Shown: positions 1 through 64,000, counted from the stretch's first letter. The stretch: DNA of 64,000 nt from Clostridia bacterium (GCA_017463325.1 JAFTPK010000005.1:7094-71093); one strand, 5' to 3'. The notes: a model not told the origin generated them from the sequence alone. Made by a program: numbers and translations.

Positions 1-1
1 C

Positions 2-298
2 GTGGGGATTCCTAACTACGTAAAAACGATTGGTTCAAATTACTTCGCGGAGTTGGAAGTGGTCGTACAGAAGTTGAAAATGTATTTAATTCTCGACGAT
101 ATACCGATCAAGTATCAGGACAATGTTGCCACTAATGCAAATGTGTCTATTACCGGCGAGAAAGTGATAGTTAAAGGAAATGTTGGACAAGGAAACGAAA
201 CACATAAAGAAACAACAATATCCTTAAACAATTCCGCTGGAGAAAAGAAAAGCGGATTTTTAACTTGGATAAAAAGATTGTTCGGAGGACAAAAATAA
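2..298 (+). CDS. Hypothetical protein, C-terminal 98 aa (5' end outside window)
   Basis: Open frame runs from the window edge. Its TAA stop (296-298) overlaps the mod ATG (298-300) as TAATG, implying translational coupling. No motif recognised. Confidence 0.5.
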   Translation: MGIPNYVKTIGSNYFAELEVVVQKLKMYLILDDIPIKYQDNVATNANVSITGEKVIVKGNVGQGNETHKETTISLNNSAGEKKSGFLTWIKRLFGGQK

Positions 299-2268
299 TG
301 GATAAATTGAAAATGATGTCTATGGATAAAGTTCAGGCAAATATAGAAAAAATCAAGGCGTTATTTCCTAACGCCGTAACCGAAGTTATAAGAAACGGCG
401 AACCTACACTTGCCGTAGATTTTGACGTTCTTAAACAAGAAATGAGCGACATTCTTATTGACGATAAAGAAGAACGCTATCAGTTTACTTGGCCCGACAA
501 AAAGAAGTCGATTCTCCTTGCAAATGCTCCTGTATCCGCAACGCTCCGCCCTTGTAGAGAAGAAAGCGTTGACTTTGATACTACCGAAAACCTTTATATC
601 GAAGGTGACAATCTTGATGTACTTAAACTCTTACAGGAAACATATCTTGGCAAGATAAAATTGATTTATATTGATCCCCCATATAATACGGGAAATGATT
701 TTGTATATAACGATGATTTTTCCGAAAGTTCAGAAAAATATATTTCAGAAAGCGGACAATATGACGAACAAGGAAACCGTTTGGTTCACAACACAGAAAG
801 TAATGGTCGTTTTCATACGGACTGGTTAAATATGCTATATCCCCGTTTGAAAATAGCTAAAGATTTACTCGCAGAGGACGGCATAATCTTCATAAGTATT
901 GACGATAACGAACAAGCCAATCTTAAAAAAATTTGCGATGAGATATTTGGTGTAGATAATTTCGTCAACACTGTTGCGTTGGAAATCACTCCTTCAAGCG
1001 GTGTAAAGCGCGCACACAAAGATAAAATGTATATTAAAAATACAGAATTTTTGCTCGTATATCGCAAGAGTGAAATACTCAGAATTAAACCGCTTTATGA
1101 CGAATGGTTGAATTTCGATAAGCATTACTCTCTCTATTTTGACGGTACGCGCTATTGTCCCTTGTCCGAGAAAATTAAAACTCTTGGCTCTCAATATTCT
1201 GGTATCAAAATTGATTACTATATGTATTTTGAAACCATAAAGAATTTCATCATACAAAATAGTGATAAAATTTATAGAACACACGACGCTTCTAAATGGG
1301 CAACATCGTCAGTATCAGAAAGCGACGTAATATATAATGGAGAACGAAAGATTTTCAAAGTTCACAACCCGTCAGACATACAAGAGTATGAACTTTTAAT
1401 AGAAATAGGCGTTAATAAATACAATCGCCTTGAACCTTTATCTTGGAATTTAATTGACGGTAACATTAAAACATTGAGAGGTAATTTGTGGCTTGATTTT
1501 GATAAGGATATGGGTAACGTATCCAAAGAGGGAGATATACCTTATCCCAATGGAAAAAAGCCGGTTCGCTTATTGACAGATATTATATCTTCCACAACAA
1601 ACGATGGTGATATTGTGTTAGATTTCTTTTCTGGTTCAGCAACGACAGCTCATGCTACTATGCAAATAAACGCACAACAAGGTACACATAGAAAATTTAT
1701 TATGGTACAACTCCCCGAAGTAATTAACTACGAAAACAAAGACAATGTGAAGTATTACAAGTCTTATGGCTTTACAACTATTTGCGATTTGGGAAAAGAA
1801 CGCATAAGAATTGCAGGTAAAAAGATAAAAGCAGAAAACGCTTTGACGGCTCCTATGCTCGATACCGGATTCCGTGTTCTTAAACTCGATAGCAGTAATA
1901 TGAAAGACGTATTCTATCGTCCCGGTGATTTTAGACAGGACATGCTTTCTATGCTTGAGAGCAATATCAAAGAAGATCGCTCCGCCCTTGACCTACTGTT
2001 CCAAGTTATGCTTGAACTCGGCAAGCCGCTTTCCGCAAAGATTGAAGAAAAAGAGATTGCGGGCAAACACGTGTTTATCGTTGACGAAAACGACCTTATT
2101 GCTTGTTTTGACGAGAACGTTACGTCCGAAGTTGTAAAAGCTATCGCCGAAATGAAGCCGCTTTACGCTGTATTCCGTGACAACTCTCTTTCCAGCGATT
2201 CCGTTGCGGCGAACTTCGACCAGATATTTGCTACATACTCTCCGAACACAACAAGGAAGGTATTGTAA
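298..2268 (+). CDS. mod: Type III restriction-modification methyltransferase (Mod), N6-adenine beta-class
   Basis: Motif IV IYIDPPYNTG lies upstream of motif I DFFSGSATTAHA (beta-class order). HTDWLNMLYPRL and PNGKKPVRLL are typical of the Mod/PF01555 family. GGAGGA RBS at 283-288. Start chosen at the in-frame ATG at 298 rather than the track start at 265. Confidence 0.9.
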   Translation: MDKLKMMSMDKVQANIEKIKALFPNAVTEVIRNGEPTLAVDFDVLKQEMSDILIDDKEERYQFTWPDKKKSILLANAPVSATLRPCREESVDFDTTENLYIEGDNLDVLKLLQETYLGKIKLIYIDPPYNTGNDFVYNDDFSESSEKYISESGQYDEQGNRLVHNTESNGRFHTDWLNMLYPRLKIAKDLLAEDGIIFISIDDNEQANLKKICDEIFGVDNFVNTVALEITPSSGVKRAHKDKMYIKNTEFLLVYRKSEILRIKPLYDEWLNFDKHYSLYFDGTRYCPLSEKIKTLGSQYSGIKIDYYMYFETIKNFIIQNSDKIYRTHDASKWATSSVSESDVIYNGERKIFKVHNPSDIQEYELLIEIGVNKYNRLEPLSWNLIDGNIKTLRGNLWLDFDKDMGNVSKEGDIPYPNGKKPVRLLTDIISSTTNDGDIVLDFFSGSATTAHATMQINAQQGTHRKFIMVQLPEVINYENKDNVKYYKSYGFTTICDLGKERIRIAGKKIKAENALTAPMLDTGFRVLKLDSSNMKDVFYRPGDFRQDMLSMLESNIKEDRSALDLLFQVMLELGKPLSAKIEEKEIAGKHVFIVDENDLIACFDENVTSEVVKAIAEMKPLYAVFRDNSLSSDSVAANFDQIFATYSPNTTRKVL

Positions 2269-3236
2269 TGAATGAACACGTTGCGTTCTTAAAACTTGTT
2301 CACGAGGCATTTAATAAACATGTTTTGGAATATTTTAGTGATGATAGCCAATCGGTTACTCACTATACTTCTCCTAATGGGTTTATTAGCATTATATCAA
2401 ACCAAGAATTATGGTTTGGTAATATTAAAAACGTGAATGATATTACCGAAATTGACTATGCGTTTCGCAAAATAATATATCCGTGTGTTAGAAAATTCAA
2501 ATTTCAAGATACAACATTGAATGATAGAATAATTACGCTTCTGGCACCTTTGAGAAAAAGAGAATTTTCTTTTCCATACTCAGATGAGATAAAACTCAAT
2601 AAGGCGAGTATTTTCGTGTTGAGTACATGCCTTAAAGCAGATTCAACTATGTTATGGGAATTATATTGTAAAAATAGCAATAAAGAAGGATATTCTATAA
2701 CTTTGGATAAGGAGTGTTTGGTTGACAGTATAATATCATGTTCTCAAACCAAACCGAAAGAAGACGCGAAAGCAATCCATTATATACTCCGAGGCAAAGT
2801 CGTCTATGACGAACAAAAGCAAAATGAAATAGTTAATGATTATTTGGGGATTTTAGAGTATAACCTTGAAAAACAATCCACCGACAAGGCAAAACAAGAA
2901 ATCTTAAATATCTATGTGCAAAAATTTTTAATTATGGCTTTATTTATGAAAGATAGTGACTTTGATAAAGAACAAGAATATCGCTTCGTTGTTGTAGCTG
3001 ATGATGAAGCATTAGATTGTAATACAGAAAAAAAGCCGTATTTATTATTCAATTCAAACAACGGAGCCATAGTATCGAGATTGGTCTTTCCCTTTGAAAA
3101 AAGCATTATTCAAAGTGTTAATATAAGCCCATATATTACGGCCCCCCAAGCCGAAGAATTTGCTCGTTATTTTCTTGATAAAAACTCACTTAATTCAGTT
3201 AAAATAATTCAAGGAACTCCCAAAATGAGGAGGTAA
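2268..3236 (+). CDS. DUF2971-like protein inserted between mod and res
   Basis: N-terminal THYTSPNGFISIISNQELWFGNIKNVNDITE matches my recollection of the DUF2971 signature (hYTs...sIl....lw.s....NDp.E). The ATG overlaps the mod stop (TAATG). AAGGAAGG RBS upstream. Confidence 0.6.
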   Translation: MNEHVAFLKLVHEAFNKHVLEYFSDDSQSVTHYTSPNGFISIISNQELWFGNIKNVNDITEIDYAFRKIIYPCVRKFKFQDTTLNDRIITLLAPLRKREFSFPYSDEIKLNKASIFVLSTCLKADSTMLWELYCKNSNKEGYSITLDKECLVDSIISCSQTKPKEDAKAIHYILRGKVVYDEQKQNEIVNDYLGILEYNLEKQSTDKAKQEILNIYVQKFLIMALFMKDSDFDKEQEYRFVVVADDEALDCNTEKKPYLLFNSNNGAIVSRLVFPFEKSIIQSVNISPYITAPQAEEFARYFLDKNSLNSVKIIQGTPKMRR

Positions 3237-3244
3237 ATACTTAA

Positions 3245-6200
3245 ATGAAATTCAAGTTTAAGATACAAGAATATCAGACCGAAGCCGTAGAAGCGGTTAT
3301 AAAAACATTTGAGGGACAACCCTTTAATGACCGTGTATCGTATCTACGCGACGTCGGTAAACAAAAGACTTGGCAACAAGGTTCTTTGTTCAGCGAAGAT
3401 AATACCTTTTTCGATAGTGACGGTAGTGGCTTTGAAAATGCTCCTATCGAACTTTCCGATGAACGTTTGCTTGACAATATCAGAGCGTTACAGCTTGAGA
3501 ATAATATCAAGCAATCTCCCGCCCTGTCAAAGCCATTCGGTAACACCTGTCGTTGTGCTTTAGATATTGAAATGGAAACGGGAACCGGTAAAACCTATTG
3601 CTACATAAAAACTATTTTTGAACTCAACAAGCATTACGGTTGGAGCAAGTTTATTATTGTCGTTCCGTCTATTGCTATTCGTGAAGGTGTTAAGAAGTCT
3701 TTTGAGGTAATGGAAGATCACTTCTTCGAGCATTACGGGAAAAAGGCGCGCTATTTCATATACAATAGCAAGAACCTTAACCAGCTTGATAACTTCTCCG
3801 CGAGCAAAGATATTTACGTTATGATTATCAATGCTCAAGCATTTGCGTCGTCTTTGAAAGAAGGCGCAAAAAACGAAGCGGCGAGAATTATTTATAGCAA
3901 GCAGGACAGCTTCGGCAGCCGTCGTCCTATTGACGTTATATCGGCTAACCGTCCTATTGTAATTTTGGACGAACCGCAAAAACTCGGCGGCGACGCTACG
4001 CAGGCAAGTATAAAACTCTTTAAGCCCTTGTTCGCTCTTAACTATTCCGCAACTCATAAAGACGTACACAACCTTGTTTACGTTTTGGACGCTTTAGACG
4101 CTTATCAAAAGAAACTCGTTAAGAAAATCGAAGTAAAAGGTTTTGAACTTCGCAACTTGCGAGGTACAGACGGATTTATTTATCTTTCGCAGATATTACT
4201 CGATCCCAAAAAGCCGCCTATGGCCCGCTTAACGTTTGAAATCAACTACTCAAAAGGTATCAACCGAGAAACAAGAATTGTTCAGGTGAACGATAACCTT
4301 TACGAGATGTCTGCCGGCGGCAACATGCCCCCGTTGGAGCAATATAGAAACGGCTTTATTGTCAAAGAGATAAATCCCGTTAATAACACAATTACGTTCC
4401 TTAACGGTCAGGTCCTTGCCGTTGGAGAAGTTCGTGGCGATATATCCGAGCGTGATATGCGCCGTATCCAGATCAGAGAAACTATCCTTTCCCACTTTGA
4501 AAAAGAAGAAAAACTCTTTAATATGGGTATCAAGTGCCTGTCTCTGTTCTTTATTGACGAAGTTGCTCATTATCGTCAGTATGATGAGGACGGAAACGAG
4601 GTTCTGGGTGACTTCGGCGTTATGTTTGAACAAGAATATTTGAGCGTCCTTAACGACTATATAACTCTTATCGAAAGCCCTTACGTTGAATACTTAAAGA
4701 GCATTGACGTTAAAGATACACACAAGGGATATTTCTCTATTGACAAGAAGACGAATCGCGCCGTAAACTCCGTTGAAAAGAAAGGCGTTTGCGACGATAT
4801 TTCAGCTTATGAATTGATACTTAAAAACAAGGAACGTCTGCTTTCATTTGACGAACCCACACGCTTTATTTTCTCTCACTCTGCTCTCCGTGAGGGTTGG
4901 GATAATCCTAACGTATTCCAAATCTGCACGCTCAAGCAAAGCAATAGCGAAATAAACAAACGTCAAGAGGTTGGTCGTGGCATGCGTCTTTGCGTAAACC
5001 GCGCCGGCGATAGAATTGACGGTAGCGTACACGGTGTAAAGGTCCACGACATAAACGTACTTACGGTTATTGCAAGCGATAGCTATAAATCATTTGTCGG
5101 AGGATTGCAAAAGGAAATCAAAGATACCCTTTACGAAAGACCTACAAAAGCAACCAAAGAATATTTCGCAGGTAAAACCGTTAAAATTGACGGCGTAGCT
5201 CACGAAATAACCAAGCAAGAAGCCGTCCTTATTGAACGCTATCTTGGATTTAACGGTTATATCGACTATGACGGTAACGTTACGGATACTTACCGCGCTG
5301 CTCAAGAAACTGCGTCCTTTGCAGAACTTCCCACCGAACTCAAACCTATTGCAGAAGGCGTCCACAAGCTCGTTCAGGGTGTTTTCGACGAGAAAATCCT
5401 TGCAGAGATTATCGCACCGGCAAACAAGCCCAAGATCACCGAGAACGAACTCAACGAAAACTTTGCGAGAAAAGAATTTCAAGCGCTTTGGAAATATATC
5501 AATCACAAGTACGCTTATACAGTTTCTTTCGATAGCGAAGAACTGATTGCAAATTCAATTAAGGCGATAGACGATCAAATGTATGTAACTGAACTTACAT
5601 ACGTCCGTACTGTTGGTTCGCAAGGTAGGGATTCTCTCGACTTTACCGAAGGTAAAACGAAGACTACGACGCTTCACAATACGGGCGGTTCCAACGTCGA
5701 ATATGACCTTATCGGAAAGATTTGTCAAGGTGCAACACTCACAAGAAAAACTGTCGTAAAAATCTTGCAAGGTATCCGCCCTGATAAGTTTGCTATGTTC
5801 AAGATCAACCCCGAAGAATTTATATCAAAAGCGGTCAGATATATCAACGAACAAAAAGCAACTATGATTGTTGACGAGATTACCTATAATGTGACCGAAG
5901 AAGAACCGTATAGCAGCGACATTTTTACGGCAGAAAAAGGCGTTATCAACTTTGATAAAGCCGTAAAAGCGGAAAAGCACATAACCCCTTGGGTAGTAGT
6001 TGACAGCGATACCGAAAAGAAATTTGCTATTGATTTAGAGCGTAACGACGGCGACGTTTGCGTTTATGCAAAACTCCCCAGAACATTCAAAATTCCTACT
6101 CCTGTCGGAGATTATTCGCCAGACTGGGCTATTGCTTTCTACGAAGGTAAAGTTAAGTATATCTACTTTATCGCCGAAACAAAAGGTAGTATGGAATCCT

Positions 6201-6331
6201 TACAACTCAAGAAAATGGAGAGTGCAAAAATCAGTTGTGCAAAGAAGCTCTTTGCGGGATTAAATAACGGAACCGTCCATTATGACGTTGCGGACACTTA
6301 TCAGCATTTAATGGATATAATGAACAAATAA
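3245..6331 (+). CDS. res: Type III restriction enzyme, Res subunit (SF2 helicase plus PD-(D/E)xK nuclease)
   Basis: Helicase motif I METGTGKTY, motif II ILDEPQK and motif VI-like QEVGRGMRL. C-terminal nuclease motif PDWAIAF...FIAETKG. The N-terminus FKIQEYQTEAVEAV is typical of Res. GAGGAGG RBS upstream. Confidence 0.9.
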   Translation: MKFKFKIQEYQTEAVEAVIKTFEGQPFNDRVSYLRDVGKQKTWQQGSLFSEDNTFFDSDGSGFENAPIELSDERLLDNIRALQLENNIKQSPALSKPFGNTCRCALDIEMETGTGKTYCYIKTIFELNKHYGWSKFIIVVPSIAIREGVKKSFEVMEDHFFEHYGKKARYFIYNSKNLNQLDNFSASKDIYVMIINAQAFASSLKEGAKNEAARIIYSKQDSFGSRRPIDVISANRPIVILDEPQKLGGDATQASIKLFKPLFALNYSATHKDVHNLVYVLDALDAYQKKLVKKIEVKGFELRNLRGTDGFIYLSQILLDPKKPPMARLTFEINYSKGINRETRIVQVNDNLYEMSAGGNMPPLEQYRNGFIVKEINPVNNTITFLNGQVLAVGEVRGDISERDMRRIQIRETILSHFEKEEKLFNMGIKCLSLFFIDEVAHYRQYDEDGNEVLGDFGVMFEQEYLSVLNDYITLIESPYVEYLKSIDVKDTHKGYFSIDKKTNRAVNSVEKKGVCDDISAYELILKNKERLLSFDEPTRFIFSHSALREGWDNPNVFQICTLKQSNSEINKRQEVGRGMRLCVNRAGDRIDGSVHGVKVHDINVLTVIASDSYKSFVGGLQKEIKDTLYERPTKATKEYFAGKTVKIDGVAHEITKQEAVLIERYLGFNGYIDYDGNVTDTYRAAQETASFAELPTELKPIAEGVHKLVQGVFDEKILAEIIAPANKPKITENELNENFARKEFQALWKYINHKYAYTVSFDSEELIANSIKAIDDQMYVTELTYVRTVGSQGRDSLDFTEGKTKTTTLHNTGGSNVEYDLIGKICQGATLTRKTVVKILQGIRPDKFAMFKINPEEFISKAVRYINEQKATMIVDEITYNVTEEEPYSSDIFTAEKGVINFDKAVKAEKHITPWVVVDSDTEKKFAIDLERNDGDVCVYAKLPRTFKIPTPVGDYSPDWAIAFYEGKVKYIYFIAETKGSMESLQLKKMESAKISCAKKLFAGLNNGTVHYDVADTYQHLMDIMNK

Positions 6332-6350
6332 AACTTTAAGGAGGTGTTTT

Positions 6351-7169
6351 ATGGCAAGGCGAAGAAAATCTGACGATCCGCTTGTATGGGTATTTACAAT
6401 TTTGCTTCTTATTCCAATCGGTGCATTTTGGCTCCTAAAACAACTTGCAACGCTTGTTTCCGTTGGCGTAAAAAAGAGTAATGCCAAAAGGACGAGTAGA
6501 TCGAATTACTCTCGTAGTAGTACCACAAATAAGACACGCTCCATTCCGTATAAAGCCAACACGTCACAATCCACACAACAAACTCAAAATAGAACAACTA
6601 CTAAAACAAAAACTGCGAATACTTCAAAAACATATTCTGGTGAAAACAAAATATCCTTATATGAGGCGTTACGTATTCCCGGCGATCCCGATCCAGCTTT
6701 CGGAGGTTGTACTTGCTTTGTAAACGTATCAAACACAAATAACACTACTACTTATCAAGGCAATACAACCACCGACTACGACGAATATGAGGAAGAATAC
6801 GACACCGAAGAAATGGAAGATTTCAACGGAGATATGGATATAGACGAAGAAGACGCTATTTTAATGGGCTTGGCTGTCCACGATATGTTCACAAAGCACA
6901 AAGACGAAGAAGACGAAGATAACTTTTATGAAGACGATTCTGATTATAGTTGGGAAACTCATTGTGAATACTGCGGCGAATTACTTGAAGATTGTGTATG
7001 TGACCATAGACACGAGAGCCACGAAGCAATAAGTTTATGGGATTGCGGTTGCGACGATGATGATGACTGGGGTTCGTCAGGTAGAGATAATGACGACGGT
7101 TGGGGTTCTTCAAGCCGTGATGATGACCGTGACGGTCTTGCGGATTTTGACGAGTTCAGATCATTTTAA
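6351..7169 (+). CDS. Membrane-anchored protein with a basic S/T/N-rich linker and a hyper-acidic Cys/His-rich C-terminus (unknown function)
   Basis: One N-terminal TM helix (VWVFTILLLIPIGAFWLL). A K/S/T/N/Q low-complexity stretch follows, then a D/E-rich region with CEYCGELLEDCVCDHRHESH and a tandem DDDWGSSGRD / DDGWGSSSRD repeat. AAGGAGG RBS lies 19 nt after the res stop, with no terminator in between. Confidence 0.6.
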   Translation: MARRRKSDDPLVWVFTILLLIPIGAFWLLKQLATLVSVGVKKSNAKRTSRSNYSRSSTTNKTRSIPYKANTSQSTQQTQNRTTTKTKTANTSKTYSGENKISLYEALRIPGDPDPAFGGCTCFVNVSNTNNTTTYQGNTTTDYDEYEEEYDTEEMEDFNGDMDIDEEDAILMGLAVHDMFTKHKDEEDEDNFYEDDSDYSWETHCEYCGELLEDCVCDHRHESHEAISLWDCGCDDDDDWGSSGRDNDDGWGSSSRDDDRDGLADFDEFRSF

Positions 7170-7181
7170 GCGAGGTTTATT

Positions 7182-7868
7182 ATGGGAAAAGAAGTTATAA
7201 TACCACAAGGAACTTATAAAGTGGGTAGAGATTTACCTGCTGGCGTATATCTTGTTTCGGCATTAAATGATTTAAGTTTTGTTACTATTGACAACGAAAA
7301 TGATGATTCAAGATACGACCATTATTCATTAGACGATGATAATACTAAACAATGTCGTTTTGAAGTCTTAAAAGGCGATACACTAAAAATAGAAGGCAAA
7401 GCGAAAATTAAACGAGTTACAGAATTTGCCGTGAATGTTGGGAATGTGGAAATACCCCGAACATACTCCGTTGGAACTAACGAATCCGTTTATATAGGCA
7501 AGACTATAAGTGACCAATGGAACATAAATATAAATAAGTTTTATGATAATGCTCGATCACGTCTATATAGAGGTTCCGAATATATGCGAAACGGAAAAGT
7601 TCAAAACCTACTGATCGGCAAAGGTATTATTACCGCGCAAGTTTGCGGAAGTGAAAACACGCCATATAACGTCACAATCCGTATTGCTACTACGAACAAT
7701 TCAAAAAATTTACTCCCTACAAAAGAGCAGATTTCGTTTGAATGTGATTGTCCTGACAGCGCAAAACCTTGTAAACATATCGCTGCCGTTTTATATTCTG
7801 TGGCAAACGAACTCAAAGAAAATCCGTATGTATTAAACTATTTAAGAAATGTTCCTATTTCAAAATAA
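7182..7868 (+). CDS. SWIM zinc-finger domain protein
   Basis: The C-terminal half reads YRGSEYMRNGKV...AQVCGSENTPYNVTI...FECDCPDSAKPCKHIAAVLY, which is the CxCx(n)CxH SWIM signature with its usual upstream beta region. There is a 12-nt gap after the previous gene, with a GAGG RBS. Confidence 0.7.
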   Translation: MGKEVIIPQGTYKVGRDLPAGVYLVSALNDLSFVTIDNENDDSRYDHYSLDDDNTKQCRFEVLKGDTLKIEGKAKIKRVTEFAVNVGNVEIPRTYSVGTNESVYIGKTISDQWNININKFYDNARSRLYRGSEYMRNGKVQNLLIGKGIITAQVCGSENTPYNVTIRIATTNNSKNLLPTKEQISFECDCPDSAKPCKHIAAVLYSVANELKENPYVLNYLRNVPISK

Positions 7869-7889
7869 TTATATTTTAACAAAGAAAAA

Positions 7890-7930
7890 CAATCACTTTC
7901 ACTTTATTAAATGGAAGTGATTGTTTTATT
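7890..7930 (+). terminator. Rho-independent terminator ending the six-gene R-M operon
   Basis: The stem CAATCACTT / AAGTGATTG can be extended by A:T pairs to 13 bp. The loop is 16 nt and is followed by TTTTATT. This is the first hairpin plus T-tract seen downstream of position 1. Confidence 0.6.
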
Positions 7931-7949
7931 CATAAAAAAGTGCTATAAT
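7921..7949 (+). promoter_or_regulatory. Sigma-A-type promoter for the WYL regulator gene
   Basis: -35 TTGTTT (7921-7926), 17-nt spacer, extended -10 TGcTATAAT (7941-7949). It lies 24 nt upstream of the AGGTGG RBS and the ATG at 7973, and overlaps the preceding terminator arm. Confidence 0.5.
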
Positions 7950-7972
7950 GTTGCATAGAAAGGTGGTGAATT

Positions 7973-8953
7973 ATGGCACACGATAGCGAACAAAAAATCA
8001 AGCTCCTTGTCCTTTATGATATACTTTGTCGGCTCACGGACGAAAATCACGCCCTTAATACCGACGAACTCATAGAAGAACTTGGAAAACAAGGAATAAA
8101 AGCGTCCCCGCGAGTGTTAACCCGTGATATTGAATTACTTAACTCTCACGGATACGAGATACTTTCCTACAAGAAAAAATATTACTATTATTACGTTGTT
8201 AATCGTCATTTCGATAGCGCCGAAATAGCCATGCTCGCCGATGTAGTAAAGGCATCGAAATTAAGCTCTGGACAGAAAAGTTCTCTTATAAAGAAGCTCT
8301 CCGATATGGTGGGTAGTTATCAAGCGGAATCCCTTTCAAAACACATTATCAACTGTGATACCCCCAAGCGTTCAAATAGCCATATAATTTATAGCATTGA
8401 CGCGATTGACCGCGCTATAAGCGAAAGAAAAAAAGTTTCATTTCTTTACTATTCGCTTGACGCCAAAAAGAATAAAGTTTATAGAAAAGACGGCAATAGA
8501 TACATAACGAATCCGCTTGTAATGGTCTGGAATAAGGACAACTATTACCTTATTACCTACCCGGATCGACACGACGGAACAACCACCTATCGTATAGACC
8601 GTATGGAAAGCGTTAAGGTTGAAGACGCTGACATTGTTGAGAAAGCGGAATTTGCGAACTTCGATATAGAAAAATATCGCACACAAGTATTCTCTATGTT
8701 TGGTGGCGAGGTTCATACCGTAGAAATGCAGTTCGTCGAAGAAATGATAGACGATATGTATGATAAATTCGGGGAAGAAATCCGTATTATGCCCGGCACA
8801 GACGGAACATTCAGAGTTAAGGTTCCTATTCAAATAAGCCCCACGTTCTTCTCTTGGGTTGCCGGATCCTGCGGAAAGGTTCATATTCTTTCCCCCAGAA
8901 CCATAAACGAACAATTCAAAGAATTTGTTGAAAAGATTAAAAACGCCTATTAA
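7973..8953 (+). CDS. HTH-WYL domain transcriptional regulator (BrxR/CapW/PafBC-like architecture)
   Basis: N-terminal winged HTH (LLVLYDILCRLTDENHALNTDELIEELG...). Central WYL-domain pattern VSFLYYS...NPLVMVWNKDNYYLITYP...TYRIDRMESVKV. A C-terminal extension follows. Confidence 0.8.
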   Translation: MAHDSEQKIKLLVLYDILCRLTDENHALNTDELIEELGKQGIKASPRVLTRDIELLNSHGYEILSYKKKYYYYYVVNRHFDSAEIAMLADVVKASKLSSGQKSSLIKKLSDMVGSYQAESLSKHIINCDTPKRSNSHIIYSIDAIDRAISERKKVSFLYYSLDAKKNKVYRKDGNRYITNPLVMVWNKDNYYLITYPDRHDGTTTYRIDRMESVKVEDADIVEKAEFANFDIEKYRTQVFSMFGGEVHTVEMQFVEEMIDDMYDKFGEEIRIMPGTDGTFRVKVPIQISPTFFSWVAGSCGKVHILSPRTINEQFKEFVEKIKNAY

Positions 8954-8956
8954 ACT

Positions 8957-8990
8957 AATACTCTCGGCACAGACCGAGAGTATTTTTTTG
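8957..8990 (+). terminator. Rho-independent terminator
   Basis: Perfect 11-bp stem AATACTCTCGG / CCGAGAGTATT with a 6-nt loop, running into a T7 tract. Confidence 0.75.
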
Positions 8991-9040
8991 AAAAAAATTA
9001 AAAAATGTTTTTTCAATGTCGATTTATGGACGGTGAAAAT

Positions 9041-9069
9041 TTGAAAAAAGGAAAATCTTATGGTATAAT
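9041..9069 (+). promoter_or_regulatory. Near-consensus sigma-A promoter for the LexA-like repressor gene
   Basis: -35 TTGAAA (9041-9046), 17-nt spacer, extended -10 TGgTATAAT (9061-9069). Confidence 0.6.
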
Positions 9070-9086
9070 ACGGACACTTCCTAAAT

Positions 9087-9101
9087 AGAACACCCTGTTC
9101 G
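9087..9101. promoter_or_regulatory. Possible operator (GAAC-N5-GTTC inverted repeat) just downstream of the promoter
   Basis: AGAACACCCTGTTCG lies between the -10 and the RBS of the S24 repressor gene. It resembles the Firmicutes SOS box (GAAC-N4-GTTC) but has a 5-nt spacer. Confidence 0.3.
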
Positions 9102-9126
9102 GTTTAGAAAAAAGGGAGAGATACAA

Positions 9127-9723
9127 ATGAGAACCTTAAATGAAAAAACTCTTGCAAAAATGCAAGATTACATAATTGAGTATCAAAAAGAAAAAGGTCT
9201 TTCTCCCAGCTACCGAAACATTATGAAAGCAGTAGGGATGAGTTCGGTTAGTTTAGTTCAACGTTACGTCTTTGAACTTGAGAAGAAAGGTTTAATCCGT
9301 AGGACAAATCTTGGAAACATAGCCACCTTGCCCCAGCTCAAAAGGACTGGAACAACTATGGCCCCTTTGCTCGGAGAAATCGCTTGCGGCGAACCCACTC
9401 ACGCCGTAGAAAATATAGAAGAAAGTTTCCCGTTACCCAAAGCACTATTCGGCGAAGGCGAACTATATATGCTCCGTACTTTCGGCGATAGTATGATTGA
9501 AGTTGGTATCCGAAAAGACGACCTTATCGTTGTGCGAAAACAAGACTACGCAAGTGAAGGCGATATAGTCGTCGCTCTGGCAGACGGAAAAAACACTCTA
9601 AAGCGATATTTTAGAAGAAACGGACAAGTTATTCTTCATCCAGAAAATAGAACTATGAAGGATATAAAGCCCGTTGATTGCCAAATACAAGGTGTGCTTG
9701 TAAGTTGTATCAAAATGTATTAA
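9127..9723 (+). CDS. LexA/CI-like repressor with S24 self-cleaving peptidase domain
   Basis: N-terminal wHTH (YRNIMKAVGMSSVSLVQRYVFELEKKGLI). Ala-Gly-type linker EIACGEP. Catalytic Ser in FGDSMIE and catalytic Lys in NTLKRYF. Confidence 0.85.
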   Translation: MRTLNEKTLAKMQDYIIEYQKEKGLSPSYRNIMKAVGMSSVSLVQRYVFELEKKGLIRRTNLGNIATLPQLKRTGTTMAPLLGEIACGEPTHAVENIEESFPLPKALFGEGELYMLRTFGDSMIEVGIRKDDLIVVRKQDYASEGDIVVALADGKNTLKRYFRRNGQVILHPENRTMKDIKPVDCQIQGVLVSCIKMY

Positions 9724-9861
9724 ATGATATATGCGGAGCAGCCCCGGCTCCTATTATATAAATAGTTACAGAAGATAAGACGCTCCGAAATAGGACTTCC
9801 CAACCTTGCCGTAGCTCTTAAATCAAAACTATCTGTAATTGGGAAGAAGGAGGACTAAACT

Positions 9862-10050
9862 ATGAAACATGCTATGTGTCCAGCTTGCGGAAGACGCCTT
9901 ATCAAAGGCGAAGCCGGTTCAAAGGTTGAGGTTGTGTGTCCTAAATGCGGGAAAACCGCTATCGTCACAATCGGCGACGATCACCTACATATAATCGACA
10001 AACCTTTGAACGATAAGCAACCTATGGAACAAACAAGACAAGCTATCTAA
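9862..10050 (+). CDS. Mu Com-like zinc-ribbon protein
   Basis: MCPACGRRLIKGEAGSKVEVVCPKCGKT follows the Com pattern CxxC-x(14)-E-V/I-x-CP-K/R-C. Strong AAGGAGG RBS upstream. Confidence 0.6.
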   Translation: MKHAMCPACGRRLIKGEAGSKVEVVCPKCGKTAIVTIGDDHLHIIDKPLNDKQPMEQTRQAI

Positions 10051-10143
10051 TCAAAGACAATTTAATATCAGCGGGTAATGGAGTGCCGTTGTATTCCATT
10101 ACTGACACTTTGCAAAGGTCGAACTTGACTGCGTATCATTAAG

Positions 10144-10203
10144 GATCTGGCGAGTAGATAAAATCCTATTATAAGGGATATTCTATTCGTCAGGTCTTTT
10201 TTT
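10144..10203 (+). terminator. Rho-independent terminator T1 (long stem)
   Basis: 15-bp stem GATCTGGCGAGTAGA / TCTATTCGTCAGGTC (12 Watson-Crick pairs plus 3 G:U), 23-nt loop (10159-10181), then T7 (10197-10203). Confidence 0.7.
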
Positions 10204-10215
10204 GTCGAATTTTTA

Positions 10216-10259
10216 GCCCGATTACGTGGATTTTATCACGTAATCGGGCTTTTCTTTTG
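10216..10259 (+). terminator. Rho-independent terminator T2 / large perfect inverted repeat
   Basis: Perfect 14-bp stem AGCCCGATTACGTG / CACGTAATCGGGCT with an 8-nt loop, followed by TTTCTTTTG. It lies 13 nt after T1. The arm motif CCGATTACG recurs at 10273-10281, so it is also an oriT candidate. Confidence 0.7.
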
Positions 10260-10317
10260 CCTTATACCCTGTCCGATTACGATTACATTTCAAATCAAAA
10301 ATCGGAGGAATTTTTAT

Positions 10318-10728
10318 ATGGCAACTATTAACTACACATTCGCGGACGGCAAAATCAGAACTTTTGAAGTGGACGAGCATACAGCGCTTGCCTACGAACA
10401 GATCGAGGACGAAACACGTCGTGAGGAAGAACGCGCACGTTGGAGAACGAGAATGAAATTGAACTCGCTTGAAGAAATGTCCGACTTTGGCGTTCAATTT
10501 GCTTCGGACGAACCTACCCCCGAAGAAGCTCTTATTGAAAATGAAGAAAATCACCGCCTACATAATGCTATTGCAGCACTTCCCGAAAATCAAAGAAACC
10601 TTGTAAATACCGTCTTTTATTGTGGCGTATCGTTAGTGGAAATAGCCCGTATTGAAGGCACGACCTATCAGGCAATTCAGAACCGCTTGGCAAAAATTTT
10701 GAAAAAACTAAAAAAATTTTTGATTTAG
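10318..10728 (+). CDS. Sigma-70 region-4-like HTH protein (paralog 1)
   Basis: The C-terminus LPENQRNLVNTVFYCGVSLVEIARIEGTTYQAIQNRLAKILKKL is a sigma-70 region 4 / LuxR-type HTH. The N-terminus INYTFADGKIRTFEV is shared with the next gene. Confidence 0.6.
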   Translation: MATINYTFADGKIRTFEVDEHTALAYEQIEDETRREEERARWRTRMKLNSLEEMSDFGVQFASDEPTPEEALIENEENHRLHNAIAALPENQRNLVNTVFYCGVSLVEIARIEGTTYQAIQNRLAKILKKLKKFLI

Positions 10729-10805
10729 GGGGTTGTGATTGACTGTTCCCACTCCTTAAAGGTGCAAGGCATCAGACCTTGACACTTTTTCGGAGGATTA
10801 TAGGA

Positions 10806-11216
10806 ATGGCAAAAATCAACTATACCTTTGCTGACGGACACACGGAAGAAATAGAAGTATCCGACGAATTCGCTCTGCAATACGAACTTTTAGAGGACGA
10901 CTGGAAACGTCAGGAAGAACGCGAGAAAAAGCGCCGACGTCGCAGACTGTCGTTTGAGGGCTTGGTCGAAAGCGGATACGAATTTGAGGATACCACTTGC
11001 GCCGATCCGCTTGAACGGCTCATTGAACAGGAAAACGAAAAATTTAGTCTCATATCCCTATCAGACTTTCTCACGGCTCGTCAGAAACACGTTATGCAGC
11101 TTTATTACGAAGTAGGTATGTCAAAACAAGAAATCGCCACCGCACTTGGCGTAGATGAAAGCTCAATCAGAGAGTGTTTGAATTGGGCTGTGAAAAAAAT
11201 TTTGAAGAATTTTTGA
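10806..11216 (+). CDS. Sigma-70 region-4-like HTH protein (paralog 2)
   Basis: Same architecture: N-terminal MAKINYTFADGHTEEIEV and C-terminal LTARQKHVMQLYYEVGMSKQEIATALGVDESSIRECLNWAVKKI. Start moved to the ATG at 10806, behind a GGAGG RBS. Confidence 0.6.
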   Translation: MAKINYTFADGHTEEIEVSDEFALQYELLEDDWKRQEEREKKRRRRRLSFEGLVESGYEFEDTTCADPLERLIEQENEKFSLISLSDFLTARQKHVMQLYYEVGMSKQEIATALGVDESSIRECLNWAVKKILKNF

Positions 11217-11307
11217 AAATCGGTCAAAATACCCCCGATTTTTACCCCTGCTTATTCCCCGATAGGTGAAGGGGTTACAACTTTCAATCAATCAGGAGGA
11301 ACATTTA

Positions 11308-11547
11308 ATGTTAGTCAAAAAAGAAAAACTTGCTCATTTTTTAGAGGTTAAGAACCTTTCCAAAGAGAAATTCGCCGCTATCCTTGACGTTGAGGTTAGC
11401 GAAGTTGAAAAAATGCTGAACGGCGAAACCGTTGGATTACATACGTCACGAAGGTTTATTCGCTTTTTCAAAGCCGAAGTAGCTCAACACTATATCGACT
11501 GGGAAACGATGAACATAAAAAATCCGTTGGAGGAAAAAAAGAAATGA
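11308..11547 (+). CDS. Small XRE-like HTH protein (putative)
   Basis: LSKEKFAAILDVEVSEVEKMLNGE resembles an XRE-type HTH. Start set at the ATG at 11308, behind an AGGAGG RBS. Confidence 0.45.
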   Translation: MLVKKEKLAHFLEVKNLSKEKFAAILDVEVSEVEKMLNGETVGLHTSRRFIRFFKAEVAQHYIDWETMNIKNPLEEKKK

Positions 11548-12014
11548 AAAATTTTGAAGTACAACACACCCTGCGCCTTTACGATCCCGACCTTGTGTCC
11601 GCTATCGGTAAAATGCACGAACGCAAAAGCAAGGAATTTCGCAATAAAAACGAATTTCTTACAGAACTCGTGAAACTCGGTCTTATGGAAATGCAGAAAC
11701 GCGAAGCGGCTAAAATCGCTGACCTACCGCCTACCGATGCGACCACGCCAAAGCCCGAATGTGCCGATACCTTGAAAGAAATCTATGAGATTTTGGACGC
11801 TGTTTCTAAATATATCTACACACAGTTCAAATCCCTTTACGTAAACCAACGTGTAGTGGAACGTCTCATGTCTTCTATCTATCGTCAGCTTCAGGAAATG
11901 CACCACGAGGACACCGCTACCATACGCAATGCCGACGCCGGATTCTATGACGATCTCCCCGAACGCTTTGAGAAAATCATAGTCAATCTCAAGAACACCT
12001 ACGGTCTTAAATGA
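11544..12014 (+). CDS. Putative relaxosome accessory protein (RHH/MobC-like position)
   Basis: ATGA overlaps with both neighbours. FRNKNEFLTELVKLGL resembles ribbon-helix-helix accessory proteins found upstream of relaxase genes. The assignment rests mainly on position. Confidence 0.35.
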   Translation: MKNFEVQHTLRLYDPDLVSAIGKMHERKSKEFRNKNEFLTELVKLGLMEMQKREAAKIADLPPTDATTPKPECADTLKEIYEILDAVSKYIYTQFKSLYVNQRVVERLMSSIYRQLQEMHHEDTATIRNADAGFYDDLPERFEKIIVNLKNTYGLK

Positions 12015-13237
12015 GTTCTCCGAATGTAGTATGTCAAATCTATTTTTTGGACAACGAAAAATCCCTTGCAAAAAACCCTTTGCGAGAAGAAAAATACGGT
12101 AAAAAAAGGAGGTTCTATTCGTGTAAAAACGCAAAATACAACTACGTGGATTACGTGCAGGACGGCTCGCAAAAATCCCTTGATTACGTCGATTATTCAG
12201 GCAATAGCGAAAAGAGTTCGGGCGTATTCAATGCAGACGGCCTTTTAACAAAGGAGCAGCGCAAAGCCCTAAAGCATGATTTACGCACTACGGATAGTGT
12301 GATATGGCACGGCTTTATATCCTTTACCGAAGACTTCGGCAATCTATATTGTAACGACTACGAATCCGCTTACCGAATGATGAAAACGGAATTTCCGCGA
12401 TTTTTGAAATCCGCAGGGCTTAACCCCGATAATGTGGTCTGGTATGCCGGATTACACGAAAATACGGATAATCGCCATATACACTTTTCATTTTTTGAAA
12501 AACAGCCGACAAAATATCGCGCACGCAGTAAAAATCTGCATTTCTCAAACGGAAAGCTCCCATATCACAGTATAGAGCAATTCAAACTCCGCACCGAGCA
12601 AAAATTGACCGATTCTACGGCACAGTTAAAACTCGCCCGAAAACAACTTACGGAATCCACGAAAAACGTGCTATTTTCAGCGCAAAGCCCTTTGAAATAC
12701 AACAGAGAGGTTCAAACCCTTATGCTTCGCTTGCTTGAGGATTTGCCCACTACGGGAAGATTGTCCTACGATAGCGAAAATATGGCTCCGTTTCGTCCGC
12801 AGATACAGGAAATAGTGAACTGTGTTATACGGTCAAACCGAAATACATACCAAGCATACGTTGATTTTTGCCGTGTTATATCCGACAAAGATAAGGACAC
12901 ACTTCGTATCCTTACGAACCTAAAAATCAAACCTGAACATTGGGATAGGTTTCTAATATCAGACAAATATATGGATGACCTTTATCGTCGGCTCGGCAAT
13001 CAGGTAATAAACTCTCTACGTGTTTACAAAGGCAAACTTAAGCCCACAAAATCCCGTCTCGCCAATAAGCGAATACGGCGCGGTGTCCGTACCGGTCTTC
13101 TTGCCTATTGTGTTAAACTCAATGCTATTGTGGAAACCGAAACCCAAGAAGCATTTGAAGAATATTACCGCAAAATCCAAGAACAAGATACCGAAAACGA
13201 TATTATGAAGGAGGAAATGCTTTACGAAATGGAATAA
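12011..13237 (+). CDS. Relaxase/mobilisation nuclease (MOBP-like)
   Basis: Histidine triad LHENTDNRHIHFSFFE (HxDxxxxHxH-type) about 150 aa from the N-terminus. Sits immediately upstream of the coupling-protein gene. Confidence 0.8.
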   Translation: MSSPNVVCQIYFLDNEKSLAKNPLREEKYGKKRRFYSCKNAKYNYVDYVQDGSQKSLDYVDYSGNSEKSSGVFNADGLLTKEQRKALKHDLRTTDSVIWHGFISFTEDFGNLYCNDYESAYRMMKTEFPRFLKSAGLNPDNVVWYAGLHENTDNRHIHFSFFEKQPTKYRARSKNLHFSNGKLPYHSIEQFKLRTEQKLTDSTAQLKLARKQLTESTKNVLFSAQSPLKYNREVQTLMLRLLEDLPTTGRLSYDSENMAPFRPQIQEIVNCVIRSNRNTYQAYVDFCRVISDKDKDTLRILTNLKIKPEHWDRFLISDKYMDDLYRRLGNQVINSLRVYKGKLKPTKSRLANKRIRRGVRTGLLAYCVKLNAIVETETQEAFEEYYRKIQEQDTENDIMKEEMLYEME

Positions 13238-13271
13238 AAAAATTCCCATTATATGCGGCATCGTCGCTCTT

Positions 13272-15440
13272 GTGTGCTATCTGTTCGGATTTGTACTTAA
13301 CTGCGTGATAACTCACGATTTTACATTCCGATTTGACGCTAAACTGCTGATCGACGGCGAAACTTTTATCTACACAGGACTGTTTTGCCTTATAGCCGTA
13401 TTGATAGTGCTGTTCTACTACTATAAACACTTCTGGTTATTCAACAGTAAAAACGTCATGCGCGGAAACAAAGGCGACAAAAGAATTGACGTCAATCTCG
13501 AACAGGCACGATTCCAAAACGAACGGGAAATAAACGAGAACTTTACAAGAGTGGAATACGGCGAACTTAAAGAAAAAGAAATCGTCGGTATTCCTATCAA
13601 AGCAGAACAGGAGAAAGAAAAATTTTATGTCAACTTCGCCCCAAACGCCCACACGCTCGTTATCGGTACCACCGGATCCGGTAAAACAACCACGTTCATC
13701 AATCCAACGGTGCAGATATTGTCCCAGAGCAAAGCCAAACCGTCCATGCTGCTGTCCGATCCAAAGGGAGAATTGTATGCTTTGCACGCAAAATCTCTCC
13801 AAGATAAAGGATACGAGGTCAAAGTCCTTGACCTGCGAAACCCATTCAACAGCATTAAATGGAACCCACTTGAACGTCCTTTCCTAATGTATCAGCGTAT
13901 GCTCCACTTGGAAGACGAGGTTCGGGTGGATGAAGAAAATGGAACCTACCTTTTTGACGGAAACGCTTATAGCGAACCCGACGAGCTTAATTCTGCCGTT
14001 CAGGTCAAAAAACAGCAAATTTACGATCAGGTTTACGAGGACTTGCACGACATGATTACCGTCCTTTGCCCCATTACCAACAAGAATGAACCTATTTGGG
14101 AAAGCGGCGCCAAGAATTTTATTTTGGCTATCGCTATCGCAATGCTTGAGGATTCCGAAAACTCCGAACTCGGTATGACTGTGGACAAATATAATTTCTA
14201 TAATCTCACGAAAATAGCCACAAACACCGAGAACGATTGTGAAGAACTCTTGCGATACTTTCAGGGACGTGGGGATCTGTCAAAAGCGTTATCGCTCTCA
14301 AAGCAGGTGTTGGATTCCGCAGAAAAGACGCGCGGTTCGTATCTCTCCACAATGTTTGACAAGCTCAATATGTTTGCAGACCTTTCGCTTTGCTCTCTTA
14401 CGTCGGCAAACGAAATCGCCTTTGCAGATATGGCGGAAAAGCCAATCGCATTATTTCTGCAAATCCCGGACGAGAAGGAAACCCGTCACACGCTCGCGGC
14501 AATGGTAATGCTGCAAGCATATAAGGAACTCGTAGCCAAAGCCAACGAATACGACAACCTATCCCTGCCGCGCAGCGTTTATTTTCTTATGGACGAATTT
14601 GGCAATCTGCCCGCCGTTCATAAGCTCGAACAAATGGTAACGGTAGGTCGAAGCCGTAATATATGGCTCTGCCTTGTTATCCAATCTTACGCCCAGCTTG
14701 CAAAGGTTTATGACGATAAATCTGCTGATATTATCCGTAGCAACTGTAATATTCAAATCTTTATCGGTACTTCCGATCCAAAGACCATTGAAGAATATTC
14801 AAAGCGTTGCGGAAATTACACCGTAATTACCCGAAATGTCGGATATAACACGGTTAAGGCAGACGATATAAACAGCAACGCGTCCATAAAAGAGCGCCCG
14901 CTGATTTATCCGTCGGAACTCGCGCAACTCAATCGCCCCGGCAATATGGGTAATGCCGTCGTTACAGTATTCGGCTATATGCCCGTAATGAGTAAATACA
15001 CACCCAGCTATGCGTGTACGGCTTACACTCTTGAGAAAACGCTCCAGCGATTGAATGTGGGTAGGTACTTCAACGAAAGCAAAGTTTTCTACAATATGAA
15101 ACGGCGAAACGAAATCGTTATCCCCAAGCGCCCGCCACGCAAGCCCGGTGGTAACGGCGGTATGAATATCGTTCGTCAAATGGACGGTGTTAAGGAACAC
15201 GTCAAAGAACAAATTGAACGGTCTTTCAATTACGAAATCCTATCCGATGAAGAAAAGATAGAACTTCTTAATTTGATTGACAAACAAGCGTTCCTACGGG
15301 CAAAAGAAATCCTTGAGGAAGCCGCTAAAAAAGCAATGGCTCTCAATCAGGATCATCTTATGGATACCTTTGAAAATCTATTCAAAAAACTAAACTGGCT
15401 CCAGCTTAACTATTCGGGTGGAGCGACACGAAATCAATAA
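13272..15440 (+). CDS. Type IV coupling protein (VirD4/TraG-like)
   Basis: N-terminal TM helices, Walker A GTTGSGKTT and Walker B-like VYFLMDEFGNL. Size is about 720 aa. The track start is a GTG; the true start is uncertain by a few codons. Confidence 0.85.
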   Translation: MCYLFGFVLNCVITHDFTFRFDAKLLIDGETFIYTGLFCLIAVLIVLFYYYKHFWLFNSKNVMRGNKGDKRIDVNLEQARFQNEREINENFTRVEYGELKEKEIVGIPIKAEQEKEKFYVNFAPNAHTLVIGTTGSGKTTTFINPTVQILSQSKAKPSMLLSDPKGELYALHAKSLQDKGYEVKVLDLRNPFNSIKWNPLERPFLMYQRMLHLEDEVRVDEENGTYLFDGNAYSEPDELNSAVQVKKQQIYDQVYEDLHDMITVLCPITNKNEPIWESGAKNFILAIAIAMLEDSENSELGMTVDKYNFYNLTKIATNTENDCEELLRYFQGRGDLSKALSLSKQVLDSAEKTRGSYLSTMFDKLNMFADLSLCSLTSANEIAFADMAEKPIALFLQIPDEKETRHTLAAMVMLQAYKELVAKANEYDNLSLPRSVYFLMDEFGNLPAVHKLEQMVTVGRSRNIWLCLVIQSYAQLAKVYDDKSADIIRSNCNIQIFIGTSDPKTIEEYSKRCGNYTVITRNVGYNTVKADDINSNASIKERPLIYPSELAQLNRPGNMGNAVVTVFGYMPVMSKYTPSYACTAYTLEKTLQRLNVGRYFNESKVFYNMKRRNEIVIPKRPPRKPGGNGGMNIVRQMDGVKEHVKEQIERSFNYEILSDEEKIELLNLIDKQAFLRAKEILEEAAKKAMALNQDHLMDTFENLFKKLNWLQLNYSGGATRNQ

Positions 15441-15456
15441 ACAGGAGGATTATGTT

Positions 15457-18400
15457 TTGAAGGCAAATATCAAACGCAACACGTTTAAGGGCGTTCTGCT
15501 CCTTGCATTGACGCTCATTATGCTTTTCGGCGTATTTCTTGGTTCTCCTTTGACCGCATCGGCGGCAACGTCCACGTCTGCCACCCTGACAACCAGCGGC
15601 TCCTACGATGTAGGTGACGGTTCCGTTAGCGGTTATATGAGCAACTACAAGATTTATATGCACTCGTCATCCACAAACGGCAGTACGGGAACCGCATACA
15701 ACGGCAGGGTTCTCAACTGGAATTACGTCTATATCAAAATCGACGCAACCGACATTAACTCTCACACTTCCTTTAAGTTGACGAGAAACGGTAGCACCTA
15801 CGTTAGCAAATCGCTTTCGGGTAGTAGCGACATGACGCTTTACTCCGGCTCTTTGCCTGACGGCGAATACGTGCTTACTTATAAGGGAAAACACAACACT
15901 TTCCTTTGGGTGACAGCCGACTACACCTATACTTACAAATTCGTAATCGACAAGACCGGTCCCACTTATACCTTGAAAGCGGGAACAACCAGCAAGAGCA
16001 GCGGTTCTTATGTAAATCAGCAGATCACGTACTCTGTGTCCGATTACAAGACTTGGTGTATCTACTACAAGAAGCCCGGTTACAGTTCTTATAGCATTTC
16101 CTATAACGACACGTACACCGTAGCGGCTACGGCAGCAAATAACGGTTGGTGGTACTTCTATGCGGAAGATTATTATTACAACACAAACAGCGTTGTGAGC
16201 ATTTATCTCGATACGATTGCTCCCGTAGGAAAGGTTACGAACTCGTCCGGCTCAACTATCAGTAACGGTGGCTATACGAACAAGCCCATTAAATATACGG
16301 CTACGGATACGGGCGGCGTTTCCTATTATCAGGTTAAAAAACCCGGTTCAACTTCTTGGGCGTCCTACACTTCGGGAACTTCGCTTTCCAGCTCTTACGG
16401 TTGGTATACGTTCCGCGCCGTAGATAAAGCGGGAAATATCTCCGACGAATACAAGGTGTATTATGACGCAGGTGTTCCCACCGGTACCCTTTACGGCGGA
16501 ACTTCAAGCAAGAGTAGCGGCTCTTATACGAACGCAAGTTACATTAAGTACACCGCATCCGATTCCTATTCGGGAATTGCAAATTGCTACGTAAAAATGC
16601 CCGGCGCAAGCTATTACACCGCTTATTCCAGCGGCACCCAACTCGCAACGGAAGGAACCTATTACTTCTACTCGGTAGATAAATCGGGAAATCAGTCTTC
16701 GATTGTATCTATTACGCTCGATAAAACCAAGCCCACAGGTACGCTCTACGGCGGTTCTTCCGTTATTTCTAACGGCGGATCAACCAATGCAAGCTCTATT
16801 AAATTCGTTCCTTATGATGCAATCGGTCTTTCGGCTACATACGTAAAGAAGCCCGGTTCTTCGACCTACGTTGCTTATACTTCGGGAACTCAATTTACTA
16901 CGGAAGGGACCTATTCGTTCTACTCGGTAGATAAGGCGGGAAATCAGTCTTCGGTTTACACGATTACACTTGACCGTCAGATCCCGTCGGCACAGCTTTA
17001 CGTTGACGACCAGCCCATTGACAACAACGGTTATACCAACGGCGCACACATTAAATTTGAGTGTGGCGAAACCTGCTATGTTCAGACACCCGATAGCGAC
17101 ATGTTCGTTTCCTACGCATCCGGCTCCGAATTTTATAAAGCGGGCAAATATGTATTCTATGGTGTTGACAGCGCAGGCAACAGCACCGGTTATTACACTA
17201 TTGTAATTGACCGTACCAGCAAGCCCCTTGACCTTTCGGGGTTGATTGACGGCACCGCTAACGGTGACGTTGTTATCTCTTGGACGGACGGTGACGCTAA
17301 CGTTTACGCCCCTGTTGTGAGCGTGACAATCAACGGAAAGTCTTACACAAAAGGCGAAACCGTTTACACCATTGATACGGGTGTATATAAGGTGGTATGC
17401 ACCGACGCCGCAGGTAATGTTTGGGAAACCGAATTTGTATCTGCAAAGCAGAATGTTATAACCGAAACGCTCCAGAAGGAATACTACGAAGCTCCCGACG
17501 CAGAAGGCGAATTTTATTCCTTTGCGACCTACGATTCCGCCTTTGCTTTTGCGGTAGAGCGTGAAAAATCTTTCGTTCGTACTGGCACTTGGAACAATGA
17601 AACTTGGGATACGGGTATCGCTATGGACGCCACCGATGCGGCTAATGCGGCCAACGGAACGTATTTCATTTATAAGAAGTCAGGCAATCCCGACGAAGAA
17701 GTTGCTTACTTTACCGAAGCTCGCTTGAATGAGGTTATCGCCGAATATGCAGCAATCGGTATTGTTGACTATTACTTCTGGGAAAAGGAACCCGCTACTA
17801 TCGCTGACGGCGAAAACTTGTTCAGTTATTCCGACACGAAGACCATTCTTGCCGATTCCATTATTTTTGGAGAAAATATCGGTATCGTGATTGACGGTGA
17901 AGATTTTGTCGGCACCGTTTACGAGGGCGAAGGCAAGCACCTTGTGACCGTAACGGATTCTTGGGGAAATTCTTGCGATTATAACGTAATCGTTATCCGC
18001 AGAACCCCCGACATTCACTATGCAATCGGTGAAGGTTCTTCCAACATTGTAACTTTCGACAGAACTTACTTCTTTAAGGATCAGATCACCGTTTCCATTG
18101 CCGACGAATTTGACGAAATGGCTATGTTCAACGTTTACGACGAGAACGGCGACCTACTCGGCAATTTCAGTCTTGGCGAAACCTTTACCCTTTCCGCAAG
18201 CGGTTCTTACACGGTGGAGAGTGTTAACCACTTCGGCACTTCCGAAACTTTTGAAATCATTATCTCCCGCGATGCACCGAAGGTAACTATTACCGAAAAT
18301 GCAGACGAGAAGAAACTTGAAATCAATATCACGGCAAGCTCCGATAAGGAATCCCACATTCAGACGCTTGAGATTTACAAATCTAACGATAACGGCGAAA

Positions 18401-19728
18401 CTTGGACGCTTGTTGAAAAGGACGATTACGGCAATACCGTATCTCTTGACAAGCTCTCTTATGCTTTCCGTACCAGCGGTATGTATAAGGTTGTTGTGAC
18501 CGACGAATTCCGTACCGGTATTGACGCTGTGACCGAACAGATCACTTATGTTCAGCCCAACCCGCTTGGCGCTCTTGAGGGTGTTGAGAATGGTGGCTAC
18601 ACCAATGGCACAGTATCTTTTGTTTGGACGGATGAAGCCGTCGTAACGCTTGAAAAGGACGGCGAAATCGTTGCTTACGAAAGTGGCGACAAGTTGACCG
18701 AAGACGGAGTTTATAAGATTACCTTTGAAAACTTCGACGGATACACGGCAACCTACACCTTTACGATTGACACCGCAAAACCCGTAGTGGTAGTTAGCGG
18801 CGCAGAGAACGGCAGAACCGTTAGCGCAAACGTAAAGGCAACCATTTCCGAAGCAGGTCTTGACGTAGAACTCTTTAAGGACGGCAACTCGCTCGGCGCT
18901 TATGTTTCCGACACGGTTATCTCCGAAAGTGGCTCTTACACGCTTGTTGTGACCGACCTTGCGAACAACAAAACCGAAGTATCTTTTGAGATTGATAAGT
19001 TCGTTGATTTTGCTATCAACGTAAACGAAAACGGTCTTTCCAACTCCGTGACCGCTACGGCCAATGAGGACGTTTCTATCGTATTTACCAAAGACGGCGA
19101 AGCCGCTGAATATACACTTGGCGACGCTATTACCGTTCCCGGCAAATACACTCTTGCCCTGACCGATAAGCTCGGCAACAAGACCGAAATTTCCTTTGAA
19201 ATCGTGCAGCCGCTTGTGAAAGAATTTACCTGCAATTTTGACAATACGCCCGGCTTTGAAAAGGCACTCGTAAACGGCGAAGAAAAGCGCCTTAATTACG
19301 GTACTCTTGAACTCTTTGAGGACGGTACCTACGAAGTAGGCGCAGTCGTAAATGGCAAGACCTACAACTTTGTTGTAACGGTTGACGGAACGGCTCCGAC
19401 GCTCACGCTTTCGGGGGTTGAAAACGGCGGCGCTACGAAGGGCGCAGTTGTACTTTCGGATATGAGCGAAACGGCGGATATGAAGGTATATAAGAACGAC
19501 GTCGAAATCTCTTACAATCTCGGCGACGAGCTTACCGAAGAAGGCGTTTACAAAGTCGTTCTCACGGACGATTGTGGCAACGTTACGGAATATACCTTTG
19601 AAATCCTGCACTCTATGAACGGTGGCGCTATTGCCCTGATTATCATCGGTGTTCTGCTCGTCGCAGGTGTAATCGTTCTCGTTGTTATTATGAGAAAGAA
19701 AGGTAAATTCGGCAAATCCAAGAGATAA
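15457..19728 (+). CDS. Giant repeat-rich surface protein with signal peptide and C-terminal TM anchor (putative conjugation adhesin)
   Basis: Signal peptide KANIKRNTFKGVLLLALTLIMLFGVFLGSPLTASA. Two families of Ig-like repeats. C-terminal helix ALIIIGVLLVAGVIVLVVI followed by MRKKGKFGKSKR. No LPXTG motif. Start set at the TTG at 15457, 8 nt after an AGGAGG RBS; the track start at 15418 overlaps the upstream gene. Confidence 0.8.
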   Translation: MKANIKRNTFKGVLLLALTLIMLFGVFLGSPLTASAATSTSATLTTSGSYDVGDGSVSGYMSNYKIYMHSSSTNGSTGTAYNGRVLNWNYVYIKIDATDINSHTSFKLTRNGSTYVSKSLSGSSDMTLYSGSLPDGEYVLTYKGKHNTFLWVTADYTYTYKFVIDKTGPTYTLKAGTTSKSSGSYVNQQITYSVSDYKTWCIYYKKPGYSSYSISYNDTYTVAATAANNGWWYFYAEDYYYNTNSVVSIYLDTIAPVGKVTNSSGSTISNGGYTNKPIKYTATDTGGVSYYQVKKPGSTSWASYTSGTSLSSSYGWYTFRAVDKAGNISDEYKVYYDAGVPTGTLYGGTSSKSSGSYTNASYIKYTASDSYSGIANCYVKMPGASYYTAYSSGTQLATEGTYYFYSVDKSGNQSSIVSITLDKTKPTGTLYGGSSVISNGGSTNASSIKFVPYDAIGLSATYVKKPGSSTYVAYTSGTQFTTEGTYSFYSVDKAGNQSSVYTITLDRQIPSAQLYVDDQPIDNNGYTNGAHIKFECGETCYVQTPDSDMFVSYASGSEFYKAGKYVFYGVDSAGNSTGYYTIVIDRTSKPLDLSGLIDGTANGDVVISWTDGDANVYAPVVSVTINGKSYTKGETVYTIDTGVYKVVCTDAAGNVWETEFVSAKQNVITETLQKEYYEAPDAEGEFYSFATYDSAFAFAVEREKSFVRTGTWNNETWDTGIAMDATDAANAANGTYFIYKKSGNPDEEVAYFTEARLNEVIAEYAAIGIVDYYFWEKEPATIADGENLFSYSDTKTILADSIIFGENIGIVIDGEDFVGTVYEGEGKHLVTVTDSWGNSCDYNVIVIRRTPDIHYAIGEGSSNIVTFDRTYFFKDQITVSIADEFDEMAMFNVYDENGDLLGNFSLGETFTLSASGSYTVESVNHFGTSETFEIIISRDAPKVTITENADEKKLEINITASSDKESHIQTLEIYKSNDNGETWTLVEKDDYGNTVSLDKLSYAFRTSGMYKVVVTDEFRTGIDAVTEQITYVQPNPLGALEGVENGGYTNGTVSFVWTDEAVVTLEKDGEIVAYESGDKLTEDGVYKITFENFDGYTATYTFTIDTAKPVVVVSGAENGRTVSANVKATISEAGLDVELFKDGNSLGAYVSDTVISESGSYTLVVTDLANNKTEVSFEIDKFVDFAINVNENGLSNSVTATANEDVSIVFTKDGEAAEYTLGDAITVPGKYTLALTDKLGNKTEISFEIVQPLVKEFTCNFDNTPGFEKALVNGEEKRLNYGTLELFEDGTYEVGAVVNGKTYNFVVTVDGTAPTLTLSGVENGGATKGAVVLSDMSETADMKVYKNDVEISYNLGDELTEEGVYKVVLTDDCGNVTEYTFEILHSMNGGAIALIIIGVLLVAGVIVLVVIMRKKGKFGKSKR
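15946..17217 (+). repeat. Five tandem ~85-aa (~255-bp) intragenic repeats
   Basis: Repeat units end in SIYLDT / VYYDAG / ITLDKT / ITLDRQ / IVIDRT. Each contains YTN..IKYTA.D, VKKPG...Y.AYTSGT and EGTY.FYSVDK(A/S)GN. Units 3 and 4 are also clearly similar at the DNA level. Confidence 0.8.
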
Positions 19729-19829
19729 AAATTTGACTCAAAACTTGGGGAAATAGACCTATTTTTCCAAGCAGGATAAGGTGTGATTCAGTTGGGCGTT
19801 TTTCGCCCGACTGACCACACTTTTAAGAC

Positions 19830-19852
19830 AAGCGGGATACCCGCTTTCTTTA
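19830..19852 (+). terminator. Rho-independent terminator after the surface-protein gene
   Basis: Stem AGCGGG / CCCGCT with loop ATA, then TTCTTT. It is preceded by a longer imperfect hairpin at 19781-19820. Confidence 0.55.
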
Positions 19853-19894
19853 CCCTAAAAACGAACGTTTAATCAATAAAATACAGGAGGTACT

Positions 19895-20197
19895 ATGAGA
19901 TTTAACACTACCATGTTAGCGGCTTCTGGGGTGGATTTTTCGCCCGTTATCGCACCGATACTTGAAGTTATCAATGCGCTTCTTTGGCCGTGTATTGCTA
20001 TCGTAGGTGCCGTCGGAACGATTTATTGTATCTTTCTCGGTTTGAAGATCGCCAAGAGTGATGAACAAAATTCCAGAGAGAAAGCCAAGAAAGATTTAAT
20101 CGGTGCAATTATCGGTTTTATGATAATTTTCGTTTTGATTGTGGCGCTAAAAATCGCTATGCCCATATTGCAGAACTGGGTGCAAAATCAGATATAA
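19895..20197 (+). CDS. Small two-TM membrane protein (VirB2/TrbC-like position in the T4SS block)
   Basis: 100 aa with two hydrophobic helices (LLWPCIAIVGAVGTIYCIFLGL and LIGAIIGFMIIFVLIVAL). AGGAGG RBS. The role is inferred from size, topology and position only. Confidence 0.45.
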   Translation: MRFNTTMLAASGVDFSPVIAPILEVINALLWPCIAIVGAVGTIYCIFLGLKIAKSDEQNSREKAKKDLIGAIIGFMIIFVLIVALKIAMPILQNWVQNQI

Positions 20198-20209
20198 CGG
20201 AGGTAACTT

Positions 20210-21700
20210 ATGGACTGGTTTTTAGGGTGGTTCTACGAACTCCTATACATACTCCAAAAAAGTATCTGTTATATCATCGACTTTATCCGTGAAATCTTCT
20301 TAAAACTGGTCGGAATTGATACCGTAAAAATTGACGGTGAAGAACACGATTTGTTGACATACTTTATGACAACCGAGGGTGTGCGAAATGCCTTTTTAGG
20401 TGTGTTTCTTATAGGTGTAATTCTCCTATTTTTATTCGTCGGTATAGCCATAATCAAAAGCGAAGCCGCCGATCCCCAACACAAGAAAACTAAAGGTCAG
20501 ATTGTCACAAAATCCCTGCAAAGTTTCATAATTTTTCTGCTCATACCGTTTATACTTCTCGCGGGAATTACGCTCACAAACGTCGTTATGTGCGGAATAA
20601 ATGCGAGTATGTCAGGAGCCGCCGTTTCAGGTAGCACGAACGTTTCGCTCGGCGGACAAATTCTCGTAACAAGTGGCTATGACGCCTATATCGGTCCTGC
20701 CGGTGAGCGCCCCGCCATAGAGCAAATGTTCATTACGGGAAGATTGAATTATAACAGTCTTTCCGTCGTCGAACAGTATTACGACCTTGCGGATATGAAT
20801 TTCTTTGTCGGGCTTGCAAGCTCGCTTGTAATCCTGATTATGTTCGTACTCAGCACGATTTCCTTTATCCAAAGAATTTTTGATATAGTCTTGCTTTATA
20901 TCGTCTCTCCCGTTTCGGTATCCACGATACCCCTTGACGACGGACAACGCTTCAAACTTTGGCGAGAAATGATAATTTCAAAGGTTCTCGGTTGCTATGG
21001 AATAGTGCTTGCTATGAACCTGTTTTTCCTTATCATTCCAAAGGTTGCGGGAATAGATTTCTTCGACAGTAATTTCAAAAACGGAATCGTGCAACTGCTA
21101 TTCGTTATCGGTGGTGCCTTTGCCGTTACAAAAGCAAATATGGTTATAGCCCAGCTTACCGGCAATAATGCGGGCGGACAAGAAGCCCAGCAAATGCTCG
21201 CCAACATTCAAACCGGTGCATATATGGCAAGAGCCGTCACGGGAACTGCGGGTACAGCCGCAGGTATGCTTATAGGCGGAACCGATTTTCTTTCCAACAG
21301 AAAACGCGGTGCGGGATTTTTTGATAACGTATCATCTGCAATCCATTCGCAAAGGAACAGACACAACGTCCAGCAAGCAACGGCTACGAGCGACACGGCG
21401 GCGAAGCCCACGAAAGCACAAATGGTCGGCAACGCAGCCAAAGGTGCCTTACGACTTGCGACTATGCCTATCGGCGTTATGAAAGACCTTTTGCAAGGCG
21501 GTGTTATTACTGCCGGTAAAAACTTCATACCCCGTGTGAGAAACGTTATTGCAGGTACTACCTTTGTTAACCGCGCGGACTACGTTCAAAAGGCGGAACA
21601 AAAGGCAACCGACAGCACGAAGACCGATGAAGCGGATACGACAACTACGGGCGGGGATACGTCCGAATCTGATGCGCCAAAGGAGGATAAAACAGAATGA
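20210..21700 (+). CDS. Polytopic membrane protein (VirB6-like position)
   Basis: At least 6 predicted TM helices by eye, with a hydrophilic T/D/E-rich tail. It lies between the small 2-TM protein and the VirB4-like ATPase, with an ATGA overlap to the next gene. Confidence 0.45.
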   Translation: MDWFLGWFYELLYILQKSICYIIDFIREIFLKLVGIDTVKIDGEEHDLLTYFMTTEGVRNAFLGVFLIGVILLFLFVGIAIIKSEAADPQHKKTKGQIVTKSLQSFIIFLLIPFILLAGITLTNVVMCGINASMSGAAVSGSTNVSLGGQILVTSGYDAYIGPAGERPAIEQMFITGRLNYNSLSVVEQYYDLADMNFFVGLASSLVILIMFVLSTISFIQRIFDIVLLYIVSPVSVSTIPLDDGQRFKLWREMIISKVLGCYGIVLAMNLFFLIIPKVAGIDFFDSNFKNGIVQLLFVIGGAFAVTKANMVIAQLTGNNAGGQEAQQMLANIQTGAYMARAVTGTAGTAAGMLIGGTDFLSNRKRGAGFFDNVSSAIHSQRNRHNVQQATATSDTAAKPTKAQMVGNAAKGALRLATMPIGVMKDLLQGGVITAGKNFIPRVRNVIAGTTFVNRADYVQKAEQKATDSTKTDEADTTTTGGDTSESDAPKEDKTE

Positions 21701-24297
21701 GGTTGATACCCCGTAACACGAAAGTAAAATTACAATTCTATAAAGGCATTACGCTCCCGGATATATTTCTCGGTTTGGCAGGGCTTGCGCTTGTGGCTAT
21801 CACGCTCTCAAGCAACTTTTCGTTTAAGTACCTGCTTGCCGTAGGAATTATCTGTGTATTTGCCCCACTTTTTCTTTCCGTAGGTAATGAGAGAATTTAT
21901 ATGTCCGTCGTGTATATGTTCAGACACTTGTTCGGGCGTAAACGCTACACGAAAGACGGAAAAGAAGGCGCTACCGTTGAGAGCATTACCCCTTATGAGA
22001 AAATCGAAAACGGTCTTGTAAAGAATAAAGACGGCACCTATACGGGTGTGGTGGAAATCAAGCCCATTGAGTTCCGGCTCCTTGCCGGTGGCAAGCAAGA
22101 TTACCTTATCGAAGGTATCCTTGCAAACGCGCTCGGTGCCGTCAACCTTTCACAAGAAGCGGAAATTATAAAACTCGATAAGGAACTCAATCTTGACAAG
22201 CAACTTCAAGCCGAACTTGACCGAATCCAAGACCTTATCGCCGCCGAAGAAAACGGTTCTATCACACACGAGGAATACGTTGCGAGAGTAAACGTAATCG
22301 AAGACCGCATTATGCTGATCGACACGCTCAACAGCGAAAGCCGTGTTACTTATAGCGCATATTATATCGCTGTTCACGATACTTCCGCAAACCTGCTCCA
22401 CGATACGCTTGCGTATATGAAACAGCTTTTGCAATCCGGCAGTATCGAAAGCAACATTCTCGACAATGGCGAACTTGCCGAATTTCTGCGTCTTTCCTAC
22501 GGAAAACAATCCGTTGAAAACGGCGAAATCAAAGAAGTAAAATTCGGTCTCAATGGAACTTATCAGGACGATAAAAAACTCTCGCATTTTGCCGTATGCG
22601 GCTATCCCTTAAAGGTTGCGAACGCTTGGGGTGAAGACCTTTTTGACATACCGAACACAAAGGTTGTTATGAAGCTCAAGCCCGTAGAAAAAAGCAAAGC
22701 AATCCGTAGGATTGACAATGCGATTATAGAGTTATCGACACGCGGGAAAGGCAAAGCCAGCAAGATAATTGACAACACAACCCACGTTGAAACGCTTTCC
22801 GATCTTCTTGTTCGCTTACAGAACGATAATGAAACCTTGTTCGACGTCACGCTCATAATTACAGCTTACGACGAAAACGGCAAAGCCGACGTAAAAAAGC
22901 GTGTTCGTAGCAAACTCCGCGAGAACGGATTTTCAGCAAATGAAATGTTCGGCAGACAAGCCGACGCATACCTTACGTCAACCATAACGGCTTATGACAA
23001 AGTATATATTTCTCGCGGTATTCAGGCAACGTCCGTAGCCGCTTGTTTCCCCTTTGTGAGCAATGCCGTTATGGACGAGAAAGGACTTCTGCTCGGTGAG
23101 AACAAACTACCCGTATTTGTGGACTTTTTTAAGCGAGATTCCGAATTTGTAAACAGTAATATGATTATCATCGGCAAGCCCGGTAGCGGAAAGAGTTACG
23201 CTACGAAAACCTTGCTTACGCATCTTGCTTCTGGTGGAACGAAAATCTTTATTTTGGATCCTGAAAACGAGTACACGAAGTTAACGGAGAGCCAAAACGG
23301 AAAAGTTCTTGATACCGCATCGGCAAAGTTCGGTAAAATAAATCCTTTTCACGTTATCGTAGCACTTGACGATGAAAATGAGGACGGCAGCCGAAACAGC
23401 TATTTCTCACACCTGCAATTCTTGGAAGAATTTTATAAAATCTCTATCCCCGGTCTATCGTCCGATTGCTTGGAAATGCTGAACCGCTTGACTACCGAAA
23501 TTTATGCAGCCAAAGGCATCGACGAAGAAAGCCATTTTGAGAAGTTAAAGCCCACCGATTACCCGACCTTTGACGATCTCGCGCAGTTGGTGGATGAGCG
23601 TTTACTTTCCGAAGGCGACGACTATAACCGTTCTTGCTATAAAATCTTGTCAAACTATTTGTCAAAATTCCGTAGTGGCGGACGAAATTCTAACCTTTGG
23701 AATGGTCCGACAAGTCTTAACGCAGACGCAAATTTCGTATGTTTTAACTTCCAAAAATTGATTGCAAACCGCAATAATACGGTGGCTAACGCACAAATGC
23801 TTTTGCTTTTGAAATGGCTTGAGAACGAGGTCATAAAAAACCGTGATTATAACCTTATCAATGGTGCAAACCGCAAGATTGCAGTTGTAATCGACGAGGC
23901 GCATTTGTTTGTGGACGAACGTTATCCGATAGCACTTGACTTTATGTTCCAGCTTGCAAAGCGTATCCGTAAATACGGCGGTATGCAAATCGTCGTAACT
24001 CAATCCCTTAAAGATTTTGCGGGAACACCCGAAACGGCGCGAAAGTCTATGGCAATTATCAACGTTTCGCAGTATTCGCTTATCTTTTCTTTGCCACCGA
24101 ACGACATGACCGAACTTTGCAAACTCTATGAAAAGGCGGGACAAATAAACTCTGCCGAAAGCGAAAATATCGTACACAATCCGCGAGGTTGTGCTTTCCT
24201 TATTTCTTCGCCAGAAAAACGCACGAATATAAGGATTGTCGCTACGCCCTACGTGGAAAGTCTTTTTGACGAAAATACAAATAAACAGGAGAACTAA
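21697..24297 (+). CDS. VirB4-like conjugal transfer ATPase
   Basis: Two N-terminal TM helices, Walker A GKPGSGKSY and Walker B VVIDEAHLF. The ~865-aa size is typical of Gram-positive VirB4/TraE homologues. Confidence 0.85.
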   Translation: MRLIPRNTKVKLQFYKGITLPDIFLGLAGLALVAITLSSNFSFKYLLAVGIICVFAPLFLSVGNERIYMSVVYMFRHLFGRKRYTKDGKEGATVESITPYEKIENGLVKNKDGTYTGVVEIKPIEFRLLAGGKQDYLIEGILANALGAVNLSQEAEIIKLDKELNLDKQLQAELDRIQDLIAAEENGSITHEEYVARVNVIEDRIMLIDTLNSESRVTYSAYYIAVHDTSANLLHDTLAYMKQLLQSGSIESNILDNGELAEFLRLSYGKQSVENGEIKEVKFGLNGTYQDDKKLSHFAVCGYPLKVANAWGEDLFDIPNTKVVMKLKPVEKSKAIRRIDNAIIELSTRGKGKASKIIDNTTHVETLSDLLVRLQNDNETLFDVTLIITAYDENGKADVKKRVRSKLRENGFSANEMFGRQADAYLTSTITAYDKVYISRGIQATSVAACFPFVSNAVMDEKGLLLGENKLPVFVDFFKRDSEFVNSNMIIIGKPGSGKSYATKTLLTHLASGGTKIFILDPENEYTKLTESQNGKVLDTASAKFGKINPFHVIVALDDENEDGSRNSYFSHLQFLEEFYKISIPGLSSDCLEMLNRLTTEIYAAKGIDEESHFEKLKPTDYPTFDDLAQLVDERLLSEGDDYNRSCYKILSNYLSKFRSGGRNSNLWNGPTSLNADANFVCFNFQKLIANRNNTVANAQMLLLLKWLENEVIKNRDYNLINGANRKIAVVIDEAHLFVDERYPIALDFMFQLAKRIRKYGGMQIVVTQSLKDFAGTPETARKSMAIINVSQYSLIFSLPPNDMTELCKLYEKAGQINSAESENIVHNPRGCAFLISSPEKRTNIRIVATPYVESLFDENTNKQEN

Positions 24298-24300
24298 TTT

Positions 24301-25293
24301 ATGCAGGAGAAAACCCCTAAATACAACACAGACGATCTGATTAAACAAGCTGACGCCAAATTTGAAGAAATGCTCCGAGAAGGTAAATACCGCGAACTGA
24401 TCGACGCTATGATCTCACTTGGCGATTATTCGCTCCGAAACCAAATGCTTATCCTTGCAGCAAACCCGAACGCAACTCACGTTGAGGGAAGGAACGCTTG
24501 GAACTATCGCAAAAGGTCCATTAAACCCGGTGAGACTTCTATCAAAATCCTTGCACCCGTTTTCGGCAAAGAGGTTGTTTTCGATAAAAACGGACAACCC
24601 ACCGAAACCGTACTCAACAAAGTAACCGGTTATCGTGTAAACTTTGTTTTTGACGAGAGCCAGACACAAGGTGAAGACGTCCGCGACTTCAGGACTACAC
24701 CCGCGTTGCTCGACGAGAATTACGATTTTGTAACCGACGTTCTCAAAGGCACGATCAAGGGCTTTGAGTTTAGCGAGAGTGACGCGCTCGGTTCGGAAGT
24801 AACATCCCGTCTTGATACCGAAAGCAGAACCATTGAAATCAGCTCTACACTTGAGCGAGAAGCCAAACTCAAAACGCTTATCAATCAGATAGCGGCTGCG
24901 AACGTTCTTGCGAGAGATAGGCGTAATTTCAACTGCTTGCAGTCTTCCGAAATGAACAGCGTAGAAATGAGTGCTATTACCTATATCGTAGCAAACCGTC
25001 TCGGCTTGAAAACGGAAAAACTTATTGCTCCCGACTTCTCCAAGTTCGGTGATAAGGATTATGAGAAATTTGCGGGTAATATCGGCGTTATTCGCTCGGT
25101 ATCGCAGAAAATGATTATGGCGGTTGAGAACAAGCTCTCTTACGAACTTTACAAAAAACGTGAAGCCGCGAAAGCAGCCGAAGGCGAAGCCGCCCCTGCT
25201 GCGCCCGAAGTGACCGACGTAAAACCCGTGAAGACGGAAGTTAAAAAAGCCCCGTCTTCCAAATCGAGAAAAAAGACGGAGGTAACAATGTAA
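24301..25293 (+). CDS. ArdC-N-like ssDNA-binding protein (no metalloprotease domain seen)
   Basis: YSLRNQMLILAANPNATHVEGRNAWNYRKRSIKPGETSIKILAP matches the ArdC N-terminal pattern (YS..N..li..Q......v....W...gR.vkkGE..I.I..P). The C-terminus is a K/A/E/P-rich tail. Confidence 0.5.
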   Translation: MQEKTPKYNTDDLIKQADAKFEEMLREGKYRELIDAMISLGDYSLRNQMLILAANPNATHVEGRNAWNYRKRSIKPGETSIKILAPVFGKEVVFDKNGQPTETVLNKVTGYRVNFVFDESQTQGEDVRDFRTTPALLDENYDFVTDVLKGTIKGFEFSESDALGSEVTSRLDTESRTIEISSTLEREAKLKTLINQIAAANVLARDRRNFNCLQSSEMNSVEMSAITYIVANRLGLKTEKLIAPDFSKFGDKDYEKFAGNIGVIRSVSQKMIMAVENKLSYELYKKREAAKAAEGEAAPAAPEVTDVKPVKTEVKKAPSSKSRKKTEVTM

Positions 25294-25535
25294 TGGGTGG
25301 TGAATTGAGAGCGTTAATCGAAGTTATCGACTTTTCGTCGAAAGACGAACTTCTTGCCAAGCTCCGCGATATGCGGGAGAGTACGATTAAACTGGCACCC
25401 CGCGAAAGAAGCGCAGTCAAGGAAATTATCGGCGTTGGTATTCAGCAAGCGTATTATACCACAGAAAAAGAACTCCTGCGCTATAAACAATATATCCAGA
25501 AAAGAAATTCAAACACGGAGGTAAAGAATGGCTAA
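25293..25535 (+). CDS. Hypothetical protein
   Basis: 80-aa ORF whose start overlaps the upstream stop. Same strand and tight packing with neighbours. No motif recognised. Confidence 0.5.
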   Translation: MGGELRALIEVIDFSSKDELLAKLRDMRESTIKLAPRERSAVKEIIGVGIQQAYYTTEKELLRYKQYIQKRNSNTEVKNG

Positions 25536-25923
25536 AATTACTGCGGTTGTAAAGAAACCTTATGAAAAAGCCGAAGTTGTGGAAATCGACAGCGGACTTG
25601 AAACTTTGCAAAAAATCGTAGGCGGATACATAGAAGGTGCGGATCTTCCCGATATGCTTGACGTATTAGGATTTTGCAACGAAGAAGGTCTTATCAACGG
25701 TTTAGAACCGAATGTGTATCGTCCAAAATGGAAAGACGCTCTATTCGGCCCGCTTGTGTATGTAGGAGCAGGTCCCGAAGGCGATTCCGTCAGCTTGAAC
25801 GACGAGCAGATCACCCGTCTTATGAAATACTTTGACGCTCATAGCGTTCGGGACTTCGGTGAAATGTATATGCACGTTCAGACCGATTTTAAGCACTATA
25901 AAAACACCGAGAGCGTGATGTGA
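25528..25923 (+). CDS. DUF3846-like protein
   Basis: LETLQKIVGGYIEGADL...LGFCNEEGLINGLEPN matches my recollection of the DUF3846 signature, which is common in Firmicutes conjugative elements. Confidence 0.5.
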   Translation: MAKITAVVKKPYEKAEVVEIDSGLETLQKIVGGYIEGADLPDMLDVLGFCNEEGLINGLEPNVYRPKWKDALFGPLVYVGAGPEGDSVSLNDEQITRLMKYFDAHSVRDFGEMYMHVQTDFKHYKNTESVM

Positions 25924-25924
25924 T

Positions 25925-26500
25925 ATGGCAATGGAAACCAAACTTCACGGCTACACGTTAAAGATTATGCCAGACGATAGCCCGTTGAACCCACGAACCG
26001 ACTGCGACCATCTCGGCACTATGCTTTGTTGGCATAGAAGATATACGCTCGGCGACAATAATCCTTACGATAACCCACAGGAATTTGAAGAAAGCGATAC
26101 GGCAAAAGAAATGTTTGTCTGCTTGCCTGTGTATATGCTCGACCATTCGGGATTATTTTTCTCCGTTCACGATTTCGGGGATCCGTGGGATAGCGGTCAG
26201 CTTGGTATCATCTACTGCACGAAAGAAGAAGCGCAAAAATGGTATGGCAAGGAAGATGTATCCCCTGACGAAGCCAAACGCGAACTTATAGCCGAAGTGG
26301 AAAACTACAACGAATATATGAACGGCTCGTGGTATGGATTTTATATCGAAGGACTTGACGGCGACGTTGAGGATTCCTGTTGGGGATTTCTTTACAACGG
26401 CGATATGAAAGACCTTATTGACGAAATGAAGGCGTGCGTTTCGGACGAGCATCACGCCTTGTTCGATAAAATGGTAACAAGCAAAGCGGCTTGTATGTGA
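25925..26500 (+). CDS. Hypothetical protein
   Basis: 191-aa ORF starting 1 nt after the previous stop. Conserved-looking core (LNPRTDCDHLGTM, YMLDHSGL) of unknown family. Confidence 0.55.
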   Translation: MAMETKLHGYTLKIMPDDSPLNPRTDCDHLGTMLCWHRRYTLGDNNPYDNPQEFEESDTAKEMFVCLPVYMLDHSGLFFSVHDFGDPWDSGQLGIIYCTKEEAQKWYGKEDVSPDEAKRELIAEVENYNEYMNGSWYGFYIEGLDGDVEDSCWGFLYNGDMKDLIDEMKACVSDEHHALFDKMVTSKAACM

Positions 26501-26501
26501 G

Positions 26502-27215
26502 GTGACTATGAAAAAAATCTTGAGAACCCAGCTTTTAGCTCGTCTTGAGCAAGAATATTCGGATTATTTGGACGAATTACACGGTGCTGATATTGACACC
26601 GTAATTTCTTCTTCCGATAAAACGAATTTTTACGCAAATATGCTTGTTTACATACGGGAGCATGACCTTTTTGAAAACCAGCTAAAAACCTTGCTCGGCT
26701 ATGAAAAGCCGCTTGAAAATCTCTACTATTGTTTTTGCGAAAACAACTTTGACCTGCTCGCCCGCGCCGATACTGCGCGAAAGGTTATATTCCAGATTGA
26801 AAAAGAAGACAGACACGAGGATTACGCAGACGATTCCGAAATAAAAGGATTAAAAATCAGCATTTTTAAGGATTGCCGAAAATATCTCTCTACGTTTGAC
26901 GAATACGACGCTCCCGCCGCTTTGAACGGCAGAATACAGCTTATCAAAGCGGCAAGCAAGATCGTCAATAAAGACCTGTCCTATGTCAACGGAATTGACG
27001 GCCTTTCCGATTATCTTTACTATGAGCAAAAGGTTTACGAAGAACAGCTTGAGAAAATTGGCAACAACAAACAAACCTTATATCCACACGACGGAGTGAT
27101 TGAAAGATACGCTATGCGGATTTTCCAATACGCCGAACCTTACGGGTGGGACGTTACAAATATAACTGACCGCTTGAAAAAATATATGGATATGGAAGGT
27201 TCAGCAACTATGTAA
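26502..27215 (+). CDS. Hypothetical protein
   Basis: 237-aa ORF, tightly packed with neighbours. The start could be the ATG at 26508. No motif recognised. Confidence 0.55.
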   Translation: MTMKKILRTQLLARLEQEYSDYLDELHGADIDTVISSSDKTNFYANMLVYIREHDLFENQLKTLLGYEKPLENLYYCFCENNFDLLARADTARKVIFQIEKEDRHEDYADDSEIKGLKISIFKDCRKYLSTFDEYDAPAALNGRIQLIKAASKIVNKDLSYVNGIDGLSDYLYYEQKVYEEQLEKIGNNKQTLYPHDGVIERYAMRIFQYAEPYGWDVTNITDRLKKYMDMEGSATM

Positions 27216-27230
27216 TAAGGAGGAATTTTA

Positions 27231-27770
27231 TTGAGTACAAGAAGTTTTATTTGCAAAGAACAGCCCGACGGTAAATATATCGGTATTTACTGCCACTCCG
27301 ACGGCTATCTTACATACAACGGCGCTATGCTGTTAGACCATTATTCAGAGCGTGAAAAGGTTGACGCCTTAATTGCGCTCGGCGACATCTCTTTGCTTGA
27401 GAAAAATATTGCCCCCGATCCCGATAAGCCACATTCCTTTGAATACGGTCAAAGGCAAGAAGGCGTTGTCGTTGCATACGGCAGGGATCGCGGCGAAAAG
27501 GATATTGACGCAAGAGAAATTACCCTTGAAGGCGCGCAGAGTTCGTGGTGCGAATATATGTATATATTTGGACAAGACGGAAAGTGGCGATATTACGACC
27601 TACACGAAGACGAACCCGAACTCTGTAGCGTTGAAGAAGACCTTGCAGCCGAATATAAGCGAATGGGAATTGAGCGTCCGCCTGACGAATACGGTTTTAT
27701 TTCTCCCGAAGAACTTGCCAAAATCAAAGCCCAGCAAGCAGAAATGAAAAAATCCGAAACCGTAATGTGA
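27231..27770 (+). CDS. Hypothetical protein
   Basis: TTG start 7 nt after an AAGGAGG RBS. 179 aa. No motif recognised. Confidence 0.55.
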   Translation: MSTRSFICKEQPDGKYIGIYCHSDGYLTYNGAMLLDHYSEREKVDALIALGDISLLEKNIAPDPDKPHSFEYGQRQEGVVVAYGRDRGEKDIDAREITLEGAQSSWCEYMYIFGQDGKWRYYDLHEDEPELCSVEEDLAAEYKRMGIERPPDEYGFISPEELAKIKAQQAEMKKSETVM

Positions 27771-27776
27771 GGTCCT

Positions 27777-28490
27777 ATGCTGACAATCAATGAAATCTAC
27801 AATGTGGATTGTTTGGTTGGCATTGAAAAAATGCTCAAGCAGGGATTACAAGCAGACCTTATCGTGACGGATCCGCCGTATCTTATCCGTTCTACACGGG
27901 CGGGTGGAAAAAGCGAACTCGCTCGTAGCATCCAGCCGATGAACGACGAACTCGCAAACGGCAACCTTACACAAGGTATCGAAGAAACACATCTATTGGC
28001 TATGTGGGACGTTATGAAAGTACCGAATATTTATATTTGGTGTAACGGCGCACAGATTCCACAATACATAGATTTTTTCGTAAATAAACGCAAATGCAAA
28101 ATGGATATAATCGTCTGGCACAAAACCAACGCTACACCCCTTTTTTGCAACAAATATCTGTCCGATAAGGAATACTGCTTATATTTCAGACGCGGTGCAT
28201 ACTGCCAACCGCAAACTTACCATAAGGCGACCACCGTTTATGAATTGCCTATAAATGCAAAGGACAAGCGGCTATACGGTCATCCTACGGTCAAACCTTT
28301 GCCTATTATCCGCAACCTTGTGGAGAACAGCTCGAAGCCAGACTATCTCGTTCTCGATCCTTTTATGGGAAGTGGAACGACAGCGGCGGCTTGCATTGAA
28401 ACCGGTAGAAATTTTATCGGTTTTGAAATCAATAAAGAATATTGGGAAGCAAGTCGGAAACGGCTTGCTTCTCTTTATAAGGAGAACTAA
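27777..28490 (+). CDS. Orphan DNA methyltransferase (N6-adenine or N4-cytosine, PF01555-like)
   Basis: Motif IV DLIVTDPPYL near the N-terminus, GHPTVKPLPI, and motif I VLDPFMGSGTTAAAC near the C-terminus. No adjacent endonuclease gene. Confidence 0.85.
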   Translation: MLTINEIYNVDCLVGIEKMLKQGLQADLIVTDPPYLIRSTRAGGKSELARSIQPMNDELANGNLTQGIEETHLLAMWDVMKVPNIYIWCNGAQIPQYIDFFVNKRKCKMDIIVWHKTNATPLFCNKYLSDKEYCLYFRRGAYCQPQTYHKATTVYELPINAKDKRLYGHPTVKPLPIIRNLVENSSKPDYLVLDPFMGSGTTAAACIETGRNFIGFEINKEYWEASRKRLASLYKEN

Positions 28491-28493
28491 CCT

Positions 28494-28988
28494 ATGCCGA
28501 AATTACTCATACAAGGCAAACTTTACAATCCCGTCAAAGTAGGCGATCCGGGAGATTGGTACTACGGAGATAAAAACGCAAAATGCGGTGACTGCGGACA
28601 CGGCTACGGAGAGCAACACATGGCACAATGCGACGTTGAACGCTGTCCAGCTTGCGGCGGCCAGCTTTTGTCGTGTGATTGCGGTCCTGTTTTTGACGTT
28701 GAAGACGATATTTCCGAACCCGAACTTGAACTTCTCCGTATCCAACAGGAAAAAGAACGTATCCGTCAACAGTCGCTTATTTTCATAGATTTAAGCGGTT
28801 CTGACGGCAATATCTTTCATGTTCTCGGTGTGGTTCAAAGAGAACTCAAGAGCAAACAACGCATCAACGATTATAACGAACTGCGTGACCGTGTTACTTC
28901 CAGCCACAGTTATAAAGAAGCCCTTGAGATTATCAACGAATACGTCGTTCTGTATGATACTTCCCATAAATACGGAATGGATATGTAA
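28494..28988 (+). CDS. Cys-rich (zinc-ribbon-like) hypothetical protein
   Basis: [35 protein letters not shown] suggests metal binding. The rest is unrecognised. Confidence 0.5.
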
Positions 28989-28994
28989 AGAGAG

Positions 28995-29456
28995 GTGCGA
29001 GAAATACGAAAACTATGTATAATTCTTACCCTTATCTGCCTTACCGTATCCGTTGTAGCTCTGATTTGCAACGCGATAATCTTGTGCGTAATCAACTCAA
29101 TAGACACCGCACAATTTACAAGATACGACCTTACCGCTACTACTGTCACTTATACAACAAGCAAAGGAGCCGTCGCAGAAATCGTTTTCGCAGAAAACTC
29201 CGTAAAAATAAAAAATTCCTATCTCTACACAAAAAGAGATAGAATAGAAATCCTTTGCTTTATCCGTTATCGACTGTTAGCTCGAAATAAAATCGTTTCA
29301 TTTAGCGACCTGTCGGGAGAATGGGCGGTCCACAATCTCGCTCATAAACTCGGCGTCCTACGGGAACGCTCGGCAGACGTCGATCTCGATTATTACGGTG
29401 ATAATCGGTGGTATATCAAAACATTATCCGTAATCTTCGGATTTATGGGATTTTAG
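28995..29456 (+). CDS. Hypothetical membrane protein
   Basis: N-terminal TM helix LCIILTLICLTVSVVALICNAIILCV. GTG start in the track. Confidence 0.45.
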   Translation: MREIRKLCIILTLICLTVSVVALICNAIILCVINSIDTAQFTRYDLTATTVTYTTSKGAVAEIVFAENSVKIKNSYLYTKRDRIEILCFIRYRLLARNKIVSFSDLSGEWAVHNLAHKLGVLRERSADVDLDYYGDNRWYIKTLSVIFGFMGF

Positions 29457-29464
29457 GAGAAACA

Positions 29465-30364
29465 ATGATTTACGAAAACATACCGCAAGATTTGAAAGCA
29501 CTTAAACAATGGTGCGTTTATCGTAGTTATTACGATGCGGAAAAAAACAAACACAAAAAAATAATCGTTAGCCCCGTAACAAGCAAATTTGCCAAAAGTA
29601 ACGAACCTGATACTTGGGCAGATTTTGAAAGTGCAAGGCGCTATTGCCAAAGAAACCGTTACGACGGTTTGGTGTTCGCACTTGGTTCTGGTATGACGTT
29701 TATAGACCTTGATCACGCTATCGACAAGGACACGGGTGTTCTGTTATCCACCGAAGCTCAAGAACTATTACAGATCTTCACGGATACCTATGCAGAAACT
29801 TCGTTGAGTGGAACGGGCATCCATATCCTTGTTTACGGTGAATTGCCACCAGACGCCCTAAAGAGAAACGACCACAAAGGAATTGAAATGTATTCCAAAC
29901 ACCGTTTCGTGTGCATGACAGGAAATCTACTTTCCGATACAACGGAAATCAAAGATTATTCTGATATTGTCGCAAAGGTCAATGAAGAATATGTCGGCAA
30001 GAAAAAGGAAACTATTATTGTTCGCTCTGATTGCACTCATACGGACGCAGAACTGATAGACAAAATACGTTCCAGCCGTATATCTGCACGCTTTGACAGA
30101 CTGTATAGCGGAAATTTCGACGGGGCTATGAGCCATAGCTCCGCCGACTTCGCTCTTTGTTCTATTCTTGCTTGGTGGACGCAGGACGTATCCCAGATAG
30201 ACCGTATCTTTCGTTCTTCGGGCTTATTTCGCGCAAAATGGGACACGGCGAGAGGTTCTTCGACTTACGGCCAAATCACGATAGAAAACGCCATAAACGC
30301 CTTAAATTCGGCTTATACGCCCCGTCAGAGAGTGGTTCGACTTACTACGGGTGCAGAAATGTAA
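29465..30364 (+). CDS. Primase-polymerase (PrimPol/AEP) N-terminal domain protein with PriCT-like region
   Basis: LKQWCVYR..., catalytic-looking FIDLDHAID and SLSGTGIHILVYG, then SSADFALCSILAWWT...IDRIFRSSGLFRAKWD, typical of plasmid/phage primase PriCT regions. No helicase P-loop. Start set at the ATG at 29465, behind an AGGAGA RBS. Confidence 0.65.
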   Translation: MIYENIPQDLKALKQWCVYRSYYDAEKNKHKKIIVSPVTSKFAKSNEPDTWADFESARRYCQRNRYDGLVFALGSGMTFIDLDHAIDKDTGVLLSTEAQELLQIFTDTYAETSLSGTGIHILVYGELPPDALKRNDHKGIEMYSKHRFVCMTGNLLSDTTEIKDYSDIVAKVNEEYVGKKKETIIVRSDCTHTDAELIDKIRSSRISARFDRLYSGNFDGAMSHSSADFALCSILAWWTQDVSQIDRIFRSSGLFRAKWDTARGSSTYGQITIENAINALNSAYTPRQRVVRLTTGAEM

Positions 30365-30374
30365 AGGAGGATAT

Positions 30375-30839
30375 ATGCCAAACTGGGCTATAAGTGAAAT
30401 GTCGGTTGTCTTACCAACCGAAAACGTACAAAAACTTCAAGACCTATTTCTTACAGGGAACGGCGATAAAGACACGGAAAAAAATCGTTATTTTGCCCGT
30501 TGCTTTATGCACAGTTGCGACATCGAATCCAACGAACATGGATTATCGCGGCTTCATATTCAATTTGACGCTGCTTGGAGTATTTACTCTTGTATGATAA
30601 GCGGTTATCCCGAAGAATCCAACGGTGTTTGCCCCACTCTTGAGAGTGTCTGCAAGGAACTCAACGTAAAACGCCTAATCGCTTATAGCGAAGAAACGGG
30701 TATGTGCTTTGAGGAAAACATAAGTTATACACGCGAAAACGGTCTTACGTCCGAAAGCAGAGAACTTTACGAAAAACCGTATAACGATTGTTTGGATGAA
30801 GACGAAACGCTCTTTGATGACGAGGAGGTTATGGGGTAA
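30375..30839 (+). CDS. Hypothetical protein (possibly DUF1281/Api92-like)
   Basis: Starts MPNWAISEM, which recalls the MPNWC start of DUF1281 proteins. Acidic C-terminus. Start set at the ATG at 30375, behind an AAGGAGG RBS. Confidence 0.45.
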   Translation: MPNWAISEMSVVLPTENVQKLQDLFLTGNGDKDTEKNRYFARCFMHSCDIESNEHGLSRLHIQFDAAWSIYSCMISGYPEESNGVCPTLESVCKELNVKRLIAYSEETGMCFEENISYTRENGLTSESRELYEKPYNDCLDEDETLFDDEEVMG

Positions 30840-31963
30840 TGTTAAAGGTTGCTACCGTATGTTCGGGGATTGGCGCGCCCGAAAAGGCGTTGCAGCTTCT
30901 CGGCATACCTTACGAACTGTCTTTCTTCAGCGAGATTGATATTCCCGCGATAAAAGCATACTGCGCCATACACGGCGAAGCTCCCAGCAAGAATTTCGGC
31001 AATCTTGAGAATATCAACGAAAAGCCCGTTCCGCAAGACTTGGATTTGCTTGTCGGTGGTACACCCTGTCAGGATTTTTCAAATGCGGGGCTTGGGCGTG
31101 GCGGCGAAGAAGGTTCGGGAACGCGCTCCAGCTTAATGTGGTACTACATAAAACTGATTGCACTTACGAAACCAAAGGTCGTTGTTTGGGAAAACGTTGC
31201 AGCCGTCGTTTCTATTAAACATATTCACACATACCGAAAATTTTGTCATACGCTTATGGGGCTTGGTTATCGCCTTAACGCAGACATACTTAACTCAATG
31301 TATTTTAACGTTCCCCAGCACAGAACACGTTTAATTCTCGTGGCTATCCGTAGGGACTTAAACATTGAATTTGAATATCCGCGAGGGTTCGATTCCGGCG
31401 TTCGTATCAAGGATTTGCTTGAACCAAAGGTCAGAGATAAATTCTACACGAAAACCCTTGACGATATGGAACCATATAAACGGTATTTTCCTGATACGTT
31501 TAGGATTATGCCGCTTGGAAAAATAAAAGGTGTCGTGTTCAAACAAGGAAACGAGGTCCTATCCATTGAAGGAATTGTCGATTGCCTTACCACCAAACAA
31601 GGCAATTACATTCTCGATCAGCGAGAACCACGCGAAAAACCTATCCGCCATTACACCCCGCTTGAAGCTATGCGCTTTATGGGATTTGAGGATAAGGACT
31701 ATTATAAAAGCCGTTATATTTACAGGAAGAACACAGATACAGGCAAAAAAGAACGTTTCCCGTATGTAGCCGAAACCGAAATTTACAGCCAAGCGGGAAA
31801 CAGTATTGCCGTCCCCGTTCTTATGGCGGTATTCGGTCAATTATATGGCGTTGAATGGGAGCGCAAAGTCTTCCGCGAACGCTATAAAACACAGTTTGAG
31901 TTGCTTTGCGAACTGCCCATGTTTGCAGCACTACGGGAGGACTATCAAGATGAACAAACCTAA
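30839..31963 (+). CDS. dcm: Orphan DNA (cytosine-5)-methyltransferase
   Basis: Motif I CSGIGAPE, motif IV GGTPCQDFSNAG, motif VI VVWENV, motif VIII QHRTRLILV and motif X QAGNSIAVPV. No adjacent endonuclease or Vsr gene. Confidence 0.9.
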   Translation: MLKVATVCSGIGAPEKALQLLGIPYELSFFSEIDIPAIKAYCAIHGEAPSKNFGNLENINEKPVPQDLDLLVGGTPCQDFSNAGLGRGGEEGSGTRSSLMWYYIKLIALTKPKVVVWENVAAVVSIKHIHTYRKFCHTLMGLGYRLNADILNSMYFNVPQHRTRLILVAIRRDLNIEFEYPRGFDSGVRIKDLLEPKVRDKFYTKTLDDMEPYKRYFPDTFRIMPLGKIKGVVFKQGNEVLSIEGIVDCLTTKQGNYILDQREPREKPIRHYTPLEAMRFMGFEDKDYYKSRYIYRKNTDTGKKERFPYVAETEIYSQAGNSIAVPVLMAVFGQLYGVEWERKVFRERYKTQFELLCELPMFAALREDYQDEQT

Positions 31964-32579
31964 AAATTTAATTCTTGAGGAAGTCCCCGACAAAGAAATG
32001 CGGGACTTCTTTTATTCGTTGCACGAAAGCGAAATTCCGCTTTATTATACACACCACGAACGACCTATTCCAAAGGCGCCTAATGTTTTTGAGTTTCCGA
32101 ACATAAAAATTCTGGTCGCACCGGATAACACGCAAGCTCAATATATCGACAAAAGGATTCTTGACCTTTACGACGATCTATCGCCTAACCTAAAGGATAT
32201 AGCGGAAGAAATCGTAATGTGGAATAACGATTTGGGTATCCCCCGCGTGCTGCGGGATTTGCTCACGCAACACGACGCCGACGAAACGGCGGAATATCTG
32301 CAAAAATCGCTTGAAAGCGGAACTTTGTATAACTTTGCGGAAGTAATACCCAAAGATAGATACGAAGAGAGCAACGGAATGGTTGAAACCTACGCCTTTT
32401 ACTTGAAAGGCGACCTAAAATCATACGGTATGACCGTTGAACGAGGTGGCGAGTGTTACTGTCTGTTCTTTGATGAGGACGACAGATACAGCCGCGCTCT
32501 GTCCTATTTTGAGCAGAACGTTCGTGCCGAAGATACCGACCTATACCGTAAATTCCGCACACAGCAAAATCAAATGTAA
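31950..32579 (+). CDS. Hypothetical protein
   Basis: The ATG at 31950 follows a GGGAGGA RBS and overlaps the dcm end by 14 nt. The track ORF start at 31806 would lie inside dcm. No motif recognised. Confidence 0.5.
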   Translation: MNKPKNLILEEVPDKEMRDFFYSLHESEIPLYYTHHERPIPKAPNVFEFPNIKILVAPDNTQAQYIDKRILDLYDDLSPNLKDIAEEIVMWNNDLGIPRVLRDLLTQHDADETAEYLQKSLESGTLYNFAEVIPKDRYEESNGMVETYAFYLKGDLKSYGMTVERGGECYCLFFDEDDRYSRALSYFEQNVRAEDTDLYRKFRTQQNQM

Positions 32580-32592
32580 AGGAGGTCTATAC

Positions 32593-33378
32593 TTGACAAG
32601 AGGACAAATTGCTATTATTACGCCCGAAGGCAACATTATGAGTTGTATTGAATTTAACGGCGATATGTATTTCACAAACGGACACGGCGAAGAAGTATAT
32701 CCAAAATTAGCGGACGTTGAGAATGTAGCTCAATATCAAACGCTTGTGGAAAATTTCAATTCTGCCCACTTTAGATATGAAGAAGATCTGTTTTACAATG
32801 CGCCCGCAAATTTCTTCGATATGCAAAACGATTACTTTCGCAAATGGTTTTCTGATTACGTTTATATTAAGAACCTTTCTCCCGACACGAGAGAATTTCT
32901 TGATAGAAATGGCGATACGATTATCTGCGAACCCGGTGATTGCCTTGTGTTCAATTATGGCGAATTTTTCGCCCGTAGCGTAGAAGATTGCTACCGCAAA
33001 GATTTTCTGTCCGAATTGGAATACATACAAAGCTCTTTTGGTTCTGACCTGTTGCTAAATTACCTGCGTATAGAAAAGTGTTGCAGGGAATACGACCAAA
33101 ATACCGGTAACAATACGTTAAGACATTTAGAGGAATCAGACTTCGTTTACGGAGAAACGCTCGATATGCTCGTTTTATCCGAAGCGAAAGACCTTACAAA
33201 GCTGTTCCACTTTATGAGAAAGTTAGAACACGTAAACGACGAGATTTACATTTTAGATGCCTACGGTTCCTTGAGAAATGCAGAAGCGTCCGATCTGGAA
33301 TGTTTAATAGAAGACATACAGCGCACCGTTAATAACAACGGTGCTGCTTTTAATAAATCCGATACTGAAATGGGGTGA
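32593..33378 (+). CDS. Hypothetical protein
   Basis: TTG at 32593, 7 nt after an AAGGAGG RBS. The upstream part of the track ORF overlaps the previous gene. No motif recognised. Confidence 0.5.
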   Translation: MTRGQIAIITPEGNIMSCIEFNGDMYFTNGHGEEVYPKLADVENVAQYQTLVENFNSAHFRYEEDLFYNAPANFFDMQNDYFRKWFSDYVYIKNLSPDTREFLDRNGDTIICEPGDCLVFNYGEFFARSVEDCYRKDFLSELEYIQSSFGSDLLLNYLRIEKCCREYDQNTGNNTLRHLEESDFVYGETLDMLVLSEAKDLTKLFHFMRKLEHVNDEIYILDAYGSLRNAEASDLECLIEDIQRTVNNNGAAFNKSDTEMG

Positions 33379-33381
33379 AAT

Positions 33382-33573
33382 ATGCACGAACTTTTTAAGG
33401 ATTATCCCGACGTTGTGAGCGTTGAACAAGTAACCGAAATGCTCCACGTCAGCTTATCGTTTGCATATCGCCTTTTGCGTAGCGGAGAACTGCCCGCCAA
33501 AAAGGTTGGTAGCAAATACATTATAGCAAAAAAGAGCGTAATTGCTTTTGTTTGCCCGGAGGAAAAGAAATGA
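33382..33573 (+). CDS. xis: Excisionase-family / MerR-like HTH DNA-binding protein
   Basis: 63 aa. VVSVEQVTEMLHVSLSFAYRLLRSGELPAKKVGSKYII fits the excisionase-type HTH. ATGA overlap with the integrase gene. Confidence 0.6.
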   Translation: MHELFKDYPDVVSVEQVTEMLHVSLSFAYRLLRSGELPAKKVGSKYIIAKKSVIAFVCPEEKK

Positions 33574-35132
33574 CAGGAAGATTAGCGGTCAAAGGCGGTA
33601 AATACTACGTTGTAATTTCCTATAAAGACGAGAACGGAAAATATAAAAATAAATGGGTTGCCACCGGTCTTGACGAGAAAAATAACAAACGTGCTGCTAC
33701 CGATATGATGCGTGATATTGTCGCCCGTTACGAAAGCGGAGAATTATCTTTCACAGGACAAAAACAAGCTACACCTACACGCGAAGAATCAGACAGCCCG
33801 CTTTTCTCCGATTATCTCTTTGAATGGTTGAGAATGGCGAAACCAAATCTGCAACAATCCACATATAGCGGCTACTTACGCCTTACGAAAGTGATTGCCG
33901 CCTATTTTGAAGAAAAGGGCTTGAGGTTGGACGAAATAAAGCCCAAGCACATCCAAGAATTTTACACCTATTTGCAAGAGGAACAAGGCAAATCCAAGCA
34001 GGTATGCCACCATTATCATATCGTCATACACAGAGCGTTACAAATTGCTTATCGCTCCGATATGATACAGACCAACCCGGCAGATAAAATCGAAAGACCT
34101 AAATTCCAAAAACACAAAGCCAAGTTTTACACGGCAGAACAGGTAAAAACCTTGTTCAAAGAACTTGAGGGCGATCCCTACGAGCATATTTATAAATTGA
34201 CCGCAATTTACGGTATGCGAAGAAGTGAGGTCGGCGGTCTTCGGTGGAGTTCTATTGATTTTGAGAAAAACACGCTTACACTCGATCACGCAGCGGTTCA
34301 ATGCGAAGTTGACGGTAAACGAACCATTGTAATTAAAGATACAATGAAAAATCAATCAAGTTTGCGAACCTTGCCCCTACTGCCCGTAGTGCGTGATATG
34401 CTCTTAAAACTCAAAGCCGAACAGCAAGAGCGTATTCAAAAATACGGTACTTACTATAATCCGAATTATCTGGACTATGTGTGCGTGGACGAAACGGGAA
34501 ACCTTATTCGTCCCGATACGTTGACGACACATTTCAAAACCTTTTTGGTTCGTCATAATCTGCCTGTAATCCGCTTGCACGAATTACGCCATAGTTGCGC
34601 CAGCATTCTTATCGCTTGCGGCGTGAGTATGAAGGCCGTTCAGGAATGGTTAGGTCACAGCACTTTCAGTACCACTGCCGACATTTATAGCCACTTGAAC
34701 TATTCTTCCAAGCTCGGTATCGCCGAAACGCTTTCCGACGTATTTAGCGGTAAACCCGTTCCCGTTGACCAAACAAATCCCGACGCTATGGCAACGATAC
34801 AGAAAATCTTTTATGCCAGCGACATTGAAGCCGCCCCCAAAGTTGCGGAACCCGTTGTTACGGAATACGAAAGTTGGGATGAAGACGCCGACGACGAGGA
34901 CGGTGCCGTGTTCGTTGATACAAGCGATAGCGATGAAGAACTAAAAGACGAACCTATCGAATCCGTCTTTCCCGAACTACCCGCCGATAGTGTGTCGGAA
35001 TTCAAAAAAGCAAAGGAAGAAATGAAACGCTTGGGCTTTGAAACGCTCGATGAATACTTTGAATATCTCGACTATAAAGCTCGTATGGAGCAAAGAAAAA
35101 ACACGGCAAGTTCGGGTGGAACTGCCATGTAA
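33570..35132 (+). CDS. int: Tyrosine recombinase (integrase) with N-terminal arm-type DNA-binding domain and acidic C-terminal extension
   Basis: N-terminus GRLAVKGGKYYVVISYKDENGKYKNKWVATGL (AP2-like arm-binding domain). Catalytic R (YGMRRSE), HELRHS, LGHS and nucleophile Y in ADIYSHL. About 120 extra D/E-rich residues follow the catalytic Tyr. Confidence 0.9.
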   Translation: MTGRLAVKGGKYYVVISYKDENGKYKNKWVATGLDEKNNKRAATDMMRDIVARYESGELSFTGQKQATPTREESDSPLFSDYLFEWLRMAKPNLQQSTYSGYLRLTKVIAAYFEEKGLRLDEIKPKHIQEFYTYLQEEQGKSKQVCHHYHIVIHRALQIAYRSDMIQTNPADKIERPKFQKHKAKFYTAEQVKTLFKELEGDPYEHIYKLTAIYGMRRSEVGGLRWSSIDFEKNTLTLDHAAVQCEVDGKRTIVIKDTMKNQSSLRTLPLLPVVRDMLLKLKAEQQERIQKYGTYYNPNYLDYVCVDETGNLIRPDTLTTHFKTFLVRHNLPVIRLHELRHSCASILIACGVSMKAVQEWLGHSTFSTTADIYSHLNYSSKLGIAETLSDVFSGKPVPVDQTNPDAMATIQKIFYASDIEAAPKVAEPVVTEYESWDEDADDEDGAVFVDTSDSDEELKDEPIESVFPELPADSVSEFKKAKEEMKRLGFETLDEYFEYLDYKARMEQRKNTASSGGTAM

Positions 35133-35145
35133 AAAGCATAAAAAT

Positions 35146-35167
35146 AAGCCCCGAAAATTCGGGGCTT
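35146..35167. terminator. Hairpin between int and tRNA-Ser (bidirectional terminator candidate)
   Basis: GCCCCG-AAAATT-CGGGGC, extendable to the AAGCCCCGAA / TTCGGGGCTT palindrome. It directly abuts the tRNA 3' end. T-tracts are weak. Confidence 0.45.
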
Positions 35168-35257
35168 GGCGGAGGGTGTGAGATTCGAACTCACGTGGGG
35201 TTTCAGCCCCAAATGCTTTTCAAGAGCACCTCGTTATGACCGCTTCGATAACCCTCC
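35167..35257 (-). tRNA. tRNA-Ser (anticodon UGA), complete, with encoded CCA
   Basis: The minus-strand sequence GGAGGGT-TA-TCG-AAGCGGTCATAA-CGA-G-GTGCT-CTTGAAA-AGCAT-long variable arm (TGGGG CTGAAA CCCCA)-GTGAG-TTCGAAT-CTCAC-ACCCTCC-G-CCA folds into a class II cloverleaf. The acceptor, anticodon and T stems are fully paired. Confidence 0.9.
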
Positions 35258-35292
35258 GTGTTAAAAATATTCAATTTTCAGTTTGATTTTTG

Positions 35293-35473
35293 TTTCTACA
35301 GATTTCAAAATCTCAAAATAAATTTGTAGAAATTTTTGTAGAAAATCTGCGTTCCCAAAAAAGTTTGTAGAAAATCGGTTGATTTTAGACCGCTTTCATT
35401 ATACCATAAATCTTCAAGGATTTCAAGGAGTTTTGCCCACTTACGATAGGGGATTTGAAAAAGTTTGTAGAAA
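35293..35473 (+). repeat. Cluster of TTTGTAGAAA motifs (4 direct, 1 inverted)
   Basis: Direct copies at 35323-35332, 35335-35344, 35364-35373 and 35464-35473; the last two share AAAAAGTTTGTAGAAA. Inverted TTTCTACA at 35293-35300. The region is non-coding and AT-rich, and lies between the intact tRNA and the tRNA fragment. Confidence 0.8.
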
Positions 35474-35508
35474 CGGACGGAAATTTGAACTACTTGATTT
35501 CAACTATG

Positions 35509-35548
35509 TTTCAAGACCGCCTCGTTATGACCGCTTCGATATTCCTGC
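35509..35548 (-). pseudogene. 5' half of a second tRNA-Ser(UGA), truncated immediately after the anticodon loop
   Basis: The minus strand reads GCAGGAA-TA-TCG-AAGCGGTCATAA-CGA-G-GCGGT-CTTGAAA, then unrelated sequence. Positions 8-29 (22 nt, 35520-35541) are identical to 35229-35250 of the intact tRNA. The acceptor and anticodon-stem strands differ from the intact tRNA. Confidence 0.6.
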
Positions 35549-35569
35549 AACAATTGTTACGATATAGCT

Positions 35570-35598
35570 ATTATACCGCAACAAAAAAAATTTGTCAA
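35570..35598 (-). promoter_or_regulatory. Perfect consensus sigma-A promoter directed into the truncated tRNA-Ser
   Basis: On the minus strand: TTGACA (35598-35593), exactly 17 nt, then TATAAT (35575-35570). The -10 ends 21 nt upstream of the first base of the tRNA fragment (35548). Confidence 0.7.
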
Positions 35599-35604
35599 CG
35601 CCTT

Positions 35605-36312
35605 TTAAAGGATTGTCAACAATTCTTTTAAACTCTTCACCTCGTACGTTGGCTTGATCTCCGTTTCATTCCTCTCTCCTCTTCGATTTAACCAACAACT
35701 GTCAATGCCGCTCAAATTCGCCCCCCTAACGTCCGAAGAAAGCGAATCGCCCACCATTAAACACTCCTCCCTTTTTACTCGCATTTCCTCTAAAATCCTA
35801 TCAAAGAAGGCAGGCAGGGGCTTGATTACACCCATTTCCTCCGAAATATAAATCCCCTTAAAATATTTTGCAAGCTCGCTTAAACGCCCGTATTGCATTT
35901 CCGTCATACCGTTCGTCGCCACGCAAAGCTCGTATTTCCTAACCAACGCGTCTAGCGTTTCTTTCGCCCCCTCGCAAAGCACGGCGGGCGCCTCCAAGCT
36001 TTTGGCAAATTCCTCCCCGACCTCTAACGCACTCGCAAAACAAGAAAACCGCGCGAAAATCCCCTCGAAAATGCGTTTCACGTGGGTATGGTACAAAGCA
36101 TGGTACTCCCTCTGAATGTACTCGGTATGGACGTCGTTAAGCCCAGCAGCCGTCCAAGCGGCACTACTGATTGCATTACATTCGTCAAGCACCTCTTCCG
36201 TCGGCTCGATCCCCACCTTGGGCAGCACCTTTTTCAGCGCTTCCCGTTCGTCTTTTGTATAGTCGATCAGCGTATGATCGGCATCAAAAATCACAACCTT
36301 ATACTTTTTCAA
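35605..36312 (-). CDS. HAD-superfamily hydrolase (subfamily IA-like)
   Basis: Motif I VIFDADHTLID, motif II-like VATNG and motif IV MVGDSLSSDVRGA. Confidence 0.75.
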   Translation of the reverse strand: MKKYKVVIFDADHTLIDYTKDEREALKKVLPKVGIEPTEEVLDECNAISSAAWTAAGLNDVHTEYIQREYHALYHTHVKRIFEGIFARFSCFASALEVGEEFAKSLEAPAVLCEGAKETLDALVRKYELCVATNGMTEMQYGRLSELAKYFKGIYISEEMGVIKPLPAFFDRILEEMRVKREECLMVGDSLSSDVRGANLSGIDSCWLNRRGERNETEIKPTYEVKSLKELLTIL

Positions 36313-36318
36313 TCCCTC

Positions 36319-36525
36319 TCACCAGTCCTGTTTTTTCAAGGATTTATCCTTCACGTCGTCGTAATAATCAAAATAACGCCGCTTAAATTCCTCTTTCGTT
36401 AAGGGCTTTTCCCCCTGCTCTTGCATCACCCGCAAAAGCTCCTCTATTTCCTCAGGGGAAAAATCGGCAAGCTCCGCCTCCTCTCCGTACGTTTCCAAAA
36501 ATTTCAAAATATCTAATTCCGACAT
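36319..36525 (-). CDS. Small acidic hypothetical protein
   Basis: 68 aa. Its ATG overlaps the upstream stop (TAATG on the minus strand) and it ends 6 nt before the HAD start, so it appears operonic. Confidence 0.5.
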   Translation of the reverse strand: MSELDILKFLETYGEEAELADFSPEEIEELLRVMQEQGEKPLTKEEFKRRYFDYYDDVKDKSLKKQDW

Positions 36526-37367
36526 TACAATTCTATCTCCTTATGCTCTCCGCAAACGGGCACCGTCAACGCCGTAAACCCGATTTCTTTCAGCATTTTT
36601 ACGACGTACTCCCGCTTATCGAGAATACGCTCCGCAAAATGCGCGTCGCTCCCAAACGATACCTTTCTGCCGCTCAGCTCGAAATACCTCTCCAAAACAT
36701 CTCTATCGGGAAGCGTCGGCGAAACGCCAAGCTTGTTCGAGCTATTCACTTCAAGAATTTTTCCTCTTTCAACCACCGCGCGAAGAACACTATCCCAAGC
36801 CTCAGAAAACTCCGCGTAGGTCGCAGACTTGTCCGCGTAAGGAGCGTAACGGGTGCAATAGCCTACGTGGCCGACAATATCAAACTGGAAGCTCGCCTCA
36901 ATCCCACGCTTAACAAGAGCGAAATACTCCTCATACACCTCTTTTTTCGGGCGCAAGCTTCCGTCCGCAAGGCGATAAGGCACGCCGCTATGATAGTCTT
37001 TCCCTTTCAGCGTATGCACGCTGTTAATGACAAAATCGGGACGATACTTTTGAATAAAAGCACGATATGCCCTCTCCGCCTCCTCGTCATCCGTATAGCC
37101 AAACTCCGCGCCGACAAGCACTTCAATGCGACCATGGTACTCCCTTTTCTTTTCACGTGCGACGCGAAAATACTCGTCTGCGTCTGTGAAATAAGGGGTG
37201 TCGTACGCCGTTTCTCCGAACAACTGCATATCGTAGTCGATATGCTCGGAAATGCCGTAATAGCGTACGCCACGGCTCTCCGCCCCTGCCAGCATTGCCG
37301 AAATATCGTCTTTTCCGTCAGGGGAAAAGGCGGTATGCGTATGAAGATCAGTCAATATCTTTTCCAT
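36525..37367 (-). CDS. Histidinol-phosphatase, PHP family (HisJ/HisK-type)
   Basis: DLHTHTAFSPDG at the N-terminus, ISEHIDY and C-terminal FGSDAH. Start moved to the ATG at 37367 (MEKILTDLHTHT). The longer track ORF adds an implausible N-terminus. Confidence 0.7.
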   Translation of the reverse strand: MEKILTDLHTHTAFSPDGKDDISAMLAGAESRGVRYYGISEHIDYDMQLFGETAYDTPYFTDADEYFRVAREKKREYHGRIEVLVGAEFGYTDDEEAERAYRAFIQKYRPDFVINSVHTLKGKDYHSGVPYRLADGSLRPKKEVYEEYFALVKRGIEASFQFDIVGHVGYCTRYAPYADKSATYAEFSEAWDSVLRAVVERGKILEVNSSNKLGVSPTLPDRDVLERYFELSGRKVSFGSDAHFAERILDKREYVVKMLKEIGFTALTVPVCGEHKEIEL

Positions 37368-37552
37368 AATACTCCTATGATCAAACCGAAACCGTATTCT
37401 TTCTTCCAAACTTGACAAAAAACGGGAAAAACCCGCGATTTTTTCCTTATTGTTCCTGTATTTCCGTTCTTCTCCTATTGCCCTTAGCCGCATTGCCCTT
37501 TATAATGGGGAAGTGGACTTTTCCGCAAAATCAAAACCAAGGAACAATATGT

Positions 37553-38419
37553 ATGAAAAAATCGTTAAAAACTACTTTGGCGGCACTTCTCGCCGCTTTT
37601 ACACTTTTTCCCCTTGCCGCGTGCGGCAATGACAAGCCCGAAACGGAAACCGGCTCCTCGTCGGAAATCAGTTCTTCTCTGCCCGAAGAACCCGAAACCC
37701 AGACGCCTTCTCAGCCTACCACACCCGAAGAGCCTGAAACACAGACGCCCTCAAAGCCCGAACAACCCGTCGCACCTACTGTCACCTACGACAACTATTT
37801 CCGTTGCACCTCCGACCGCGTCAACCTGCGCGCGGGCGCAGGCACCTCGTACGCCGTGCTTGGCAGCGCGGAAAAGGGCACCATGTACGCGATCATAGGA
37901 AAAACGGGCAACTGGTACAAAACCTATTACAAAGGAAAAACGGCTTACTTTTACTCAGAATATGCCGCCGTTTTCTCCATTGAAGAATCCAAAAACGAAG
38001 AGGTAGAAGAAGTGCTTTCTCAGGCCTATAAGCTGATCGGTGTGCCCTACGTTTACGGTGCCGTACGACTGCACAACGGAAAAGGAAAATTCCTTTCGGG
38101 GTTCACAGCGCAAAAATTCGACTGCTCTTCCCTCGTACAATACGTATACTATTACGGTGCGGACGCGCTATTAAACACGACGACGCGCACGCAAATCAAG
38201 CAAGGAAAATACGTCGCTCCAAGCGATTTAAAACGCGGCGACTGTATCTTCTTCACCAACGACGAACGGCGTTATAATACGGGCATTGAACGGGTAGGTC
38301 ACGTCGCCATTTACCTCGGCGACAATTATATCTTGCACACGGCGTCCGATTACGCCCGTATCGAACAAATCTCCTCCAAGCGTTGGAACTATTACATAGA
38401 AGCTAGACGCTTTTTGTAA
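37553..38419 (+). CDS. Lipoprotein with SH3b domain and NlpC/P60 peptidoglycan endopeptidase domain
   Basis: Lipobox signal MKKSLKTTLAALLAAFTLFPLAAC. P/E/T-rich linker with a repeated EEPETQTPS unit. SH3b-like RVNLRAGAGTSYAVLGSAEKGTMYAIIGKTGNWYK. NlpC/P60 catalytic FDCSSLVQYVY plus GHVAIYLG...ILH. Confidence 0.8.
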   Translation: MKKSLKTTLAALLAAFTLFPLAACGNDKPETETGSSSEISSSLPEEPETQTPSQPTTPEEPETQTPSKPEQPVAPTVTYDNYFRCTSDRVNLRAGAGTSYAVLGSAEKGTMYAIIGKTGNWYKTYYKGKTAYFYSEYAAVFSIEESKNEEVEEVLSQAYKLIGVPYVYGAVRLHNGKGKFLSGFTAQKFDCSSLVQYVYYYGADALLNTTTRTQIKQGKYVAPSDLKRGDCIFFTNDERRYNTGIERVGHVAIYLGDNYILHTASDYARIEQISSKRWNYYIEARRFL

Positions 38420-38422
38420 AGC

Positions 38423-39148
38423 TTATTCCTCTCGTTGCGGAAGCGAACACGCCGTCACAAAATACACCGCCCGCGCGCCCGCGTTTTTCAAGATCCTTGC
38501 GCACTCGCCGCCCGTTGCACCCGTGGTCATAATATCGTCCACGACGATCACCACCCGATTATCGCAAAGTTTCCGCTTTCTCACGCGGATACTACCGCGA
38601 ATTCGCTCCCGCCGCTCCTGCGCCGTTCTCTTTTTCTGATCCCCGTCCCCGATTTTCACAAGAACGTCCGCCGCATACTCGTAGCCCGTCAGCGCGGCAA
38701 TTCTTTTCGCTAAATCCTCCGCTTGATTAAACCGACGAGTCTTTTTCTTCCGCTCGGTGATAGGCACGGCGACCAAAATCGGCGGTTCTAAAAAGGAAAG
38801 CTCTGAAAGCTTTTTTGCCATCTCCTCCGCAAAGAAAGCCGCCAAGTATCGCTCGCCCTGCTTGAAGCGATTGATCATACGCGCGGCGTCGCCGTGATAA
38901 ATAAAGGGAGAAACCGCCCTTTCAAACGCAGGCGGCTCCTTTTTACAGCCAAGACAAAGCCCCTCGGCGCGCAAAGCGCGGCCGCATTTTTCGCATTGCC
39001 GTTTTTCATTTTTGAAAACGGTCTTTTGGCAATGCTCACATAGCCTTTGGCTGGGATATTCAAAGACCTCCCGCCCGCAGCCATCGCAAGTAAACCCCGC
39101 CGTATTGTTATTTAATAGCCATTCCTTGACCTTGGTAAACACGCCCAT
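38423..39148 (-). CDS. comFC: ComF family protein (phosphoribosyltransferase domain)
   Basis: N-terminal double CxxC zinc finger (CDGCG...CEHC, CEKCG...CLGC) and PRTase motif VVIVVDDIMTTGAT. Confidence 0.75.
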   Translation of the reverse strand: MGVFTKVKEWLLNNNTAGFTCDGCGREVFEYPSQRLCEHCQKTVFKNEKRQCEKCGRALRAEGLCLGCKKEPPAFERAVSPFIYHGDAARMINRFKQGERYLAAFFAEEMAKKLSELSFLEPPILVAVPITERKKKTRRFNQAEDLAKRIAALTGYEYAADVLVKIGDGDQKKRTAQERRERIRGSIRVRKRKLCDNRVVIVVDDIMTTGATGGECARILKNAGARAVYFVTACSLPQREE

Positions 39149-39153
39149 GGTGC

Positions 39154-40107
39154 TTAGTCCTTCTTCTCTCCGTCCGCTTTCCGCTGTACCCGTACAAGCA
39201 TATACGCCGCCGCAATTCCGACGATTAACAGAAAAATTCCAAGTCCCAAGTCAAGTCCCGAAATCCCCGTCTTTGCCCACGTAAGATATACCGCAGCCAC
39301 GTCGCCGTTGAAAAACATAGTGATCACAGACCCAAGCGACAGCCCAACGATCATGGAATACGCCCCCGCGCGCGCCTTTTGAAAGACGATAGTCAGGAGC
39401 TTGGAAAAGCTGAAAAAGCCGATTACAAACCCAACGACAAGCCCACCGAGCAACACGAGAAGGGAGGTGTTGGAAAAAAGCGTTTCGTTGATGCCGCCCA
39501 TGATCGCCGCATACCAGCCGATCGCCATCAAAATAGCGCTGGCGCTAAGCCCGGGCACCACCTGCGTAATTGCCATCACGTAGCCGACGACGAGCGCAAG
39601 ACAAAACACAAGGGGCAGGGGCGCGTTGAGAACACCGCTACCGCTTTCCGCGCCCGTGAAAGCCGACACCGCCGAATAGACGCCGACGGCAAGTGGGATC
39701 AGTACGCCAAGCAAGAACAGAGCCACCCGTTTCCCCGTCATTTCTACGCCTTGAAGCTCGTCTTTGACAGCAGGGAAAGCACCGATCATCAATCCTGCAA
39801 ACAGGCAAATCACGGCGAACGGTAAAAGTTCAAGCAGTTTTTTGACGGCAAGAAAGCCAAGTCCGAAGCCGAGTACCGCACCAAGGCCGATCGGCAATAA
39901 AAACAAAAAACAGATCTTGAATTTTTTGAAAAAATTCCCGACGGCGTAAAGAAACTGATCGTACAGCTTAAAGATGATGGCGACGGTAGAACCGCTAATC
40001 CCCGGCACGATTACCGCAAGGCCGATAAAAAATCCAAGCAGCGCGCTCTTACACCACGTTTTTTTATTGTATTTAATAAGGGCGATTTCCAAGCTATCCT
40101 TTTGCAT
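39154..40107 (-). CDS. DUF368 family membrane protein
   Basis: Polytopic protein with two copies of the DUF368-type PG(I/L)S(G/A)S motif (VIVPGISGSTVAI and VVPGLSASAILMA). Confidence 0.6.
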   Translation of the reverse strand: MQKDSLEIALIKYNKKTWCKSALLGFFIGLAVIVPGISGSTVAIIFKLYDQFLYAVGNFFKKFKICFLFLLPIGLGAVLGFGLGFLAVKKLLELLPFAVICLFAGLMIGAFPAVKDELQGVEMTGKRVALFLLGVLIPLAVGVYSAVSAFTGAESGSGVLNAPLPLVFCLALVVGYVMAITQVVPGLSASAILMAIGWYAAIMGGINETLFSNTSLLVLLGGLVVGFVIGFFSFSKLLTIVFQKARAGAYSMIVGLSLGSVITMFFNGDVAAVYLTWAKTGISGLDLGLGIFLLIVGIAAAYMLVRVQRKADGEKKD

Positions 40108-40258
40108 ATTTTTCTCCTTTTCCTCTATTATACGCTAAAAAAACGCGAAGGTCAACCTACGAACATGATTTTTTTTCAAAAAAAGGGAAATTCCTATAAA
40201 AATCGACAAGATTTATTCTTTTCTATATTTTATAATACAAACATAAAGGAGAAAAATT

Positions 40259-41227
40259 ATGCAATATCAGAAAAAAATGTGCGTTTTACGGCAATTAAAA
40301 CAAGGCTTTTCAGGCGACGGACGGCCACTTTCGGGGCTTATCAAAGTAGAGCAATACGGAAAAAACGTCGCCATTGAAATTTCTGCCGTCGGCTTCGCCC
40401 CGCTTTCCTCGGGGGAATACTACTGTTTAATCGCCGACGCGAACGAGCGGACGGAGCTTTTGCCTCTACGCGGCAAAACTCTTTTCAACCTCGTTTCCTC
40501 ACTTGATATTTCGGGCGGCTTTTGCGGCGCGATCTGTTTCGTCAAGACGGAAGTTTTACCGATCGCTTTCGGCGTGAACGGTAATCATACGTTCGACCTT
40601 GCCCACTTGATAAGAAAGGCATTTTTAGAGGTCACAAAAGGGCTTGAACAAGACCCTGCCCCCACCGTTTCTAAAAAACACGAGGAGGAAACGGCCGCCG
40701 CGTACGACGACGAGCGGATCGCCGAGGAAAATTATTTTGAAGGAGAGGAAGATGAACGCGGAAAGGTTGAGAAAGGTAGCGGCCATGTACACGTTGAAAG
40801 CGGAAATACGGGCGAAAACGAGCAAACGAGGATTGATTCTCAAACGTATGCAAATGGTGAAAACGTACTCCACGCGTTTACGACTGACTCGGACGGCTTC
40901 TACCAGCAAATCAAAGGAGAGCTTGACGAGCTTTTCTCCCGTTACCCGAAAGACGGAACCTTAAATTACGCATTCCCCTCCTCCGAATGGGTGCGTGTCA
41001 AAGGGAGCGAGGAAGAGCCTCAGGAGCTGATCGGCGTCGTATACGAGGGCGGAAAAGCCAAGTATATTTGCTACGCCGTACCTGCCAAGGATAAGTCAAC
41101 GCCGCCGAAGGAATTTGAAAATGCGGGATTTTTTATCCCCCTTTCTCCCTTCCGGCAAAACGAGGGCTTTTTTGTCCTCTATCAAAGCGCGGCAACAGGC
41201 GAAAGTATAAAGCCGATAGAGGAATGA
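40259..41227 (+). CDS. Hypothetical protein with acidic central region
   Basis: 322-aa ORF behind an AAGGAGA RBS. No motif recognised. Confidence 0.55.
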   Translation: MQYQKKMCVLRQLKQGFSGDGRPLSGLIKVEQYGKNVAIEISAVGFAPLSSGEYYCLIADANERTELLPLRGKTLFNLVSSLDISGGFCGAICFVKTEVLPIAFGVNGNHTFDLAHLIRKAFLEVTKGLEQDPAPTVSKKHEEETAAAYDDERIAEENYFEGEEDERGKVEKGSGHVHVESGNTGENEQTRIDSQTYANGENVLHAFTTDSDGFYQQIKGELDELFSRYPKDGTLNYAFPSSEWVRVKGSEEEPQELIGVVYEGGKAKYICYAVPAKDKSTPPKEFENAGFFIPLSPFRQNEGFFVLYQSAATGESIKPIEE

Positions 41228-41257
41228 CCTCTATCGGCAGTTTGTTTTATTCTCACA

Positions 41258-42718
41258 TTAACCCTTTTGCGGTTCGCAAGTGACGTGCATTCCAAGCGCC
41301 TTGAACGTTTTTTCATCTACGTCCGCCAAAATAACGGTGGAATGTACCTCACAGCTTTTCAGTTTATCAAGCTGCTCGACGGCGAGCTTTGCCGTCGGGT
41401 TCGTCACCGCGCAAATAGCAAGCGCCATCAGCACCTCGTCGGTATGCAAACGGGGATTGACCGCCCCCATGTGCTTAACTTTTAAACGCTGTATAGGCTG
41501 AATAATTTTAGGGGAAATCAGTTCTGTTCCGTCGTCGATCCCGCCGAGGGTCTTTAACGCGTTCAACAAACAAGCCGCCGCCGCGCCCAGCATTTGCCCC
41601 GTTTTACCTGTTACGACCACACCGCTTGAAAGCTCGATCGCCACCGCAGGTCCACCCGTCGCCGCCGCCTTTTCAAGCGCGGGCTTTACCGTTTTTCTGC
41701 TCTCTGCCGTGACGGAAAGCTTACTCATGAGCAGCTCGATTTTGGAAACGACCTCTTTGCTCACCCTGCCCTTACGCGCGTCGCAAAGAGCGGCGTAGTA
41801 ACGGCGAATAATTTCGTTTGCAGAGGCATTTTTACACGCCTCGTCGTCTACAATACAAAAGCCCGCCATGTTTACGCCCATATCCGTCGGGGATTTGTAC
41901 GGCGAACAACCGAGGATTTTTTCAAGCATAGCGTTGACAACGGGGAAAATTTCCACGTCGCGGTTGTAATTGACGGCAAGCGTACCGTACGCCTCTAAAT
42001 GATAGGGGTCGATCATGTTGACGTCGTTCAAATCAGCCGTGGCTGCCTCATAGGCAAGGTTGACGGGGTGCGAGAGAGGAATACTCCAAATGGGGAAGGT
42101 TTCAAATTTCGCGTAGCCCGCCTTAACGCCCCGCTGATTTTCATGATAAAGCTGCGAAAGACAGGTGGCCATTTTCCCGCTCCCGGGACCGGGTGCGGTA
42201 ACAACGACAAGCTTTCGGGAGGTGGGCACGTACTCGTTCTTGCCGTACCCCTCGTCGCTTACGATTTTTTGAACGTCCGAGGGATAGCCCTCGATCGCGT
42301 AATGCTTGTACACCTTCACGCCGAGCATTTCCAAACGCTTGATAAAGCCGTCCACGCGCGCCGTCGAATGGTACATAGTCATCACGACGCTCCCCACGAA
42401 CAGCCCTTGACTTTGGAAAACGTCCAAAAGCCGCAACACGTCGGCGTCATAGGTAATGCCGAGATCGCGACGATATTTATTTTTTTCAATATCTTTTGCG
42501 CTGATAACGACGAGAATTTCCGCGACGTCTTTCAGCTTTAAAAGCATTTTGATTTTACTGTCAGGCTCAAACCCGGGCAGAACGCGGGAGGCGTGATAGT
42601 CGTCAAACAGCTTACCGCCAAATTCCAAATACAGCTTATCACCGAAAGAGCGAATCCGCTCCTCGATCTTTTCCGATTGCAATTCAAGGTACTTTTTATT
42701 GTCAAATCCGACCGTCAT
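41258..42718 (-). CDS. DUF1846 (UPF0371) family protein
   Basis: The N-terminus VGFDNKKYLELQSEKIEERI...LYLEFGGKLFDDYHASRVLPGFEPDSKI matches the UPF0371 signature as I recall it. Size is about 490 aa. Confidence 0.75.
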   Translation of the reverse strand: MTVGFDNKKYLELQSEKIEERIRSFGDKLYLEFGGKLFDDYHASRVLPGFEPDSKIKMLLKLKDVAEILVVISAKDIEKNKYRRDLGITYDADVLRLLDVFQSQGLFVGSVVMTMYHSTARVDGFIKRLEMLGVKVYKHYAIEGYPSDVQKIVSDEGYGKNEYVPTSRKLVVVTAPGPGSGKMATCLSQLYHENQRGVKAGYAKFETFPIWSIPLSHPVNLAYEAATADLNDVNMIDPYHLEAYGTLAVNYNRDVEIFPVVNAMLEKILGCSPYKSPTDMGVNMAGFCIVDDEACKNASANEIIRRYYAALCDARKGRVSKEVVSKIELLMSKLSVTAESRKTVKPALEKAAATGGPAVAIELSSGVVVTGKTGQMLGAAAACLLNALKTLGGIDDGTELISPKIIQPIQRLKVKHMGAVNPRLHTDEVLMALAICAVTNPTAKLAVEQLDKLKSCEVHSTVILADVDEKTFKALGMHVTCEPQKG

Positions 42719-42792
42719 TATCGCGCTCCTTTCTCTCGTAAAACCTTATTACTATTATTGTACCAAAAACCCAAAAAAAAGTCAACCGACGA

Positions 42793-42822
42793 ACGAAAAA
42801 AATCCCGCCCTTTGGACGGGAT
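42793..42822 (-). terminator. Rho-independent terminator downstream of degV
   Basis: On the minus strand: ATCCCG-TCCAAAGGG-CGGGAT followed by TTTTTTCG. There is also a T-tract on the plus side. Confidence 0.5.
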
Positions 42823-42842
42823 TTTTTCTCTTCTTTTTTACC

Positions 42843-43718
42843 TTATCTATGCTTTCCTTTACAGAACACCGCCATTGTGCCTACCCCCGAGTGCGTTCCG
42901 ATCACAGGTCCGATATAATTGATCTCCACCCGTGCCTTGGGATATTTTTTCAAAATCTGCTCTTTCACGAACAACGCTTCCTCCTCCGCGTCACCGTGAC
43001 TGATGAAAAACGGATCTTCTTCACCGATTGCGGCAAGCTCGAACAGGTTTTCAAGCATAGTAGAAAGCGCTTTCTTTCTACCCATTGCCTTGCCCACCGC
43101 CACGAGCTTTCCGCGCTCGTCCACGTGCATTACCGGCTTGATTTTTAAAATGGATCCGACGATCGCCGTTGCGCCCGATACTCTACCGCCCCGCTTTAAA
43201 TGGAAAAGATTATCCACGGTAAAGCTGTGCAAAATATGTTGTTTCAGCTCCTCTGCATACGCCGCCGTTTCTTCTAGCGTCGCGCCCGTATTCGCCTTTC
43301 TTACCACGTAATCCACAAACAGTCCCTGTCCCATGGACGCGCAAAGACTGTCCACGACGACGATTTTTTGCTTGGGATATTTTTCTTGCAGCTCCTTAGC
43401 CGCCACAGCAAAGCTGCCGTACGTACCCGAAAGCCCCGAAGAAAAGGTAATACAAAGCACGTCGCGTCCCTCTTTTAAATGAGTCTCAATATGGTTTTTC
43501 GCAGCCTCGCTCGTCGCCTGATAAGTGGTGGGCATTGCGCCCGTGCGGAGCCTGTCGTAAAAGTCCTTTTCTGTGATTTTTTCGCCGTCTTCGCCCCCGT
43601 AGTTGACGTTGTTCATGGTAAAGCCCAAGCTCACGAGGTCGATCCCGTTTGCAAGATAGTAGCCCTCGGGCATATCGCAGCCCGAATCGGTAATGATGTC
43701 AAATACTCTTTGTTCCAT
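42843..43718 (-). CDS. degV: DegV family fatty-acid-binding protein
   Basis: The N-terminus IITDSGCDMP, the SSGLSGTY motif and the ~290-aa length are typical of DegV. Confidence 0.85.
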   Translation of the reverse strand: MEQRVFDIITDSGCDMPEGYYLANGIDLVSLGFTMNNVNYGGEDGEKITEKDFYDRLRTGAMPTTYQATSEAAKNHIETHLKEGRDVLCITFSSGLSGTYGSFAVAAKELQEKYPKQKIVVVDSLCASMGQGLFVDYVVRKANTGATLEETAAYAEELKQHILHSFTVDNLFHLKRGGRVSGATAIVGSILKIKPVMHVDERGKLVAVGKAMGRKKALSTMLENLFELAAIGEEDPFFISHGDAEEEALFVKEQILKKYPKARVEINYIGPVIGTHSGVGTMAVFCKGKHR

Positions 43719-43728
43719 CTTCTTTCTC

Positions 43729-43956
43729 CTATTTAAGTACGTTAAATTTTTTTACGCGTTCCGCCTCGCAACGTGCGGTAATGCGGTAAATTCCGTTTTC
43801 ACATACAACTTCCAGCTCGATTTCTTTCGTTAAGTCGAAATACTCGGAAAATTTTCTCGTTAGATCCTGTTCCACGAGCGCCCTACACCCGTCGCTCATC
43901 ACAGCCTTGTCCGACTGGATCACCTCGAACACCCGTTTTAAGTTTCTCTTGTCCAT
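43729..43956 (-). CDS. Small protein in the minE position (divergent MinE-like, uncertain)
   Basis: The ATG at 43956 lies 5 nt after the minD stop, with a GGAGG RBS inside the minD end. The C-terminal half (LVEQDLTRKFSEYFDLTKEIELEV) loosely resembles MinE, but the conserved N-terminal AKERL motif is absent. Confidence 0.4.
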   Translation of the reverse strand: MDKRNLKRVFEVIQSDKAVMSDGCRALVEQDLTRKFSEYFDLTKEIELEVVCENGIYRITARCEAERVKKFNVLK

Positions 43957-43961
43957 CTTAC

Positions 43962-44732
43962 TCAAAGCCTCCGTTTGAGCGCGCGGCGCACGCTCCCCCA
44001 AAATCCCGTATACCGCACCGTTGTATCGTAAATTTTACGCTTGCCTGTGCGAACAGCCTCAGCAAGTGCCTTAAAGGCGCGCGGTAGGCTTTTTAAATCG
44101 GAAAACGGCAGCTTATAATCGGCTGGAATTGCGCCGAGCAGCGGCACTTTTAACACCCCCGCAATCTCTCGCGGCGTGGGCATATCCCCGCTGACGATCA
44201 AATCCCCCTGCGCCATGTTTACAACGAGAGAAACACTTTTCATTTGATAGCTTTTCAGCAGCGAGATCGCCTTGTCCGCGTCGCGGATCGCCGCGATATG
44301 CGGCGTCGTCACCACAATCGCCTCGTTCGCCGAGCAAGCCGCGCGGTGAAAACCCTCGTCAATCCCCGCCGGCGAATCCACGATAATATAATCAAATTCT
44401 CCCGAAAGCCCCTCGATCGCCAGCTTAAACGACTGTGGAGAAATAAAGCGTTCGGGCGTCGTGCTCCTCGAAGCAAGAAGGAACAAATTATAAAATTTTG
44501 GATGACGGACAAGCGCTTGCTTAACCCGACATCTCCCCTCGATCACGTCCACGACGTCGTATAAAACCGACTTCTCCACGCCGCAAACGACGTCGATATT
44601 ATTCAATCCGAAATCGGCGTCGCAAAGCACCACGCGCTCGCCCTTGGCCGACAGACAAGCGCCCAAATAGGTAGAAACGGTGGTTTTTCCCACGCCGCCC
44701 TTTCCGCTTGTCACGACGATAATTCTCGCCAT
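43962..44732 (-). CDS. minD: Septum site-determining ATPase MinD
   Basis: MARIIVVTSGKGGVGKTT deviant Walker A. DFGLNNIDVV, VVDVIEG and DSPAGI are typical MinD blocks. Basic amphipathic C-terminus. Confidence 0.85.
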   Translation of the reverse strand: MARIIVVTSGKGGVGKTTVSTYLGACLSAKGERVVLCDADFGLNNIDVVCGVEKSVLYDVVDVIEGRCRVKQALVRHPKFYNLFLLASRSTTPERFISPQSFKLAIEGLSGEFDYIIVDSPAGIDEGFHRAACSANEAIVVTTPHIAAIRDADKAISLLKSYQMKSVSLVVNMAQGDLIVSGDMPTPREIAGVLKVPLLGAIPADYKLPFSDLKSLPRAFKALAEAVRTGKRKIYDTTVRYTGFWGSVRRALKRRL

Positions 44733-44829
44733 AGTTCACCTCGCTCGTTTTCTCGCAAGGGGAATTTTATCATAAAAGGAGGGGCGAAAATCCCTTTCTT
44801 TTGTCGAAACAAGTCCTATTTCGTCTTTT

Positions 44830-44868
44830 TTAAAAAAGCAAAGCCGCCGCTTTTTTCAAGCGGCGGCC
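44830..44868 (-). terminator. Rho-independent terminator downstream of hisIE
   Basis: On the minus strand: GCCGCCGC-TTGAAAAAA-GCGGCGGC followed by TTTGCTTTTTT. Confidence 0.7.
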
Positions 44869-44883
44869 GTAATATGCACGCGC

Positions 44884-45519
44884 TTAACGGTTGCGCTTAC
44901 AAAGCTCGGCGCAAACCTCCGAAAGTTTAACGCCTTTCGCCGCAAGCAACACCATCATATGATAGAGGAAATCCCCCGCCTCGTCAATCACGTCTTCTTT
45001 GTCGTCGTTCTTGCTTGCAATCACAAGCTCTACCGCCTCTTCGCCCACCTTTTTCGCGATCTTGTCCACACCGCGAATGAGCAAATAGTTGGTATACGAG
45101 CCTTCTTCGGGGTTCTTTTTACAGTCCTCGATCAACCGTTGCAGCCGCCCGAACATCTCGCCGCCGACGGTATTATACTCACCCTTAATACGGTTTTCAA
45201 AGCGGGAAAATTTCCCACCCTCAACGTCCGCGCCCAGTTTTTGACGAACGCGTAAAAGCAAGGTGTCGCTGTCCTTATCAAGATACGCCGCCATCACCTT
45301 TTGGGTGTTGCCCGCGCCCTCGCCGAATTTGGATACGCTTTCCTTAGAACGGCTATAATAGTGCGCGTAGCCGCTTTCAAAGGTCTTTGCCGCGGCCTCC
45401 TCGTTCATATACGCAAGCATCAGGACTTCACCGCTTTCGTAGTCCTGTGCGATTACGGGAATCAACCCGTTTTCATTGTAACGAAATTCTTTTACGTTGA
45501 TCTCTTGTTTAGTTGCCAT
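44884..45519 (-). CDS. hisIE: Bifunctional phosphoribosyl-AMP cyclohydrolase / phosphoribosyl-ATP pyrophosphatase
   Basis: HisI block GLIPVIAQDYESGEVLMLAYMNEEA...YYSRS. HisE/MazG-like block YTNYLL...KIAKKVGEEAVELVIA...EAGDFLYHMMVLL. Start set at the ATG at 45519 (MATKQE), behind a GGAGGGA RBS. Confidence 0.85.
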   Translation of the reverse strand: MATKQEINVKEFRYNENGLIPVIAQDYESGEVLMLAYMNEEAAAKTFESGYAHYYSRSKESVSKFGEGAGNTQKVMAAYLDKDSDTLLLRVRQKLGADVEGGKFSRFENRIKGEYNTVGGEMFGRLQRLIEDCKKNPEEGSYTNYLLIRGVDKIAKKVGEEAVELVIASKNDDKEDVIDEAGDFLYHMMVLLAAKGVKLSEVCAELCKRNR

Positions 45520-45644
45520 AGTCGATTCCCTCCTTTGGAATTCGGGGTACTTCACAACCCCTCGTCAATTCTATTATACAACAAATTTTTCCATTCGTCA
45601 ATAGCTGGGAGAAAATTTTCTTCCGTTTTTCACAATTTTCCTCT

Positions 45645-47651
45645 TTAATTCAACACGACGTCCTTCAACGCGTCGTATTTCCGATACGCCGACGCACGCA
45701 GCTCTTCCGAATCTAAACGCCTTTCAAAGGTTTCGTCCGAAAGCTGCTTTGCGAAGAAAATAACGCTCGTCGAATAGCGGAGGTTTTTGACGTCATTTAA
45801 CATTTTTCCCGACTGCCGCGTCCCAAAAAAGTCGCCGCTGCCGCGCATTTCCAAATCCTTTTCCGCAATCTTGAACCCGTCGGTATGATTTTTCAAGGTC
45901 AAAAGTCGCTCCCTCGCCGTTTCACTTTCCGCACCCATCAACAGGAAACAGTAGCTCTTCTCGCTCCCTCTTCCGACGCGGCCGCGAAGCTGATGCAGCT
46001 GCGAAAGCCCGAACCGCTCCGCATTGTAAATAATCATAATGGTCGCGTTGGGCACGTCCACGCCAACCTCAATGACCGTCGTGGATACAAGACAATCAAA
46101 CTCCCGCCGTTTAAAAGCCGCCATAATCTCCGCTTTTTCTTTGTCTTTCATTCGCCCGTGCAACAGCCCGAACCGCACGGTGGGCAGTCTTTCAGAAAGC
46201 TCCTCGTAAAGCTCTTTGACGCTAATGAGCGCCCCTTCCTCGTCGCCTTCGATTTTCGGACAAACGAAATATGCCTGTTTCCCCGCCGCAACCTCGCGGG
46301 AAATATAGGAGAGCATATCTGCGTATTTGCTTTCAGGAATAATGCTTGTGGAAATTTCCTGCCGCGACTTAGGCTTATCGGTAATCGTCGTCACGTCCAG
46401 ATCGCCGTAGAAAATAAGCGAAAGCGTACGGGGAATGGGCGTCGCGCTCATCACGAGCACGTCTACCCCCTCTCCCTTTTCCGAAAGCGCGTTGCGTTGC
46501 GCCACGCCGAAACGGTGCTGCTCGTCGCAAACGACGAAAGAAAGATCGGGAATCTCGACGTTGCCCTGTAAAATGGCGTGCGTACCGCAAAGAATATCAA
46601 TTTCTCCGCGACTAAGAGCCTCTTTTATCTCCCGCTTTTCCTTGGCTGTCATGCCGCCCGCAAGATACCCCACTCGATACTCGGGAAAATATTTTTGTAA
46701 AATAGCGTAATTTTGCGCGGCAAGCACCTCGGTCGGGGAAAGATACGCCGCCCTTTTCCCGCTCCGCACAGCCATAAAAATACCGCACAGCGCCACCGCC
46801 GTTTTTCCGCTCCCGACGTCGCCCTGCAACAATCTGTTCATGCGGGTAGGGGCGTAAAGGTTCTCGTAGATTTCATTCACCGCCCTCTTTTGCCCGTCCG
46901 TGAACTCAAAGCCAAACCGCCCCGCAAACTCTTTCACCTCTTTCGCTGAAACGGTGTACTTATTCATTCGCACCTCTTCCTTGCCGCCTTTGATCAGCTT
47001 GAACGCGGAAATGAGAAGAAAGTATTCTTCCAACGCGATCCGCTCCGCCGCCTCGTCCTTTCTCGTTTCTGAGGTGGGATTGTGGATCTCGAAAAAGCTG
47101 CGCGGCAACGAGGGTAAGCCGTATTTTTTGATTAAAACTTCGGGGATCACGCTGTCAATCAAGGTCTTGGAAAGCGCCTCGTTCACCGCTTCCCGCACGA
47201 TTTTTTGCGTCAACGCCCCTTTGAGGGAATAGACGGGCACAATCCCTTTTAAACGGTAATTTTTATCCAGCGGCTCAAACGTGGGATTCACAAGAGAAAT
47301 TTGCCCGTAGCGATTTTGCACGCGGCCGTAAAAAAGGTATTCTCCCGGTTTTAATTTCTGCGCGACGTAGGGCTGATTAAACCAAACGGCAGTAAAGGGC
47401 AGCCCGTCCTGCGAACAAAAAGCGCGCACCACCTTTCTCGGATGCGCGTGATTGACGGGCGCAAGCCGATTTACCTCGCACGCCACAAGCACCGTTTCGT
47501 TGTGATACGCCGTGCGAAGAGAGGCTCTGTTCGTCATATCCAAATAGGCGCGCGGAAAGAAGCGGGCAAGCTCCTCCACAGAGGAAACGCCCAGCTTCAA
47601 AAAGTCCTTTTCCCGTTTTGCCCCGACGTTGCGGAGGGAAGAAAGTTGCAT
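45645..47651 (-). CDS. recG: ATP-dependent DNA helicase RecG
   Basis: Wedge-domain N-terminus, motif I GDVGSGKT, motif II VCDEQHRFG, and LHQLRGRVGRG. Start set at the ATG at 47651 (MQLSSL). Confidence 0.9.
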   Translation of the reverse strand: MQLSSLRNVGAKREKDFLKLGVSSVEELARFFPRAYLDMTNRASLRTAYHNETVLVACEVNRLAPVNHAHPRKVVRAFCSQDGLPFTAVWFNQPYVAQKLKPGEYLFYGRVQNRYGQISLVNPTFEPLDKNYRLKGIVPVYSLKGALTQKIVREAVNEALSKTLIDSVIPEVLIKKYGLPSLPRSFFEIHNPTSETRKDEAAERIALEEYFLLISAFKLIKGGKEEVRMNKYTVSAKEVKEFAGRFGFEFTDGQKRAVNEIYENLYAPTRMNRLLQGDVGSGKTAVALCGIFMAVRSGKRAAYLSPTEVLAAQNYAILQKYFPEYRVGYLAGGMTAKEKREIKEALSRGEIDILCGTHAILQGNVEIPDLSFVVCDEQHRFGVAQRNALSEKGEGVDVLVMSATPIPRTLSLIFYGDLDVTTITDKPKSRQEISTSIIPESKYADMLSYISREVAAGKQAYFVCPKIEGDEEGALISVKELYEELSERLPTVRFGLLHGRMKDKEKAEIMAAFKRREFDCLVSTTVIEVGVDVPNATIMIIYNAERFGLSQLHQLRGRVGRGSEKSYCFLLMGAESETARERLLTLKNHTDGFKIAEKDLEMRGSGDFFGTRQSGKMLNDVKNLRYSTSVIFFAKQLSDETFERRLDSEELRASAYRKYDALKDVVLN

Positions 47652-47738
47652 GATATACCCCCTAAACAAAGCCTTACACAAAAAGGCGTTGCGCGTAACT
47701 CAAACGCGCCCCGCCTTTGTAAACGTAATGAAAAATAA

Positions 47739-49379
47739 TTATTCTAAGGATAAGAGATAATAGTACACGGGTTGACCGCCGCTGTGATAATCCACGTCAC
47801 AATCGGGATAAAGCTCCGCTACTTTCGCGCAGAGGTTTTCCGCGTCCTCCTCTTTCACGTCCTCTCCGTAGTACAGGGTGATTACCTGATGGCTCTCGTC
47901 TTTCATGTGCGCAATCAGTTTGATCACCGTTTCTTCCACGCACTTAGACTTAGCCAAAATTTTCTTGTCGTCAAGCCCGATAATATCCCCCTCTTTGATA
48001 GAGAACCCGTTCAGCGAGGTATTTCTCACCGCGTGCGTTACTTGACCTGCCTTGACGTTGTCAAGGGCGTGGATCATATTCGTCTTGTTCTCCTCAACGC
48101 TCGCCTCGGGATTAAATTCGAGCGCCGCTGTAAAGCCCTGCGGCACGTTCTTGGTGGGGATCACGTGGAGCTTGCGGTTTTCGACGAGGTTTCTCGCCTG
48201 CTCAGCCGCAAGAATAATATTTTTGTTGTTGGGGAACACGAAAATATGCTCCGCATTGATTTTCTGCGCCGCCGTCGCGATATCGCTCGCGCTCGGGTTC
48301 ATGGTCTGCCCGCCTTCAATAATACGGTCTACGAACAAATCCTTGAAAATATCGGAAAGGCCTTGCCCTGCGCAGATGGCAAGCATACCCATTTCTTTCT
48401 TTTCCGCCTCTCTCTTTGCCCGAAGCTGACGGTTTTGCTCTAACATATTCTCGATCTTCGGACGATCCAACTCCCCAAGTTCCAGCGCATAGGTAAGCGC
48501 TTTGCCGGGCGCGTTGGTATGCACGTGCACCTTGACAAGCTCCAAATCGCCGATACAAATTACGCTGTCGCCGATTTTCATCAAGCGTTCTCTTAAATGG
48601 TCAATATCGGAAAGCGTGGTGCTCTTTTTTAAATTGATAATAAAGAACTCGGTACAATAGGCGTATTGAATTTCCCCGAGATCCATATTGATAATGTCGG
48701 AGTTATCCCCGAAATCCTCGGCGGGCGCCTCTTCCGCGTCCACGGAAACCTCCGCTACTTCTTCGCCCGTTACGACGGACGCAAACCCTTTCATAATGGT
48801 CATAAGCCCGACGCCGCCGCTATCGACAACGCCCGCTTTTTTCAAGACAGGCAACAGCTCGGGCGTGAGCGCAAGCGCCTTCTCCCCTGCTTGGATTACT
48901 TCCGCGAAGAAATCCTCGAAAAGCTTTTTCTTCCCCGCGATTTTAACGGCGTGCTCGCTCATCATACGAATAACGGTAAGAATAGTGCCTTCTTTGGGAA
49001 CGGAAACCGCCTTGTAGGCAACCTTCGTACCCGTTTCAAGGGCTTTTGCAAAAACCTTGGTATCGACTGCGTCGTTTTGTTCTCTCAAAACGTTGCAGAT
49101 CCCTTTCAAAATCTGAGAAAGGATAACGCCCGAATTCCCTCTCGCACCCTTTAACGCGCCCTTGGAAACGGCGTCGCAAATACTCGAAAAGGTATTCGAG
49201 GGACAAGCGGAAAGCTCTCTCACCGACGATTGCATGGTAAGCGACATATTCGTGCCGGTATCGCCGTCGGGTACGGGAAATACGTTGAGCGCGTCTACTT
49301 TGGCGCGGTTTATTTCCAAGAGCTTCGCCCCGACGAGGATCATTTTACGAAACTCTGTACTGTTAATTGTTTTAGGCAT
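47739..49379 (-). CDS. yloV: DAK2 domain-containing protein (YloV family)
   Basis: N-terminal Dak2 block NVFPVPDGDTGTNM. Size is about 545 aa. Conserved position between asp23 and recG. Confidence 0.85.
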   Translation of the reverse strand: MPKTINSTEFRKMILVGAKLLEINRAKVDALNVFPVPDGDTGTNMSLTMQSSVRELSACPSNTFSSICDAVSKGALKGARGNSGVILSQILKGICNVLREQNDAVDTKVFAKALETGTKVAYKAVSVPKEGTILTVIRMMSEHAVKIAGKKKLFEDFFAEVIQAGEKALALTPELLPVLKKAGVVDSGGVGLMTIMKGFASVVTGEEVAEVSVDAEEAPAEDFGDNSDIINMDLGEIQYAYCTEFFIINLKKSTTLSDIDHLRERLMKIGDSVICIGDLELVKVHVHTNAPGKALTYALELGELDRPKIENMLEQNRQLRAKREAEKKEMGMLAICAGQGLSDIFKDLFVDRIIEGGQTMNPSASDIATAAQKINAEHIFVFPNNKNIILAAEQARNLVENRKLHVIPTKNVPQGFTAALEFNPEASVEENKTNMIHALDNVKAGQVTHAVRNTSLNGFSIKEGDIIGLDDKKILAKSKCVEETVIKLIAHMKDESHQVITLYYGEDVKEEDAENLCAKVAELYPDCDVDYHSGGQPVYYYLLSLE

Positions 49380-49499
49380 TGAAAATGCTCCTTTGTTTTT
49401 GATTTTTAGGAGCCGACAGTTGACAATGCGTCCCGCCGACTATATAATTATGGAAACGCGCGCGTAAAGAACGGGCGTATTCCCATGGAATAAGCAAGG

Positions 49500-49850
49500 T
49501 TATAATTTAACGCCGATCACGTTGACGTTTACGGTGTTGACGATCATACCCGTAAACCGTTCGACTTTGTATTTGACCGCCTCTTTTAACGATTCGGCGA
49601 CGGCGTTGATGGAAACGCCGTATTTCACGATCACGTAAACGTCTACGAAGATGTGGTTCCCGGAGGTAGTCACGCGGATCCCTTTTCCACCCGTATCTTT
49701 TTTCAAAAGTTCCGCAAGCGCGTCGGTAAAACGGCGCGGAACCATTTCCACGATCCCGTAACATTCGAGCGCGGTACGCGAGGCGACCTTGGCGATCGCA
49801 AGATCGGATATGGAGATTTGGCCGTAGGCGTTACTGGTATTAACTGACAT
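49500..49850 (-). CDS. Asp23/Gls24 family envelope stress protein (YloU-like)
   Basis: ISDLAIAKVASRTALECYGIVEM and the ~116-aa length are typical. Conserved position next to yloV. Confidence 0.85.
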   Translation of the reverse strand: MSVNTSNAYGQISISDLAIAKVASRTALECYGIVEMVPRRFTDALAELLKKDTGGKGIRVTTSGNHIFVDVYVIVKYGVSINAVAESLKEAVKYKVERFTGMIVNTVNVNVIGVKL

Positions 49851-50068
49851 TCTTTTCCTCCAAGTTCTTTCTTATTGTACACTATTTATCGGTATTTTGC
49901 AAGCACTTTTTTAAAAAAACCGAATATTTTTTATTTTTTTGTTTTTTTCGGCTCATTTTTAATTGCTTTTTCTTGGAAATAATGATATATTATTAGTGCT
50001 GATTTTGCGAGAGAGTTTGCTCGCAGTCAAACGAATCAAGTAAATTTAACTCAATCGGAGGTGTTAAT

Positions 50069-50251
50069 ATGTCCAGAGTATGCAATATTTGCGGGAAAGG
50101 TCAAGCGTCGGGCAACAACGTCAGCCACTCCAACCGTAAAACGAGAAGAACTTTCAAGGCGAACGTACAGAAGGTTTCCTACGTAGAAAACGGCAAGGAA
50201 GTAAGCGGCTACGTTTGCACCAGATGTCTTAAAAAAGCGGATCGCGCGTAA
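50069..50251 (+). CDS. rpmB: 50S ribosomal protein L28
   Basis: [34 protein letters not shown] is the canonical L28 sequence pattern. Confidence 0.92.
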
Positions 50252-50297
50252 ATCTCGCCCCGCTCTTTTAAGCGCACAATTTAACACGAAAAGCAAG

Positions 50298-50326
50298 CTG
50301 TCTGACGTCGGTCAAGACAGTTTTTT
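50298..50326 (+). terminator. Rho-independent terminator after rpmB
   Basis: Stem CTGTCTGAC / GTCAAGACAG (one bulge), loop GTCG, then T6. Confidence 0.6.
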
Positions 50327-50337
50327 CGTTTTAGAAA

Positions 50338-50380
50338 ACAGGGCGGGAAAGCGTTGCTTTCCCGCCCTGTTTTTATTTTT
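50338..50380. terminator. Bidirectional terminator between rpmB and rpe
   Basis: Perfect 15-bp stem ACAGGGCGGGAAAGC / GCTTTCCCGCCCTGT with loop GTT. T-rich tracts are present on both strands. Confidence 0.75.
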
Positions 50381-50383
50381 TTA

Positions 50384-51037
50384 TCACGCTTTTAAGGCGG
50401 CGATCGTTTTTGCGCGATCCTCTGCTTTAAATACCGCGCTTCCCGCAACAATCACGTTCGCCCCCGCCGCTTTTACTTCCTCTACGTTTTCAAGGCTCAC
50501 CCCGCCGTCGATCTCTACGTCGATCTCTTTCCCAAGCGTTTCTACGATCATTCGCACCTCGCGCACCTTATCTAGCGCCGACGAAATAAATTTCTGCCCG
50601 CCAAACCCGGGGAAAACGCTCATAATCAGCACCATATCGCAAAGAGGGATCACCTCTTTTATTTTTTCCACGGGCGTATCGGGATTGATGACCGCGCCGC
50701 ATTTTACCCCCGTTTCCTTAATTTGCAGCAGCACTTCTTTCAAATTCTCCTTACACGCCTCGTAATGCACGGTAATAATATCCGCGCCCGCTTTCGCAAA
50801 GCGTTCCACGTACTTTTCGGGATTTACGATCATCAAATGACAATCAAGGGGAAGGCTCGTACGCTTTCTGATATCCTCCACCATTTTAATTCCAAAGGTG
50901 ATGTTATTGACGAAAACGCCGTCCATAACGTCGCAATGCACAAGGTCTGCCCCGCACTTTTCAAGAGAGGCCACCTCCTCGCCCATTTTAGAAAAGTCAG
51001 CCGATAAAATACTCGGCGCAATTTTAACAGTTTTCAT
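50384..51037 (-). CDS. rpe: Ribulose-phosphate 3-epimerase
   Basis: IAPSILSADF, HCDVMDG, DCHLM and VNPGFGGQKF-like FPGFGGQKF motifs. Start set at the ATG at 51037, behind a GAGGAG RBS. Confidence 0.9.
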   Translation of the reverse strand: MKTVKIAPSILSADFSKMGEEVASLEKCGADLVHCDVMDGVFVNNITFGIKMVEDIRKRTSLPLDCHLMIVNPEKYVERFAKAGADIITVHYEACKENLKEVLLQIKETGVKCGAVINPDTPVEKIKEVIPLCDMVLIMSVFPGFGGQKFISSALDKVREVRMIVETLGKEIDVEIDGGVSLENVEEVKAAGANVIVAGSAVFKAEDRAKTIAALKA

Positions 51038-51087
51038 TCTTTTTTCTCCTCGGTAAAAATTCATATTTGATCATTCCAGTCTTATAG

Positions 51088-52146
51088 TCAACTTTTCTCC
51101 AAATAGCTTGCGCGGAGCTGTCCGCACGCACCGCCGATATCCACGCCGATCTGACGGCGCAAGGTCGCCGAAAGCCCGCCCTTTTCCAAAAGCCCCAAAA
51201 AACGGTAAGCCGCTTTGTCCGAAATGCTTTTTAAGGAACGCTCTTTTACCTCGTTCAAGCGAATTAAATTGACGTGACATGGTTTGCCTTTGAGCATCTC
51301 GATCAGCCGCGTTGCGTGCTCCTCGTCGCAATTTTCGCCTGCAATCAGGGTATATTCAAAATAGTACCGTCTGCCCGTTTTTTGGAAATAGACGTCACAA
51401 GCCTTTAAAATCTCGGCAATTTTATACCTTTTTGCAACGGGCATTGTCCGCACCCGTTCCTCGTCCGTCGTCGCGTGTAACGAAACGGTGAGGTTGACGG
51501 GCAAGCCCTCATTCGCAAGCGCAAGCATTTTCGGAACAAGCCCGCAAGTGGAAAGAGAAATATTCCGCGCGCTGATGTTCAGCCCCTCTTCGGCTGTGAC
51601 GGCGCGCAAAAATTTCACTACCTCATGGTAATTGTCCAGCGGTTCTCCACTCCCCATCAAAACAATATTCGTCACCGCCCGAGCCTCTTTCCCAAGCCCC
51701 GCGGACAACTCCTTTTTATGCAAAGCGTTGACAAGCAAAATTTGCGAAAGGATCTCTCCCGACGAAAGATTTCTGAGCAGCCCGCCAAGCGTCGAGGCGC
51801 AAAACTTACAGCCCATACGGCACCCCACCTGCGTCGATACGCATTGCGTGTAGCCGTATTTATATTTCATGAGCACCCCTTCGACGATATTGCCGTCGGC
51901 AAACTCAAAGAGGTATTTTTCCGTTCCGTCCGACGAAGTAAACACCTCGCGCACCTTGATCGCCTCGTTTTCATACTCCTCTTTCAGCCTACTTTTGAAC
52001 GCGGCGGAAAGAGAGGTGATTGCGTCGATCGTTTTTCCCTGCATCAGCCCCTCGTAGAGCTGTTTTGCCCGAAATTTCTTTTCTCCCAGAGAAAGCACGA
52101 GCGTTTCTATTTCGTTGTAGGAAAGGTCTTGTAAAAGCTTTTTCAT
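51088..52146 (-). CDS. rlmN: 23S rRNA/tRNA (adenine-C2)-methyltransferase RlmN (radical SAM)
   Basis: FRAKQLYEGL N-terminus, radical-SAM CRMGCKFCAS, and the C-terminal GGACGQL motif. Confidence 0.88.
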   Translation of the reverse strand: MKKLLQDLSYNEIETLVLSLGEKKFRAKQLYEGLMQGKTIDAITSLSAAFKSRLKEEYENEAIKVREVFTSSDGTEKYLFEFADGNIVEGVLMKYKYGYTQCVSTQVGCRMGCKFCASTLGGLLRNLSSGEILSQILLVNALHKKELSAGLGKEARAVTNIVLMGSGEPLDNYHEVVKFLRAVTAEEGLNISARNISLSTCGLVPKMLALANEGLPVNLTVSLHATTDEERVRTMPVAKRYKIAEILKACDVYFQKTGRRYYFEYTLIAGENCDEEHATRLIEMLKGKPCHVNLIRLNEVKERSLKSISDKAAYRFLGLLEKGGLSATLRRQIGVDIGGACGQLRASYLEKS

Positions 52147-53375
52147 TTTCTTATCAGTTTACAAACGTAAAATCCTGCGCCGTACGCCGTGTCGGGCAAA
52201 AATTGCAAGCCGCAACGTTTTTTTTCATGCGTTAGCGGACTTTCCAAACTTTCCACCTCGTACTCCCCGTTCGTCTTTAAAAACTCCTCGACTACCCTGT
52301 CGTTTTCCTCCTCGAATACAGAGCAGGTAGAATAATACAACGCCCCGCCCTTTTTTACGTACCGACTGCAAGCGGCAAGAATTTCCCTTTGCGCCTTGTG
52401 TAAGGACTTGAAATCCTCTTCCTTTCTAAACAGCTTAATGTCGGGATTTTCGCTCACCGTGCCAAACCCCGAACAGGGCACGTCGCAAAGCACGGCGTCA
52501 AATTTTCCCTCGTACGCAGGGTCGAACACAGAGCTGTCCTTTTCCAAGGGATCAACGTTTTTCGCCCCCATTCTCTCCGCGTACGCCTCGATCAGCTTAA
52601 CGCGGTGCGGGTGCAGTTCAAAAGAGGTTACCTGCGCGCATTTTTTCGCAAGCAGCACCGATTTTCCCCCGGGGGCAGCACAAGCGTCCAGTAGCTTTTC
52701 ACAAGGACTTACACAGTCGCAAATCGCAATACTGCCCACCGATTGAAAGGTGTAGTCCCCCTTTTCAAACCCCTCGTCGCGGACAAAATTTTCAAAGAGG
52801 AAATTCCCCGAAAAGGGGGTGGCGATATGCGGTTTTTTGGTATAGCGTTCCTCGCCCCGCTCAAATCGTACGGAAACGCCCGCGCTTTTTGCCGCGGCAA
52901 TCGCTTTCGCCCGCTCGCCGTATTCCTTTTTCAGTTTTTTATAAGCGTATGCGGGATAGGAGAGAAAAATACTTTCCCTATTCTCTTCTTTTTCCAGCGC
53001 ACTATCCACCTCTGCCCGTTCAAAACGGCGTAAAAAGGCGTTGACAAACCCCGAAACGCCCGATTTCCCAAGCTTTTTACAAAGGGTCACCGCGCAGTCC
53101 GTCACCATATATTTCTGCTTTTCCATAAACAACAGCATATACAGCGAAATTTTTAAAATCGTCCTCACAACCAGCTTGGGCGCCTTGGGTGCGTAATGGC
53201 GGATACAGTAATCGAAATATCCGTCGTTTTCCAACACGCCGTACACAATCTTCACCGTTCGCCCGCGATACAGCTCCTCAATGTAGGTATCTGCGATCGC
53301 CTGTTTGACGTGCGCACCCTCCGAATAGATCTTCGTTAAAATTTGAAAAGGATCGTAAACGGGATTGCTCAGCAT
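52143..53375 (-). CDS. rsmB: 16S rRNA (cytosine-C5)-methyltransferase RsmB/Sun family
   Basis: SAM motif LDACAAPGGKS, with catalytic DVPCSGFGT and YSTCS. Start set at the ATG at 53375, which overlaps the fmt stop (ATGCTGA). The longer track ORF runs into fmt. Confidence 0.8.
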   Translation of the reverse strand: MLSNPVYDPFQILTKIYSEGAHVKQAIADTYIEELYRGRTVKIVYGVLENDGYFDYCIRHYAPKAPKLVVRTILKISLYMLLFMEKQKYMVTDCAVTLCKKLGKSGVSGFVNAFLRRFERAEVDSALEKEENRESIFLSYPAYAYKKLKKEYGERAKAIAAAKSAGVSVRFERGEERYTKKPHIATPFSGNFLFENFVRDEGFEKGDYTFQSVGSIAICDCVSPCEKLLDACAAPGGKSVLLAKKCAQVTSFELHPHRVKLIEAYAERMGAKNVDPLEKDSSVFDPAYEGKFDAVLCDVPCSGFGTVSENPDIKLFRKEEDFKSLHKAQREILAACSRYVKKGGALYYSTCSVFEEENDRVVEEFLKTNGEYEVESLESPLTHEKKRCGLQFLPDTAYGAGFYVCKLIRK

Positions 53376-54304
53376 ACGAACACCTGCCCTTTTTGTAGCT
53401 TTCTGCCGTTCAAAAGATCGCTGCCTTTCATGCGTTTTCCACCCGCAAGCTGCACCTCGGTAAGGCGCACCGCGCCGTCGCCGCACTTGACGATCAACCC
53501 CTTTTTGGGCGTATCGCAAACGATCTCGCCGAAAGCTCCCGCCGCGTCAAAAAACTCGGGAGCAGGCTCCGCACGGTAAATATTCAAAGCCCCCGTTTCC
53601 AAAACCGCGTACGCCACGGGCGCAGGATTCATACCGCGCACTAAATTGACAATCTCTCTCACCGTCCGTGAGAAATCCACCCGCGCGTGCTCCTTGCCGA
53701 TCTTCCGCACCACTCGCGCCCCCTCCTCGCTTTGCGGGGTTAGAGCGTATTCTCCCGTTTCTATCTTACGGAGCGCTTTCACGATCGCCTCCGCGCCAAG
53801 CAGAGAAAGCCGCGCGGAAAGCTCCCCGTACGTTTCCGTGTCGCTGATCGCCGTTCTTTCCTCCACGAGCACCGCGCCCGTATCCAGTCCCAGCTCCGTT
53901 TTCATAATGCAAACGCCCGTTTCCCGTTCCCCGTTTAAAATACAACTTTGAATGGGGGAGGCACCGCGGTAAAAGGGCAGTAGCCCCGCGTGGATATTCC
54001 ATACGCCGAGCGGGAAAAGATCGAGCACCTCTTGCGTCAAAATCTGCCCGTACGCACAGGTCACGAGAAGCTCGCCCCCAAGCGCGCGCACCTCATAAAG
54101 AGCCTCCCGAATTTTTTCAGGCTGCAATACGGGAATCCCCAGCTCCTTTGCGAGCGTTTTGACGGGCGGCGGGGTCAAAATCCCCTTTCTGCCCTGCGGC
54201 TTATCGCCCTGCGTCACGACGCCCACCACCTCAAAGCCGCTCTCGATTAAATTGCGTAAGGGCGCCAAAGCGAACTCGGGCGTTCCCGCAAAGACTATTT
54301 TCAC
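53369..54304 (-). CDS. fmt: Methionyl-tRNA formyltransferase
   Basis: MKIVFAGTPEFA N-terminus, NIHAGLLPFYRGASPIQ (the HxSLLPxxRG motif) and a C-terminal beta-barrel region. Confidence 0.9.
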   Translation of the reverse strand: MKIVFAGTPEFALAPLRNLIESGFEVVGVVTQGDKPQGRKGILTPPPVKTLAKELGIPVLQPEKIREALYEVRALGGELLVTCAYGQILTQEVLDLFPLGVWNIHAGLLPFYRGASPIQSCILNGERETGVCIMKTELGLDTGAVLVEERTAISDTETYGELSARLSLLGAEAIVKALRKIETGEYALTPQSEEGARVVRKIGKEHARVDFSRTVREIVNLVRGMNPAPVAYAVLETGALNIYRAEPAPEFFDAAGAFGEIVCDTPKKGLIVKCGDGAVRLTEVQLAGGKRMKGSDLLNGRKLQKGQVFVC

Positions 54305-54316
54305 CTTATCTTCTCC

Positions 54317-54769
54317 TTATACCCGCTCGATATGCGTGGCTTTGTCAATATAGAGCACGCCGTCAAGGTGGTCAAGCTCGTGACAAATCGCCCGTGCGAA
54401 GAACCCTTTCGCCTGCAAAAGATGCTTTTCGCCGTGACGGTCGTAATAGGACACCTTTACTTTCATAGGTCGCGAAACCAGCCCGTTTTTTCCGCGCACC
54501 GAAAGACAGCCCTCCCAACCCGTCTGTTCTCCCTTTTGAATGAGAATGGTCGGGTTGATCAGCTCGTAATACCCCTCTTCGACGTCCACGACGGCGATAC
54601 GGCGCAAAACGCCGATTTGCGGCCCTGCAAGCCCCGCACCGTTTTCCTTTTTTACCGTGTCCTTCATGTCGTCGAGCAAGGCCCAAAGCCCCGCGTCAAA
54701 CGCCTCGACGGGCATACATTTTTGTCTTAATACTTCGTCGCCAACTTGCACGACCTGTCTAATAGCCAT
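54317..54769 (-). CDS. def: Peptide deformylase
   Basis: All three motifs present: GAGLAGPQIG, EGCLS and HELDHL. Confidence 0.92.
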   Translation of the reverse strand: MAIRQVVQVGDEVLRQKCMPVEAFDAGLWALLDDMKDTVKKENGAGLAGPQIGVLRRIAVVDVEEGYYELINPTILIQKGEQTGWEGCLSVRGKNGLVSRPMKVKVSYYDRHGEKHLLQAKGFFARAICHELDHLDGVLYIDKATHIERV

Positions 54770-54788
54770 CTTTCTTTCTCCTTACGTT

Positions 54789-56966
54789 CTAACTTAAATT
54801 CGCGGGGTTTTCTTCAACGGAAACGAGCACCCCTTTTCCTCCGTATTCCGCGCACGCCGCATAAATTTCGGGCAGCGCGTCCGTCTTTGCCAGCCGCATC
54901 AAAACTTGATAGCGGTATTTATTTTCTATCCGCTTGATGGGCGCCGCCATTTTATCGAAAAAGAGGAAGTCCTCCCGATACCGCCCATACACCTCTTCCA
55001 GCGCAAAATACGCATTCTTGAACGCTTCCAGCGTCGCCTTTTTATCCTCTCCCGAAACAAGCACTCTCACAATCTTGGAAAAAGGCGGAAAAGCCGCCGC
55101 CGCACGAAGGGATATTTCGTTCTCGTAAAAGCCCTCGTAATCGTAACGGCAAGCAAAACGGAGCACGTCGTTTTCGGGACTGTACGTCTGTAAGACCACC
55201 TTGCCCTTTTCCTCCGCTCGGCCGCTTCTGCCCGCCACCTGCGTAATGAGCTGAAAGGTACGCTCGCCGCTACGATAATCGGAAAAATGCAAGCTCATAT
55301 CCGCGTCGAGGATCCCGACGAGGGTTACGGAGGGAAAGTCGTGTCCTTTGGCGATCATCTGTGTTCCGACGAGAATATCCGCCTCCCGCTCGCCAAAGCG
55401 TTTTAAAATTTTATAATGCCCCTCTTTGCCGCTCGTCGTATCGTTGTCCATACGCAAAACGCGCGCACTCGGGTACAGCTTTTGTAGCTCCGAAACGATC
55501 TTTTGCGTTCCCGTACCCGCATACGAGAGCTTTTTGGAGCCACATTCAAGGCAGCCCGTCGGCATTTCGTATTTCGCGCCGCAGTAATGGCACTTTAAAC
55601 AGTCCTCTTCCCTATGATAGGTAAGGGAAACGTCGCAAGCGTCGCACTTAGCCACGTACCCGCAATCCTTACAAATAACCGACTGCGAATACCCACGGCG
55701 GTTTAAAAACAAAATCGCCTGCTTTTCTTGCGCCAAACAAGCCTCCAACTCCTCTTTGAGGGTAGCGGAAAAGGGGGAATGATTGCCCCGCTTTGCCTCC
55801 CGCCGCATATCGACGATCTCAATTTCAGGCATGGGACGCTTGTTGATGCGTTTCTTTAAGGGGATCAAATGAAACTCCCCCTCCAACGCTTTTTTATACG
55901 TTTCGACGGCGGGCGTTGCGCTCCCTAAAACAAGCTTACAGCCACCCGATTTTGCCCGCAATCTCGCCACCTCAAAAGTGGAATAACGCGGGGCAGTTTC
56001 GCTAAAATAACTGCCGTCGTGCTCCTCGTCCACAATGATAACGCCAAGGTTTTCCAAAGGGGCGAACACCGCGCTTCTTGCGCCGATTGCAATCTTCGCC
56101 TCGCCCGTTCTAAGCCTCCACCATTCGTCAAACCGCTCGCCCGCGGAAAGTCCGCTGTGTAAAATGGCTGCGTTTTTCCCAAACCTCGCGCGAAGCTGAG
56201 AAAGCATTTGCGGAGTTAAGGAAATTTCAGGCACGAGAAAAATCGAGCTTTTCCCCTCTTTCAAACAATCGGCGATCAGCGTCAAATAGATCTCCGTTTT
56301 GCCGCTCCCCGTCACGCCGTGGATAAGCTGCACCGTCCTCCCGTCCTCTTTAACTGCCTTTACGGCGGCTAACTGATCGGGGGTCAACACGCGCGGAGGC
56401 GCGATCCCCTCCACGCTCTTGTACGGGTCGCGCTTAATCTGCTCTTGCGTCACCGTCAAGCACCCCTTTTCTTCCAACGCGCGGACGATCCCACCGCCAA
56501 ATAAGCGATTTAGCTCCGCACTTTCCGTCTTGCCGTTCTCTTCCAAATACCGTGCGGCGGCAAGCTGTTTTTTCGCAGAGGCGCGAAAGGACAGGTTTTC
56601 CAAGGGAGCGCGAAGCTCCACGAAACGGCGGGTCAGCTCTCTCACCTTTCCCGTCCGCATTTCCGCAGGCAGGAACAATCGGAGCGAGAGCGCAAGCGGC
56701 ACGCGGTAGCGCGCGGCGATTTTTTTCGCAAGCGACAGACATTCGGGAGTAAGAGCGGGAAGCTCGTCCTCTTCGGGAATCACCTTTTTCAGTTTTTCCA
56801 CGGGATAGTCGGAGCTTTCTTTCAATCGCACGACGAAACCGGGCAACGTTCTCGGTCCAAACGGCGCGCGAACGCGTGCGCCCGCCGTGATACGGTCGTC
56901 GCACAAATATTCAAACACCTTGTCCGTTTCGCCCGAGGCGATATCCACGATAACTTCCGCGATCAT
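54789..56966 (-). CDS. priA: Primosomal replication restart helicase PriA
   Basis: Motif I GVTGSGKTE and DEEH box VDEEHD. Cys-rich zinc insert (CKDCG...CDACD...CHYCG...CLECG). Start taken at MIAEVIV; an ATG 4 codons upstream is also possible. Confidence 0.9.
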   Translation of the reverse strand: MIAEVIVDIASGETDKVFEYLCDDRITAGARVRAPFGPRTLPGFVVRLKESSDYPVEKLKKVIPEEDELPALTPECLSLAKKIAARYRVPLALSLRLFLPAEMRTGKVRELTRRFVELRAPLENLSFRASAKKQLAAARYLEENGKTESAELNRLFGGGIVRALEEKGCLTVTQEQIKRDPYKSVEGIAPPRVLTPDQLAAVKAVKEDGRTVQLIHGVTGSGKTEIYLTLIADCLKEGKSSIFLVPEISLTPQMLSQLRARFGKNAAILHSGLSAGERFDEWWRLRTGEAKIAIGARSAVFAPLENLGVIIVDEEHDGSYFSETAPRYSTFEVARLRAKSGGCKLVLGSATPAVETYKKALEGEFHLIPLKKRINKRPMPEIEIVDMRREAKRGNHSPFSATLKEELEACLAQEKQAILFLNRRGYSQSVICKDCGYVAKCDACDVSLTYHREEDCLKCHYCGAKYEMPTGCLECGSKKLSYAGTGTQKIVSELQKLYPSARVLRMDNDTTSGKEGHYKILKRFGEREADILVGTQMIAKGHDFPSVTLVGILDADMSLHFSDYRSGERTFQLITQVAGRSGRAEEKGKVVLQTYSPENDVLRFACRYDYEGFYENEISLRAAAAFPPFSKIVRVLVSGEDKKATLEAFKNAYFALEEVYGRYREDFLFFDKMAAPIKRIENKYRYQVLMRLAKTDALPEIYAACAEYGGKGVLVSVEENPANLS

Positions 56967-57014
56967 ACTCCGCTCCAAAAAGCCGAACGCCCCGAAAAGC
57001 TCGGGGCAATTCCG

Positions 57015-57236
57015 TTAGTCCTTGGCAATGACCACTTTGCCGCTTGCAATATCCTCGCACGCGGTGGTAAGTTCCTTCGGCTTTGCTTTCTGTTCGATCA
57101 CGCCGACGTTTCTTTCCGCTTCGAGAATTTGTCTTGCTCTCTTTGCCGCGATCGTGCAAAGCGCGTAACGGCTGATAGGTTCTTCCTCTGTCCCGAGCTT
57201 TCTGATCAGGACGTCTACTGCAGGTTCGTTTACCAT
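57015..57236 (-). CDS. rpoZ: DNA-directed RNA polymerase subunit omega
   Basis: ISRYALCTIAAKRARQI core motif. 73 aa. Conserved position between gmk and priA. Confidence 0.8.
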   Translation of the reverse strand: MVNEPAVDVLIRKLGTEEEPISRYALCTIAAKRARQILEAERNVGVIEQKAKPKELTTACEDIASGKVVIAKD

Positions 57237-57265
57237 ACTATTTATCTCCTTAAAACTTTTATTTT

Positions 57266-57823
57266 TTATTTTTCCTTTTCGCGATCAATCAGATCGGAAA
57301 ATTCCTCCAAGGCCTTTTCAAAATCGTCGTTAATAAGAACGTAGTCGTATTTTTCACTCTCTTTCATTTCGTATTCCAACCTCGAAAGCCGCCCGAGCAC
57401 CTCTTCCTCCGTTTCCGTCTTTCTGCCGAGCAATCGTCTTTTCAACTCCTCCACCGACGGCGGCGCAACGAAAATGAGAATACACTCGGGAAAAGCCTTT
57501 TTAGCGAGAAACCCACCCACGACGTCAATTTCCATAATCACGGATTTCGTCTTTAAGGTTTCCTTTACAAACGATTTGGGCGTTCCGTAATAATTGCCAA
57601 AGTGCTCGTCATATTCCAGAAAATCCCCCTCCGCAATGCGGCGGGAAAACTCCTCTTTACTCAGGAAAAAATACTCTCTCCCATTCACCTCGCCCTCGCG
57701 AGGCGCACGCGTCGTGCAAGACACCGACTCTACGACGTCCGCGCGCCGCTTTAAAAGGGTCTTGACAAGCGTTCCTTTCCCAACGCCCGACGGCCCCGAA
57801 ACCACCATCAATACGTTTCTCAT
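57266..57823 (-). CDS. gmk: Guanylate kinase
   Basis: P-loop GPSGVGKGTL, TTRAPREGE, GREYFF and YYGT motifs. Confidence 0.92.
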   Translation of the reverse strand: MRNVLMVVSGPSGVGKGTLVKTLLKRRADVVESVSCTTRAPREGEVNGREYFFLSKEEFSRRIAEGDFLEYDEHFGNYYGTPKSFVKETLKTKSVIMEIDVVGGFLAKKAFPECILIFVAPPSVEELKRRLLGRKTETEEEVLGRLSRLEYEMKESEKYDYVLINDDFEKALEEFSDLIDREKEK

Positions 57824-57947
57824 AAACTCCTCTTATTCTAAGTAAATTTTCGCTACGCTCCGTCAATTGCACGCAAGGTCGGCGTGCGCCTACGGAATAA
57901 TTCCGTAACGAATTGCAACGCTTTCCATTCACTTCTTATTCAATATT

Positions 57948-58814
57948 CTATACTTGCTCTCTGATTTTCTCAATCTCGTTTTTCAACGCAAGCCCTAGCC
58001 GCGTGATCGTCACGTCGTTGCTCTTCGAGCAGGTCGTGTTCGCCTCACGGTTGAATTCCTGCACCAAAAAGTCAAGCTTTCTTCCCACGATCGGCTCCTT
58101 GCAGATCTCGCGGAATTGCGCGATATGGCTGCCCAACCTCGTCAGCTCCTCGTCGATATTGCTCTTATCGGCGAACACGGAAACCTCGGTAAGCAGTCTG
58201 CCCTCGTCCGCCTGTACGCCGTCGAGATATTCTTTAACGCGCGTTTCTATCTTCTTTTTATATTCAAGAGAAATTTGCGGCGCGCGCTCGGCGATCTTCG
58301 CAACCGTATCTTCAATCGTCTGCACTCTCGCAAGCATATCCTCTTTGAGCTTTTCGCCCTCAACTTCCCGCATTTCGCCAAGCCGCGCAAGCGCCCCTTC
58401 GAGGGCAATTTTTAAGGCGTTTAACAGCTCCTCGTCCGCAGCCGCCTCTCCCTCGTCCGCTTTGAGCACCTCGGGATAACGCAATACGGAGGAAACGGTA
58501 ACGTCGAAGGCAAGCTCCGGAAATTCCTCCTTGATTTTTTTCGCGTTTTCCACGTACGCCCTTGCAAGCGCAAAATCAACGGCGATATTTTGCGGTTTTT
58601 CTCTTTTATCTTTTAACGAAACGTAAACGTCCACGTGTCCGCGCGTCATATAGGAACGCACCGTCTTGCGGATCACCTCGTCGTACGCCGTAAAGATACG
58701 GGGGGATTTCACCGAAACGTCCAAATAACGGTTGTTCACCGTCTTGACTTCGCAAACAAGCTCTATTCCGCCCTCTTTATATTCCCCTTTTCCGTAACCT
58801 GTCATACTCAACAT
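57948..58814 (-). CDS. yicC: YicC/YloC family endoribonuclease
   Basis: N-terminus MTGYGKGE...VKTVNNRYLD and a C-terminal DUF1732-like block DEELTRLGSHIAQF...GRKLDFLVQEFNREANT. Confidence 0.85.
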   Translation of the reverse strand: MLSMTGYGKGEYKEGGIELVCEVKTVNNRYLDVSVKSPRIFTAYDEVIRKTVRSYMTRGHVDVYVSLKDKREKPQNIAVDFALARAYVENAKKIKEEFPELAFDVTVSSVLRYPEVLKADEGEAAADEELLNALKIALEGALARLGEMREVEGEKLKEDMLARVQTIEDTVAKIAERAPQISLEYKKKIETRVKEYLDGVQADEGRLLTEVSVFADKSNIDEELTRLGSHIAQFREICKEPIVGRKLDFLVQEFNREANTTCSKSNDVTITRLGLALKNEIEKIREQV

Positions 58815-58946
58815 AATTTTTACCTCACGATATATGGTATATTATAACAAATATTTTTGAAAATTACAAGCCCTCGACGAAAGGTTTTTTTCTTTTTTTT
58901 ATAAAAAAAGGAAAAACGGGCGAATTTTTCGTCCGTTTCCCGTCCG

Positions 58947-63339
<4,393 letters not shown>

Positions 63340-63392
63340 AAGTAAAATTATTATATCATATTCCGTTTTATTTTGCAAGCAAACGGACGGTT

Positions 63393-63776
63393 TTAAAACC
63401 CCTCGAATTCACATTCCTTTTTGAAGCGGCGTAAGGCGCGCAAATAACGCTCGCTCAAATCCAAGGTATACCGCTGTTTTTCCTCGTAAGTGAGCTTGTC
63501 GTAAACCTCGTGGTCGGTCAGACGCCCGATTGCGTCGCTCACCTCCCCTTCAGAGAGCAGCATTTCTTTTACGCGTTCGTAAAACTCGTCCTGTTCTTCG
63601 CCGCGAATTTTCTTTTCCACGCCCTTTTTAAAATAGCGTTCCGCCTCCAACTCGTTCGCGCCGTTTTCGAGGGCAAGCTTCATCTTTTCCTCTTTTTCTT
63701 CCTTACATCTCGCCCAAAACCCGTTTTTCATTCTAAGCTTTGCAGCTTTCGCCGCGCCCTTTAAGCTACCTTTCAT
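63393..63776 (-). CDS. Hypothetical protein
   Basis: The ATG at 63776 lies behind a GGGAGAG RBS. K/E-rich 127 aa. No motif recognised. Confidence 0.5.
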   Translation of the reverse strand: MKGSLKGAAKAAKLRMKNGFWARCKEEKEEKMKLALENGANELEAERYFKKGVEKKIRGEEQDEFYERVKEMLLSEGEVSDAIGRLTDHEVYDKLTYEEKQRYTLDLSERYLRALRRFKKECEFEGF

Positions 63777-63817
63777 TGCTTTGCTCTCCCGTTTTACGAT
63801 CTTATTATACAAATTTC

Positions 63818-63849
63818 GACAAAGAAAAAAGCTCACTTTTTCTCGTGAG
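63818..63849 (-). terminator. Rho-independent terminator after rpsU
   Basis: On the minus strand: AAGCTCAC-GAGAAAAA-GTGAGCTT followed by TTTTCTTTG. Confidence 0.65.
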
Positions 63850-63861
63850 CTTCTTCTTTCG

Positions 63862-63999
63862 TTAATTTCTGCTGCGCTTTCTTGCCGCTTCGGATTTCTT
63901 CTTTCTTCTTACGGAAGGCTTTTCATAAAATTCCTTCTTACGAAGATCACCGATAATGCCGTCGCGAGAGCACTTTCTCTTAAAACGGCGCAATGCGCT
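63862..63999 (-). CDS. rpsU: 30S ribosomal protein S21, C-terminal 45 aa (5' end outside window)
   Basis: Not in the ORF track. My own minus-strand translation gives [45 protein letters not shown]. This carries the S21 hallmarks ALRRFKR and REFYEKPS. The TAA stop is at 63864-63862. Confidence 0.85.
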
Positions 64000-64000
64000 T

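Follow-up and report, generated by a model that had tools for sequence, protein, structure and literature searches.

The window analysed here is a 64,000-nucleotide stretch of DNA from a Clostridia bacterium. Its positions 1-7930 hold six co-oriented open reading frames, which an earlier note on this sequence had placed correctly but had taken for a complete six-gene unit. On the same contig (L001), the genes of an SNF2-family helicase and a DUF4391 protein lie upstream, tightly packed and in the same orientation. The operon is one of eight genes and about 12.2 kb; positions 1-7930 hold its distal part, the downstream two-thirds, and the count of six arose because the left edge of the window cuts it. 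The features are as follows, in window coordinates unless marked L001.

L001 3372-3396: terminator preceding the SNF2 gene
L001 3658-6951, + strand: SNF2-family helicase, 1097 aa
L001 6960-7607, + strand: DUF4391 gene, 215 aa
L001 7594-8031, + strand: p145, 145 aa, overlapping the 3' end of the DUF4391 gene
2-298, + strand: partial open reading frame of 98 codons, the 3' end of p145, cut by the left window edge
298-2268, + strand: type III Mod subunit, 656 aa, predicted N6-adenine methyltransferase by PADLOC, Pfam and EcoP15I homology; its start is L001 8031
2268-3236, + strand: DUF2971 protein, 322 aa (Pfam DUF2971, E 5e-8, 34.6 bits, cutoff 22)
3245-6331, + strand: type III Res subunit, 1028 aa, by PADLOC, Pfam and EcoP15I homology
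6335-7930, + strand: two-gene cassette (acidic membrane Zn protein, SWIM protein and terminator), starting right after the Res stop codon
6351-7169, + strand: acidic protein, 272 aa, described from composition, hydropathy and motifs
7182-7868, + strand: SWIM zinc-finger protein, 228 aa (Pfam SWIM, E 2.2e-5, 24.3 bits, cutoff 19.6)
7886-7930, + strand: intrinsic terminator of the cassette and of the whole operon, a 16-bp stem followed by UUUUAUU
7973-8953, + strand: WYL/WCX-domain transcription regulator (Pfam WYL, 2e-11, and WCX, 5e-5; PADLOC WYL, 2e-24)

The tight packing described in the earlier note is borne out at every junction. TAATG stop/start overlaps are present at 296-300 (the p145 stop with the Mod start) and 2266-2270, and the remaining intergenic gaps measure 8, 19 and 12 nt. 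The assertion that every gene has a GGAGG-type ribosome-binding site was slightly overstated: Mod, Res and the acidic gene do have GGAGG or GAGGAGG upstream, but the DUF2971 gene has AGGAAGG and the SWIM gene GAGG only. The hairpin with a T-tract is confirmed, and a consensus scan of 1-7880 gave no + strand terminator that convinces. The scanner passed over the hairpin itself at 7886-7927, the loop of which exceeds 8 nt, but the fold is real (-18.4 kcal/mol, z = -6.5, with 0 of 200 shuffled sequences as stable). Given this packing and the lack of internal terminators, transcription from the SNF2 promoter would be expected to read through to 7930.

The WYL gene, also correctly described as lying immediately downstream, is a neighbour outside the operon, with an extended -10 promoter of its own (TGnTATAAT-type, about 7935-7950) and its own strong terminator at 8957-8984. 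The association of such regulators with this system recurs: WYL homologues occur near it in 7 of 80 loci (~9%), and on the Raoultella plasmid p3045-3 the operon begins with a WYL gene. The operon is cargo on a conjugative element, as had been proposed, and sits close to the integrase end of that element; the genes found include those of a MobL relaxase, a coupling protein, a VirB4-like ATPase and the integrase. The WYL protein may equally be a regulator of this element.

Both subunits of the type III pair carry the complete set of motifs noted earlier. Mod matches PADLOC MTase_III over its full length (E 1.3e-198), Pfam N6_N4_Mtase (E 1e-31) and EcoP15I Mod (E 1.2e-53); DPPY (nt 673-684) precedes an FxGxG-like FFSGS (nt 1624-1638), and the central region varies, as a target-recognition domain should. 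Res matches PADLOC REase_III over its full length (E 3.6e-287), the Pfam families ResIII and RE_endonuc, and EcoP15I Res (E 1.1e-66). Its SF2 helicase motifs GTGKT (nt 3581-3595), DEPQ (3968-3979), SAT and QxxGR are followed by a C-terminal PD...ExK endonuclease with SPDW (6116-6127) and AETKG (6173-6187). By analogy with EcoP15I, Mod2 would methylate one strand of an asymmetric site, and the SF2 ATPase of Res would trigger sliding and PD-ExK cleavage at unmethylated sites.

For comparison we used 80 genome loci with related Res genes, of which 51 have at least 7.5 kb of upstream DNA. The SNF2 and DUF4391 genes precede Mod-Res in the same order and on the same strand in 35 of these 51 loci; they are partial in six and both absent from ten. 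Moreover, all five inspected annotated plasmid loci with DUF4391, from Actinomycetota, Alpha- and Gammaproteobacteria, encode a helicase, DUF4391, a methyltransferase and a DEAD/DEAH helicase in this order. By this sequence evidence the conserved non-canonical partners of Mod and Res are SNF2 and DUF4391, putative accessory subunits that the earlier note missed because both lie outside the window. Its view that the locus is more than a two-gene type III unit holds. The core is a widespread and apparently uncharacterised four-gene system of restriction-modification type in fixed order (SNF2, DUF4391, Mod, Res).

This core is commonly interrupted. At least one co-oriented insert between core genes is present in 32 of the 39 complete loci (82%), the other seven being compact and insert-free. 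In about half of the Mod-Res pairs nothing separates the two genes, and the gap between them is bimodal, being either at most 20 nt or 345-2724 nt and then holding co-oriented genes. The genes in this slot form 26 sequence clusters, one of which is probably a spurious overlapping ORF, and represent at least 25 unrelated families, including YhcG/DUF1016, Abi_C, 23S_rRNA_IVP, MNT with HepT, Phd with YoeB, RhuM, Fic, Zeta, DUF3644 with EC042_2821, CpXC, AAA_21, SLFN/AlbA_2 and DUF2971. The DUF4391-to-Mod gap is occupied in 22 of 41 loci, and the same passenger families turn up again on branches of the Res tree that are not related to each other.

The closest relative of the operon, L085, is identical to it by 93% in SNF2, 81% in DUF4391, 85% in Mod and 83% in Res; it lacks p145, and an unrelated gene of 245 aa replaces DUF2971. 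Nucleotide identity is 78-81% over SNF2 plus DUF4391, Mod and Res, and the borders of p145 and DUF2971 are the exact points at which homology breaks off.

These data bear directly on the proposal of the earlier note that the extra genes make a composite or modified type III system. On that reading, widened here to allow for SNF2 and DUF4391 as optional members, every protein from 1-7930 would belong to one machine or be indispensable to it. The tight translational packing, the single terminator and internal promoters not above chance agree with it, as does the retention of DUF2971 in the Mod-Res slot across ~25% Res divergence within one clade. However, p145, the acidic protein and the SWIM protein occur in none of the 80 Res-related loci and DUF2971 in only about three, the core of L085 does without both p145 and DUF2971, many relatives have an empty Mod-Res gap, and the cassette and a DUF2971 homologue also occur without restriction-modification genes. 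The comparative data largely refute this reading, which we consider very improbable. Instead, we favour, at a probability of roughly 70%, the interpretation that the extra genes are swappable passengers in operon insertion slots and do not encode subunits of the restriction enzyme. Core-gene junctions and the 3' end of the operon would serve as slots for co-oriented, promoter-less passengers read through together with the core genes, here the orphan p145, a putative effector of the Aristaios type (DUF2971) and a two-gene cassette that supplies the operon terminator. Such passengers would most likely add layers of defence or addiction co-expressed with restriction, and recombination within the conserved genes on either side would exchange them between related operons.

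The passenger in the DUF4391-Mod slot, p145, has no family assignment in Pfam, PADLOC, NCBIfam or PHROGs, and its relatives form only four clusters among 5.8 billion proteins. Its homologue in L109, 59% identical, again lies between DUF4391 and a methyltransferase gene, whereas p145 is missing from L085, L095 and L097 as well as from the Res-related set.

The DUF2971 gene has a GC content of 31.9%, versus 37-42% for Mod and Res, and its presence between them had been noted correctly. The protein also gives weak matches to PADLOC PDC-S31. Its motifs HYTS (nt 2361-2372) and EQEYR (ExE; nt 2970-2984) are conserved in the subfamily, H32 being nearly invariant and Y33, S35, E235, E237 and R239 invariant. 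Foldseek searches with an AF2 model (pLDDT 87.6) gave DarT as the top three PDB matches, which are weak (E ~0.07, probability 0.57-0.82). DUF2971 has been predicted to be a DNA-type ADP-ribosyltransferase, like DarT (PMC12522546), and the present model likewise suggests that the passenger is a DarT-like ADP-ribosyltransferase. A homologue free of restriction-modification genes lies inside a defence island in L093.

The acidic/SWIM pair is, by sequence comparison, a discrete and very rare cassette with its own terminator. Its limits are sharp: blastn identity of 85% to L101/L102, which have no restriction-modification genes, extends over exactly 6335-7930, and there the cassette, with its terminator retained, is flanked by unrelated SAM-methyltransferase-like genes. 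The first protein is the membrane-anchored, hyper-acidic Cys/His protein described before, with a hydrophobic helix (aa 11-29), a basic S/T/N-rich linker, a conserved motif ISLYEALRxPGDPDP (nt 6651-6695), a C-terminal half in which 52 of 132 residues are D or E, a Cys/His cluster CEYCGELLEDCVCDHRHESHE (nt 6963-7025) and a C-terminal DFDEFRSF. The Cys/His and motif columns are invariant in an alignment with three homologues. No family was found in Pfam, PADLOC or PHROGs, and an exhaustive HMMER search of 1.84 billion representatives yielded 30 relatives at E<=1e-3 and six at E<=1e-30. The second protein, rightly called a SWIM zinc-finger protein, combines a beta-sandwich N-terminus (aa 1-94) with a C-terminal SWIM module CxCx7CxH (nt 7743-7778), matches the N-terminus of PADLOC PDC-S62 (E 3e-8), and has relatives in 12 full-length clusters (44-87% identity). 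The best PDB fold match of its AF2 model (pLDDT 72) is the SWIM region of ZSWIM8 (probability 1.0, E 9e-3). Some SNF2 helicases begin with a homologous SWIM module; identity to the N-terminus of one such helicase, of 1178 aa in L105, is 34%.

Whether the extra genes recur beside type III mod-res genes, the question posed in the earlier note, depends on the gene. In the small sample of contexts available for these rare families, mostly short metagenomic contigs, p145 occupies the same slot in two of two contexts, the DUF2971 subfamily lies inside Mod-Res in four of five (including L097, which lacks SNF2 and DUF4391), and the acidic/SWIM pair, kept at a spacing of 12-19 nt in eight of eight, lies directly behind Res in three, with at least two independent linkages and two different SWIM clades. 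For the DUF2971 subfamily and the cassette the linkage to this Mod/Res clade is not random, and some passengers are linked to it more strongly than pure hitch-hiking predicts.

Functional coupling is one conceivable source of this linkage. DUF2971 and/or the acidic/SWIM pair could be wired to Mod/Res and held inactive by the intact complex, as in PrrC, providing a toxic second line (ADP-ribosylation or another effector activity) once a phage or plasmid anti-restriction factor disables Res or Mod. A priori, a type III Res from this clade would seldom be met as a neighbour, and PrrC-EcoprrI and other toxins embedded in restriction-modification operons (PMC3710099) offer precedents. We nevertheless regard such a guardian role as unlikely: both modules also occur free of restriction-modification genes, Aristaios, likewise a DUF2971 protein, acts as a single gene (PMC11381338), and recombination through the conserved 3' end of Mod and 5' end of Res could produce slot fidelity without functional coupling. 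In addition, three of the four Mod-Res cases of DUF2971, those of the window, L095 and L097, share descent within one Res clade.

The cassette may, as a somewhat doubtful alternative, have nothing to do with defence. It would then be a small selfish or addiction unit, or two regulatory partners of which one, a membrane-tethered Zn/acidic anti-factor, sequesters the other, a SWIM protein that binds DNA or protein; in either case it would simply land at operon 3' ends. Five of its eight contexts are free of restriction-modification genes and lie among metabolic or housekeeping genes, outside defence islands; it has its own ribosome-binding site and terminator, and 1.6 kb move together as one unit; and beyond the generic SWIM module it resembles no PADLOC defence protein. 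Its repeated docking behind the same Res clade speaks against this, as does the logic of embedding, by which neighbourhood implies defence, and so does the kinship of its SWIM module with modules that form part of SNF2 helicases, an SNF2 helicase being encoded in the same operon.

Taken as a whole, and returning to the passenger interpretation, the locus is probably a defence island of nested genes borne by a conjugative element, and represents for type III systems a variant of the embedding known from Hma, BREX, DISARM and type I restriction-modification systems ('guilt-by-embedding'; Payne et al. 2024 preprint, 10.1101/2024.01.29.577857). As in those systems, diverse co-oriented and often exchanged genes are nested in a multi-gene helicase/methylase defence operon, but the host systems analysed by Payne et al. 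did not include type III restriction-modification. Hma is a hotspot of embedded genes (PMC11232893) with a reported embedding rate of 63-67%, compared with the 82% of complete loci here; its DUF3883 nuclease-helicase, DUF1156 methylase and DUF499 ATPase are absent from the present operon, the host being a different four-gene system. HEPN, RhuM, Fic and EC042_2821 have been described in restriction-modification operons (PMC3710099), and RhuM, Fic, EC042_2821/DUF3644, AAA_21 and MNT-HepT are found in both sets of passengers.

With EcoP15I and EcoP1I (Mod2Res) the operon shares homologous Mod and Res, mod 5' of res, DPPY, the FxGxG-like motif, helicase motifs I, II, III and VI and the C-terminal PD-ExK nuclease. 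The canonical systems, however, have two adjacent genes, whereas here a passenger separates mod from res, and SNF2 and DUF4391 genes precede them, as in most relatives. Class 1 DISARM (the SNF2 helicase DrmD, the methylase DrmMI, DrmA, DrmB and the PLD protein DrmC) also has an operon that joins an SNF2 helicase to an adenine methyltransferase and a helicase-nuclease, but DrmA and DrmB (DUF1998) are lacking here, where a genuine type III Res takes the part of the nuclease. The SNF2 protein matches DrmD only partially (1e-33 to 1e-42), far under the family cutoff, and the HxKxxxxD motif is absent from the N-terminal domain in 33 of 34 homologues.

PrrC in EcoprrI and DarTG2 in the type I island of EPEC are toxin-type effectors within a restriction-modification operon and co-transcribed with it, as the DUF2971 protein would be, and DNA-type ADP-ribosyltransferase activity is predicted for DarT and DUF2971 alike. 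Their hosts are type I systems, whereas the present one is type III, and no antitoxin gene (DarG-like macrodomain) accompanies DUF2971 here. Aristaios, a single-gene antiphage, abortive-infection defence from a lactococcal plasmid (PMC11381338), shares the Pfam family, the length (316 aa versus 322 aa) and the predicted ADP-ribosyltransferase fold, but it is a stand-alone gene rather than one embedded between mod and res; no lactococcal plasmid protein matched the DUF2971 protein at E<=1e-3, the best plasmid DUF2971 matches being 20-27% identical. Finally, as with WYL regulators of the BrxR/CapW type, a WYL plus WCX protein adjoins the defence operon and recurs beside the system in other taxa; the difference is that the present gene lies downstream, under its own promoter and beside the LexA-like and sigma-like regulators of the element.

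The best-supported reading of the operon at window positions 1-7930 and the genes upstream of it is that of a nested defence island, in which a four-gene type III-derived restriction system (SNF2 helicase, DUF4391 protein, Mod and Res) offers its junctions as slots for exchangeable passengers. The operon had been described as six genes, and all six co-oriented ORFs are present where they had been placed; however, the window edge truncates a longer unit. The same locus was found on a 108-kb contig, L001, by exact-sequence look-up of the DUF2971 protein (window position = L001 position minus 7733). Since the SNF2 and DUF4391 genes and the full gene of the orphan protein p145 lie upstream on L001, the operon comprises eight genes over about 12.2 kb.

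Genes of the operon and the terminator upstream of it
L001 3372-3396, strong terminator upstream of the operon
L001 3658-6951, SNF2-family helicase, 1097 aa
L001 6960-7607, DUF4391 protein, 215 aa
L001 7594-8031, full p145 gene, with a 14-nt overlap with DUF4391 and a 1-nt overlap with Mod
window 2-298, + strand, partial ORF, 3' part of p145
window 298-2268, + strand, Mod, type III methyltransferase
window 2268-3236, + strand, DUF2971 protein, between Mod and Res
window 3245-6331, + strand, Res, type III restriction subunit
window 6351-7169, + strand, acidic protein, 272 aa
window 7182-7868, + strand, SWIM protein, 228 aa

The four-gene core spans L001 3658-14064 in the order SNF2, DUF4391, Mod, Res. 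The TAATG overlaps at 296-300 and 2266-2270 and the gaps of 8, 19 and 12 nt were borne out, and the genes are probably co-transcribed. A GGAGG-type ribosome binding site had been ascribed to every gene; the Shine-Dalgarno sequence is strong at Mod, Res and the acidic gene, but weaker at DUF2971 (AGGAAGG) and SWIM (GAGG). A consensus scanner detected no convincing + strand terminator inside the operon, in agreement with the first one standing only at its end, where RNA folding of 7878-7932 gives a stable 16-bp stem (-18.4 kcal/mol, z = -6.5) followed by UUUUAUU; the scanner overlooked this hairpin (7886-7927) because its loop is long.

The operon was correctly recognized as cargo of a conjugative element, since a MobL relaxase, a coupling protein, a VirB4-like ATPase and an integrase are found in the remainder of the window; on L001, a tyrosine integrase lies slightly farther upstream of the operon. 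The GC content rises in steps from 38.3% (1-7930, operon) to 43.9% (7931-35000, conjugation and regulatory genes) and 50.3% (35000-64000, distal part), which suggests layered acquisition, with defence cargo inside an element inside a chromosome. Between the integrase and the operon there is a 154-aa gene (L001 2762-3226), which has no match in the searched families and is followed by the strong terminator at 3372-3396. The perfect palindrome GTTCACCT-N11-AGGTGAAC occurs in two copies (L001 2684-2710 and 3554-3580; 0 expected by chance), both flanked by A- and T-runs; one copy stands 5' of the 154-aa gene, and the SNF2 gene begins about 80 nt downstream of the other. This palindrome may act as an operator or terminate transcription in both directions.

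The WYL-type regulator reported immediately after the operon is confirmed (7973-8953, with Pfam WYL and WCX domains), and it has its own promoter and terminator. WYL homologues were found near the system in 7 of 80 related loci, one of them, in locus L021, being divergent and immediately upstream of SNF2; in addition, a WYL gene opens the operon on the Raoultella plasmid p3045-3. The association of WYL regulators with the four-gene system is real but sporadic. A WYL plus WCX protein next to a defence operon is the BrxR/CapW arrangement, but the window gene equally adjoins the element's own regulators, a LexA-like repressor and sigma-like genes. The region directly after it (9127-11216) encodes the LexA-like S24 peptidase repressor (9127-9723), a 62-aa zinc-ribbon-like ORF and two paralogous sigma-70 region-4 proteins of 136 and 145 aa with a common N-terminal INYTFADG, the MobL relaxase being next; it is probably the element's own SOS-responsive switch. 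An operator common to the operon and the WYL/LexA region was rejected, as the palindrome stands twice upstream of the operon and is absent throughout the 64-kb window.

The family assignments of Mod, Res, DUF2971, SWIM and WYL stand by PADLOC and Pfam matches, and the catalytic motifs were mapped. Mod is a type III N6-adenine methyltransferase with DPPY at aa 126-129 upstream of the FxGxG-type AdoMet motif FFSGS at aa 443-447 (PADLOC MTase_III, 1e-198; EcoP15I Mod, 4zcf_A, 1.2e-53). Res is a type III restriction subunit with the SF2 helicase ATPase motifs GTGKT, DEPQ, SAT and QEVGR and a C-terminal SPDW...AETKG of the PD-(D/E)xK endonuclease type (PADLOC REase_III, 4e-287; Pfam ResIII and RE_endonuc; EcoP15I Res, 4zcf_C, 1.1e-66); with 354 bits it falls under the equivalog cutoff of 564 for NCBIfam PRK15483 and therefore belongs to a divergent clade. 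Canonical type III R-M systems consist of two adjacent genes, whereas here a 969-nt DUF2971 gene parts mod and res within an operon of eight genes. Enzymes of this type hemimethylate an asymmetric site, and their ATP-dependent cleavage requires two unmethylated sites in inverse orientation.

Scanning of the Res protein against one genome per species yielded 80 loci with Res identity of 48-81%, in Firmicutes, Bacteroidota, Actinomycetota, Fibrobacterota, Synergistota, Planctomycetota and others. SNF2 and DUF4391 were sought by local tblastn and an iterated DUF4391 HMM, and counted in the 51 loci with at least 7.5 kb upstream of Res: both are present in the same order and strand in 35 (SNF2 full length, 45-80% identical), remnants are left in 6, and neither is found in 10. 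All five annotated plasmid loci inspected after DUF4391 tblastn (from Mycolicibacterium, Sulfitobacter, Photobacterium, Raoultella and Acinetobacter sp. NEB149) encode, in order, a helicase-related/SNF2 protein, DUF4391, a site-specific methyltransferase and a DEAD/DEAH helicase; IS elements break two of them (the Sulfitobacter locus and that on pMsp65 of Acinetobacter sp. NEB149, the latter by IS1). On Raoultella planticola p3045-3, a 900-aa ATP-binding protein lies between DUF4391 and the methyltransferase, and on the Sulfitobacter plasmid a 551-aa "RNA-binding domain" protein lies between the methyltransferase and Res. The extra genes named in the earlier note are absent from nearly all of the 80 loci: p145, the acidic protein and the SWIM protein occur in none, and DUF2971 in only about three (between Mod and Res in L078 and L021, just after Res in L056). 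That picture has to be corrected: it is the SNF2-family helicase and DUF4391 that accompany this type III pair as its non-canonical partners. Full-text literature searches returned no paper discussing the four-gene unit or DUF4391, the latter being mentioned only in passing (in a table of domains and in a phage-structure preprint on another subject).

The Mod-to-Res distance is bimodal, either at most 20 nt or 345-2724 nt. Co-oriented genes in tight succession occupy the long gaps and form 26 sequence clusters over 30 loci, one cluster being probably a spurious overlapping ORF. By Pfam, they comprise YhcG/DUF1016 PDDEXK nuclease, Abi_C, 23S-rRNA-IVP four-helix bundle, MNT with HepT, Phd with YoeB, RhuM, Fic with Bro-N, Zeta toxin, DUF3644 with EC042_2821, CpXC, AAA_21/AAA_15 with a partner gene, SLFN/AlbA_2 and DUF2971. 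Inserts were also observed at the DUF4391-to-Mod junction (22 of 41 loci) and the SNF2-to-DUF4391 junction (13 of 39); overall, 32 of the 39 complete four-gene loci (82%) carry at least one. In the neighbour-joining Res tree, Abi_C, YhcG, IVP, MNT-HepT, Phd-YoeB and DUF2971 recur on unrelated branches, and close relatives carry different passengers. The sharpest example is L085, a related locus that is 93% (SNF2), 81% (DUF4391), 85% (Mod) and 83% (Res) identical to the window lineage: nucleotide homology ends exactly at the borders of p145, because L085 lacks this gene, and a second break falls at window 2272-3244, where DUF2971 is replaced by an unrelated gene of 245 aa without an informative family in PHROGs. 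In locus L095 (Res 76% identical, DUF2971 present), another post-Res passenger pair occupies 12059-16963: the gene of an 1163-aa protein, which begins 8 nt after Res and whose product matches ResIII only weakly at its N-terminus, and an overlapping gene of a 598-aa protein. These comparative data contradict a single integrated six-protein enzyme; the suggestion of a composite or modified type III system rather than plain R-M is supported in part: this is no plain two-gene system, but neither is it one integrated machine.

For p145, four clusters were found in 5.8 billion proteins. In L109 (59% identity), the sole further context whose neighbours can be read, it again lies between DUF4391 and the methyltransferase; no family was found for it, PHROGs gave nothing informative, and a viral-contig scan found nothing. 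The DUF2971 protein is above the Pfam gathering threshold (34.6 bits, cutoff 22). This family includes Aristaios, a single-gene abortive-infection system of lactococcal plasmids for which an ADP-ribosyltransferase fold is predicted (PMC11381338), and was classed as DarT-like, HYE clade (PMC12522546). The three best PDB Foldseek matches of our confident model (pLDDT 87.6) are DarT, although weak (E 0.065-0.09, TM 0.28-0.45). H32 is nearly invariant in the subfamily and Y33, S35, Y133, E235, E237 and R239 are invariant; following PMC12522546, H32, Y33, Y133, E235 and E237 would represent the H-Y-E and ExE catalytic motifs. Close sequence kinship to Aristaios was rejected: tblastn against plasmids (PLSDB) gave no lactococcal match at E<=1e-3, and the DUF2971 proteins found are only 20-27% identical, so there is no direct link to the Aristaios sequence. 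A BFVD search with the model retrieved uncharacterised viral proteins only.

The subfamily comprises 13 clusters. Its members lie between Mod and Res in the window, L095/96 (46% identity), L097-99 (63%, here without SNF2 and DUF4391) and L078 (37%), and in L093 a 50% identical homologue stands alone next to an MmeI-type enzyme within a defence island. In the Res tree, one clade unites the window with L095 and L097 and reflects vertical retention of DUF2971; L078 and L021 are independent. The GC content of the DUF2971 gene is 32%, compared with 37-42% for Mod and Res.

The acidic and SWIM genes behave as one cassette, being 12-19 nt apart in 8 of 8 contexts. Its closest relative, L101/L102 (SWIM 87%, acidic 74%), lies between SAM-methyltransferase-like genes and aligns at 85% nucleotide identity to exactly window 6335-7930. 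This stretch starts with the ribosome binding site that follows closely on the Res stop codon, and it closes with the terminator hairpin, likewise conserved. Five contexts have no R-M genes (L086, L089, L091, L092 and L101/102), and in three (the window, L085 and L100) the cassette stands directly behind Res of this clade. The L085 and L100 cassettes are of one lineage and that of the window is in a different SWIM clade with an RM-free nearest member, therefore at least two independent linkages to Res have occurred. Cassette exchange via a recombination breakpoint in the Res 3' end was rejected, as a global alignment shows the entire C-terminal third to be merely more variable.

The SWIM family is very small, with 12 full-length clusters. 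The protein contains the CxCxnCxH motif CDCPDSAKPCKH at aa 188-199 (Pfam SWIM 24.3 bits, cutoff 19.6) and combines an N-terminal beta-sandwich, without a significant Foldseek match, with a C-terminal module whose fold resembles the SWIM region of ZSWIM8 and which shares 34% identity with the N-terminal part of an SNF2 helicase. A metagenome scan with the SWIM alignment gave a single 1-kb locus, and a viral-contig scan SNF2-fused SWIM modules only. The acidic protein also belongs to a very small family: searched exhaustively against 1.84 billion representatives, it has 30 matches at E<=1e-3. It consists of an N-terminal hydrophobic helix, a basic S/T/N-rich linker, an invariant ISLYEALRxPGDPDP motif, and a last segment of 132 residues, 52 of them acidic, with an invariant Cys/His cluster and a DFDEFxSF end. 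Its Cys/His core (WETHCEYCxELLEDCxCDxxHESHE...CGC; aa 190-235, window 6963-7052) occurs alone in many very short proteins (67-180 aa) among these matches, which suggests a small, independent zinc-binding mini-domain. PHROGs contained no informative family for the acidic, SWIM or DUF4391 proteins.

The DUF2971 subfamily, p145 and the cassette are preferentially placed at this operon, which leaves room for a PrrC-like guardian relation between the passengers and R-M; however, recombination via conserved flanking genes would also account for such slot fidelity, and we consider guardianship rather improbable. A further proposal, to which we give little credence as a whole, is that of a distinct, phylum-spanning four-component restriction system, among the most heavily used docking platforms for embedded defence genes, in which the SNF2 motor and DUF4391 would be working subunits (for example, a second translocase or remodeller, or a sensor licensing Res), DUF2971 and the acidic-Zn/SWIM pair would be R-M guards triggered when the restriction complex is inhibited, and SWIM would act in trans on the SWIM-less SNF2 helicase.

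Taken as a nested island, the operon would arm the conjugative element with defence and addiction functions stacked in a payload that travels with it. The four-gene unit spans Firmicutes, Bacteroidota, Actinomycetota and Proteobacteria, including plasmids of clinical Enterobacteriaceae and Acinetobacter; its conserved SNF2/DUF4391 pair is uncharacterised, and its three passengers here are poorly known or unknown. The candidates are a predicted ADP-ribosyltransferase lineage of DUF2971 residing almost exclusively between mod and res, the orphan 145-aa protein, and a very rare acidic-Zn/SWIM cassette repeatedly docking behind Res, with putative roles in defence. Overall, the system is well defined and testable, and a productive place to seek new defence genes.

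Several known systems were compared with the operon. The SNF2 protein has a full-length match to PADLOC C3a139 ("HKD+Snf2", 5e-120), but an active HKD/PLD nuclease domain, as in the name of that model, was rejected, since HxKxxxxD is missing in the window lineage and 33 of 34 homologues. DISARM was rejected, as the matches to DrmD are partial and far under cutoff (PADLOC, NCBIfam) and genes for the DrmA helicase and DrmB (DUF1998) were not found in L001. Hma, likewise rejected, consists of HmaA (SNF2 plus DUF3883 nuclease), HmaB (DUF1156 methylase) and HmaC (DUF499 ATPase); here Mod is instead a type III N6_N4_Mtase, the HmaA match is limited to the helicase core (2e-24), and L001 has no DUF499 gene. 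Embedded defence or toxin genes are established in type I R-M (PrrC, DarTG2) and in Hma, BREX and DISARM (10.1101/2024.01.29.577857; Hma, PMC11232893), and HEPN, RhuM, Fic and EC042_2821 genes are known within R-M operons generally (PMC3710099). The published survey of embedding covers Hma, BREX, DISARM and type I R-M only, type III not being included (10.1101/2024.01.29.577857); with nested genes in 82% of complete loci, the four-gene system is therefore a rich, unexploited host for the discovery of defence genes through "guilt-by-embedding". It does not amount to a categorically new machine, but hosts embedded defence genes on a type III-based core of four genes.

Follow-up and report, generated by a model that had tools for sequence, protein, structure and literature searches.

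How does a complete tRNA-Ser(UGA) gene come to lie 251 bp from the 5' half of a different tRNA-Ser(UGA), at a point where AT-rich DNA gives way to DNA of higher G+C content? The locus belongs to a 64-kb stretch of Clostridia DNA that was analyzed as a whole and is referred to below as the window. We consider it very probable that a 42-kb element of a Christensenellales-like gut Clostridium is inserted in the anticodon loop of the host tRNA-Ser(UGA), and that the element carries a complete tRNA of its own, which likely substitutes for the gene so interrupted. The host gene is split at a 7-bp core, complementary halves of it lie at the two junctions, a relative retains the empty site, and the same arrangement recurs throughout a family of related elements.

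Intact and truncated tRNA-Ser(UGA) genes in the window

The complete tRNA-Ser(UGA) occupies positions 35167-35257 on the minus strand, has the acceptor GGAGGGT/ACCCTCC and an encoded CCA, and is the sole tRNA called by ARAGORN (as tRNA-Ser(tga)) in the 64 kb; Rfam scores it at 51.4 bits, compared to a gathering score of 29. A hairpin terminator consisting of a 9-pair stem followed by a T run (35146-35167) is common to this gene and to the converging integrase gene on the plus strand. The second sequence, at 35509-35548, reads GCAGGAA-TA-TCGAAGCGGTCATAACGA-G-GCGGT-CTTGAAA along the minus strand from 35548 to 35509, which corresponds to an acceptor strand, a D-arm, an anticodon-stem strand and an anticodon loop; beyond the loop the sequence continues as CATAGTTGAAATC, which is not tRNA-like, and the 5' half taken alone produced no tRNA call with either ARAGORN or Rfam. 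A 22-nt sequence, TATCGAAGCGGTCATAACGAGG, is the same in the intact gene (35229-35250) and in the half (35520-35541), and the acceptor and anticodon stems of the two differ; the similarity was recovered as 38 nt at 89% by repeat search and as 33 nt at 94% by blastn (E = 3.6e-8).

Two promoters are oriented along the minus strand. The host tRNA promoter, TTGACA-17-TATAAT at 35570-35598, matches the consensus at 12/12 positions. The other, a strong TTGAAA-17-TATAAT with an extended -10 TG (35398-35426; 11/12 positions), lies inside the 251-bp spacer, is directed at the element's tRNA, was absent from the first-pass annotation of this DNA, and has a conserved counterpart in the aligned family described below. 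Given that the DNA from the host promoter to the element's tRNA contains no predicted terminator, it is possible that the orphaned promoter reads through into that tRNA. G+C content is 0.41-0.46 to the left of the site and 0.49-0.56 to the right (41.9% for the whole element versus 50.6% for the right flank). The first-pass annotation had read the intact gene, the fragment and its parts, the 22-nt identity, the perfect promoter and the rightward shift in base composition from the sequence, and all of these readings were upheld.

The left junction and the empty site

The left side of the insertion was examined in the 7.7 kb to the left of the window on the same contig (L003 1-7733; ENA k141_384193, 108,885 bp), such that the left junction is represented by a single case (n = 1) and the related loci cover the right end only. 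A host 3' half is located at L003 1098-1153 on the minus strand, 42,088 bp to the left of the fragment, and reads CTTGAAA-ACCGT-TTGGGTGAAAGCCCAC-GGGGG-TTCGAAT-CCCTC-TTCCTGC-G-CCA followed by a terminator hairpin. It opens with the last seven bases of the fragment, and its TTCCTGC pairs with the GCAGGAA of the fragment. The earlier proposal that the element had integrated into the anticodon loop of the host tRNA-Ser(UGA) had predicted precisely such a half at the left junction, with ACCGC, a variable arm, a T-arm and TTCCTGC-N-CCA; the observed ACCGT is a single base off, giving a G-U closing pair.

The crossover core CTTGAAA (35509-35515, minus strand; L003 1147-1153) corresponds to tRNA positions 32-38 of the anticodon loop and is the sole sequence common to both junctions, the flanks on either side being unrelated. 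Element DNA beside the core consists of CATAGTTGAAATC on one side and TTTTATCACAC on the other (plus strand, left end), neither of which is tRNA-like, and attP contains no tRNA fragment that regenerates the target at one junction. Since the common core is so short (7 bp), neither attL nor attR rebuilds a functional tRNA, and none was called at either junction by ARAGORN or Rfam. When the fragment was joined to L003 1098-1146, ARAGORN called the resulting 89 nt as tRNA-Ser(tga); among the 80 genome loci listed, 14 contain an uninterrupted gene that matches it at 100% identity from end to end. A 47-nt probe spanning the rebuilt junction was found without a break in the genomes of at least 80 species, most of them Christensenellales-like metagenome-assembled genomes. 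A chance match is ruled out because halves 42 kb apart rebuild a tRNA that is found uninterrupted elsewhere. Compared with this host gene, the element's tRNA differs only by paired stem changes or in the variable arm, which agrees with the earlier suggestion that the fragment derives from another tRNA-Ser gene rather than from a duplication; by this pattern of differences, the element's tRNA is a foreign orthologue and not a decaying duplicate.

The predicted attP junction is GTGTGTGATAAAA-CTTGAAA-CATAGTTGAAATC and the predicted attB is GAGGCGGT-CTTGAAA-ACCGTTTGGG, with GGTCTTGAAAACC being the sequence expected in suitable recipient hosts. A search of IMG/VR for the excised circle produced no match to the predicted attP junction or to the core-proximal sequence of the family.

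The host flank to the right of the element (35605-39148) encodes an HAD hydrolase, a PHP-domain protein, an NlpC/P60 protein and a phosphoribosyltransferase (Pfam), all on the minus strand with the exception of the NlpC/P60 gene, which is on the plus strand. In a relative, L037, the same four genes are found in the same order (PRT-NlpC-PHP-HAD) at 48-76% amino-acid identity, and the HAD gene is followed by TTGACA-17-TATAAT, then one uninterrupted tRNA-Ser(UGA), and nothing else. Judging from this gene order, L037 is the empty site. The presence of its promoter at the same place bears out the earlier claim that a host promoter and 5' half were stranded at the right junction, and its single tRNA does not reproduce an element-free arrangement containing both tRNA and fragment, which had been named as an observation that would count against insertion. 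To the left of the 3' half, a 1.1-kb region has 39% G+C and a gene order not shared with relatives, and may be another island since it is AT-rich and its gene order is unshared.

Extra D-arm copies upstream of tRNA-Ser genes in approximately 10 element-free genomes were considered as a pre-existing arrangement of this kind and were set aside as a different thing. They are truncated tRNA-like leaders in which a conserved insert of ~45 nt replaces the anticodon loop, they always have the acceptor sequence of the downstream tRNA, and no matching 3' half is present elsewhere; neither Rfam nor RNAalifold provided an explanation for them.

These observations bear directly on the classical model of tRNA-associated islands, according to which the intact tRNA would be the host gene, the element would be inserted at its 3' end, and the fragment would be an unrelated relic. 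This model is refuted by the absence of any repeat of the intact tRNA's 3' end in 71.7 kb (L003 1-7733 plus the window) and by the lack of a tRNA call at the junctions. Furthermore, the far junction holds the half that completes the fragment and not the intact gene, L037 has a single tRNA next to the shared flanking genes, and, as described below, the integrase is accompanied by the intact tRNA and the 250-bp arm upstream of it in many host contexts that are unrelated to one another. We regard the classical arrangement as extremely unlikely. The chance that the structure is an assembly artefact, produced by joining unrelated DNA at the shared 22-nt D-arm repeat, is smaller still. A short contig from a second sample (L002) does break exactly at the end of this repeat, but the junction falls in the anticodon loop, 5 nt past that point. 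The HAD gene is carried by three contigs of 50-200 kb, 16 independently assembled metagenome contigs share this architecture, and the complementary half is located exactly where insertion predicts it.

Gene content, integrase and arm of the element

The element body occupies positions 1-35508 of the window (plus strand) and reaches 6,580 bp further to the left, for a total of 42,088 bp. Genes identified using Pfam and NCBIfam include a LexA/S24-type repressor (9127-9723), a MobL relaxase (12011-13237) and a coupling protein (13272-15440), together with a VirB4-type ATPase (21697-24297; 553 bits versus the Mycoplasma-ICE family NF045975), all on the plus strand. Other plus-strand genes encode restriction-modification-like cargo, a WYL regulator, two DNA methylases and a primase-polymerase-like protein. 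Ten ORFs, nine of which lack a Pfam hit at E <= 0.001 and one of which has only a sub-threshold BiPBP_C match, were scanned against PHROGs, and none matched a family of known phage function, structural or otherwise. The relaxase, coupling protein, VirB4-type ATPase and integrase all lie inside one element bounded by the 7-bp repeat. Because conjugation genes are present and no family of known phage function was matched by the ten ORFs, the predicted gene content identifies the 42,088-bp element as an integrative conjugative element and not a temperate phage.

The tyrosine integrase (33570-35132, plus strand; 520 aa from the called start, or 526 aa from a TTG at 33552) is the last gene of the element, and its end lies 35 bp from the tRNA. 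It matches Pfam Phage_integrase (7.4e-21) and SAM-like domains. The structural model contains an N-terminal three-strand-plus-helix domain (residues 2-55, pLDDT ~80), for which a weak Arm-DNA-bind_4 match is also seen (E = 0.007), and an extra, poorly predicted C-terminal tail of ~140 aa; the top Foldseek matches to its fold are Tn1549 Int and full-length lambda Int (6emz, 6emy, 1z1b). Its domain order (N-terminal, core-binding, catalytic) is that of Tn1549/Tn916-type and lambda-type integrases, from which it differs in sequence (17-20% identity) and in possessing the C-terminal tail. Tn916 and Tn1549 insert with little site specificity, whereas the integrase family described here is specific for one tRNA loop. 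The model suggests a heterobivalent enzyme that would bind arm sites and carry out strand exchange across a 7-bp overlap, and it is likely that this integrase catalyzed the insertion. No excisionase gene adjoining the integrase was recognized in this element; in more distant relatives, an HTH_17 gene lies beside the integrase. A 309-aa recombinase encoded near the left end was also considered as the responsible enzyme and was rejected, given that its homologues, which number in the thousands, showed no link to tRNA halves in the 10 loci sampled. In three sampled contexts (10 loci) these homologues lie beside LRR-protein, CBASS or ordinary metabolic chromosomal genes, and no tRNA halves or similarity to the element's end were found at those 10 loci.

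The DNA between the element's tRNA and the crossover (35258-35508, minus strand) constitutes an arm of the element, the P' arm of attR. It contains four direct TTTGTAGAAA boxes, as written on the plus strand (35323-35332, 35335-35344, 35364-35373 and 35464-35473), which are all exact matches and the only four in the 64 kb (0.34 expected), as well as one inverted box (35293-35302). Two further boxes are found ~180 bp inside the left end (L003 ~1327-1346). In an alignment of 16 elements, the boxes are the most conserved blocks and keep their position; the promoter and AAGCGGTC words are conserved as well, and a core-adjacent dyad is present in most elements. The TTCTACAA boxes are probably integrase arm sites in both arms.

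It could be argued that two elements are involved, namely that an islet composed of the tRNA and the 251-bp arm was present first and that the conjugative element landed beside it later. The plasticity of the interval between integrase and tRNA, which ranges from 35 bp to 3.2 kb among relatives, would fit such a history, as would the nested insertions found in the family (L104 and L139, below) and the second recombinase gene near the left end. The terminal regions argue otherwise: the same TTTGTAGA boxes and TTTAGACCGCTTT word are found at both ends, 42 kb apart, and it is because these are common to both terminal regions that we recognize one element bounded by the tRNA halves. In addition, tRNA and integrase are not set apart by any internal junction or direct repeat, the linkage of integrase, tRNA and arm holds across 50-100% integrase identity, and the sampled homologues of the second recombinase, as noted, are not associated with tRNA halves. 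A composite origin is thereby rendered very unlikely, though less so than the classical model.

A single insertion by the integrase of the element would proceed as follows. A lambda/Tn1549-type tyrosine integrase would recombine a 7-bp CTTGAAA overlap that is identical in attP and attB. In attB, both anticodon-stem strands probably act as inverted core sites; in attP, the N-terminal domain of the integrase probably binds the TTCTACAA boxes in both arms. Neither junction would regenerate the gene, because attP has no tRNA half next to the core. The right end would strand the host 5' half and its promoter, and the left end the host 3' half and its terminator. The foreign, complete tRNA-Ser(UGA), located ~250 bp inside the right end and equipped with its own promoter, would take over decoding. 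We infer that this tRNA is expressed, and the host likely needs it. Precise excision would restore the host gene, since both halves are undamaged.

Relatives of the element and comparison with known systems

The integrase family is large, with 3,089 matches at E <= 1e-10. Seventeen related elements whose integrases are 50-100% identical have the same layout, with upstream flanks that differ in at least 12 cases, and all 17 in which the right end is visible keep an intact tRNA-Ser(UGA). They include the layout of a very common integrase, 50% identical, for which the collection lists 157 blocks. Scanning metagenome contigs with the integrase yielded 32 loci at 57-81% identity. Sixteen distinct metagenome loci repeat the order of integrase, variable cargo, opposite-strand tRNA-Ser(UGA), spacer and 5' half of another tRNA-Ser(UGA), and in 13 of the 32 no tRNA was present within the available sequence, either due to the contig having ended or to cargo exceeding 4 kb. 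The integrase-to-tRNA interval is variable in this family. The spacer between tRNA and half measures 239-288 bp in the 16 loci and forms a conserved arm (240-290 bp across the family) that contains TTCTACAA boxes and a promoter. The linkage of tRNA and integrase across the family substantiates the earlier claim that the element brings its own complete tRNA. Annotated phage and plasmid collections contained no relative of the integrase above 43% identity.

The host 5' halves in the family terminate at GTCTTGAAA, cut at CTTGAAA. They have unrelated flanks upstream, in most of which a sigma-70-like promoter could be read by eye. Their acceptors include GCAGGAA, GGAGGAA, GGAGGCA, GGAGGCG, GGAGTGT, GGAGGCT, GGAAGCG and GGAGAGA, and their D-arms are of three types, such that the shared part comprises only the anticodon-stem strand and the loop. 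At least six sequence types can be distinguished among the element tRNAs, with the cloverleaf kept in all. When seven of these tRNAs were aligned with four from hosts, 98.6% of the cells of the four standard stems proved to be paired, and compensatory changes were seen at 14 of 20 pairs, a result reached in none of 500 shuffles. The retention of pairing together with compensatory change indicates that the element tRNAs have been kept functional.

Two loci indicate that element-borne tRNAs can themselves be targeted. In L104, the "host" half is an element-type tRNA with an element-type spacer upstream. In L139, a 391-aa integrase (43% identical) is followed by an intact tRNA-Ser(CGA) and two stacked 5' halves derived from other tRNA-Ser(CGA) genes, each of which stops at CTCGAAA, the outer one lying behind TTGACG-17-TATAAT. 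Because an element-borne tRNA is targeted and 5' halves are stacked at these loci, the spare tRNA serves as a landing pad for later arrivals. L139 further indicates that the strategy has been retargeted to the CGA isoacceptor, with the cargo tRNA changed to match the target.

The correspondence between cargo tRNA and target argues against the spare tRNA being a mere passenger, that is, against a structure as described above in a host that has other tRNA-Ser(UGA) copies, or otherwise copes, and does not depend on the element. In L061 and L100, the tRNA-Ser gene at this position is a dead hybrid or is truncated, which speaks for such independence in that it implies another functional copy elsewhere in those genomes. 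In opposition to this, all 17 elements with a visible right end have kept an intact cognate tRNA of unchanged anticodon although its sequence has turned over, with compensatory changes in the stems; relatives that target tRNA-Ser(CGA) carry tRNA-Ser(CGA), and the spare tRNA is required in the phage precedent (PMC10865867). We therefore consider a passenger role unlikely, although it is the least improbable of the alternatives weighed here.

That precedent is tRNA-dependent lysogeny, described for the actinobacteriophages Fionnbharth, LeBron, Gaia and others, in which cores are 8-17 bp, the gene is not restored and lysogeny depends on the cognate phage tRNA (Guerrero-Bustamante and Hatfull, mBio 2024, PMC10865867); prophage Lj965 of Lactobacillus johnsonii is mentioned there as well. 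The element resembles these phages in its tyrosine integrase and putative arm-type sites, in an attB located within a tRNA gene of the host, in a core so short (7 bp here) that no tRNA is rebuilt, and in carrying a complete tRNA of the same isotype and anticodon as the gene destroyed. It differs in being conjugative (relaxase, coupling protein and VirB4), in having gut Clostridia as hosts and tRNA-Ser as target, in a core that is exactly the anticodon loop, in the location of the spare tRNA in the right arm region behind its own conserved promoter, and in the reuse of that tRNA as a target with stacking of 5' halves. For the actinobacteriophages, the spare tRNA has been proven to be required; for the conjugative element, we infer as much. 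All features of tRNA-dependent lysogeny that can be read from sequence are present in this element, here in conjugative form.

An island inserted in a tRNA gene normally restores that gene with a tRNA fragment of its own, and crossover takes place most commonly in the anticodon loop (Islander, PMC4383910); ICEMh1 and ICEPmu1 cross over in the anticodon loop of tRNA-Leu(UUG) and restore the gene (PMC6861422). The present element shares with Islander class 'A' islands and with ICEMh1/ICEPmu1 a tyrosine recombinase and an anticodon-loop crossover at which the stem provides a natural inverted repeat. In those islands, however, the attP fragment regenerates the gene at one junction and a single fragment is displaced, whereas in the present element the displacement affects both halves, and a whole gene is brought in separately. 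No description of a conjugative element with a compensating tRNA was found within the literature searched, which is not proof of absence. In our estimation, the chances are about even that these elements constitute the first recognized conjugative-element family to use tRNA-dependent integration, widespread in gut Clostridia and driving both tRNA turnover and addiction.

The arrangement has several implications. Island finders that look for an intact tRNA and one displaced 3' fragment would misplace the boundaries of such elements or miss them, and a cassette of integrase, arm and tRNA might be developed into an integration vector for Christensenellales, similar to what the phage study proposed for mycobacteria. 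The destroy-and-supply tRNA strategy now extends outside phages and Actinobacteria, being conserved in a large family of conjugative elements from human and animal gut Clostridia. The layout suggests a broad-host-range route in which only the anticodon loop region must match: if this is true, approximately 10 bases around the loop would be needed, and hosts with widely differing tRNA-Ser genes could be entered, since few bases must match and the tRNA is brought along. Once inside, the element could be stabilized by its spare tRNA, because imprecise loss would remove the only working copy. The spare tRNA would in turn be the next landing pad, offering a route for horizontal tRNA gene replacement by which repeated cycles would replace host tRNA-Ser genes and leave promoter-bearing 5' halves stacked, such that these elements would drive the turnover of tRNA genes in their hosts.

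Terminal promoters, recombinase region and left host flank

The two terminal regions of the element carry similar promoters, both directed away from the crossover. At the left end, in the sequence that precedes the window on the same contig (L003), AACTCCTTGAAA..17..TGGTATAAT is located at ~1464-1497 (+) and points towards a 309-aa tyrosine recombinase and the cargo, while at the right end the same arrangement (AACTCCTTGAAA..17..TGGTATAAT, window 35398-35433, -) points towards the element's own tRNA.

The 309-aa recombinase gene is followed by a 154-aa gene in the region L003 1608-3650, just inside the element's left end and left of the window. The 154-aa gene is flanked by two ~210-bp direct repeats (L003 2529-2736 and 3400-3606; 76-79% identical), with a perfect hairpin in each. 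The recombinase has a very large number of homologues (7,983 matches at E <= 1e-20), which adjoin variable cargo, including LRR surface proteins and CBASS genes; no linkage of the recombinase to tRNA halves was found. The region may represent a cassette or an inversion system.

Beyond the orphaned 3' half of the host tRNA-Ser, the left host flank (L003 1-1097; 1.1 kb) has a G+C content of only 39%. The 202-aa protein encoded there has a sigma-70 region 4/helix-turn-helix (HTH) domain. A homologue of this protein with 77% identity is encoded in L085, one of the retrieved loci, where it lies 4.7 kb from the tRNA-Ser and in a different orientation. The contig ends 846 bp beyond this flank, which may itself be another island.

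Cargo and transfer genes

Defence-like cargo occupies window 265-8953 and comprises an N6/N4 methylase, a DUF2971 protein, a 1028-aa ResIII helicase with a RE_endonuc domain, and a WYL/WCX regulator; an SNF2 helicase and a DUF4391 protein, encoded just left of the window, also belong to it. The Mbov_0397 family (NF045975, 553 bits), which contains transfer ATPases of Mycoplasma ICEs, is the nearest to the VirB4-type ATPase (window 21697-24297); the clostridial CD1110 family is more distant.

Across the related elements compared (L093, L096-L099, L101, L104-L109, L112, and L129), 35 bp to 3.2 kb separate the integrase gene from the element's tRNA, and the cargo in this interval differs from element to element (e.g. 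a Cap4-type nuclease in L129). The interval acts as a hot spot for cargo.

tRNA-Ser-like leaders and composite loci

Truncated tRNA-Ser-like leaders were observed between the promoter and the intact tRNA-Ser(UGA) in nine retrieved loci (L019, L030, L031, L055, L057, L064, L069, L085, and L108), including three tandem units of 132 nt each in L031 (2230-2620). Each leader has the acceptor strand and D-arm of the tRNA-Ser(UGA) gene downstream of it, a conserved ~45-nt insert (GTAAGGAGC..GCGACGGAATAGCGAG..GCGAGCGTC) stands in place of the anticodon loop, and the T-arm is absent. The leaders had no match in Rfam and RNAalifold returned no convincing structure for them; the AGCGA/GCGAG words that recur in them resemble DNA bound by protein.

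The leader motif was also observed in the opposite orientation, as GTAAGGAGC..GGAATAGCGA, abutting the 3' end of a tRNA-Ser (its final 21 nt, T-loop CGAAT through CCA). This arrangement occurs in L060 (~2368-2430), at three places in L072, and in L100 (5588-5690), where it lies directly past the integrase gene, in the expected place of the element's own tRNA; no intact tRNA was called at this site. Such junctions may mark the terminus of a second insertion type that targets tRNA-Ser loops.

A further composite occupies positions 1-263 of L061 (JAGASM010000037.1), at the very beginning of that contig, where 130 bp containing TTTCTCGCA repeats separate a tRNA-Ser 5' half (GGAGGGT..CTTGAAA) from the hybrid tRNA that comes next. 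The acceptor of this hybrid is unable to pair (5' strand GGAGAGT versus 3' strand CGCCTGC), and ARAGORN did not call it. The segment resembles a remnant left behind when elements inserted into one another and recombined aberrantly at anticodon loops.
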